Shown here in pieces: positions 1-64,000 of a stretch of 64,000 bases of DNA. Below the pieces are notes generated by a model, which saw only the letters and a program-made list of their open reading frames with translations, had not been told where the DNA came from and made no database searches. This DNA is from an uncultured Bacillota bacterium. GTDB lineage: Bacteria; Bacillota; Clostridia; Christensenellales; Borkfalkiaceae. The position numbers and the translations under genes were made by a program. How positions within the stretch are numbered: position 1 is the first letter of the stretch; each line of letters opens with the position of its first letter. The DNA lies in the NCBI GenBank assembly GCA_949300535.1, contig CASGEQ010000080.1, positions 1 through 64,000 of the forward strand, in the 5' to 3' direction.

Positions 1-7810: not shown

Positions 7811-8977
7811 ATGCTGGGAAATTTTACTTATTGCAATCCGACTAAACTGTTTTTCGGGAAGGGCGCGCTCGAAGAGATCCGCGGCGAACTGAAAAAATAC
7901 GGCAAAAACGTGCTTTTAGTATACGGCAAAGGTTCGGTCAAGCGGAGCGGAATCTACGATAAAGTGGTCGCCGTTTTAAGGGAGTGCGGAAAGGAGATCT
8001 ATGAAGACGGCGGCGTTATGCCCAATCCGACGACGGAAAAGCTGAAGGAAGGCTGCGAACGCGCCCGCGCGGCAAAAGCCGATCTCATCCTCGCGGTGGG
8101 CGGCGGTTCAGTGTGCGATTACGCAAAAGCCGTTTCCGTTTCCGCCTATTGCGGCGAAGATCCGTGGGAAAAATTCTTCCTCCGCTTTGAAGAGCCGGAC
8201 GGGAAGATCATTCCCGTCGCTTGCGTGCTCACCATGGTGGGGACGGGAAGCGAGATGAACGGCGGTTCGGTCATCACCAACCACGCACAGAAACTCAAAA
8301 TCGGGCACGTGTTCGGGGAGGAGATTTATCCCAAATTCTCCGTGCTCGATCCCGAATATACCTTCACGCTTCCCGCCTATCAGATGGTCGCGGGCTTTTT
8401 CGATATCATGTCGCACATCATGGAGCAGTATTTTTCGGGTACGGACGACAACACGTCCGATTATATCATGGAAGGGCTGATGCGCTCGCTTATTCACAGT
8501 TCGCGCATTGCGGTCAGGAACCCGCTCGATTACGAGGCACGCAGCAATATCATGTGGACGGCGACATGGGCATTGAACACGCTGGTCGCGATGGGAAAGG
8601 ATACCGACTGGGAAGTGCACATGATCGGACAGGCGGTGGGCGCGTATACGGACGCGACGCACGGCATGACTCTTGCCGCCGTTTCCCCCGCATATTACCG
8701 CTTTATCATGCCTTACGGGCTGGAAAAATTCCGCCGTTTTGCGGTGAATGTCTGGGACGTGCCGACGCAGGGCAAAACGGACGAAGAGATCGCCGAAGAC
8801 GGGATCCGCGCGATGGAAGGCTGGATGAAGGAGATCGGGCTTGTGATGAACCTGCGCGATCTCGGCGTGACGGATGAAATGCTCGGCGGCATTGTCAAGA
8901 GTACGCTGATCATGACGGGCGGCTACAAAGTGCTCACGCAGGACGACGTTTTGCAGATTTTGAAAGAAAGCCTGTGA
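7811..8977 (+). CDS. Iron-containing (group III) alcohol dehydrogenase
   Basis: 388 aa. GGGSVCDYAK NAD(P)-binding motif; Fe-ADH family. Confidence 0.85.
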   Translation: MLGNFTYCNPTKLFFGKGALEEIRGELKKYGKNVLLVYGKGSVKRSGIYDKVVAVLRECGKEIYEDGGVMPNPTTEKLKEGCERARAAKADLILAVGGGSVCDYAKAVSVSAYCGEDPWEKFFLRFEEPDGKIIPVACVLTMVGTGSEMNGGSVITNHAQKLKIGHVFGEEIYPKFSVLDPEYTFTLPAYQMVAGFFDIMSHIMEQYFSGTDDNTSDYIMEGLMRSLIHSSRIAVRNPLDYEARSNIMWTATWALNTLVAMGKDTDWEVHMIGQAVGAYTDATHGMTLAAVSPAYYRFIMPYGLEKFRRFAVNVWDVPTQGKTDEEIAEDGIRAMEGWMKEIGLVMNLRDLGVTDEMLGGIVKSTLIMTGGYKVLTQDDVLQILKESL

Positions 8978-9444
8978 GAAGGGGCGTATTTGCGCTTGCG
9001 GCGGCGCTGTGTTTTGCCGCATGGGGCGCCGTATCCTGCGCGGGCGGCGGAACGGAGAGCGGAGAACGCCCTTCGGAAGGAGAGGCAAGCATGCCGTTAA
9101 AGATCGTGCTCAGCGTCGGAGAGCGGGAATTTTCGGCGGAACTCGGCGAGGGCGACGCTGCGCGGGAGTTTTACGAGCGCCTGCCGCTGACGATGGACAT
9201 GAGCGCCATGGCGCACGAGAAGTACTATTATCTTTCCGAGCCGCTCCCGACGGCGGAAGAACGGGTATCGGCCATTTCGGCAGGCGATCTGATGCTGTGG
9301 GGGAACAGCTGTTTTGTGATCTTTTACGAGAGTTTTTCCACGTCCTATTCCTATACGCGGTTGGGGAAGATCTCACAAACGCAGGGGCTTGCGGAGGCGC
9401 TGGGCGGCGGAAACGTCACGGTCAGCGTGCGCGCGGAAGACTGA
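8974..9444 (+). CDS. Cyclophilin-like fold lipoprotein (hypothetical)
   Basis: GTG start overlaps the adh stop (GTGA). Signal peptide plus lipobox (AVSCAGG). Fold assignment is tentative. Confidence 0.45.
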   Translation: MRRGVFALAAALCFAAWGAVSCAGGGTESGERPSEGEASMPLKIVLSVGEREFSAELGEGDAAREFYERLPLTMDMSAMAHEKYYYLSEPLPTAEERVSAISAGDLMLWGNSCFVIFYESFSTSYSYTRLGKISQTQGLAEALGGGNVTVSVRAED

Positions 9445-9573
9445 TCTGCGTCTTTCGGCAAAGAAAGCAAAAGAGGATATCAAGGGATACCATGCCCGAG
9501 CGCTGACGGCAAGCGGTATGTCCGTGAGCTCGGACATGGGTATATCAAGGGCGCGGCAAGCGCGCCTGCTACG

Positions 9574-9602
9574 ACGGGAGGACGGGGTCCTCCCGTTTTT
9601 CG
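9574..9602 (+). terminator. Rho-independent terminator
   Basis: CGGGAGGACggggtCCTCCCGttttt. Confidence 0.6.
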
Positions 9603-9611
9603 TTCCGCGCC

Positions 9612-9641
9612 TTGACAAGATGCGCGGCGCTATGATATGAT
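9612..9641 (+). promoter_or_regulatory. Sigma-A-type promoter for the ABC operon
   Basis: TTGACA, 18 nt, then TATGAT. Confidence 0.5.
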
Positions 9642-9720
9642 ATCGGCAGATGCGGGCATGTTGCCCGAAAGACCCCGCCGCGCGCTTTCGGGCGAGTTCT
9701 GACCGGCGGGACGGAGGAAT

Positions 9721-10449
9721 ATGGAAGAAGTACTTCGGATCTCTCACCTGATCAAGACCTACGGAAGGGAAAAGCGCGCCGTGGACGATCTTTCGCTCAC
9801 CGTCTGCGCGGGGGATATTTACGGCTTTATCGGGCAGAACGGCGCGGGAAAGACGACGACGCTTCGCGCGGTCACGGGAATCCTTCCCTTCGATTCGGGC
9901 GAGATTTTCATCGACGGAAAATCGGTCATGGCAAATCCCGTGGAATGCAAACAGGTCACGGCGTATATCCCCGACAATCCCGAATTGTACGACTTTCTGA
10001 CGGGCATTCAGTACCTCAATTATATCGGGGACGTGTTCGGGGTGGAAATGCGGGTCCGTGCGGAACGCATTTCAAAATATGCGGAGATGTTCCGCATTTC
10101 GGGCGATCTCGGCTCGCTGATCGGCGCGTATTCTCACGGCATGAAGCAAAAACTCGCCGTGACGGCGGCGCTTCTGCACGCGCCCAAACTCATGGTATTG
10201 GACGAACCGTTCGTGGGGCTCGACCCCGAAGCGGCATTCAAGCTCAAACAGGTGTTCCGCGAGATGTGCGAAGGGGGAAGCGCGATCTTCTTCTCCACGC
10301 ACGTTCTGGACGTCGCGGAGAAGCTGTGCAATAAAATCGCGATCATCAAAAACGGGCGGCTCATGGCGGACGGCGATATCGACGCGGTGCGCGGCGACGA
10401 GAGCCTGGAAGCGGTCTTTATGGAGGTGCTCGAACGCCATGAAGCATAA
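9721..10449 (+). CDS. ABC transporter ATP-binding protein
   Basis: Walker A GQNGAGKTT, ABC signature, Walker B LMVLDEP. Confidence 0.85.
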   Translation: MEEVLRISHLIKTYGREKRAVDDLSLTVCAGDIYGFIGQNGAGKTTTLRAVTGILPFDSGEIFIDGKSVMANPVECKQVTAYIPDNPELYDFLTGIQYLNYIGDVFGVEMRVRAERISKYAEMFRISGDLGSLIGAYSHGMKQKLAVTAALLHAPKLMVLDEPFVGLDPEAAFKLKQVFREMCEGGSAIFFSTHVLDVAEKLCNKIAIIKNGRLMADGDIDAVRGDESLEAVFMEVLERHEA

Positions 10450-12010
10450 GTGGCTGCTTTTGACGAAAATACAGCTCATCGGAATGCTCGGCATCAATAA
10501 GGCGGCAAAGACGTACGACCCCGCCGTAAAAAAGCGTACGGTAGGATCGATCGCCGCGCTTGCCGTCGTCGCCTTGCTCATGCTGTTTTATATCGTGATG
10601 ATGGCGTTCGCTTTCTGTGAGCAGGGGCTCGGGCGGCACCTGCCTGCAACGGCGATCGCGATCGCGTCTTTGATCACGCTGCTCTTTTCCTTTCTGAACG
10701 GCTGTTCGTCCCTGTTTGCGATGAAGGATTACGACCTCGTCATGAGTCTTCCCGTGAAGAAACGGGATATCCTCACGAGCCGTCTTCTCTGCATTTACCT
10801 GGCCGATCTTGCGTTTGCGGCGCTCATCGTCATTCCCTGCATAATCGTGCTGTTTGTATCGGACGGGTTTTCTCTCGGCGTGCTTGCCGTGTCCCTCGCG
10901 GGAATGGTCGTCTCTCCCGTCCTGCCCATTATCGTGGCTGTCGCGCTCAGCGCAGTTTATACCGCTCTGACGGCGGGATTCCGCTATAAGACGCTGTTGC
11001 AGGGCATTTTCGGAATGGCGTTTTTTGTGGGGGTGATGATCGCGAGCTTTACCGTTTCCTTTACGGCTGGCGCGCAGGGTCAGATGGATATGGACGCGCT
11101 GTTTTCCCTGTTCGTGAGGGGGATCTATCCGCCCGCGCTTCTCATCGAGATGACGCTTGCGGGCGAAGTCTGGGCGATCTTCGTCTTTGTCGCCGCGTCG
11201 GCGGTGCTCGCCGTCCTGTTCGTCCTCGTATTGGCGAAAGGTTACGACCGTATCCACATCGCGCTGACCGCAAAGGGCGCGCGCGTAGGGTACCGCGCTT
11301 CCGATATTAAGAGCGGTTCGGCGTTTTCCGCGCTCGTGCGCAAGGAATTCCGCCGTCTGTTCACCTGCCCCGCCTATCTACTCAACGGACTGTGCGGCAC
11401 GGTATTACTGTTGATCGCAGGCGTTGCGCTGCTGTTTTTCGACGTGCGCGCCCTGCTTACCGAAGACCCTTCCGTCCCGGCGCAGATGATCGACGGATTG
11501 GTATACGCGGGTGTGGGCTTGCTCTTTTTCTTTGTCGGAACGGGCTGTCCTTCTGCGGCGGCGCTCTCGCTGGAGGGGAGCGCGAGAGATCAGCTCTTTG
11601 TCCTGCCCGTATCCGCGCGGCGCATTCTGCTCGCGAAGGCGTTCCCTTCCTTTCTCCTCAACCTGGTTGCGGGAATGTTTGCCGCGATCGTATTCTGCGC
11701 CCGCATGCAGGCGGACGCGCTCGGCTGGACGCTGGTGATCATCAGCGTTCCCATAGCCTGCGGATTTACCGCGCTGACGGGGATCTGGCTGAATTACAAA
11801 ATGCCGAAATACGACTGGACAACGGAAACGCAGGCGATCAAGCAGAGCGTTCCCGGCATGATCTGCGCGCTCGGCAGCATGGCGGTCGGCGCAATCGTCA
11901 TCGGAGTTTCTCTGTTTTGGGGACCGTGGGCGGTGCTTATTGCCGATTTTCTTTGCCTGGTCGCGATCGCTGCGGTGCTTCTCGGGACAAAACGCGCCAG
12001 ATTGGTCTGA
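10439..12010 (+). CDS. ABC-2-type exporter permease (polytopic membrane protein)
   Basis: 523 aa with about 10-12 TM segments. ATG overlaps the ATPase stop. Confidence 0.6.
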   Translation: MKHKWLLLTKIQLIGMLGINKAAKTYDPAVKKRTVGSIAALAVVALLMLFYIVMMAFAFCEQGLGRHLPATAIAIASLITLLFSFLNGCSSLFAMKDYDLVMSLPVKKRDILTSRLLCIYLADLAFAALIVIPCIIVLFVSDGFSLGVLAVSLAGMVVSPVLPIIVAVALSAVYTALTAGFRYKTLLQGIFGMAFFVGVMIASFTVSFTAGAQGQMDMDALFSLFVRGIYPPALLIEMTLAGEVWAIFVFVAASAVLAVLFVLVLAKGYDRIHIALTAKGARVGYRASDIKSGSAFSALVRKEFRRLFTCPAYLLNGLCGTVLLLIAGVALLFFDVRALLTEDPSVPAQMIDGLVYAGVGLLFFFVGTGCPSAAALSLEGSARDQLFVLPVSARRILLAKAFPSFLLNLVAGMFAAIVFCARMQADALGWTLVIISVPIACGFTALTGIWLNYKMPKYDWTTETQAIKQSVPGMICALGSMAVGAIVIGVSLFWGPWAVLIADFLCLVAIAAVLLGTKRARLV

Positions 12011-12026
12011 AATATTTTCCGATTCG

Positions 12027-12060
12027 GAAAATCCCGACCGAAAGAGTCGGGATTTTTTCA
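12027..12060 (+). terminator. Rho-independent terminator
   Basis: aaaATCCCGACcgaaagaGTCGGGATtttttt. Confidence 0.75.
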
Positions 12061-12097
12061 AGGCGAGATTTTTTTGCTTTTATGACACACAATAGAG

Positions 12098-14055
12098 ATG
12101 ATGGATTACACAACCGCAGGTTTTTCTTTTATGAAACGCAATAGAAATATGATATCACGAATCCGCAGGCTGTTGCTTGTTTTGTTGTTTTTGATTCTGC
12201 TTGCGTCGCTGGGCGCGGCAGTCTTTCTGCGCGCTCCGCGCGGCGTCTTTGCCCGAGCGGAAGGGGATAGCGTGGAAGTGAACGAGCAGACCTTTCCCGA
12301 TCCCGTCTTCCGCGGCTGGATTCTCGATTCCGCCAATCTTGGCGGCGCGGGCAGCGACGGGGTGCTCACGCAAGAGGAGCTTGCGGGAATTACGGACATC
12401 ACCTTCCGCGGACAGGCGGGGGGCGCAGATCGCCGATCTGACGGGGATCGGATATTTTGCCGCGCTGGATACGCTGAGCGTTCCCTATCATGCGCTCGAA
12501 AGCCTCGATCTTCGCTCCAATCCGCGCCTGAAATACGTAAACTGTTCGTATAACCGACTGACCGATCTGCGCCTGGACGGACTTTCCGCGCTGGATGCGC
12601 TTTATTGCGAATTCAACTATATGCAGTCGCTCGATCTGTCGGGGAATCCCGAACTGACCACGATCTATTGCCGCCACAATCTTCTGGAACAGCTGGATCT
12701 GAGCTATAACACAAAGCTCATTTTTATCGAAACGTTCGACAATCGTCTGACGGAGATAGACGTCTCCATGCTGAAAGATCTCGAGTTTCTGCATATCGAT
12801 CACAATCGCCTGCAAAGGCTGGATATGAGCGCAAATCTCAACCTGAAAGGGGGAGGATTCGTCGTGCGGAACAGCGATATGCGCGAGCTGATTCTACCCG
12901 ATATCCCCGGATTTACTGTGTATTACGACGATTTTGCGGAACAGGATCCCGTCCTCGGCTATGAACGCTTGGAATGGTTTGCCGATCCCGATTATACCAT
13001 TCCCGTCACGGGCGATGTGGAAGCGCTCGGCGGAGATCGTACAGGCGCCGTATCTCGAACGCCTGCAAGCGCATTATCTCGCCTTGACGGCGGGAGAGTA
13101 TGCGGGGGAAGACCTGGAAAGGCTGTCTCAGCTCTTCGCCGACGCAAAGGAGCGCGTCATTGCCGCGGGCAGGGACGAAACGGCATTGGAACAGATCGCG
13201 TCGGACGCCGAGCAGGAAATGTCCGCCGTCCCCGTCTGGAACGTGCGCACGGCGGAGATCGCGGATAAATAGCGGGAGGAGTTCCGCGAACCGCTGTCCT
13301 GTCTCGGAGTATATCCTATCCCTTCGGGCAGAGCGGAAACGCTGTTTCCGCTCGCCGAAAGCGCGCTTGAAAACTCTTTGCCCGAAAAGCTCGCGGCATA
13401 TTCCTCGCTGACGCGCCCTGCCGACGCGCTTCGCGCGGCGGAAGCGGCGGAAGCGCTTTTGCGCGAAGAGAGAGAGGAACTGCGGCTCTTCCTCCCCGCC
13501 GCGAAATGGACGGCGGAAGCGGAAAAGGCGGCCGTTCCGCCCGCGCAGGCGGATTCCTCCATGCGCGAGAAGTACGAACGGCTGCTCGGCGCCCTCGGGG
13601 AGGCGGAAGAGGGGACGAAACGCTATCTTTCCGATGAAACGATCGCGCTTCTCGGCGGACTGCTGCGCCTGACGCAGGCGAAGGAAGAGGCGGTCGAAAC
13701 GATCCGCGCGCAGTTTGCGCAGTATCGGCAGGAGGAGTATTCTGAGGAAAACTGGCAGGCGCTCTCCGCGATTGCAGATTAATATGTACAACAGGCGGAA
13801 GGTGCGGAAAGCGAGGACGCGGTCGGACTTGCCGTGACGAAGGGATTGCTGGAGATGGAAAATGTGCCCAAGACGGGCGAAACGCCCGAGCCTGAACCTG
13901 AGCCCGAACCCGAGCCCGAAAAACCGGGCGAAAATGAAAAACCGCCCGCATCCTTCTGGGAAAAATACGGGCGGATTATCGTCGCGGTTGCCGCGGGGGC
14001 TGCGGTCATTGCAGCGGCGGCAGTGTTGATTGTATTTTTAAAACGGCGCCGATAA
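12098..14055 (+). pseudogene. Disrupted leucine-rich-repeat cell-surface protein. Has a signal peptide, LRRs, a helical region, and a VPKTG-like sorting signal followed by a TM segment and KRRR tail. Interrupted by two frameshifts and two in-frame stops.
   Basis: The frame shifts at a GGGGGG run (about 12418-12424) and near 13025-13040. In-frame stops at TAG 13270 and TAA 13780. Repeats read LxxLDLSxNxLxxLD. C-terminus reads NVPKTGE-(EP)n-IIVAVAAGAAVIAAAAVLIVFLKRRR. Confidence 0.6.
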
Positions 14056-14056
14056 A

Positions 14057-14902
14057 TTATATGGTGCGGGGACGGAAGCCGCGGCCGCGCAGCCATTCGA
14101 TCGCGAGATCGAGCCAATGTGCGTTGTGAGGGTCGATATTGGCGGAATTTTCATCGTAAACTTCGTCCGAGCAGAGCGAACTTCCGTGTACGCCGTGATC
14201 GAAGACGTGCAGTTCGTAGGGAACTTTCTTTTCCGTGTACGCCGCGGCAAAGCGCAGGCTGTTCTGAACGGGGACGTCGTCGTCGTTCGCCGTATGCCAT
14301 AAAAAGGCGGGGGAAGAGCGTTCCGTCACGCGCGTTTCCAGGCTGAATCGGCGTTTGAGCGCGGGGTCTTTCGCGCAGAAATTATCAATGGACCCCATAT
14401 GCGCAATGGCGGGGTCGGAAGAGATGACGGGATAGGAGAGGACGACCGCGTCGGGACGGCACGCTTCCTTTTCGGGGAAAAGTTTTGTGACGCACTCGTC
14501 GTCAAAACAGGTCGCGAGCGTTCCGCAAAGATGCCCGCCCGCCGAAAAGCCGATTGCCGCAATATGTTCGGGGTCGATGTGCAGCATATCCGCGTGTTCG
14601 CGGATATAGCGGATCGCCATCGCCGCTTCCGTAAGCTGTGCGGGATAAGAAAAAGGCTTCAGGCTGTATGAAAGCATGAACGCATGAAATCCCGCCGCCA
14701 TGAATCTCAGCGCGATCGGCTCTTTTTCCCGTTCGGAAAGAAATTCATAACCGCCGCCCGGGAAGATCAGCATTGCGGGACGGATTTTCGGTTTTACTTC
14801 GCGCCGAAGATCGGAGCTGCAGGAAATCATCATTCCCGCGCCTTCCGAATGCGGCAGAGTGACATTGTAGTAACGATAAAGATCAACGGTTTCGTAAGTC
14901 AT
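14057..14902 (-). CDS. Alpha/beta-hydrolase esterase (acetyl-esterase/lipase family)
   Basis: GxSxG-type motif (IGFSAGGHL) and an HGxxD-type end. Confidence 0.8.
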   Translation of the reverse strand: MTYETVDLYRYYNVTLPHSEGAGMMISCSSDLRREVKPKIRPAMLIFPGGGYEFLSEREKEPIALRFMAAGFHAFMLSYSLKPFSYPAQLTEAAMAIRYIREHADMLHIDPEHIAAIGFSAGGHLCGTLATCFDDECVTKLFPEKEACRPDAVVLSYPVISSDPAIAHMGSIDNFCAKDPALKRRFSLETRVTERSSPAFLWHTANDDDVPVQNSLRFAAAYTEKKVPYELHVFDHGVHGSSLCSDEVYDENSANIDPHNAHWLDLAIEWLRGRGFRPRTI

Positions 14903-14994
14903 GCCATCATTTTAGCATACGGCCTGTCCGAAAGCAAGCATAAAACAAAAAAATGAAGGGAAGAAAAATTTTTTACACAAAACGGGCCGTTAAT

Positions 14995-15024
14995 TTGTTT
15001 AATAATAGAAATATGGTTTATAAT
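14995..15024 (+). promoter_or_regulatory. Candidate promoter
   Basis: TTGTTT, 18 nt, then TATAAT. Confidence 0.35.
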
Positions 15025-15086
15025 GCACAGGGATAAATCAATTAAATCCAAGGCGGAGAACTCTCCGAAAGACGAGGCGGTGACTT

Positions 15087-15386
15087 ATGACAGACAAACG
15101 AGAGATGATCGAAAAGCTGAAGGAAATGCCGGGAAAGTACGATACCGGCAGTGAACTGAAAAAGGATACGGAAAAGTTTTCCGAGGAACTGAAAAAGCGG
15201 AATTGCTGTATCCGTCTGAGCAGACCCAAGCGGATCACCGTGGCGATTGCCATCGGGTCCGCGCTCATTGTATTTATTGCTTTTTCGCTGGGCGCACAGA
15301 TAGCGCATTATAATTATATCCGCAACCAGGAAAACGCGGCGCAAGCCGTTTTATCGGATAAGGAAGAAACCCTTTTGGCAGAATAA
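15087..15386 (+). CDS. Hypothetical small membrane protein
   Basis: 99 aa with one TM segment and a GAGG RBS. Confidence 0.4.
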   Translation: MTDKREMIEKLKEMPGKYDTGSELKKDTEKFSEELKKRNCCIRLSRPKRITVAIAIGSALIVFIAFSLGAQIAHYNYIRNQENAAQAVLSDKEETLLAE

Positions 15387-15406
15387 ATTTCATCGTAACG
15401 GGAGAA

Positions 15407-15443
15407 ACCGCCCGCCGCGCCTTGCGCGCGGCGGGCGGTTTGT
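15407..15443 (+). terminator. Rho-independent terminator
   Basis: AAACCGCCCGCCGCGCcttgCGCGCGGCGGGCGGTTT. Confidence 0.7.
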
Positions 15444-15468
15444 GCTATAATAGCGCGGGAGATAAAAT

Positions 15469-15765
15469 ATGGCGTTTTATACCTATATCGTCCGCTGTCG
15501 GGACGGGAGCCTTTATACGGGTTGGACGATGGACATAGAAGACCGCGTCAAAAAGCACAGCGAAGGAAGGGGCGCGAAATATACGCGCAGCCGTCGTCCC
15601 GTGACTTTGGTCTATTGCGAGCGTTTGCGTTCGGCGCGGGACGCGCAGCGGCGGGAGCGGGAGATCAAGAAGCTGAGGCGCGGGCAAAAACTCGCGCTGA
15701 TCGGTGCGGGACCGTCTGCAGATATGACGGAAAGGGGCGCGGGAGAAGAAGATTCGCTGCCGTAA
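15469..15765 (+). CDS. GIY-YIG nuclease-family protein (UPF0213/YazA-like)
   Basis: FYTYIVRCRDGSLYTGWTMDIEDRVKKHSEG. Confidence 0.8.
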   Translation: MAFYTYIVRCRDGSLYTGWTMDIEDRVKKHSEGRGAKYTRSRRPVTLVYCERLRSARDAQRREREIKKLRRGQKLALIGAGPSADMTERGAGEEDSLP

Positions 15766-15919
15766 CGCGATTTTGACTGCGGTTGCGGCTGTTTTTCCAA
15801 TACGAGCCTTGGCGTACGGTCCCATGTATACTTTTTTTATAAGGGAAGGAAACAAGGGGTACCGTGTCCGAATGTTCGGAAGTATGTTGCGGCATGTCCG
15901 AGGTGAAAAGGAGGGGGGT

Positions 15920-16642
15920 ATGTCCGAGGAAGCGCGGTATGTTGCGCTCATGTTTGAGGATGACGGCAACTTACGCGGCCGCCTGTACTGGTATGAAACC
16001 GAGATCGCGCTCAAAGCGGGGGATAAGGTCATCGCACCCGTAGGCGCGCACGACAGGCTGCAATGCGGAACGGTGGAAAGAACGCTCAGGGGCGAGCCGC
16101 CCTATGACGAAAACCTGATCAAGCGGGTAGCCGCGAAGCTGCACGCCCGCCGTCTGTCGCTTTCCGTGCCCTGCCGCGAGCTGGGCGGGATGAAATATGA
16201 CGAAAAGCACTATACCCGTTTCGGGGCGTTTATCTGCGCCGGGGCGGCGCAGTTGTCTGCGTCCGATCGGGAGATCTTAAGCGCTTACGGCGCAACGGAG
16301 ACGATCGTCTTCGGCGCGGATGCCTTTGATGGGGACGCGGGGGCGTTCCTGACGTCGGAGTGCGCTAAAACGGCGCTCGGAAAAGCGGCGCGGGCAAAGG
16401 GCTGCGCCCTGATCGCGGGAGATCTGCGCGCCGAGCTGTTTTCCGCTTTTCTCCTGCTGCTTGCGGGGGTTGCGGAAAAGACGGCGGCGGAGGATTTTCT
16501 TCGCGCGGCAGGAAAAGGACAGGAAAATATCTGGCGGGATTTGTACGCATTTTTGCGGGAAGAGGGCGGCGCGGCACGGTTTGCCGCAACGCTCGGCTTA
16601 TCGCGGGAAGCGGAGAGGATCTCGCTCAAACTGAGAGGTTAA
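15920..16642 (+). CDS. Hypothetical protein
   Basis: The ORF extends from 15773, but the AGGAGG RBS favours the ATG at 15920. No recognisable domain. Confidence 0.4.
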   Translation: MSEEARYVALMFEDDGNLRGRLYWYETEIALKAGDKVIAPVGAHDRLQCGTVERTLRGEPPYDENLIKRVAAKLHARRLSLSVPCRELGGMKYDEKHYTRFGAFICAGAAQLSASDREILSAYGATETIVFGADAFDGDAGAFLTSECAKTALGKAARAKGCALIAGDLRAELFSAFLLLLAGVAEKTAAEDFLRAAGKGQENIWRDLYAFLREEGGAARFAATLGLSREAERISLKLRG

Positions 16643-16667
16643 GCCCCCGAGGGGGCAAGGTGGTGCC

Positions 16668-17660
16668 ATGAAAAGAATACTCATGATCGCGACGGGAGGG
16701 ACCATCGCGTCCAAAAACACGGGGAAAGGGCTTACGCCCGTCATTTCTCCGCGCGAACTTCTGGAGTTCGTGCCCGAAATCGCGCAGATGTGCGACGTCG
16801 AGACGGTACAGCCGTTCAATCTGGACAGCACGAACGTCTATTATCCGCACTGGCTGGAGATCGCGCGTCTCGTGCGGGAGAACTATGCGAAATACGACGG
16901 ATTTGTCGTCACGCACGGAACGGATACGATGGCGTATACCGCCGCCGCGCTTTCCTATCTCATTCAGAACAGCGCAAAACCCGTCGTTCTGACGGGTTCG
17001 CAGAAGTCGGTATATCTTCGCGACACGGACGCGCGCGGCAATCTCGCGGACGCGTTCGCTTACTGCACGGACGACAAGGCGTGCGGCGTGCGCGTGGTAT
17101 TCGACGGAAAGGTCATCCTCGGCACGCGGGCGAAAAAGACGCGCACGCGCAGTTATAACGCCTTTTCCAGCATCGACTTTCCCGAGATCGCCGTCATCCG
17201 CGACGGGAAGCCCGTATACTATGTGGAACCGCACCGTCCCGTCGGGGCGCCCGTCTTTTCGCTGACGCTCGATCCCGAGGTGTTCGTGCTCAAAACCGTT
17301 CCCGGGATGCGCGCGGACATCTTCGACTATCTCACCGCGCATACGGACGGCGTGGTGATCGAGTCGTTCGGTTCGGGCGGGCTTCCCCGCTACGAGGACG
17401 ACGGGTTCTTTTCCCGCCTGGAAGCGTACACGGCGGCGGGCAAGACGGTCGTTCTCGGCACGCAGGTGGAACGGGAAGGGAGCGCGTTGGGCGTATATGA
17501 AGTGGGACGCCGCCTTTTGGGCATTCCCAATGTGTTGGAAGCGCGGTCGATGACGCTGGAAGCGACGGTTACCAAACTCATGTGGGTGCTCGGTCAGACC
17601 AAGGATCCCGAGAAGGTCGCGCGGCTGTTCTCGACGCCCGTGGAGCGCGATTTTTTGTAA
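16668..17660 (+). CDS. ansA: L-asparaginase (type I)
   Basis: ATGGTIAS threonine motif; 330 aa. Confidence 0.85.
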   Translation: MKRILMIATGGTIASKNTGKGLTPVISPRELLEFVPEIAQMCDVETVQPFNLDSTNVYYPHWLEIARLVRENYAKYDGFVVTHGTDTMAYTAAALSYLIQNSAKPVVLTGSQKSVYLRDTDARGNLADAFAYCTDDKACGVRVVFDGKVILGTRAKKTRTRSYNAFSSIDFPEIAVIRDGKPVYYVEPHRPVGAPVFSLTLDPEVFVLKTVPGMRADIFDYLTAHTDGVVIESFGSGGLPRYEDDGFFSRLEAYTAAGKTVVLGTQVEREGSALGVYEVGRRLLGIPNVLEARSMTLEATVTKLMWVLGQTKDPEKVARLFSTPVERDFL

Positions 17661-17667
17661 AATCGTA

Positions 17668-17696
17668 TTGACAGTGCGGGGCTGATATGATAAACT
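17668..17696 (+). promoter_or_regulatory. Candidate promoter for the sulfite-reductase/heme operon
   Basis: TTGACA, 17 nt, then TAAACT. Alternatively an extended -10, TGaTATGAT. Confidence 0.4.
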
Positions 17697-17712
17697 GAAA
17701 GGGAAGTTTTAT

Positions 17713-18615
17713 GTGAGGTACAAAGGAATGGAATACACGGTTTCTCCCGACGAAGTGAAACGCGTCAAAGCGCTCGGATTTTTGCAGGACAAGCGGTATT
17801 CCGATATTTTCAACTGCCGCGTGATCACGGTGAACGGCAAGATCACGGCAGATCAGCACCGCACGATCGCGGAAGCAAGCGAAAAGTTCGGCAACGGCGT
17901 CGTCACGATGACCGTCCGTCTCACCCTGGAAATTCAGGGCGTGAAGTATGAAAACATTCAGCCGCTCATCGATTTTCTCGCCGCGCACGGGCTGGAAACG
18001 GGCGGCACGGGCGCAAAGGTCCGTCCTGTCGTCTCCTGTAAAGGCACAACCTGTCAGTACGGACTCATCGATACGTTTGCGCTTTCCGAAAAAATACACG
18101 AAAAATTCTATAAGGGCTGGCACGACGTCGCGCTTCCCCATAAATTCAAGATCGCGGTGGGCGGATGCCCGAACAACTGCGTCAAGCCCGATCTCAACGA
18201 CATCGGCGTCATCGGGCAGAGAAAACCGCAGGTGTATCTTGACAAATGCCGCGGCTGCAAGAAGTGTCAGGTGGAGCTCGCCTGCCCGATCAAGGTCGCG
18301 AAGGTGAAGGACGGCAAGATCGATATCGATCCCGCCGAATGCAACCGCTGCGGCAGATGCTTCAAAAAGTGCCCGTTCCACGCCGTGGACGATCACGTCA
18401 ACGGATATAAGATCTATCTGGGCGGAAGATGGGGCAAGAGAGTCGCGCAGGGCAGAGCGATGAGCAAACTCTTCACCGACGAGGAGGAGGTGCTTTCCGT
18501 GATCGAACGCGCGATTGCGCTGTTCCGCGACGAGGGGATCAAGGGCGAACGCTTCTCGGATACCGTCGCGCGGCTCGGCTTCGAGACCGTCGAGAAAAAA
18601 CTGTTGGGCGAATAA
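17713..18615 (+). CDS. Small siroheme-type sulfite/nitrite reductase-like protein (NiR/SiR ferredoxin-like plus hemoprotein domains and two 4Fe-4S ferredoxin motifs); AsrC-like or low-MW assimilatory type
   Basis: CKGTTCQYG...GCPNNC siroheme/cluster cysteines, plus CRGCKKCQVELACP and CNRCGRCFKKCP ferredoxin motifs. Confidence 0.65.
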   Translation: MRYKGMEYTVSPDEVKRVKALGFLQDKRYSDIFNCRVITVNGKITADQHRTIAEASEKFGNGVVTMTVRLTLEIQGVKYENIQPLIDFLAAHGLETGGTGAKVRPVVSCKGTTCQYGLIDTFALSEKIHEKFYKGWHDVALPHKFKIAVGGCPNNCVKPDLNDIGVIGQRKPQVYLDKCRGCKKCQVELACPIKVAKVKDGKIDIDPAECNRCGRCFKKCPFHAVDDHVNGYKIYLGGRWGKRVAQGRAMSKLFTDEEEVLSVIERAIALFRDEGIKGERFSDTVARLGFETVEKKLLGE

Positions 18616-18651
18616 CCCGTTCGGGGCGGCGTTGCCGCCCCGTATCTGTTT

Positions 18652-19743
18652 ATGAATTGTCTTTCGTTTGATTTTCACTCCGCATCCGTGGGGATGCGGA
18701 AACATTTTGCGTTTTCGTCCGAACGGCGCGGGCGGCTTCTGACCGATTTCTGCGCCCGCACGGGCGGAAACGCCTTTTTGCTGTGCACCTGTAACCGAAC
18801 CGAACTGTATTTCACCTGCGGGGAGGCAGAGGCACGTTCGGCGTGGGAGGCGCTGACCTCGCCCGAAGCGGCGAAATTTGTCTTTTACGGGGGGGAAGAA
18901 GCGGAAAAACATCTCTTTCGCCTTGCCTGCGGGCTCGAGTCCATGCTGATCGGCGAGGATGAGATCTTAGGTCAGGTCAAGGACGCGTTCCTTTTTGCGC
19001 TGGAAAGGAAGACGACGGATTCGGAACTCAATCTCTGCGCGCGGGCGGCGATCGCCTGCGGCAAGCGCACGAAAGCGCAGACGGGTATCTCCGTCATCCC
19101 GCGCTCTGTTTCCACTCTCGCGGCGAACGCCGTGGCGGCGTTCCCGAAGGAGGAGAAGAGGGTGCTTTTGATCGGCTCGACGGGCAAGATGGGCAGGGCG
19201 ATTCTCGACAATATTTCCGCAAAAAAGCATGTCTTTGTCATCGCCACGACGCGCACGCACGGCGGCTTCTCCCGCGTGGAAGAGAAGGAAAACGTTTTTG
19301 TTGCCGATTATGCCGCCCGTTACGACTATCTGAACGAGGCGGATATCGCGGTATGCTGCACCTCGTCCCCGCACGCAGTATTGACGGAGGAGGGGGTACG
19401 CGGCGCTTTGAAGGAGAAAAAGAAACGGCTGTTTCTGGATATTTCCGTGCCGCCCGACATCGAAGCGGGGGTCGCGGGAATAGAAGACTGCACGCTCGTC
19501 ACGCTGGACGATTTTGAGGCGCAGGCGCAGGAGAACAACCGCGCGTATGAAGCGGAAATACGGCGGGTTGAGAAGCTCCTCGAAGAGGACTGGGAAGACT
19601 ATCGGAAGGAAAAACACCTGCGCGGAAAACTGCGCGAAAGGGAATATACGCCGATGCAGAAAAAACGCGCGTTCGCCGTCCGCGGCGGAACGACGGAGGA
19701 ATACTGCCGCGCGGTGGACGCGGCGCTGGAGGGAGAGGAATGA
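18652..19743 (+). CDS. hemA: Glutamyl-tRNA reductase
   Basis: CNRTELY active-site cysteine motif; LESMLIGEDEILGQVK. An internal start at 18694 is possible. Confidence 0.85.
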   Translation: MNCLSFDFHSASVGMRKHFAFSSERRGRLLTDFCARTGGNAFLLCTCNRTELYFTCGEAEARSAWEALTSPEAAKFVFYGGEEAEKHLFRLACGLESMLIGEDEILGQVKDAFLFALERKTTDSELNLCARAAIACGKRTKAQTGISVIPRSVSTLAANAVAAFPKEEKRVLLIGSTGKMGRAILDNISAKKHVFVIATTRTHGGFSRVEEKENVFVADYAARYDYLNEADIAVCCTSSPHAVLTEEGVRGALKEKKKRLFLDISVPPDIEAGVAGIEDCTLVTLDDFEAQAQENNRAYEAEIRRVEKLLEEDWEDYRKEKHLRGKLREREYTPMQKKRAFAVRGGTTEEYCRAVDAALEGEE

Positions 19744-20273
19744 ATTATTTCCCCATGTTCGTGAGCCTGGAAGGAAAGAAGTGCCTGATTGCGGGCGGCG
19801 GAAAGGTCGCGTTCGGTAAGGCGGAAAAACTGCTTTTATTCGGCGCGGACGTCGTAGCCGTCGCGCCGTCATTTATTCCGCAGTTTGAAAAAATCAGTGC
19901 AACGCTCGTTCGCGGGGCGTATACGCCCGAACTTCTGGACGGCGCGTACCTTGCGATCGCCGCGACGGACGACAAGGCGGTCAACGCGCGCGTCGCCGCC
20001 GATTGCCGCGCCCGCGGGATTCCGATCAACAGCGCGGACGATAAAGAGAACTGCACCTTCTTTTTCCCCGCGCTCGTTTTGCGCGGGGACGTGACGGTGG
20101 GGATCTCGACGGGCGGCGCGTCGCCTTATCTCGCCGCGCGCCTGAGGGAACGCGCGGAAGAAGCGTTTCCCCAATCGCTCAAAGAGATCTGCGAACGCGC
20201 GAAGGCGCTTCGGGGGAGCGTTTCCGCCGAGGAATACGCCCGCGCGGTGGAGGATATGCTGCATGAAAATTAA
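19740..20273 (+). CDS. sirC: Precorrin-2 dehydrogenase / sirohydrochlorin ferrochelatase (CysG N-terminal/Met8-like)
   Basis: NAD-binding LIAGGGKVA motif. ATGA overlap with hemA. Confidence 0.75.
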   Translation: MNYFPMFVSLEGKKCLIAGGGKVAFGKAEKLLLFGADVVAVAPSFIPQFEKISATLVRGAYTPELLDGAYLAIAATDDKAVNARVAADCRARGIPINSADDKENCTFFFPALVLRGDVTVGISTGGASPYLAARLRERAEEAFPQSLKEICERAKALRGSVSAEEYARAVEDMLHEN

Positions 20274-21054
20274 AATCGGAACGCGCGGTTCGCGGCTGGC
20301 GCTCGCACAGGCGGATTTTGCCGTCCGCGCCCTTGAACAAAAGGGATATTCCTGCGAGATCGTCGTCGTGAGCACGCGCGGAGACAAAGACCTTACCCGT
20401 CCCATGCGGGAGTTGGGAAAAGATCTGTTCGTCGACGCTTTTTCGCCCCTTTTGCGAAGCGGGGAGATCGACCTCGCCGTGCACTCGTGCAAGGACCTTC
20501 CCGCGGGGGAAGAATACGATGACTTTTTTGCGCTTTGCCGCGCGGACGAAAGGGACGTTCTCGTTTTCCGCAAAGGCGCGGAGATCAACCGCATCGGTAC
20601 GGGGAGCGCGCGCCGTCAGGCGGAACTTTCCCGCCTGTATCCGCAGGCGGAGTTTTTGCCCGTGCGCGGCAATCTGGATACGCGCATTAAAAAGCTGCTC
20701 GGGGGGGAATACGACGCGCTCGCGCTCGCCAAAGCGGGACTCGACAGGCTCGGCATCAAAGAGACGGAAGAACTCGGGATGCGCGTGTTTGCCGTGGAAG
20801 AGTGCCTGCCCGCGCCCTGTCAGGGCATTATCGCCCTGCAGGGGAAAATCGGCAGAGAGATCGGGAATGAGCAATTGACTGTGACCGCGCGCATCGAACG
20901 CAAATTACAGCGCGAACTCGGCGCGGACTGCGCGTCGGGCGTGGGATGTCTGTTAAAAGACGGCGTGCTTTCCGCCTGCAAAGGGGGAAGGCGGGCAAGC
21001 CTTCCCTATACGGGCGAAGAGAGCATTCATCGCTTAGCGGAGGTCTTGAAATGA
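20263..21054 (+). CDS. hemC: Hydroxymethylbilane synthase (porphobilinogen deaminase)
   Basis: KIGTRGSRLALAQ. Confidence 0.9.
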   Translation: MKIKIGTRGSRLALAQADFAVRALEQKGYSCEIVVVSTRGDKDLTRPMRELGKDLFVDAFSPLLRSGEIDLAVHSCKDLPAGEEYDDFFALCRADERDVLVFRKGAEINRIGTGSARRQAELSRLYPQAEFLPVRGNLDTRIKKLLGGEYDALALAKAGLDRLGIKETEELGMRVFAVEECLPAPCQGIIALQGKIGREIGNEQLTVTARIERKLQRELGADCASGVGCLLKDGVLSACKGGRRASLPYTGEESIHRLAEVLK

Positions 21055-22460
21055 GCCGCATATTTCTCGTCGGCGCAGGCTGCGGGGCGGGCGCGATCAG
21101 CGCAAGAGGACTTTCCCTGCTCCGCCGCTGCGACTGCGTCGTCTACGACGATCTGTTGGACGAAAGCATTCTCGGCGAGTGTCCGTCCGATTGCGAAAAA
21201 ATCTATGTCGGGAAGCGGAGCGGCGCGCATTCCGCGGAGCAGGGGGAGATCAATCGCATCCTCATGGCCTGTGCGGAAAAGCACCGTCTTGTCGTGCGCC
21301 TGAAAGGGGGCGATCCCTATGTGTTCGGGCGGGGCGGCGAAGAAGCGCTCGCGCTGAAAGATGCGGGAGTGCCTTTTGCGGAAATTCCCGCGTCCACGTC
21401 GGCGATCGCCGCTCCTGCGGCGGCGGGAATCCCCGTCACCCATCGCGGCGTTGCGCGTTCCTTTCATGTATATACAGGGCATACGCGCGACGGCGAAATG
21501 CCCGATTATGCGCTGATTGCCCGCACCGAGGGCACGCACATCTTTCTGATGGCGCGCTCGCGCTGCGGGGATATCTGTCGGGGGCTGATTGAAGGAGGTA
21601 TGTCCGAAGATACGCCCTGCGCGCTCGTCTCCGAGGCGGGCATGCCGGGGGAACGCGCCGTGCGCGGCACCCTTTCCGCCCTTCCCGAGTCGATCGCGGA
21701 CATGCCGTCGCCCGCCGTGCTTGTCGTGGGCAAGACCGCGGGCATGGATATCCGTTCCACCCTGCCCCTTGCGGGAGTGACGGTCGCCGTCGCGGGGACG
21801 GGGGAGTATGTCGGAAAGGTATGTACTCTTCTGAACGAGGAGGGGGCATTCGCGCGGCCGCTCGCCGTTGCGGAAGTCAAGGCGCTTGCCTTTGACGCAT
21901 TTTTTGAGCGGATGAAGGAGTTTTCCGTTCTCGCGTTCACGAGCTCCAACGGCGTGCGCATTTTCTTTGCGCGGGCGAAGGAGAAAAAGATCGATCACCG
22001 CGCGTTCGCGAAATACAAATTTGCGGTCGTGGGGAAGGGAACCGCGGAAACGCTCGCGGAATTCGGTTTTTACGCCGATATCATCCCGTCCGTGCATACG
22101 GCGGCGGGACTTGCGGAAAAACTCCGCGGGATGAAAGGCGTCGCCGTTCTCCGCGCCGAGGGCGGGAATCCCGCGCTTACGGAGATCGGCGAAGAATTTT
22201 TATTATACCGTCTTTATTACGATGATGAAAAATTGCGGCAATGCGTCTATGAAGCGGAGCGGGCGGATATCATTGCGTTTTCCTCCGCGCAGACCGTCCG
22301 CGGATTGCTGCCTCTTTTGTCCATGGAGCGCCGTCCGCCGCTCGTGTGTATCGGCGAAGAGACGGCGAAAGCCATTCGCGCGTTCGGATATACTCCCGTC
22401 ATCGCAAAAGACGCGTCGGCGGAATCGCTTGTAAAGGAGATTATATCATGCAGAGATTGA
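21051..22460 (+). CDS. cobA/hemD: Uroporphyrinogen-III C-methyltransferase fused to uroporphyrinogen-III synthase
   Basis: IFLVGAGCGAG...GGDPYVFGRGGEE (CobA/SUMT) followed by a HemD-like C-terminal half. ATGA overlap with hemC. Confidence 0.85.
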   Translation: MSRIFLVGAGCGAGAISARGLSLLRRCDCVVYDDLLDESILGECPSDCEKIYVGKRSGAHSAEQGEINRILMACAEKHRLVVRLKGGDPYVFGRGGEEALALKDAGVPFAEIPASTSAIAAPAAAGIPVTHRGVARSFHVYTGHTRDGEMPDYALIARTEGTHIFLMARSRCGDICRGLIEGGMSEDTPCALVSEAGMPGERAVRGTLSALPESIADMPSPAVLVVGKTAGMDIRSTLPLAGVTVAVAGTGEYVGKVCTLLNEEGAFARPLAVAEVKALAFDAFFERMKEFSVLAFTSSNGVRIFFARAKEKKIDHRAFAKYKFAVVGKGTAETLAEFGFYADIIPSVHTAAGLAEKLRGMKGVAVLRAEGGNPALTEIGEEFLLYRLYYDDEKLRQCVYEAERADIIAFSSAQTVRGLLPLLSMERRPPLVCIGEETAKAIRAFGYTPVIAKDASAESLVKEIISCRD

Positions 22461-23428
22461 GAAGACTGAGAAAAAGCAGCGCATTCCGCGAACTCGTCGC
22501 GGAGACTGCGGTAAAAAAGAGAGGGCTCATTCTGCCCGTTTTCGTGTGTGAGGGAAAGGATATCAGAGAGCCCGTTCCATCCATGCCGGGCGTGTTCCGT
22601 TATTCCGTCGACCGATTGGAAGAGATCGCCGAGGGGGTGCGCCGTTCGGGGATCGGGGGCGTGATGCTGTTCGGCGTTCCCGATCATAAAGACGAAACGG
22701 GGAGCGGCGCGTATGCGGACGACGGCGTCGTCCAGCGCGCCCTGCGTTTTCTGCGCGGATATCTCAAAAGGACAGGCTCCGAGTTTTTGCTCATCGCGGA
22801 TATCTGCCTTTGCGAATACACCTCGCACGGGCATTGCGGGATTTTATGCGGCGGGGAAGTGGATAACGACAAGTCGCTTCCCTATCATGCGGCGGCGGCG
22901 TTATCCTGCGTGAAAGCGGGGGCGGATATGGTCGCACCCTCGTCCATGATGGACGGCGCGGTCGCCGCCATCCGCGCCCTGCTCGACGAAAACGGATACG
23001 AAAACACGCCGATCATGGGATACAGCGCAAAATTTGCCTCCGCGTTTTACGGGCCGTTCCGCGACGCCGCCGATTCCGCGCCTCAGTCGGGAAACCGCAA
23101 GGGATATCAGATGGATTACCGCAACGGCCGCGAGGCGCTGCGCGAAGCGGAAACGGATATGGAGGAGGGCGCGGATATCGTCATGGTCAAGCCCGGGCTT
23201 GCCTATCTCGACGTGCTTTCCCGCGTGGCGGAGATTTCCGACCGTCCCGTCGCCGTGTACAACGTGAGCGGGGAATATTCGATGGTAAAAGCGGCGGCGC
23301 AGGCGGGCTGGATTGACGAAAGGGCGATCGTCATCGAGGAGATGACGGCATTTTTCCGTGCGGGCGCGGATATCGTCATTACCTATCATGCGCTCGATTA
23401 TGTGAAGTGGACGGAGGGAAAACAATGA
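22448..23428 (+). CDS. hemB: Porphobilinogen synthase (ALA dehydratase)
   Basis: ICLCEYTSHGHCG, active-site lysine region (VKPGLAYLD). Confidence 0.9.
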   Translation: MQRLRRLRKSSAFRELVAETAVKKRGLILPVFVCEGKDIREPVPSMPGVFRYSVDRLEEIAEGVRRSGIGGVMLFGVPDHKDETGSGAYADDGVVQRALRFLRGYLKRTGSEFLLIADICLCEYTSHGHCGILCGGEVDNDKSLPYHAAAALSCVKAGADMVAPSSMMDGAVAAIRALLDENGYENTPIMGYSAKFASAFYGPFRDAADSAPQSGNRKGYQMDYRNGREALREAETDMEEGADIVMVKPGLAYLDVLSRVAEISDRPVAVYNVSGEYSMVKAAAQAGWIDERAIVIEEMTAFFRAGADIVITYHALDYVKWTEGKQ

Positions 23429-24684
23429 ATTCGGAAGAGCTTTTTTCTCGGGCGGTGAAGGTGATCCCCGGCGGGGTGAATTCACCCGTCCGCGCGTTCG
23501 GCGCGGTGGGCGGAAAGCCCTTTTTCGTGACCCGAGCGAAGGGAGACCGCCTGTTCGATGCGGACGGAAGGGAATATATCGACTATGTCTGTTCGTGGGG
23601 GCCGTGCATTCTGGGACACGCATATCCCGAAATCGTCGAGGCGGTGGAAAAGACCTGCCGCGACGGACTCACCTTCGGCGCGCCCACCGAGCGCGAGGTG
23701 GAACTGGCGGAACTCATATCTCAGGCGGTGCCCGCAGCGGAGATGGTGCGGCTCGTCAATTCGGGCACGGAAGCGACCATGTCCGCCATCCGTGCGGCGC
23801 GCGGCTTCACGGGGCGGGACAAGATTATAAAATTCCGCGGCAATTATCACGGGCATTCGGACGGTTTGCTCGTAAAGGCGGGATCGGGTTGTCTGACGGG
23901 CGGCGTGCCCGACAGCGCGGGCGTGCCCGCGTCTTTCACGAGGGAAACGTTGGTCGCCGAGTATAACGATCTTTCGTCCGTTGAGGCACTGTTTGCGAAT
24001 AATCGCGGACAGATCGCCTGCGTGATCGTGGAGCCCGTGGCGGCAAATATGGGCGTAGTGCCGCCCGCGGACGGATTTTTGCAGGGTCTGCGCGAGATCA
24101 CCGCACGGGAAGGCGCGCTTCTCCTCTTTGATGAAGTGATCACGGGCTTCCGCATCGCATACGGCGGCGCGAGCGAATATTTCGGGGTCACGCCCGATCT
24201 GTTTGCGTTCGGCAAGATCGTGGGCGGTGGAATGCCGCTCGCCTGTTACGGCGGAAGGCGGGAGATCCTCTCCTGCGTTGCGCCTGCGGGGAAGGTCTAT
24301 CAGGCGGGTACGCTTTCGGGCAACCCCGTCGCCGTGGCGGCGGGACTCGCCGCTTTGAAAGCGCTCGCGCGGCAGAAGGATACGATCTATTCCGAACTCG
24401 ATCGGAAGGGCGCGCGCCTGCAGAAAATTTATGAAGAGTGCGGGATCGCCGTCAATCGGGTGGGAAGCCTGCTCACGCCCTTTTTCGGGGTGTCTTCCGT
24501 CCGCAGTTATGCCGACGTCTCCAAGTGCGATAAGGAGAAGTTTGCACGGTATTTTTCCGCAATGCTCAAAGAGGGGATCTACGTTGCGCCTTCTCAATTC
24601 GAGGCGATGTTTGTCTCCGCGGCGCACAGCGAAGAGGACATTTCCCGCACGTGCGACGCTATCCGCCGTTCGGTCCTGAACTGA
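23425..24684 (+). CDS. hemL: Glutamate-1-semialdehyde 2,1-aminomutase
   Basis: GGVNSPVRAF, PLP-binding lysine motif (FGKIVGGG). Confidence 0.9.
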   Translation: MNSEELFSRAVKVIPGGVNSPVRAFGAVGGKPFFVTRAKGDRLFDADGREYIDYVCSWGPCILGHAYPEIVEAVEKTCRDGLTFGAPTEREVELAELISQAVPAAEMVRLVNSGTEATMSAIRAARGFTGRDKIIKFRGNYHGHSDGLLVKAGSGCLTGGVPDSAGVPASFTRETLVAEYNDLSSVEALFANNRGQIACVIVEPVAANMGVVPPADGFLQGLREITAREGALLLFDEVITGFRIAYGGASEYFGVTPDLFAFGKIVGGGMPLACYGGRREILSCVAPAGKVYQAGTLSGNPVAVAAGLAALKALARQKDTIYSELDRKGARLQKIYEECGIAVNRVGSLLTPFFGVSSVRSYADVSKCDKEKFARYFSAMLKEGIYVAPSQFEAMFVSAAHSEEDISRTCDAIRRSVLN

Positions 24685-24740
24685 AGCCGACATGCCGTTT
24701 TTGCTTCTGAGAATAATTTTCGCGAAATCCCCTTCAGGGG

Positions 24741-24769
24741 TTGCATGAACGAAAATTGTGTGATATAAT
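24741..24769 (+). promoter_or_regulatory. Sigma-A-type promoter
   Basis: TTGCAT, 17 nt, then TATAAT. Confidence 0.55.
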
Positions 24770-24842
24770 AATTTTGTTCAGTTAAATGCGCCTTTCGATC
24801 AAACGGCGTGAAAAATAAAAACATTCAGGAGTGTTTACGGCT

Positions 24843-26483
24843 ATGTCAGAAAAGAAATCGGGTAAATCGGGGAAAGGCGGCGCGGCGCTCGTCGTTCTCG
24901 GAATTATATTGCTTGTACTCGCGATCGGGGCAGGCGTGCTGATCGCGTATCCCGGCAGTAAAGTAATGGAATTGCTGGAACAGTGGATTCCGCTGAATCT
25001 TACCAATTCGATCGTGCTTCCCGTGACGGCGGCGGTTCTTTCCGTTTTGGGTCTGATCGGGTTGATTACGGGTTTGTGTCTGCTTTCCCGTGCGAAGAAA
25101 TCTGCAGGCGCTGCGGAAGTTGCGGAAACTGCGCCCGCAGAGCCCGCCAAAGAGGAGCCTGAAGCGGCTGCCGAGGAGCCCGTCAAGGAAGAGCCCGAAG
25201 CGGTTGCCGAAGAACCTGTCAAAGAGGAGCCCGAGGCGGCTGCCGAAGAGCCCGTGAAAGAGGAGCCCGAAGCGGTTGCCGAAGAACCTGTCAAAGAGGA
25301 ACCCGAAGCAGCTTCCGAAGAACCTGTCAAAGAGGAGCCCGAAGCGGCTGCGGAAGAGCCCGTGAAAGAGGAACCCGAAGCAGTTGCCGAAGAACCTGAC
25401 AAAGAGGAGCCCGAAGCGGCTGCCGAAGAGCCCGCCAAAGAGGAGCCCGAAGCGGCTGCCGAAGAACCTGTCAAAGAGGAGCCCGAAGCGGTTGCCGAAG
25501 AATCTGTCAAAGAGGAGCCCGCAGAGAAAGCAGAGAAAGCGGATCGTTTTGCGGGGCTTCCCGTCGAAGTGGAGTATGTCGAGGGCGAGGTGCCCGAAGG
25601 ATCGGACGGATATCTGTTTACGCCGAGATACAAAAAGTCCTTTGTGGCGAAGATGGCGCTCGGGACGGACGCAGCCCGCACATATTATGCGCAGATCAAG
25701 CACAAGGCGCTTTCGTATGACCGAGTGCGCAGCCGCATTTCCTGGAATTTCGACCGTTTCAATCTGGGCAGACAGACTATACTCAAAATGACCGTGCGCG
25801 GCAAGACGCTTTGCTGTTATTTCGCGGCGGATCCCGCGCAGATGCCCGAAAAATACTATACGCGCGATGTGAGCGACGTAAAGAAATTTCAAAATACGCC
25901 CGTCATGCTGCCTGTCCGCAGCGCGAGAGCGGCGAAATATGCCTGTGAGATTCTGGAAGGGATCCTCAAAGCGGAGAACGCCGAATTTACGGGCGAGCAT
26001 ACCGAGGATGTAGAAACGGAAGTCCGCGCGCGCACGCTCGAACAGCTCATCGACGAGGGCGAGGTTATCGAACTTCTCAGCGAGGAGGATTATGAGGCGC
26101 GCAGTCAGCTGCGCGGAAGGCTCTTCCCCGGTCAGGCGCTCCGCACTTCCGTCAAGGCGGAAGAAGTGGACGATATCCTGACGGACGACGAGGCGAAGAT
26201 CCTTCTGGAAAACAAGAAGGTTTCGCGCATCGACCGTTCCCGCCGCGCGATCGTCAACGTCGATCAGCTTTCCGACGCTTTTGAAGACGGCGATACGGTC
26301 ACGCCTGATTGCATGAAGGAGAAGAAACTCATTCCCGAAAAGACGACTTACGTCAAGGTGCTTGCGCGCGGCACGCTCAACAAGCGCCTGATCGTGGAAG
26401 CAAACGATTTCTCGCTCGGCGCGGTCAAGATGATCACCGTCTTGGGCGGCGAACCCGTCAGACTGATCAATTTTGACGATTAA
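24843..26483 (+). CDS. Membrane-anchored protein with two N-terminal TM segments, 11 tandem EEPVKEEPEAAA repeats, and a C-terminal domain resembling ribosomal protein uL15
   Basis: AGGAG RBS. KVLARGTLNKRLIVEANDFSLGAVKMITVLGGEPVRL resembles the uL15 C-terminal signature. Confidence 0.5.
   Translation: MSEKKSGKSGKGGAALVVLGIILLVLAIGAGVLIAYPGSKVMELLEQWIPLNLTNSIVLPVTAAVLSVLGLIGLITGLCLLSRAKKSAGAAEVAETAPAEPAKEEPEAAAEEPVKEEPEAVAEEPVKEEPEAAAEEPVKEEPEAVAEEPVKEEPEAASEEPVKEEPEAAAEEPVKEEPEAVAEEPDKEEPEAAAEEPAKEEPEAAAEEPVKEEPEAVAEESVKEEPAEKAEKADRFAGLPVEVEYVEGEVPEGSDGYLFTPRYKKSFVAKMALGTDAARTYYAQIKHKALSYDRVRSRISWNFDRFNLGRQTILKMTVRGKTLCCYFAADPAQMPEKYYTRDVSDVKKFQNTPVMLPVRSARAAKYACEILEGILKAENAEFTGEHTEDVETEVRARTLEQLIDEGEVIELLSEEDYEARSQLRGRLFPGQALRTSVKAEEVDDILTDDEAKILLENKKVSRIDRSRRAIVNVDQLSDAFEDGDTVTPDCMKEKKLIPEKTTYVKVLARGTLNKRLIVEANDFSLGAVKMITVLGGEPVRLINFDD
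25139..25534 (+). repeat. 11 tandem 36-bp in-frame coding repeats
   Basis: Repeat unit gaagaRccYgtSaaagaggaRccSgaRgcRgYtgcc. Confidence 0.85.
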
Positions 26484-26497
26484 ACATAAAATGCATT

Positions 26498-26541
26498 GCC
26501 GCCCCGTCCGAATCATCGGACGGGGCGGATTGTTTGTTTTA
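26498..26541 (+). terminator. Rho-independent terminator
   Basis: GCCGCCCCGTCCGaatcatCGGACGGGGCGG plus a T-rich tail. Confidence 0.7.
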
Positions 26542-26592
26542 ATCTTTTTCCGTGTGAGAATGTGACAAATGTAAAAGTTTCGTTTTCTGTAC

Positions 26593-26621
26593 TTGACAAA
26601 AATTTACGGCGGGAATAAAAT
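26593..26621 (+). promoter_or_regulatory. Sigma-A-type promoter
   Basis: TTGACA, 17 nt, then TAAAAT. Confidence 0.5.
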
Positions 26622-26720
26622 AAGCGCATAACATCAGCAGGTAATATTGGAAACGCACATCCTCCGGATGATTCACGAACAACACGCCGATGGAAATCGT
26701 GATAATCAGGAGGTTATTTT

Positions 26721-27269
26721 ATGCCCAGAACCAAATTACAGGAAGTGGTATTCACCGTCATCATGGTGTTTTTCATGGTATATGCCATGATCTGCTATAA
26801 CATCGCTCTCAACGTGGGCGGAATGAGCAACGAGGTCTTTGTGCTCGCGTTCAACGAACTCGTGATTATGGGCCCCATTGCGTTTGTGCTTGATTTTTTC
26901 CTCGTGGGATTTCTCGCCAAGAAGATCATGTTCCGCATTTTTCACCCCGAACGCGATAATCCGTTTTTTCTGATTCTGGGAATTTCCGCGGTCTCGGTGA
27001 TCTTCATGTGCCCGCTGATGAGCCTTGCTGCGACCATTCTGTTCAAGGACGCGGGCGTGCAGTTTTTTGCGGTCTGGGTGCAGACGACTGCGATGAATTT
27101 CCCGATGGCGCTGTGCTGGCAGATCTTCTTTGCAGGTCCGATCGTCCGTGCGATTTTTGCACTTCTGATGCGCGGATATCGCGCCGTCGCGGCTAAATGC
27201 CGCCGCAAAAAGGCAGGAGAGGCGCCTGAAGAGGAAAGAAGCGAAGAAGGGGCGGAACCGAGAACCTGA
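26721..27269 (+). CDS. DUF2798-like membrane protein
   Basis: 182 aa with 4 TM segments and a GGAGG RBS. Confidence 0.55.
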   Translation: MPRTKLQEVVFTVIMVFFMVYAMICYNIALNVGGMSNEVFVLAFNELVIMGPIAFVLDFFLVGFLAKKIMFRIFHPERDNPFFLILGISAVSVIFMCPLMSLAATILFKDAGVQFFAVWVQTTAMNFPMALCWQIFFAGPIVRAIFALLMRGYRAVAAKCRRKKAGEAPEEERSEEGAEPRT

Positions 27270-27388
27270 GTCCGTCGCGAAGGGTAATTACCCGAACTCA
27301 GATAAGAGCCGGCAGAGTTTTCCGGATGCCGACCAAAGAGGCGGCAATCTCGTCTTTTGGGTTCAGAATGAAATAAAAAACAGAATCA

Positions 27389-27424
27389 AATGAGTCCGAT
27401 TTTATCATCGGGCTCATTTTTTAT
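27389..27424 (+). terminator. Rho-independent terminator
   Basis: AATGAGTCCGATtttatcATCGGGCTCATTtttttatt. Confidence 0.8.
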
Positions 27425-27907
27425 TCCAAACATAATTTATATACGTTCTTTGCGATCGGGGAAAGTCATTCCCCGCCCGATCCGCCTGAAAAAATCGTAA
27501 TTTGCCGTTATTTGTCTTTCATAAACGCAATTTTTTTGGATTTTCTGCCGAAATTTTCCGTATTCAGCTAAACTTTCGCGTTGAAAAAACGTCAAGGCTT
27601 ACATCTTTAACAGCCGTTGGACTTTCGGGAGGAAGCGACTCTGCGGCTATGCTGCTTTTTTCAGGGACGGGAAGGGATGGATATCATCGGAATAATATCC
27701 ATTTCTATGTATAAATGCGGAATATTTTGCAGTTTTTTTCAGAAATCCGCCAATTGTCAAGGCAGACCGTTGCAAGGCGCGTTGATTGCGGTATATTATA
27801 AGGATAAAGCAGGAAATGCGGCGGCAGAAAAAGAAGCGCTTTTATAGCGGATAATCAGATCTTATATCTGTCATAACAAATAAATGTATAGAGGGCAAAA
27901 TTTTTAC

Positions 27908-27936
27908 TTGACAGCATTATTTCATTAGAGTATACT
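27908..27936 (+). promoter_or_regulatory. Sigma-A-type promoter in the ORF-free AT-rich region
   Basis: TTGACA, 17 nt, then TATACT. Confidence 0.45.
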
Positions 27937-28127
27937 TGCAACGGATTGCCGTGAAAAAAAAGTGAATGATGCGGAAATCCTGAAAAAAACAGGTGAAAAG
28001 CAAACAGTACGGATCCGCATGGAAAAGCGGCTTAAAGGCCTTTCCAAAGGCGCTTTGTGAAAAAGAAGGGAGAATGGTGAAAGTCTTCCGCTTTTATCCG
28101 CATTCGACATATTAAGCGGAGAAATAT

Positions 28128-28156
28128 TTGACTTTTACTATTCAAAATTATATAAT
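28128..28156 (+). promoter_or_regulatory. Sigma-A-type promoter
   Basis: TTGACT, 17 nt, then TATAAT. Lies about 150 nt upstream of the lipoprotein gene. Confidence 0.55.
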
Positions 28157-28303
28157 ATAGCATTGAAGTACAGATTTTTTCGGATCGGGACGGAAGGCAT
28201 ATTGCCGGCGTTTCACATTCCGATCATCTAATTTGCACAGATAAATCCGTAAAAATTTTTCAAGCGGGAATTTCACGGAAAATTCCCGGAAGGAAGTAAG
28301 TCT

Positions 28304-29521
28304 ATGAAGCTCAGGAAGCTGCTGATAGCCGCAATGACCGTCGTGTCCGCCGCATGCCTTGCGGCGGGGATTTCGGCTTGCTCGGATGCTTCCGCAGATT
28401 ACAGCCAGATGGGATATGTCAAGGTTGTCTTTCATCTGGAGGGCGGCAGATACCGAAACAGCACGAATGCCGTGACCAATTATTACGATTTTGAGGAAGG
28501 AACGCAGAATCTCATCTTTCCTCTCGGCGAATTTTCCGGTACGCAGCCGATCCGCGAGAATTACAAACTGGACGGCTGGTATCAGACGCGCGAAGAGGTC
28601 AACGGAACCGTCGTGTATGAAAACGCCTGGGACTTTTCTTCGGATACCGTTTCGGAAGAGGGAGTGGAACTGTACGCGTACTGGCGCCCCGACGTAAACT
28701 ATTCTTATAATGTTTGTTTCCGCGATGAGAACGGCGAAGTCGAGATTCTCGGCACATATAACGGAAAATCGGAGGGAGAACCTTTTTCTGACGATCTGAA
28801 TTATGCGGAGCTGAAAGCGCCCTCGGGATACACCTTTCTCGGGATATTCGTCGATGAAGACGGGAATCCCTGGGACGAGACTTTCGGGCATCCGGGCGGC
28901 GAGGAGGATACCGCCGTCAACGTATTCCCGGTATACGTCAAGGGGATTTATGCCGTGGTTCGTACGGCGGAAGAGCTGCAGAGCGCGCTTTCCTCGGGCA
29001 GGGGCGTCTATCTGATGAACGACATCGACATGGGCGGACAAGCTCTCGGAACGGGCGCAGGAACGAGCGTCAATTACCGTTCGGAATTCTGCGGCAACGG
29101 ATATACCGTTTCCAATTTCACGATTGCATATAACGCAAGCAATCTCGTGAATAACCCCGATCTCGACGAAGAGGGCAACCTGCTCTGCATCAGCCTGTTC
29201 GGGAACCTCGTGGGCGCTGCCGTAAAGGATGTTACGTTTGCGGATTATACATTGGCGCTGGATGCGAATTATTCGCGTATCAGACGAATCTATATCGCGC
29301 CTCTTTGTACGACGATGCGTGAGAGTACGGTCGAGAACGTGACGTTCGAGAACGGGGAATTTACTTGTCTGAAGCTCTCCGCGGGGTTTGCGGAAGAAAA
29401 TCTGCTCGTGCCGCAAAATAACGGGGCATATTTCGTCAATATCGACGACAGTTCAACGGTGATCGGTCTGTCGTGTTCTTATGTCAACGACATGCACGAA
29501 TATTTCGTGCAGTCCGAATAG
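28304..29521 (+). CDS. Lipoprotein with Listeria-Bacteroides-type repeat motifs (hypothetical)
   Basis: Lipobox GISACSD. YKLDGWYQT and GYTFLGIFVDEDG motifs. Confidence 0.5.
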   Translation: MKLRKLLIAAMTVVSAACLAAGISACSDASADYSQMGYVKVVFHLEGGRYRNSTNAVTNYYDFEEGTQNLIFPLGEFSGTQPIRENYKLDGWYQTREEVNGTVVYENAWDFSSDTVSEEGVELYAYWRPDVNYSYNVCFRDENGEVEILGTYNGKSEGEPFSDDLNYAELKAPSGYTFLGIFVDEDGNPWDETFGHPGGEEDTAVNVFPVYVKGIYAVVRTAEELQSALSSGRGVYLMNDIDMGGQALGTGAGTSVNYRSEFCGNGYTVSNFTIAYNASNLVNNPDLDEEGNLLCISLFGNLVGAAVKDVTFADYTLALDANYSRIRRIYIAPLCTTMRESTVENVTFENGEFTCLKLSAGFAEENLLVPQNNGAYFVNIDDSSTVIGLSCSYVNDMHEYFVQSE

Positions 29522-29734
29522 CGTACTGCTAAAGTACGGAAAACAACGCCTGAGGAATCGGGCGGAAAAACACCGCAAGGGGGCCCCCTTGCGTATAGGG
29601 AATTCTTATGTATTCCCTATAAAAATATTTATCTGTTCTGCGAACAGCAGAGGATGGACATAGGCATTTATAAATTGCGCCTCAGGTCAACGGCTATACG
29701 GCGCAGCAAAAATTATAGAGAAGGAGAAATTGCG

Positions 29735-32395
29735 ATGAAATCAAAGGCTGTGAAATTGACTGCGGGCGTCCTTGCGGTGAGCATGGTTTTAGGCTTTGCA
29801 GGATGCGGCGGCGGGGAAACGGTTACGTATTACGACAACGAGAACGACCCTCTCGTGTTTTCCACGCTGGAAGTAGATCAGGTATTCAATCCGTTTTTCT
29901 ACACTTCGGGGACAGACGGTGAAGTGGTCGGACTTACTCAGTTGAGCATGCTCACGAACGACAGCAAGGGGAACCCCTCTTACGGAGAAGACGAGGCATG
30001 TATCGTACTCGACTACGAGGAGAAGACGACGGGAACCGGCGAAAATCAGAAGACCGAATATAAATTCGTTCTCAAGAACAACGTTCGCTTCTCGGATGGT
30101 ACATATCTTTCGATGAAGGACGTGCTCTTCAACTTCTACGTTTATCTCGACCCCGTTTATACCGGTTCGAGCACCATTTATTCGACGGATATCGTCGGTT
30201 TGAAGGAATACCGCACGCAGTCCTCTTCGGAAGCCGAGCAGGACAGCTTCATGCAGCGTTTTGAAAACGAAGCGCGCAGCCGTATCGACAATCTCATCAC
30301 GGCGTCCAACGATCTCCTCGATCAGGCAGGCGTCGTGGGCTTTGCCGACGCAGAGGCGTTCAAACAGGCGCTGGAAGGGTATCAGGAAGAGCATCCGGAT
30401 GCGGCGTTTTCCCATCTCGTGGAAGACTTCGGGCTGGTTGCAGGATATACCGATGGGGACGGCGTCGAGCACAGCGGCTTCTTTATGGAAGAACTCGAGA
30501 GCGACTGGTCTGCGGCGCTCAATTCCTATGAAGACACCTCGTTTTCTGATGAAAGCGGGGAGGTTTATAAGCCGTTTACCACGGATGTGGAAGTCTTCCT
30601 CTATAATGAGGGCTATGTTTCCTGGAGCAGACGCGACGGCAGACTTCACTCTTCCATCATGAGCGATGCCGATCTCGACGCAGGGAAACTCAAGGAATAT
30701 ACGAAAGAGGATGCGATCTCGCTCGTCTATAACGACAAGATCCCCAACGCAATCGTGGAAGTCGTCAGTTATTGGCAGACGGCGGTCACGCTCAGCACCT
30801 ACCTTACAAACGCTGCGCTCGGCGAATACTATCAGACGCATGAGCGTACTTACAGCAATATCAGCGGCATTCAGTTTGCGAACCGCACGCAGTCCGTTAC
30901 CGTCAACGACGTTACATACGGAGTCCCCACATACGAGGAAGGCTCGAATAACACGCACGTCATCTCCGGCAACGAGGTGCTCTCCATTACGATCAATAAG
31001 GTCGACCCCAAGGCGATCTGGAACTTTGCGATTCCCGTGGCGCCTATGAACTATTATTCCGACGCTGAGCACATCGAGGCATTCGATTATGAAAGCAACT
31101 TCGGCGTGGAATACGGGTCTCAGGATTTTTATAACAATGTCGTAAACGGCAGCGATAAGATCGGCGTTCCCATGGGCGCAGGGCCTTATGCGGCAAGCAA
31201 GTCCTCGGGCGGCATCGAAAATATCACGGCGGGCGACTTCTACGACGTCGGCGTCATCTACTTCGAGCGCAACCCTTATTTCATCATGGGCCCCGCGAAG
31301 ATCAAGAAGGTCCGTTATCAGGTCGTTTCTTCTTCCGGTATGCTCAATTCCCTCTACACCGGGGCGATCGACTTTATTTCTCCCAACGCAAAACCCGAAA
31401 CGATCAACGAGCTCAATGATCGCAGAGATCAGGGCATCGGCAACGATTCGATTACGACGATGGGTTACGGCTATATCGGCATCAATGCGGGTAAAGTTCC
31501 CGCTCTTAAAGTGCGTCAGGCAATCATGCACGCGATCGATATTCAGGAGTGCGTGAACTATTATGGCACGGAAGCGCAGCCGATTTATCGTTCCATGTCG
31601 CGCGAAAGCTGGGCTTATCCCGAGGACGCGACCCCTTATTATCCTTACATCGGCGATCCCGTGCCCGAAAATCTGTCCGTCGTCAATCCCGATTACAGGG
31701 ATTATGTGACGAGACTCGGAAAACGCGCAGGAGACATGCTCACGGAAGAGGAGCAGGAAGACTTCATCCGTCAGCTCGTTGAAGACGCAGGTTACAGGCT
31801 CGGCGCCAACGATGTCTATACGAACGGCACCGATACGCTCCGCATCGACTTTACGATCGCGGGCGAAGAGACCGACCACCCCGCGTACAGCGCGCTCAAC
31901 CATGCGCGTGAGATTCTCAACCGCTGCGGATTCCAGATTACGGTCAAGACGGACGCCAATGCGCTCACCAAACTTACGACGGGCGATCTCTCCGTATGGG
32001 CGGCGGCATGGAGTTCCACAATCGACCCCGATATGTATCAGGTCTATCATAAGGATTCTACCGCAACTTCCACGCTCAACTGGGGTTATCGTCAGATCAA
32101 ACTCAATGCGGGCGGAAAGTACAACACGGAATATGCGCTTTTGGATCAGCTTTCGCTCCTCATCGAGCAGGCGCGCGAGACGACCGTTCAGAGCACGCGT
32201 AAGGACCTTTATTCGCAGGCGCTCGACATCGTCATGCAGATGGCGATCGAGCTTCCTACCTACCAGAGAACGGATCTGTTCGCCTATAATGCAAACAAGA
32301 TCGACGAAACGACCTTTACCCCCAAAGCAGACCGTTCGGCGTTCAAGGGTCTGACGAGCGATCTTTATAACGTATCTCTGATCGTAGAAAGATAA
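29735..32395 (+). CDS. ABC transporter substrate-binding lipoprotein, family 5 (OppA/DppA-like), unusually large at 886 aa
   Basis: AGGAG RBS. Lipobox LGFAGCGGG. SBP_bac_5-like core with a long insertion. Confidence 0.75.
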   Translation: MKSKAVKLTAGVLAVSMVLGFAGCGGGETVTYYDNENDPLVFSTLEVDQVFNPFFYTSGTDGEVVGLTQLSMLTNDSKGNPSYGEDEACIVLDYEEKTTGTGENQKTEYKFVLKNNVRFSDGTYLSMKDVLFNFYVYLDPVYTGSSTIYSTDIVGLKEYRTQSSSEAEQDSFMQRFENEARSRIDNLITASNDLLDQAGVVGFADAEAFKQALEGYQEEHPDAAFSHLVEDFGLVAGYTDGDGVEHSGFFMEELESDWSAALNSYEDTSFSDESGEVYKPFTTDVEVFLYNEGYVSWSRRDGRLHSSIMSDADLDAGKLKEYTKEDAISLVYNDKIPNAIVEVVSYWQTAVTLSTYLTNAALGEYYQTHERTYSNISGIQFANRTQSVTVNDVTYGVPTYEEGSNNTHVISGNEVLSITINKVDPKAIWNFAIPVAPMNYYSDAEHIEAFDYESNFGVEYGSQDFYNNVVNGSDKIGVPMGAGPYAASKSSGGIENITAGDFYDVGVIYFERNPYFIMGPAKIKKVRYQVVSSSGMLNSLYTGAIDFISPNAKPETINELNDRRDQGIGNDSITTMGYGYIGINAGKVPALKVRQAIMHAIDIQECVNYYGTEAQPIYRSMSRESWAYPEDATPYYPYIGDPVPENLSVVNPDYRDYVTRLGKRAGDMLTEEEQEDFIRQLVEDAGYRLGANDVYTNGTDTLRIDFTIAGEETDHPAYSALNHAREILNRCGFQITVKTDANALTKLTTGDLSVWAAAWSSTIDPDMYQVYHKDSTATSTLNWGYRQIKLNAGGKYNTEYALLDQLSLLIEQARETTVQSTRKDLYSQALDIVMQMAIELPTYQRTDLFAYNANKIDETTFTPKADRSAFKGLTSDLYNVSLIVER

Positions 32396-32437
32396 AAACC
32401 TGCCGCGCAGCGCGGCAGACCATAAATCGGGTACATT

Positions 32438-33445
32438 ATGCTCAAATACATCATCAAAAGACTTCTGATCTCCATCGTCATTCTTCTGGGCGTTTCCATC
32501 ATCATATATACGATGGTGCGCCTCATGCCGAACGACTATGTGGACAATAAATTCAAGACGCAGCTCGCGACGGGAACGATCGACATGGAAGATATCCTGC
32601 AATTTAAAAAATTGTACGGTATCGGCGATAACTCGTTCTTCGGTATTTTGTCGGGGTATTTCCAATGGCTCGGGAATCTTCTGAAAGGGGATCTCGGGAC
32701 TTCCTTCAAGTACCAGAAGGATGTGGGCGAAGTGATCAGTCAGAACATGTGGATTTCCTTTGCGATCGCTATCGTCGCCACCATTCTCCAATTTCTCATC
32801 GCGATCCCGCTCGGCATTTCGAGCGCTACGCATCAGTATTCCGTCCGTGACTATGCGGTCACCGTATTTACGATGATCGGCATATCGCTGCCGACATACT
32901 TTTTTGCGGCGATCGTCATCAAGATATTTGCAGTCGATCTTGGCATTCTTCCGCCGAACGGCCTTATCTATCCGAGCAAGAGCTATGCGGAATCGTTTAT
33001 GGGGCAGATGGAGCGGTTCGGCGACATCATCGTACACCTGATTCTGCCGATTTTCGTCAGCGTTATACTTTCCATCGGCGGACTCATGCGCTATACGAGA
33101 ACGAACACGCTCGAAGTGCTCGGCGCGGATTATATCCGCACCGCCCGTGCAAAAGGGCTTTCCGAGCGTAAGGTCATTTACCAGCACGCATTCCGCAATA
33201 CGCTGATTCCGCTCGCCACGCTGCTTGCAGGGATCCTGCCGTCGCTCTTCGGCGGTATGATGATCACCGAGGAAGTGTTCGGTATCGACGGAATCGGGCG
33301 GCTCGCCTATCAGGCGCTGCGGGAGGGCGACGTCCCGTTCGTCATGGGATACAACATGTTCCTTGCGGTTCTGACGGTCATAGGCACATTGCTGTCGGAT
33401 ATCATGTATGCGTTGGTCGATCCGCGCGTGAAGCTTGGGAAGTAG
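32438..33445 (+). CDS. Oligopeptide/dipeptide ABC permease (OppB/DppB family)
   Basis: Six TM segments and an EAA-like motif region. Confidence 0.85.
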   Translation: MLKYIIKRLLISIVILLGVSIIIYTMVRLMPNDYVDNKFKTQLATGTIDMEDILQFKKLYGIGDNSFFGILSGYFQWLGNLLKGDLGTSFKYQKDVGEVISQNMWISFAIAIVATILQFLIAIPLGISSATHQYSVRDYAVTVFTMIGISLPTYFFAAIVIKIFAVDLGILPPNGLIYPSKSYAESFMGQMERFGDIIVHLILPIFVSVILSIGGLMRYTRTNTLEVLGADYIRTARAKGLSERKVIYQHAFRNTLIPLATLLAGILPSLFGGMMITEEVFGIDGIGRLAYQALREGDVPFVMGYNMFLAVLTVIGTLLSDIMYALVDPRVKLGK

Positions 33446-33454
33446 GAGAAGAAG

Positions 33455-34591
33455 ATGAAAGAACACGAGATCAAAGAACGCACCGAAGAGGCCGCCGCGC
33501 TTGACGCCGAAACGGAACTTGCGGAAACGGACGCGATCCCCGAAGTCGCCGAAAAGGCGAACGAAGATATTCCCGAAGCGGTAGCCGAAACGGAGGAGGA
33601 AGAGGAAGAAGAAACGTATAAGGAAATGAGCCCGCTCAGGCTTGTCATGCGCAGATTCTTCCGTTCCAAACTTTCCATCGTCGGGCTTGTCATGATCGTA
33701 TTCCTGTTTGTATTCGCTTTTCTCGGTCCGGTCATGTATACGAGATGGGGCGAAGAAACGGTAGACAGAACGCCCGTTACGAACACATTTGATTATACAT
33801 ACGATTATTTCGATGAGAACAATGAAGAGATCACCGTCGTGGAAGAGCTTCTGATTCAGGACGATAAGAACAGTTATGCGGATCCTTCCGCGGATCATTT
33901 GCTCGGAACGGACGACCAGGGAATGGACGTCCTGGTTAGACTGATGTACGGCGGCAGAATTTCGCTTATGATCGGGTTTATCGTAGTCATTCTCGAGACG
34001 GTCATCGGCATTATCCTGGGCGGCCTGGCGGGTTATTTCGGCGGCTGGGTCGATCAGGTCATCATGCGTATCGTGGATATTTTCAACTGTATCCCGACGC
34101 TGCCCATTCTCCTGATTGCATCGGCAATGATCGATTCGTGGCAATTGGCGCCGGACCAGCGAATATACGTTCTGATGGTGATCATCACGATCTTCAGCTG
34201 GAGCGGCGTTGCGCGAATGGTGCGCGGGCAGATTCTGTCCCTGCGCGAACAGGAGTACATCACCGCAACGGAGGTCATGGGACTTCCGACGTGGCGCAAG
34301 ATCTTCAAACACTTGATTCCGAACGTCATGCCGCAGCTCATCGTTTCGATGACGCTCGGATTGGGCAGCGTAATTCTCTATGAATCTACGCTGAGCTATC
34401 TCGGACTGGGCGTTCAGCTGCCGCAGGCGGCATGGGGAACGATGATCGCGACGGCAAACGATCCTGTGGTGCTCAGTTATCACGTCAATATGTGGCTGCC
34501 GGCAGGTATCATGATCGTCATAGCAGTCCTCGGGTTCAACTTCGTGGGCGACGGTTTGCGCGACGCGATGGATCCCAAGGCACGGAAATAA
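33455..34591 (+). CDS. Oligopeptide/dipeptide ABC permease (OppC/DppC family) with an acidic N-terminal extension
   Basis: OppC-type TMD. N-terminal region of about 70 aa rich in Glu. Confidence 0.8.
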   Translation: MKEHEIKERTEEAAALDAETELAETDAIPEVAEKANEDIPEAVAETEEEEEEETYKEMSPLRLVMRRFFRSKLSIVGLVMIVFLFVFAFLGPVMYTRWGEETVDRTPVTNTFDYTYDYFDENNEEITVVEELLIQDDKNSYADPSADHLLGTDDQGMDVLVRLMYGGRISLMIGFIVVILETVIGIILGGLAGYFGGWVDQVIMRIVDIFNCIPTLPILLIASAMIDSWQLAPDQRIYVLMVIITIFSWSGVARMVRGQILSLREQEYITATEVMGLPTWRKIFKHLIPNVMPQLIVSMTLGLGSVILYESTLSYLGLGVQLPQAAWGTMIATANDPVVLSYHVNMWLPAGIMIVIAVLGFNFVGDGLRDAMDPKARK

Positions 34592-34607
34592 TAAAGAGCA
34601 GATTGCG

Positions 34608-35942
34608 ATGAAAAGAAAGAAAAATACAAATTATGCGTCGCTCAGTGAGAGCCGGAGGATCATCCGCCATAACGTCAGGCAGATGCGTTATTACGAGAAA
34701 CTCAAGCGTAAGAAGCGCAGTCCCGAAGAGTATACCGCGACGATGCGCGATCCGAACAACATCATCGAGATCGACGGGCTTAAGACGTGCTTTTTTACGG
34801 ACAACGGAACGGTAATGTCCGTGAACGGCGTCTCTTTCGATATTCCGAAAAATAAGATCGTCGGCGTTGTGGGAGAATCGGGCTGCGGGAAAAGCGTGAC
34901 CTCGCTCTCCATCATGCAGCTTGTGCAGGCGCCGCAGGGTCAGATCGTGGAGGGTTCCATCCGTTTCGCCGCGCAGGATTATAAGCTGGACGAATCGGGC
35001 AAGCCCATTCCGATTTGGGAATATGTCGAAAAAGACGGAAAAAAAGTCATCAAGACCGTTCCCGTGCTGGACAAAAAGGGCAATCCTGTCCTCGATAAAG
35101 AGGGCAGACCCGTTATGAAGAACGTTCAGGCGAAGGATGAAAACGGACTGCCTCTTTTTGAACTGGAAGAAAAGACATACGATATCGTAAAAATGCCCGC
35201 AAAGGAGCTTTACCGCATCCGCGGGAAAGAGATATCGATGATCTTTCAGGAGCCGATGACGAGCCTGAACCCCGTGTTTACCGTCGGATATCAGCTTGAC
35301 GAGGTTTCCTTTCTCCATACGCCGGGGATTTCCAAAAAGGAAGCGCGCGAGTACAGCATCGAGATGCTGAAAAAAGTCGGCATTTCCATGCCGGAACATA
35401 CTTACGAAAGCTATCCGCATGAACTTTCCGGCGGAATGCGCCAGCGCGTCATGATCGCAATGGCGATCGCGGGACTTCCGAAACTCATTATAGCCGACGA
35501 GCCGACCACGGCGCTCGACGTGACGATTCAGGCGCAGATTCTGGAACTGCTGCGCGATCTGCAGCGCAAACAGGGCTGTTCCATCATGCTGATCACGCAC
35601 GATCTGGGCGTAATCGCCGAGATGGCGGACGAAGTCGTCGTCATGTACGCAGGCAAGGTGATCGAAAAGGGTACGGTGCAGGATATTTTCAATCATCCCC
35701 TGCATCCGTACACGGTGGGGTTGCAGAAGAGCAAGCCTTTGCTCGATTCCGATTCCAACGAACCGCTCTATTCCATTCCGGGTCAGGTCCCCAATCCCAT
35801 CAATCTGCCCGATTGCTGTTATTTCAGGAATCGCTGCAACCGCTGTACCGAAGCGTGCAAGGGGCCTTATCCCGAAATGATACGCGTAAGCGATACGCAT
35901 TATGTTTCCTGCTATCTCTATCAAAACGGAAAAGGAGACTGA
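34608..35942 (+). CDS. Oligopeptide ABC ATPase (OppD-like) with an N-terminal extension and an insertion of about 80 aa after Walker A
   Basis: GESGCGKS Walker A; LSGGMRQR signature; C-terminal oligopeptide-ATPase domain. Confidence 0.85.
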
Positions 35943-35943
35943 C

Positions 35944-37134
35944 ATGGAAAACCAAAAAATAGAAAACAAAACCGCGGAGATCCCGGAAGACGAGATTCTG
36001 CGCGTGGAGCATCTGAAAAAGTATTTTCCCATCGAGAAGAGCCTGCTCGGGAAAGTGACGACGAGCCTTCGGGCGGTGGACGACGTGAGCTTTTCGGTAA
36101 AACGGGGCACGACGATCGGGATCGTAGGGGAATCGGGCTGCGGGAAAACCACTCTCGGGCGTACGATTCTCAAATTATACGATCCGGACGGCGGGAAGAT
36201 CTACTTCAACGGCGAAGATATCACCGATTTAAAGAGCAAACAGATGCTGAAATACAGGACGGATATCCAGCTGATTTTCCAGGATCCTTATTCGAGCCTG
36301 CCGCCCAGAATGACGGTCGGCAGCATCATTTCCGAAGCCGTCCGCGTACATAACATCGTACCCAAAAATCAGCTGTACGAATACGTTCTCGACATCATGA
36401 AAAAATGCGGGTTGCAGCCGCAGTACTATGACCGTTATCCCCATGAGTTTTCAGGCGGTCAGCGGCAGAGAATCTGCATTGCGCGCGCTTTGGCGGTAAA
36501 GCCCAAGCTCGTCATCTGCGACGAGCCCGTTTCCGCGCTGGACGTATCCATTCAGGCGCAGATCATCAATCTTCTGAAAGATCTGCAAAAGAAGATCGGG
36601 CTTACTTATGTGTTCATTTCGCACGACCTGTCCGTCGTCAAGTACATCACGGAACAGATTCTCGTCATGTATCTCGGCAAAGTCATGGAGTTGGGCGAAA
36701 CGGACGAAATATTCGAAAACCCGCTGCATCCTTATACGAAGGCTTTGTTTTCTGCGGTACCCGTTCCGAATCCGGACGTCAAGATGCAGCGTATCATCCT
36801 CGAAGGGGACATTCCTTCCCCGGCGAATCCCCCCGCGGGCTGCAAATTTCATACGCGCTGCCCGGAGTGCATGAACGTCTGCAAGTTCATGGAACCGCAA
36901 TACGTCGAAGCCGTACCCGGACATCACGTGGCTTGTCATCTGTATAATCGGCAGGTCATGGAGCATCTATCCGATTACGATGCGGAGTACGAGCGTCTCG
37001 AAGCGGAACGCATTGCGCAGCTGCAGGAAAAGCAGCAGAAAAAAGAGCATGGAAGAAGAAAAGCAGAAGCCGCAGAAAGATCTGACGGGAACGCCCCCGA
37101 AGGCGAAGAAAAAAAAGAAACGGAAATTCGTTGA
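35944..37134 (+). CDS. Oligopeptide ABC ATPase (OppF-like) with a Lys/Glu-rich C-terminal tail
   Basis: AAGGAG RBS; GESGCGKTT; FSGGQRQR. Confidence 0.85.
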   Translation: MENQKIENKTAEIPEDEILRVEHLKKYFPIEKSLLGKVTTSLRAVDDVSFSVKRGTTIGIVGESGCGKTTLGRTILKLYDPDGGKIYFNGEDITDLKSKQMLKYRTDIQLIFQDPYSSLPPRMTVGSIISEAVRVHNIVPKNQLYEYVLDIMKKCGLQPQYYDRYPHEFSGGQRQRICIARALAVKPKLVICDEPVSALDVSIQAQIINLLKDLQKKIGLTYVFISHDLSVVKYITEQILVMYLGKVMELGETDEIFENPLHPYTKALFSAVPVPNPDVKMQRIILEGDIPSPANPPAGCKFHTRCPECMNVCKFMEPQYVEAVPGHHVACHLYNRQVMEHLSDYDAEYERLEAERIAQLQEKQQKKEHGRRKAEAAERSDGNAPEGEEKKETEIR

Positions 37135-37341
37135 CGACGGCCACACGGTATACAGCATGGAAGGACTCAATCCGGCTCCGCGCGTAAAGCAATCGGACAA
37201 AACCGGGCTCACGCATAAGGAGCGCCGCGCGGCGGTCCGCGCAGCGCTTGCCGTGTATTTGCCGAGAGTTCTTCTCATCATTGCCTGTTTTGTCATTGCA
37301 GGCCTGCTGATTTATTTGTGGCTGAGTTAATAAGGAGCACT

Positions 37342-47374: not shown

Positions 47375-49765
47375 ATGAAAAAAATCAAGAACATTCTCAA
47401 AGGTGGTGCGGCAGCGATTCTTTCCGCTGCAATGGCAATCTCGGTAGCGGCGTGCACGACTCCGACCGATGACTCGGGTAAGGATCCGGATACCCCGATC
47501 GTTACGCCGACCCCTACCATTACGGTTGAAATAAGCGGGCTCGGTAACGGTCAGCTGAAAAAGGGCGAAAAGCTCCAGCTCACCGCAACCGTGACCGGTT
47601 CGGACAACACTGCCGTGAATTGGTCTGTATCCGATCCGACTCTTGCAAAGATCAGCGCGAGCGGCGAACTTGAAATCATCGGCGACGTACAGTACAACAA
47701 GACGGTACAGGTAACGGCGACGTCCCAGGCAGACCCGAGCGTAAGCGTTACCAGAACGATTACCGTCATAGCTCCTACCGCAGAAGGGCAGGTCGGCCTG
47801 CTGACGGGGGACATGATCGAAGCGCTCGGCGCGGATAACCTTACCGTTACGGGTGTTCTTACCGACTATTATGTCGATTATAACGCTTCCTTCAACAGCA
47901 CGACCCATAAATACAACATGGAAGTCAAGATGGATGACGGCGCATGGTACGGCAGATGGCAGAACGATCCGAACGACCCCATGTCGGGCGACGCGGTCTG
48001 GACGGAGAGCCTTTATCTGCGCGGCGAGGCCGTAACCGACGGACACGAACTCAAAACGACATACATCGACAAAAACAACCAGGTGAGCGATAAGGTCATC
48101 ACCGATTATATGAGTCTGCCCGTTCTTTGGGAGTCTCAGCACCTTTACAATCACATCGGTCAGCTCAACGTCAATGAGTTTACGCAAGTCTCTGCGGATG
48201 ATGCGACGCAATATGTTTATTACGTCGATGATACCGATGAAACTTCGCTCTATCTGATGACGTATCTCTCTTACAGCCTTACTCCTCTGCTTTCCGATAC
48301 GCTCGACCGTATCATCTTCGTGCTCAACGAGGAAGGTACCGCGATCGAAAAGCTGGTCGGACAGACGGAGACTCTCCTTTACGGTGAAAATACGGAGGAC
48401 GATCCCGACGCGATGAGCTATACGACGATCGAACTTACCTTCTCGGATATCGGCGAGACGGAAGTGCCGATGCCGACGCCTTATGAAGCGCCCGAGCACG
48501 CAGATCTGCTGAGCGCAGCGCTTGAGAAGATGCAGACGAGCCGCAACTATCAGTTCACGACGGCCGATACGACGACGTATGCGCCTTCCGGGGATGGGGG
48601 AGATTATACCATCGAGTCCGCAGGCGGCGCTGTGGCGTCCAGCCTTGCGGCGACGCTTGCAACGGAAAACGAACCTGCGGAATATCCCGCAATCAAGGAT
48701 TATACGAGCGAGACGGGAACGGCAGGCCTCAGAGGCTGGGTCACGGAAGAGGGCATTCTGTTTGCAGAGACGACGCAATATACCGCGTCGATGGACGGAA
48801 AAAACTATCGTGTCGAATTCACGGGTTACAAGCCGAACGACGGTTATTATGAAGAATTTGCTTTCGACAGCGATCTCCAGGTATTCTACGGCACCCGCCG
48901 CGTCAACGGGGATATGTTCGACGCAATGCCCGGATTTGATTTCTCCGCAAACGTATTTGAATTTATAGGCGCAGGGCAGAACAATACCTACGTATTCCAG
49001 CTTCGTTCCGATGCGATCACGCGCGACATTGCAATGGAGGTTTCGGCGCACAGCAACGCAAAGAGCGCGTCGTCGTCTTCTTCTTATCCGCTCCAGATCA
49101 CGGTCGATGCAAACGGCAACCTCGTTTCCACGCGGTTCCCGTATTCGCTGGTCAGCGGTACCTATATCGGCTACTGCACCACGACGTATTCCGGTTTCGG
49201 CACGACGGAAATTGTGGAGAACGACGCATTCAGAGTATTTGACGGATATATCGAACGCGGAACGATGGATAGCTGGGATCAGTATTCTGTCCGTTACTAT
49301 TATCCCAACCACAGCACGATCGGCGGCGCGACCGCGATCGATGCGGCTACGCTGTTTACGACGATTTACGACGGCGCCGTTCCTGCTCCGACCGTATTTA
49401 TGAATGTCTTCGGAGACGCGATTTCCGGGCCGTTCTTCAATTGGTATGACAATGAAGACGAAGAGGGGAACGTCGAGTATGCAGACTACGTCACGCTCAC
49501 GGTTTTTGTTGCGGAAGACGCGCTTGACGAAAATTCCCATCTGCTTGACGCTTCTTCCTGGGTAACCAAAATTGAGAATTCGATGACCGCTGCGGGTTAT
49601 CAAAGATCTGCGGCAAATACGGATCTTGACAATGTCGGCGTCGGAACGAACTCTTGGGATCTTTCCTACACCAACGGCACGCTGATCGTACATTTTGAAT
49701 CGAACAACACGCGTACATTCTGGATTGAGATTTACAATGTCGGCGATTGGACTTTGAACGGCTGA
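47375..49765 (+). CDS. Large lipoprotein with a Big_2-like domain (hypothetical); paralog of 45030-47333
   Basis: AAGGAG RBS. Lipobox SVAACTT. Conserved GxLTxDMIxxL and NYxFxxxxT motifs shared with the previous gene. Confidence 0.55.
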   Translation: MKKIKNILKGGAAAILSAAMAISVAACTTPTDDSGKDPDTPIVTPTPTITVEISGLGNGQLKKGEKLQLTATVTGSDNTAVNWSVSDPTLAKISASGELEIIGDVQYNKTVQVTATSQADPSVSVTRTITVIAPTAEGQVGLLTGDMIEALGADNLTVTGVLTDYYVDYNASFNSTTHKYNMEVKMDDGAWYGRWQNDPNDPMSGDAVWTESLYLRGEAVTDGHELKTTYIDKNNQVSDKVITDYMSLPVLWESQHLYNHIGQLNVNEFTQVSADDATQYVYYVDDTDETSLYLMTYLSYSLTPLLSDTLDRIIFVLNEEGTAIEKLVGQTETLLYGENTEDDPDAMSYTTIELTFSDIGETEVPMPTPYEAPEHADLLSAALEKMQTSRNYQFTTADTTTYAPSGDGGDYTIESAGGAVASSLAATLATENEPAEYPAIKDYTSETGTAGLRGWVTEEGILFAETTQYTASMDGKNYRVEFTGYKPNDGYYEEFAFDSDLQVFYGTRRVNGDMFDAMPGFDFSANVFEFIGAGQNNTYVFQLRSDAITRDIAMEVSAHSNAKSASSSSSYPLQITVDANGNLVSTRFPYSLVSGTYIGYCTTTYSGFGTTEIVENDAFRVFDGYIERGTMDSWDQYSVRYYYPNHSTIGGATAIDAATLFTTIYDGAVPAPTVFMNVFGDAISGPFFNWYDNEDEEGNVEYADYVTLTVFVAEDALDENSHLLDASSWVTKIENSMTAAGYQRSAANTDLDNVGVGTNSWDLSYTNGTLIVHFESNNTRTFWIEIYNVGDWTLNG

Positions 49766-49803
49766 TCGGCGTTGCAGAACACAAATTTTAGCGGGGTGAT
49801 GAT

Positions 49804-52800
49804 ATGAAAATTCGCGGGAAAGCAGCCTTTTGCCTGATCGGGCTTATGGGCATCAGTATCCTCGCGGCGGCGTGTTCGGGCGGAGGGGATTCCCCTGCGC
49901 CCGGGCCCGGACCGTCAGACGGACCGGACGATCCCGGAATTGAAATTGTCGTCAGCGCGATGGAAGAGGCAGTCGCCATCAAGGATTACCAGGTAGCGAC
50001 GTATGACTATACGTCGCTCTTTTCCATATCGCGGGACGGGCAGAACGTGGAGGTTCTGGATTCCTATATCGACAGTTCGGCCGTATCGGAAACGGCGGGA
50101 ACTTATCCGGTCACCTGCACTTACGAGGAAAAAACAGCCGAGGCAGAAGTCACGGTCGAAGCGTCTGTATGCGAAATCCAACTGTCCGCACAGGAAGTGA
50201 CCGTCCGTCAGGACGAGTGGGACAGTTTTGATTATCTGTCTCTCTTCACTGCGACGTTGGACGGGGAACCGCTTGAGATCACGGAAGACATGATCGATTC
50301 CGACGTGCAGGAGGAGGCCGGCGACTATACCTTTACGGTTTCCTTCTACAAAACGAGCGCAACGCTCACCGTACATGTCACGGACGTACATACGATCGAA
50401 TGCATTTTTTCGTACCGCACGTTCGAGATCGAGGAAAGCGCCGTGCAGGATTATGACTATACTTCTCTGTTTTCGCTCTACATTGACGGCGCCGCCGTCC
50501 GCGTGACGGAAGACATGATCGATACATCGGCGCTTGCGGAAGCCGAGGCGGGGCAGGAATACCCGGTTGTCTTCCGCTATTCCTCCGAGCTCGGCACGTC
50601 CGAAGCGACTGCGGCGGTGAAAGTTGTGGCGGATCGCGAGATCGTCCTCACGGGGCGCTCCCTGGTCATTTACCCGAATTCCGATTATATCGATCTCACT
50701 CAACTGTTCGAGATCAGACACGGGGACGAAACCGTGCCCGTGACGAGCGATATGATCACGGGCAGCATCAACTATTCCGAAGCGGGCGAAAACATCATTA
50801 CGCTCACCTACGGCGGAAAGCAATGTACGGCGACGGTGGAAGTGCGCGTCGGCGCGGTCATAGAATTCGCTTCCTCCGATGTCATTTCCGTTGCGCGCGG
50901 GACCGAGCAGAATACTTACGATTTTGCGAAGGATTTTGTCGTGACGATCAACGGGATACGGTTTACGGATATTCCGACCAGCTATTTTACGGGATTGGAT
51001 GAAGTGAACTTCGGGGTTGCGGGCGATTATGACGTTACGCTCACGATTCCGTACTGCTATACCGCCTATAATCAATGGACGGGCGTAACGACGTTCGAAT
51101 ACGTATCCGAAACGATCACTTATCGTGTGGAAGAAAACACCTGCACCGTGCGCTTTGTGGAAGACCGCGTCACGTTGCCGCAGGGAACGGACGAGTACGA
51201 TGTTCTGAGCAATCTTAACGTATGGGTAAACGGCGTTCGGATGGCGCTTACGGAAAATCCGGATTGGGCGGATCCCATCACGGTATATGCCAGAATCGTA
51301 AGCGGAGTGGACTTCCGGGAAAAGGGCGAGCAGGAGATCGTGATTCAGGTATATCCCGGCGGGCCGGACGGAGAGCCGGTTGAAGTGCGGTATCCGCTCA
51401 TCATTGAGTCGGATATTCAGATCTCCGTGAATAACGCGGCGGTGTTCAGCGGCGAAACGCTGTATACCCGCGACCTGTTCACGATCACATCCGGCGGCGA
51501 AGACATCCCCGTGACCAGCGAGATGGTTTCCGGCAAAGTCGATACCTTTACGCCCGGCGTCTATACGGTTACGATCGAATATGAAGGGATTGTCAGGGAA
51601 GCGCAGGTCGTCGTGTTCGACAATGCCATGAAAGGCACCTACCGCACCACGCTTACGACGATCCCCGTCATCGAGACGGACAGCGACGATTCCGAAGATC
51701 TCGGCTGGGGCTCGTATTCCGCAGACACCTATGCGGAAAGCGTTTCCGTTTCGGAAACGACGCGCCTCGGGGCGCTCGTCATCGGGGAAGACGGTACGAT
51801 TACGCACGGCGGAAGCAACGTCGAAATCATTTCCGGTATCGACGCGCACACAATGCTCGTCCGTCTCAATTCTTACGTATATACTCTCTATTATAACGAC
51901 GGAATCATCGTGCTGGATCCCGATAATTCCATCAAAATGCTTTTCAGCGATGTGAAGCGCCCGATGGTATACTTCAACAACGCCGAATGGCAGATCGATA
52001 CGAGCGTGACAATCAACAGTTCCGCCACGCACGTTCTGACCCTGAATTATGTATCGTACAGCATCGATACGTTCCGCATCACGAAACGGGATACCGCAGA
52101 GACGATGTGGTATGCGCTTATGGTGGAACTCGCCGAAAAGACGAGCGCGGATACTTATTATACCGTCACCTGGGGCGAAGCGGAATATGCCGACGATTTC
52201 GTGCAGGAGGCGGGGGCAGACTCTTCGCTTACCTTCCGCGGCAACACGTACGCGTTCACAATGGAGAGCGCTTCCGTGGGAAGAATCCGCCAAACTTTCG
52301 GAGAACTGAAATATGCGAATATGACATTCTCCGGCACGGTCGACGGAAAAGACGCGCTTTTGAACGTCACTTCGGCAGAGGGCTTTGAACTGATCGTGGA
52401 CGGCGTCCGCGTGTTCTCCGTTTCCGGCATGGCAGTCGGGAGTCTCGCGAACGGCGGAGTGGATTACGATGCGGATGTCGTGTTCCTTTATGGGGTAAAG
52501 GACAGCGATTACGGGACGTATTCCTACCGTTTTGTGCTCGATACGGAAAACAGAACGTTTACGATCGACGAGCGCGACCGCTATTACGGCGTGTATGAGA
52601 CGGAGGATATGTATCTCTTCCTCGACGGATACGGTCACGGGCTCTTCAACTTCAACACAACGTACAACACGACGACGCGGCTGAATTACACGGTGCGCGG
52701 CCAGGAAGTGACCGTACGCTTTGTCGATCCTGCTCCCAGTTTCACGCACGGCAGTTATGCGACGTTCTATATTGCAGATCTGCTCAACATACTTACGGTA

Positions 52801-53652
52801 AAGCAGTTTGAGAGCGGGGAATTTGCCGGGGCGGTATTTGAAAATTCCGAAATTACGGATGGCGCAATCGTCAGTATTTCGTCTTATGTCGTACGGAAAA
52901 ACAGCAATACCACGAACGCGAGAAACGCTTTCCTCGATCTGATCACCATTGTGACTCCGGACGGGGAGCTTACGGGCACGCAGAAATCTAATGCCGTCGA
53001 CACGTCGACCATTAACTTCAATCAGGCAGGATTTTACCGATTCTCCGTTACAGTTTCCGTTGGCGGTCAGGATGTGAAATCGTATTTTGCGGTTCAGGTC
53101 CTCGGAGATATTTACAGCGGAAACGCCCTCGCGGCGAACTATACGGGCGTCATCAACGGCAGTTATTTTATCTCGATCGACGTTTACGGAATGACGGTGG
53201 TCACCGTACAGAGCAACGGAGACGAGGCGGATACGGTGCGTTATACGGGCATGGCGTCCATCGGCGCAAACGGATTTGTCATCAATGCGGCTGCGGAGAA
53301 CGGTTCGATTACGCTTACGGGAGTTGCCGTCGAAGACGGGATCGTGCTTGTGCGTTGTCGCGGAGCGGTTTCCTTCTATGATTACTTTACGACGGGAACC
53401 AGCACTGCGGCAGGCGGGGACAGCGGTGTCCTGCGCGTGATCTCGGTTTCGGGTACGAACGTTTTCATTCTCTCGGAGAGCGGGGGAACGGTCGGCACAG
53501 TGGTCGAAGGGCGGATCGTAAACGGATCGCTTGCAACCAACGGAACGGTGATTGCGCTTACGGAGAACGGCACGACGGTATATTACCGCGTGGATGCATG
53601 GGGCGATCTGGAAACAGGGCTCACCGTTCTCGAAAATTATACCGAGAGCTAA
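49804..53652 (+). CDS. Giant lipoprotein (1282 aa) with at least 6 tandem Ig-like repeats of about 70 aa
   Basis: Lipobox LAAACSG. Repeated DYTSLFS...EDMID...AGxYxVT motif. Confidence 0.55.
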   Translation: MKIRGKAAFCLIGLMGISILAAACSGGGDSPAPGPGPSDGPDDPGIEIVVSAMEEAVAIKDYQVATYDYTSLFSISRDGQNVEVLDSYIDSSAVSETAGTYPVTCTYEEKTAEAEVTVEASVCEIQLSAQEVTVRQDEWDSFDYLSLFTATLDGEPLEITEDMIDSDVQEEAGDYTFTVSFYKTSATLTVHVTDVHTIECIFSYRTFEIEESAVQDYDYTSLFSLYIDGAAVRVTEDMIDTSALAEAEAGQEYPVVFRYSSELGTSEATAAVKVVADREIVLTGRSLVIYPNSDYIDLTQLFEIRHGDETVPVTSDMITGSINYSEAGENIITLTYGGKQCTATVEVRVGAVIEFASSDVISVARGTEQNTYDFAKDFVVTINGIRFTDIPTSYFTGLDEVNFGVAGDYDVTLTIPYCYTAYNQWTGVTTFEYVSETITYRVEENTCTVRFVEDRVTLPQGTDEYDVLSNLNVWVNGVRMALTENPDWADPITVYARIVSGVDFREKGEQEIVIQVYPGGPDGEPVEVRYPLIIESDIQISVNNAAVFSGETLYTRDLFTITSGGEDIPVTSEMVSGKVDTFTPGVYTVTIEYEGIVREAQVVVFDNAMKGTYRTTLTTIPVIETDSDDSEDLGWGSYSADTYAESVSVSETTRLGALVIGEDGTITHGGSNVEIISGIDAHTMLVRLNSYVYTLYYNDGIIVLDPDNSIKMLFSDVKRPMVYFNNAEWQIDTSVTINSSATHVLTLNYVSYSIDTFRITKRDTAETMWYALMVELAEKTSADTYYTVTWGEAEYADDFVQEAGADSSLTFRGNTYAFTMESASVGRIRQTFGELKYANMTFSGTVDGKDALLNVTSAEGFELIVDGVRVFSVSGMAVGSLANGGVDYDADVVFLYGVKDSDYGTYSYRFVLDTENRTFTIDERDRYYGVYETEDMYLFLDGYGHGLFNFNTTYNTTTRLNYTVRGQEVTVRFVDPAPSFTHGSYATFYIADLLNILTVKQFESGEFAGAVFENSEITDGAIVSISSYVVRKNSNTTNARNAFLDLITIVTPDGELTGTQKSNAVDTSTINFNQAGFYRFSVTVSVGGQDVKSYFAVQVLGDIYSGNALAANYTGVINGSYFISIDVYGMTVVTVQSNGDEADTVRYTGMASIGANGFVINAAAENGSITLTGVAVEDGIVLVRCRGAVSFYDYFTTGTSTAAGGDSGVLRVISVSGTNVFILSESGGTVGTVVEGRIVNGSLATNGTVIALTENGTTVYYRVDAWGDLETGLTVLENYTES

Positions 53653-53730
53653 GCCTTTCGGTTTCAGCGATTATTTTCGGCAGAAGATCAGTCAGATGCC
53701 GTTAAATAAAATAATACAAGGAGATGCGAT

Positions 53731-56700
53731 ATGAAAAAACGTAGGTTATTGTTATTTGCAATAACAAGTGCGGCGGTTTGTACGTTCGCTGTCGGGTGCG
53801 CTGGTCATGAGCACACATACGGCAGTTGGACGATTACAAAAGCGCCTACGGATACCGAGACCGGTTTGGCGACGCGGTCCTGCGTTGACGGTGACGAGAC
53901 CGAGGAATTGACTCTTCCCGTCCTCACCGATACGCAATTCTGGACCTACGACGTCACTACGGAAGCGACGCATACCTCGGACGGGGCGGCTGCTTATACC
54001 AATTCGCAGTATACGCTCACGATCCCGGTGGTTCTTCCTGCGGAAGGGCATACCTTTGAGGGTGCGGATTGGGTCATAGTGGAAAAGCCTACGACGACCG
54101 TAGTCGGTTCGGCCGTACAGTATTGTACTGCTGGCGACGGCGGCGCAGGAACGCCCATCGAACTTCCCGTCCTTACCGATACGGAATTCTGGGAATATTC
54201 GGAAATTTCGCCTGCCACGCACATTGCGGAAGGCAAAGCGGAATACACGAATGAGGAATACGACCTCACGGTCGAAGTGAGCATTCCTGTTCAGGCTCAT
54301 ACATACGACGGACAGAAATGGACGATCGGAACCCAGCCCACAACGGAGGCAACGGGCACGGCATACCGTGAATGCACGGAAAACGACGGCGGCAGAGATG
54401 AGCTTACGCTGCCTGTGCTTTCCGACGGTACATTCTGGGATGAAGTCGAACAGACCACGGCGGCAACGCATACGCAGCCGGGCGAGACCCGCTATTCCAA
54501 CAGCACGTACGGATTCCAGATCTATTATGAAATCCCTGCGCTTCCGCACACCTTCGGCACGTGGAAGATCGTAACGGCGCCCACGATGCAGGCGGGCGGC
54601 AAAGCGGCCCGTCATTGTACGGAAGACGACGGCGGATACGAAGAGAAAGATCTTCCCGCACTTTCCGATACGGAGTTCTGGACTGCGGGCAGCCCCGTCG
54701 AGGCGGATTACAATCATGCCGGATATACTCCTTATACCAATGAGGAATACGGCATCGAGTACCGCCTTGAAACGGCTCCCAAACTTCCTGCGCCTTATGA
54801 CGGAAAGACGTATTACGGCGTTGTGTTTGACGCTTCTTCCGAAGAGGATATGAACGGCGTTATCCGTATGGAGACCAGCTGGCTGACTGCACACATCACG
54901 ATCAATGCGGACGGTACGGGTACCGGTTCGGCTTATCCGTTCAACGATGATTTCAAATTCAGCATTGACGATTACGATGCGGGCACGGTTTCCGTAATGC
55001 GCGACGATGCGGTGCTCACGGGATATGTGGATGTTGTAACGGGCATTATGGTGCTGCCGGTCCGCACAGACTGGGACAATGTCGTCGTATGGGTACCGGC
55101 GGATTCGCTTGCGTCGGGAGACGCTGTTGCGTCGGCATGGCAGATCGATCTGATTCATAAAGCGATCGCGATCACGTATGCGCCCGTCGGCGGCGATACG
55201 CAAATGAACATTCTCATCTATGACAATACGGTGTACTTCAATGTCGGCTTTGCGGATATTGACGGAGCTCCGATTGCGGCAGATGAGTGCTATAACGCTC
55301 CTTCGCTGTACATTTCGCAGGGTGCGGAAGTTCTCTTCACGTTAGGCTATGACGGCGAAAAGGTCGTCACGCTCGACGGACTTCAGGGCAGCTACAGCGG
55401 TATGCTCGGCGCAGAACAGACCGAGCTTGTCATCTCCGGTTTCGGCGCCGTTACGGCGGGGGAACTGGACGGAGAATATACCGAAATCAGCGATGGCGTG
55501 ATCGGCGCAACGATCGGCGGAATCTATTATGAGGTAACGCTGAACGCTGAGGATAATACCTTCGTGGCAAGCCGTCCCGAAGTGACGATTACCTATGAAG
55601 CAGGCGAGTATGCAACCGTCGAGAGCGAGGAAGTTTCCGCAGGCATGGAGCTTACGCTTCCCGTTCCCGAAAATGCGACGATGCTCTTCCGCGGCTGGTT
55701 CTATGATACGGATTGCACGCAGGCAGTCGGAACGCCTTTTATTCCCGAAGCAGATACGACGCTCTATGCTAAGTGGATCATCAAGGTCACGCTGAATCTT
55801 TATTTCGATGGACCTGACGGGACGGCAACTGTCGTTGAAGCCGGCGCAGGGGATACGCTTGAAGCGATCATGGAAGATTATTCCGACCGCCTTGCACCTA
55901 CTCAAACGCACTATTTTGACGGTTGGTTCATCCGTTCCGATTTTTCGGGTTCTTCCATGGATGAAACCGTGCCGCTTCCGTCCGAACCGAATGAATTTAC
56001 GCTCTATGCCAAGTGGAACGAGTTCCCTGCCTATGTCGGATCGTATGCAGGGAAAAATACATACGGAGCAACTTCTGCCTTTAATACCAAAACCGTATCG
56101 ATCGACGGCTACGGCAATATTACGGGCACGGTAACGGGAACGGTCGCTTCGTTTGATGAAGAGACGGGCCTCATTACGTATCTGTCCGGCGACACCACGA
56201 ATTACATGTGGTACAGCAATGGAGTGATTGTCTTTGCGGACAGCTCCTCCAACCGTAAAAATCCTACAATTCCTTCCGATATTGATACGCTTGTCAGATC
56301 GGATGCGCCCGATTCCTCCAATGTGCTGTATAATGCACAGATCGGCTATGCGCCGAGCGGCGCAACGTCGGGTTCCACGCGCGTTGTCACGTACATCGCT
56401 GAAAACGGCGAACAGGCGAATGTTCTGGTGTATAATAACCGTATTTATGCGGGAGTTGTCGTTACGGACGGATTCGGCGCTCCGCTCACGGCGCAAAATC
56501 TGCGCGAGTCCAAGACGGTTGTCGTCAGGGCTTCGGCGGACGGCAATCCGATCCTTGCGGTCGGCGCTTCTGCAGGTACGGTCGGGAGCGGTTCGCTTGT
56601 CCTGCTCGATAATTATTACGGCGTGTACACGTCGGAGGATTCCGAGATCAGACTTGACGGCGTAGGCAATGTGGAATATGAAGGCAAGACGGGTACCTAT

Positions 56701-59700
56701 ACCGTTGCGGCAGAAGGCTCGGGGTATGGATTCGACGTCTATCTTGAGGACGCTTCGGAATACTATCGTCTGACTCTTTCGGGCAGCAGTTTCACGATTG
56801 TAAAGCCTGAGGCAACGCTCATTCTTTCGTCTGAGCACAGCGAACACGAAAACGTCGTTCTCAATGTGACCATCACTTTTGCGACGCTTCCCGAACCCGA
56901 AGCGGAAGGATATGTGTTCCGCGGATGGTATTCGTCTGCAGATTTCACCGGCGAGGCCGTTACGTCCGTTACGGCAGACGCCGAGGGCGAGAGCATTACG
57001 CTGTATGCAAAGTGGCTCACGGAAGTTACGGTTACGACCGAGTTCAACTATGATAACGCGCCCGAGGCCGTTGTTTACGACGGTATCGGAGCGGGCGAGA
57101 CCTTTGAGATCGAAGCGCCTGTTCAGAGCGGGTACCGCTTCCTCGGCTGGTTCACGTCTGCCACCGAAGGCGAAGAATGGGTCTCCGGAGAGACGGAAGT
57201 CGGGCAGAGTATTACCATTTATGCGCATTGGGCAGTTGCCGAACCCTATTATCATACCTACGATGTCTTTGAATATACGGGCAATGATGAGTTTGGTACG
57301 ACGTCAGGACGCCATGTGGATTACTCATGGGGAAATACGTATTTCAGTATCGATGCGGACGGCAATCAGAGCGGTCACGGAATTTCTCCTTTCCAGAACG
57401 GAGCGAAAATCATCGATTATGTGAGAAACGATGAAGCGGGATACGCGACCTTCCGATTTGAAACATATACTTCGGGCGGTGAGCCGGGTTCTTATTATTC
57501 CGCATACTTGCAGCTCTCCACCGGTCTGATCGTCATGAGTCTTCGTCCTGAAGGCGGCGTGGCGGCAGGAGATGAGTGGAGTGCGGTCATGCTGCTTATC
57601 CCCTTCGAGACGGCAGCGCCTTCGGATGCGCAGCCAGACAGCTCTTATTGGGCAGACGGTATGGTCCGTACGATCACCTTTACGGACGCGGCAGGGGCTG
57701 AGCGCTCCGTCTTTGTGGAAAACGGCGTCGTCTATTTCGACGTTTCCTTTGAAGACGCCGCTGCAGACGGCAGCATCGTTCCGGCGGAGGAGTGCTTCGG
57801 CAAGCAAACCGTCTATATTCTTCAGGGCGATCGCGTTCTTACCTCTTACGGCTATAACGGAACGACCATGATCAAGGCGGACGGCCTGGGCGGCAGTTAT
57901 ACGGCAGCCGAAGGAGAAGAACTTGTCCTGAACGGGTACGGAATGTTTACGCTCGGCAGCAAGAGCGGTCTGTATACCGTTGAAGAAGAGGGCGTTCTCG
58001 ACGCATACGTGATCGTGGACGGCTCGAGAACGGAACATTACACGTTCACTCTGTCCGCTTCGACGTACACGCTCGAAGTGAATACGAACAATTCCGAGTT
58101 CGGTCAGAACCCGAACAGCAGTAATACTCAATTCGGCTTCGCATACGACGAGGCGAACGGGTATTATTACAGCCAGAATAAGGGAGTTGAAAGCTCGGAA
58201 GCAAAGATGTACATCACTGCGTTCATGGCAGGTACCGTCACGTTCGAGTATCAGGTCTCCACGGAAAATTCCGATCGTCTGTATGTAGTCATCGGCACCG
58301 GAACGACAACTTCGGGTGCGGATCTTCAGGCAAGCGGCAATTCCAAAGATCTTGCCGACGGAGCAGCTCCTGCGGCAGACGGCTGGATCTCCTATTCGAT
58401 CGTTCTGGAACAGGAAGAATCGCTGTGGTTCATCTATAAAAAGGATAGCAGCATAAATACCGGAGCCGATACGGTTTGGATTCGCAACCTTGAATTTGAA
58501 GCGTTCGATATGACGATCGCAGGCACCTATTCCTGCACGGATGAAGAGGATATCGCGCTTGACGGCAGAGGCGGCATCACCCGCGGAAGCGAAGAGGGCG
58601 TCTACGAGCGCAATGAAAACGGAACCTATGACGTTTACTTCCGTAACGACGACGGCGAGAACGTTTCGCATTACACTATAACGCTCGATGTACAGGCTAT
58701 GACGTATACGATTACGCCTGTCACTACAACGGTCATCTTTGAGATGAACGGTCACGGCGAGGCGCCCGAGGTCACCGCTTATACAAATTGCGTGATTTCT
58801 CTTCCTGCAAGCGTCAAGGCGGATGGATTCGTGTTCCGTGGCTGGTTTGATAATGCGGCATTTGAAGGCAGTGCGGTTACGTCTGTCGAAGTCGGAGAAG
58901 AGCCTGTCACCGTCTACGCAAAGTGGGATGAAGCGGTTACGCTCACGATCGATTATGCGCAGGAATCCCTCGCTGATCCCGAGCCGATCGCTGTCGCGGT
59001 AAACGATGTGATCACCCTTTCCGATTATGCGCCTGAAACGGTCTATATCGACGGAAAACTGTTCACGGGTTGGAAATATACCGACGGCGAAGCGATCACG
59101 ACGGATACGATCACGATCACGGCGGCAGTTTCTGTGACGGCGGTATGGGAAGACCATGATCCGTATGCCGTTGCGCTTGAACCCGACGGAAAACCGATTG
59201 ATAAGTCCTACGTTGATTATGGATTCACTTGGGACAGCGAGGGCGGCTATTATCAGAGCGCGAACGGCGGTGCAGACAGTTCCGTCGCTTCGATGACGGT
59301 TACCGCCTATGCGCCCGGGACGGTCAGCCTTGAATGGTGGATCAGTTCGGAAAGCGCGAAATATGATTACATCCGTATTTATCTCAATTCTGAAAATACA
59401 GGTGTAGAAGGCGGCGGTACTTCCGATACAAGCTGGCATGAGTTCACCTGTGAAATGAATTCCGGCGACGTGCTGTGGATCATGTACAGAAAAGACTCGT
59501 CCGGGGACAACGGAGAAGATTGCCTGCGCGTGCGCGGTTTGTCGTTTGCCGCACTTGATATGAGCGTTGTCGGCGACTATACCGGTACAGAGGGAACGGT
59601 TTCTCTCGACGGCAGAGGTTCGATCACGCTGGCAACACCCGAAGCGGTCATGAGCGGCACTTACAATGAAGTTTCGGATGGCACCTATGATGTGTTCTTC

Positions 59701-64000: not shown

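Follow-up and report, generated by a model that had tools for sequence, protein, structure and literature searches.

The proteolytic system of lactic acid bacteria (PrtP, PrtM, Opp and intracellular peptidases) cuts proteins outside the cell and imports the resulting oligopeptides (PMC7783315, PMC3587842). The locus described here lies in a 64,000-nucleotide stretch of DNA (the window) and shares with that system a surface S8A proteinase with a PA insertion, an Fn3-like stalk, a helical region and a spacer before the anchor, as well as an Opp-type ABC importer with a lipoprotein solute-binding protein (SBP). The proteinase and opp genes of lactic acid bacteria are not adjacent, and to our knowledge their coupling has been described physiologically only, whereas the genes of the present locus are physically linked and conserved as one unit. 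The proteinase of lactic acid bacteria is anchored through LPXTG and sortase, and the one found here through a transmembrane helix. The locus also differs in having no PrtM-like gene, an extra BspA-type LRR array of ~750 aa, an SBP that is ~290 aa larger, and six additional products, namely five lipoproteins and a small membrane protein. It is best read as a physically linked, elaborated variant of the lactic acid bacterial proteinase/Opp system. Literature searches gave no description of such a protease/Opp locus.

Other described systems resemble single parts of the locus. The best solved homologues of the protease are ScpA/ScpB and SpyCEP, which align over S8, PA and Fn3 (E = 8e-69) and have the same catalytic residues. 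The identity is 30-40% at most and is limited to the head; those enzymes are LPXTG-anchored, have no LRR array and no opp linkage, and act on single host factors. BspA-type LRR surface proteins (LRR_5; HupY/LrrG) have the same LRR_5 repeats, but in the present protein these follow a complete protease of the cell-envelope type within one chain. Among importers, E. coli DppABCDF, M. tuberculosis OppABCD and B. subtilis AppA share the five components, OppC_N, oligo_HPY, the four-Cys [4Fe-4S] spacing and the cluster-C SBP fold. The helical SBP insertion, the basic N-extension of OppD, the acidic tail of OppC, the charged tail of OppF, and a small tail-anchored protein whose gene overlaps oppF belong to the present locus. 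The polysaccharide utilisation loci of Bacteroidota offer an analogy alone, in that lipoproteins and a hydrolase of the cell surface are encoded in a single conserved locus together with an importer of their own; there is no homology, and the present locus is Gram-positive, uses an ABC importer instead of SusC/D, and has a presumed substrate that is protein, not glycan.

Extent of the locus and the importer genes

An earlier note on this DNA described a unit at positions 29735-45033, consisting of genes for an SBP, OppB, OppC, OppD, OppF and an S8 protease. ORFs for all six were found at those positions, but the locus runs past both ends, and the six genes are about half of the unit, the lipoprotein gene unk405, the small membrane protein gene and four downstream lipoprotein genes having been missed. 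The whole locus comprises 12 genes over ~32 kb (28304-60642), all on the + strand, with intergenic distances from -86 to 78 nt between the SBP gene and d2303. Every extracytoplasmic product carries a lipobox or a transmembrane anchor, which would place all parts at the membrane surface. Domain searches of the 12 genes found no intracellular peptidase, no PrtM/PrsA-type maturase (the rotamase domain is absent from all 12 products), no regulator or peptide sensor, and no glycoside hydrolase, carbohydrate-binding module or sugar-kinase domain; the protease is the sole recognisable enzyme of the locus. Five of the 12 products had no recognisable function in Pfam, PDB sequence and fold comparisons.

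Promoter and terminator scans gave matches at chance level overall, two promoter-like sites before unk405 alone standing out (27908-27936 and 28128-28156, each 11/12). An Rfam scan of the whole window and the 5' region gave no known riboswitch or leader, and matches in a CodY-box search were at chance level, with none in upstream regions. The 42-nt spacer between the SBP gene and oppB holds a GC-rich hairpin (32397..32421, +) that lacks a + strand T-run and may stabilise the mRNA or act as a partial terminator. A 1564-aa antisense ORF across the SBP, OppB and OppC genes was rejected as a gene; its frame is open because hardly any TTA, CTA or TCA codons occur (2.3 per 1000).

The SBP (29735..32395, +) is an 886-aa lipoprotein of family 5 (cluster C) with the lipobox LGFAGC, and its gene is preceded by a good ribosome-binding site. 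The Pfam SBP_bac_5 match (E = 4.8e-27) was split in two pieces. Alignment with PDB 5u4o puts residues 162-508 of the SBP opposite residues 160-215 of the chain, leaving ~290 extra residues, in good agreement with the insertion of roughly 300 aa noted earlier. In the AlphaFold2 model (pLDDT 87) the insertion is a mostly helical block at residues ~165-375. These oddities are family-wide and not peculiar to the window: more than 3800 homologues were found, the best 120 all had 860-901 aa, and the enlarged form was confirmed for at least 592 matches. The insertion was met with at this position of this SBP family only (33 matches among 1.84 billion representatives). The modelled fold is closest to oligopeptide binders; the best Foldseek match was B. 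subtilis AppA (1xoc, E = 1e-21, TM 0.80 on the target), a nonapeptide-bound structure, and OppA, DppA and L. lactis OppA were also close. Nickel, opine and EDTA binders scored nearly as high by fold, and identity to solved peptide binders was just 10-12%, so that homology does not fix the substrate. The best PDB sequence match had an E-value of 8e-4.

The two permeases are OppB-type (335 aa, 32438..33445, +; BPD_transp_1 E = 3e-33, and BPD_transp_1_N), which is 65-83% identical between loci, and OppC-type (378 aa, 33455..34591, +; OppC_N at residues 59-96, E = 1e-10, and BPD_transp_1, E = 6e-35). The acidic N-terminal extension previously noticed on OppC was seen as 57 aa of low complexity before OppC_N, and was present, in variable form, in all homologues inspected. 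The OppF-type ATPase (396 aa, 35944..37134, +; ABC_tran E = 4e-34, oligo_HPY E = 3e-20) has a likely start at 35944, sister contigs also carrying the 396-aa call, and matched NCBIfam dipeptide/OppF models at E = 1e-124. Its charged C-terminal tail, also remarked on before, is family-wide.

In the OppD-type ATPase (444 aa, 34608..35942, +; split ABC_tran, oligo_HPY E = 5e-17) the basic N-terminal extension of ~45 aa is conserved throughout the family. The insertion after Walker A was given too much weight and length in the earlier note (about 80 aa); its special part is ~55 aa and occurs in 5 of 72 homologues only, which makes it lineage-specific. OppD aligned in two pieces to the Mycoplasma OppD model, suggesting that the model has a large insertion at the same site after Walker A, and mycoplasmas are known for enlarged OppA lipoproteins. 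The likeness to mollicute Opp ends there: the NCBIfam OppD and OppF models scored far below cut-off (MMSYN1_0167, 328 vs 740 bits; MMSYN1_0168, 306 vs 800 bits), no mollicute OppA model match was obtained for the SBP, and the long insertion is confined to those few homologues.

A C-terminal four-Cys motif, C-x5-C-x6-C-x17-C, was read from both ATPases, and its spacing fits the [4Fe-4S] ligands C284/290/297/315 of E. coli DppD (PMC12136057). Judged by its sequences, the transporter has everything that defines an Opp/Dpp (PepT-family) importer: SBP_bac_5, a pair of BPD_transp_1 permeases, of which one carries OppC_N, and a pair of oligo_HPY ATPases.

Two further genes travel with the transporter genes, which makes their products probable accessory parts of it. 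Directly upstream of the SBP gene, without exception, lies unk405 (28304..29521, +), encoding a 405-aa lipoprotein with a signal peptide, the lipobox GISAC, a weak Flg_new repeat (Pfam E = 0.005) and a C-terminal domain without family assignment; 72 complete copies were found in this position among the 80 genome loci, in both gene orders. Behind oppF, the gap of 200 nt reported before the protease is not empty but holds most of a conserved ORF (37049..37330, +) for a tail-anchored membrane protein of ~93 aa, whose start is uncertain and whose gene overlaps the 3' end of oppF in a different frame. The protein has a Lys-rich N-terminus, the motifs YVDDGHTVYxM and KERxAxIxAA, and a C-terminal transmembrane helix ending in WL(K/S), and matched no Pfam or NCBIfam family. 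It was present in 66 genome loci, behind oppF in both gene orders, with the DDGxT motif in 58 of them (59 of 67 sequences including the window). Fusion of OppF with this ORF by frameshifting at a poly-A run near 37108 was rejected, the two-frame overlap being kept in lineages without the run.

The giant S8 protease and the lipoproteins behind it

The protease gene (37342..45033, +) encodes a 2563-aa S8A subtilase of the cell-envelope-proteinase type. From the N-terminus, the protein consists of a lipoprotein signal peptide, a probable propeptide of ~190 aa, the S8 domain (216-686) with an inserted PA domain (501-565), Fn3_5 (722-843), two Big_2 domains (~1187-1377), an LRR_5 array (~1419-2162), a helical region, a Pro/Gly spacer and a transmembrane helix followed by KKKK. 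The likeness to cell-envelope proteinases proposed earlier holds at the sequence level, in the S8/PA/Fn3 order and in the matches of residues 205-884 to C5a peptidase, SpyCEP and cell-envelope proteinases (E = 8e-69 to 1e-61). The PA insert was found in 13 of 13 homologues and Fn3_5 in 12 of 13. DSG, HGTH and GTSMASP, the motifs typical of subfamily S8A, are all present; the catalytic residues D225, H297 and S626 and the oxyanion N393 were conserved in 63 of 64 homologues, and loss of the triad on alignment, named beforehand as refuting, is thus not seen. The NCBIfam model of the SGO_0316/SGO_0317 LPXTG serine peptidase subfamily scored 243 bits, below the cut-off of 1400. Within the ~190 aa before S8, Inhibitor_I9 was matched in one of 13 members (E = 0.005) and in a few database homologues.

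The protease had been described as membrane-anchored at both ends. At the C-terminus this stands, a hydrophobic helix followed by basic residues occurring in 19 of 20 complete homologues, none of the 20 having an LPXTG; the supposed N-terminal anchor is instead a lipoprotein-type signal peptide preceding the probable propeptide. The LRR_5 array (E = 1e-126, seven stretches) is BspA-type, and this part matched the NCBIfam HupY/LrrG model of a streptococcal adhesin at E = 1e-36. The array may target a substrate or a host surface, as suggested previously.

Four large lipoproteins follow the protease, and their order is shared with other lineages. The d767 gene (767 aa, 45030..47333, +) begins with a 4-nt overlap of the protease stop; its product was modelled with Fn3/Ig and LprG/LolA-like folds only, the latter being a weak resemblance of two beta-rich domains. 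Next are d796 (796 aa, 47375..49765, +), with a weak Big_2 match, d1282 (1282 aa, 49804..53652, +), with Big_3 repeats, and d2303 (2303 aa, 53731..60642, +), with Flg_new (Listeria-Bacteroides) repeats, which is the final gene of the co-oriented block. Homologues of d767 and d796 (the latter at 29-40% identity) occupy the same positions in L093, L173, L174 and L175, d1282 in L173, L174 and L175 (32-41% identity), and d2303 in L173 and L174. In L025, a d2303 relative is fused to the N-terminus of the protease. PDB sequence searches with unk405, d796, d1282 and d2303 gave nothing useful.

Linkage of protease and importer across genomes

The census covered 80 species-representative genomes of uncultured gut Clostridia, in which 68 loci could be judged for adjacency of the protease. 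In 65 of these 68 the protease adjoins the opp genes, downstream in 49 and upstream in 16, and six lineages carry the same cassette between unrelated flanking genes. The condition named beforehand as refuting, that the two are never co-located in related genomes, is thus not borne out. Linkage persisted at 42-49% protease identity (L095, L177), and was absent for relatives without the LRR array (P0256) and at identities of 38% or below (L096-L101). The two halves are separable: L175 retains the protease and lipoproteins with no opp genes upstream, and L072 and L081 retain opp without the protease. The protease-upstream group keeps protease and opp with no d767, d796 or d1282 nearby, which indicates that the opp linkage is independent of those lipoproteins. 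The carriers all derive from gut samples of animals or humans.

Proposed function and alternatives

The region is probably the core of a conserved 12-gene, ~32-kb surface locus for extracellular protein capture, cleavage and peptide import, a reading made from sequence comparison. The conserved protease-importer cluster in most of the 80 genomes suggests a hard-wired digest-and-import machine. The giant subtilase would be secreted as a zymogen, its N-terminal propeptide probably shed, and would be held on the cell by the C-terminal transmembrane helix. Protein substrates or a protein-rich surface would be held by the LRR array and the Ig-like domains, perhaps with help from the co-encoded lipoproteins, while the S8/PA/Fn3 head cut the substrate to oligopeptides. 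The enlarged, lipid-anchored SBP could then capture peptides beside the membrane and hand them to OppBCDF for ATP-driven import, with the small tail-anchored protein and unk405 as probable transporter accessories. We infer peptide as the imported substrate, removal of the propeptide, the nutritional purpose and contact between the parts.

A bolder version, which we offer tentatively, takes the 12 genes to encode a single, physically coupled machine on the cell surface and the whole to be a 'protein utilisation locus' of Gram-positive type. LRR/Ig lipoproteins would capture protein, the membrane-tethered subtilase would cut it, and a purpose-built Opp would take the products directly; a large uncultured group of gut Clostridia, with Christensenellales-labelled genomes among its members, would obtain its nitrogen mainly in this way. 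The purpose-built features of that Opp are the enlarged SBP, the small tail-anchored subunit and the charged cytoplasmic extensions.

Among solved structures the protease is closest to ScpA and SpyCEP, which are specific virulence proteases and not feeding enzymes; this counts against nutrition as the purpose. With five products lacking recognisable function, the locus may serve more ends than nutrition, or a different end altogether. It could be a host- or partner-directed adhesin-protease, with the LRR array binding a host or microbial surface, specific targets (immune factors, mucus proteins or surface proteins of other cells) being cut in the manner of ScpA/SpyCEP, and Opp mainly sensing or salvaging the released peptides. 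The C5a peptidase and SpyCEP matches, the HupY/LrrG-like LRR part, the gut origin of all carriers and the adhesin-type Ig, Flg_new and Big repeats of the co-encoded proteins would fit this; we nevertheless think it rather unlikely, as the near-universal importer linkage in rabbit, ruminant, chicken, mouse and human gut lineages fits housekeeping better than host-specific targeting, and the locus has no regulator or peptide-sensor gene. A locus in which Opp imports glycopeptides or oligosaccharides, the lipoproteins bind glycans or are hydrolases of a new kind, and the protease just opens glycoproteins such as mucin appears improbable. Family-5 SBPs include sugar binders, the SBP here is far from characterised peptide binders in sequence and has its family-specific insertion, and five lipoproteins have no assigned function. 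Yet the domain searches found no carbohydrate-active or sugar-kinase domain, the d767 model has no other folds than those given above, the structures nearest to the SBP model bind peptides, and the only recognisable enzyme is a protease.

We give little credence to envelope maturation, in which the giant lipoproteins of the locus, or further surface proteins, would be processed by the protease and Opp would recycle the released fragments or cell-wall peptides. The four giant lipoprotein genes sit tightly behind the protease gene in the same orientation, and the L025 fusion joins the protease to a d2303-like protein; against this, the protease-upstream group does without three of the four nearby, and an LRR-bearing enzyme of 2500 aa would be an odd design for self-processing. 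That two unrelated surface systems have come together by chance, as the non-adjacent genes of lactic acid bacteria might suggest, is refuted by the synteny census, with its 65 of 68 loci, differing flanks and two gene orders.

On the favoured reading, a proteinase/Opp feeding system, the locus is genetic evidence for proteinase-Opp coupling. It also provides a context for six unannotated families (the small membrane protein, unk405, d767, d796, d1282 and d2303) and for a new SBP insertion domain. The locus is carried by abundant gut Clostridia of little-known physiology, most of them uncultured, in humans, rodents, rabbits, ruminants and poultry, and it gives a testable hypothesis for their nitrogen supply, which may come from dietary protein, host protein or other microbes.

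Gene content and surroundings of the locus

ORF listing and translation bore out the genes that the earlier note had placed on the + strand. A GAAGGAG ribosome-binding site precedes the start of the binding-protein gene at 29735, whose product (29735-32395) carries a lipoprotein signal peptide and an SBP_bac_5 domain (Pfam). In the same database OppB matched BPD_transp_1, OppC matched OppC_N and BPD_transp_1, OppD and OppF each matched ABC_tran and oligo_HPY, and the large ORF downstream matched Peptidase_S8, PA, fn3_5, Big_2 and LRR_5 (E 1e-126). The 200 nt that the earlier note gave as separating oppF from the protease were found to encode a conserved small protein (37049-37330) with a Lys-rich N-terminus, a YVDDGHTVYxM motif, KERxAxIxAA and a C-terminal transmembrane helix. 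Its gene is present in 66 loci and overlaps the 3' end of oppF in another frame. The protease is followed by four lipoproteins of 767, 796, 1282 and 2303 aa (d767, d796, d1282 and d2303; spacers -4 to 78 nt), the last ending at 60642. The d767 model (pLDDT 90) consists of Fn3/Ig domains and beta-rich domains with weak likeness to LprG and LolA; Pfam and PDB sequence searches gave no informative match for the other three.

All extracytoplasmic products of 28304-60642 are strongly acidic (Asp+Glu 14-15%, Lys+Arg 4-8%). Opposite real genes, the - strand carries very long antisense reading frames, reaching 1564 aa, at 29789-34483, 47351-49693, 49915-52749 and 57325-60042. TTA, CTA and TCA together amount to 2.3 codons per 1000 within the locus, and the antisense frame is nearly free of stop codons because codon usage here almost avoids these three.

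Upstream of the locus are ~880 nt of non-coding, lower-GC DNA (27420-28300) in which two sites strongly resemble promoters (27908-27936 and 28128-28156). This stretch has no Rfam family match and is preceded by a terminator-like hairpin (27388-27419). Farther upstream, after haem-biosynthesis genes and not in a ribosomal operon, an ORF of ~550 aa (24831-26483, + strand) has a long charged N-terminal region ahead of its sole recognisable domain, ribosomal protein L15 (Ribosomal_L27A, residues 474-541); it was called as 546, 570 or 304 aa in sister contigs. Directly after the locus, a 288-aa ORF (60884-61750, + strand) with only the C-terminal part of GH43 and a partial CBM35 may be a gene remnant. 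The first 2000 nt of the window have 38% GC, versus 52-60% elsewhere.

Linkage of the protease with the opp genes

Contigs with binding proteins 58-75% identical to that of the window repeated the gene order of this locus in six lineages whose flanking genes are unrelated: a lipoprotein (about 380-416 aa), binding protein, OppB, OppC, OppD, OppF, small ORF and a protease of 2480-2600 aa. At least 592 relatives of the binding protein were confirmed from the first 600 pattern matches in species-representative genomes, and 80 loci kept from such genomes were surveyed by tblastn. Of these, 47 have the protease downstream, 16 have it upstream on the same strand, and 2 more show its N-terminus at the contig end; 12 loci were on contigs too short to judge. 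The co-location in related genomes on which the earlier proposal depended was thus seen in 65 of 68 judgeable loci. The small gene and that of the 405-aa lipoprotein (28304-29521) accompany the transporter genes in either order.

Three loci with enough sequence lacked the protease (L025, L072 and L081). The small ORF of L072 is followed by a recombinase-like gene; that of L025, from a MAG labelled Bacilli, is followed by a gene (17156-21592) for a 1478-aa Flg_new protein. This protein resembles the protease N-terminus over its first 238 residues and d2303 over the remainder, which looks like the result of an internal deletion of the protease body and of three lipoprotein genes. When the search was reversed, starting from the protease, the cassette was found at 59%, 49% and 42% protease identity (L093, L177 and L095, respectively), and no opp genes were found near P0256, a protease of 50% identity that lacks the LRR array, or near relatives at 38% identity or less. 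The upstream protease of L177 (10001-17470) is divided into a 1537-aa ORF (S8 to LRR) and a 934-aa LRR ORF; the division may be genuine, or an artefact of assembly or frameshifting. Relatives of the four lipoproteins follow the protease in the same order in L093, L173, L174 and L175; the last has no opp genes upstream of the protease, and therefore the protease-lipoprotein half can exist apart from the transporter.

Protease, binding protein and translocator

The protease (37342-45033, + strand, 2563 aa) starts at an ATG preceded by AAGGAG. A segment-wise domain scan placed S8 at residues 216-686 with PA within it (501-565), Fn3_5 at 722-843, Big_2 at about 1187-1231 and 1322-1377, and LRR_5 from about 1419 to 2162, followed by a region without domain match, a Pro/Gly-rich stretch, a transmembrane helix and KKKK. 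The proposed likeness to cell-envelope proteinases held at the sequence level, the N-terminal 880 residues matching C5a peptidase, SpyCEP and cell-envelope proteinase A (E 8e-69 to 1e-61). The protease has S8A-type motifs, and the catalytic residues, whose loss would have spoken against the proposal, are kept (D225, H297, N393 and S626) in 63 of 64 aligned homologues, the exception being L025, where the protease is replaced. An I9-type propeptide was detected weakly in the family. A lipobox signal peptide is clear at the start of most homologues; among 20 complete ones LPXTG was absent from all, and 19 end in a hydrophobic helix and basic residues.

The binding protein aligned with a Bacillus anthracis family-5 protein in three islands only; between positions 162 and 508 the query is longer by ~290 residues, in agreement with the insertion of roughly 300 aa noted earlier. 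In an AlphaFold2 model built from 64 sequences (pLDDT 87, pTM 0.81), the insertion forms a largely helical block (residues about 165-375), and the core is nearest to nonapeptide-bound AppA, then to NikZ, OppA, DppA and L. lactis OppA. As sole query, the insertion matched 33 proteins among 1.84 billion representatives, the longer matches at the same position within the protein, and is therefore a domain private to this family. More than 3800 homologues of the binding protein were found, the best 120 all of 860-901 aa. Each of two spacers contains a GC-rich palindromic hairpin that lacks a + strand T-run: one hairpin (29574-29593) comes after the gene of the 405-aa lipoprotein, the other (32397-32421) after that of the binding protein. 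They could set the mRNA ratio of binding protein to translocator.

The acidic N-terminal extension described for OppC is present in all homologues inspected, though low-complexity and variable. Of the OppD oddities, the N-terminal extension is basic and well conserved, whereas the long insertion after Walker A occurs in only 5 of 72 homologues; a large insertion also occurs there in the Mycoplasma OppD model (NCBIfam). Four cysteines in OppD and four in OppF are spaced C-x5-C-x6-C-x17-C, as in the [4Fe-4S] sites of E. coli DppD and DppF (PMC12136057). OppB is 434-556 aa in several lineages (L011, L012, L072, L081 and others) versus 335 aa in the window, and the permease has therefore also gained lineage-specific insertions.

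A probable surface module for protein use

The locus probably works at the cell surface as a module for capturing and cutting protein and importing the resulting peptides. This reading fits best because an intact cell-envelope-type protease and a complete Opp-type importer are linked, near-universally and across hundreds of species, and every extracytoplasmic part is membrane-tethered. It is unlikely that the protease serves instead as a host-directed adhesin-protease, and a role in glycoprotein use is more doubtful still; envelope maturation is the least probable of these. All three account less well for the conserved pairing with a full importer. Within the module, we infer the importer substrate, the protease targets and the roles of the six proteins without annotation (the small protein, the 405-aa lipoprotein and the four downstream lipoproteins).

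No description of the locus was found in the literature, and public annotations of its parts read 'hypothetical protein', 'ABC transporter substrate-binding protein', 'S8 family serine peptidase' or 'leucine-rich repeat protein'. The locus is carried by MAGs from gut samples, with the labels Clostridia, Christensenellaceae or Eubacteriales; the labels Bacilli and Mollicutes, given to some, may be unreliable. The comparison with the Lactococcus proteinase and Opp holds in its logic, which is that of the lactic-acid-bacterium proteolytic system (PMC7783315, PMC3587842), with the importer substrate here a presumed one; in the window, however, the system is elaborated and hard-wired as a single locus. 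The locus is thus a variation on a known kind of system and not itself a new kind.
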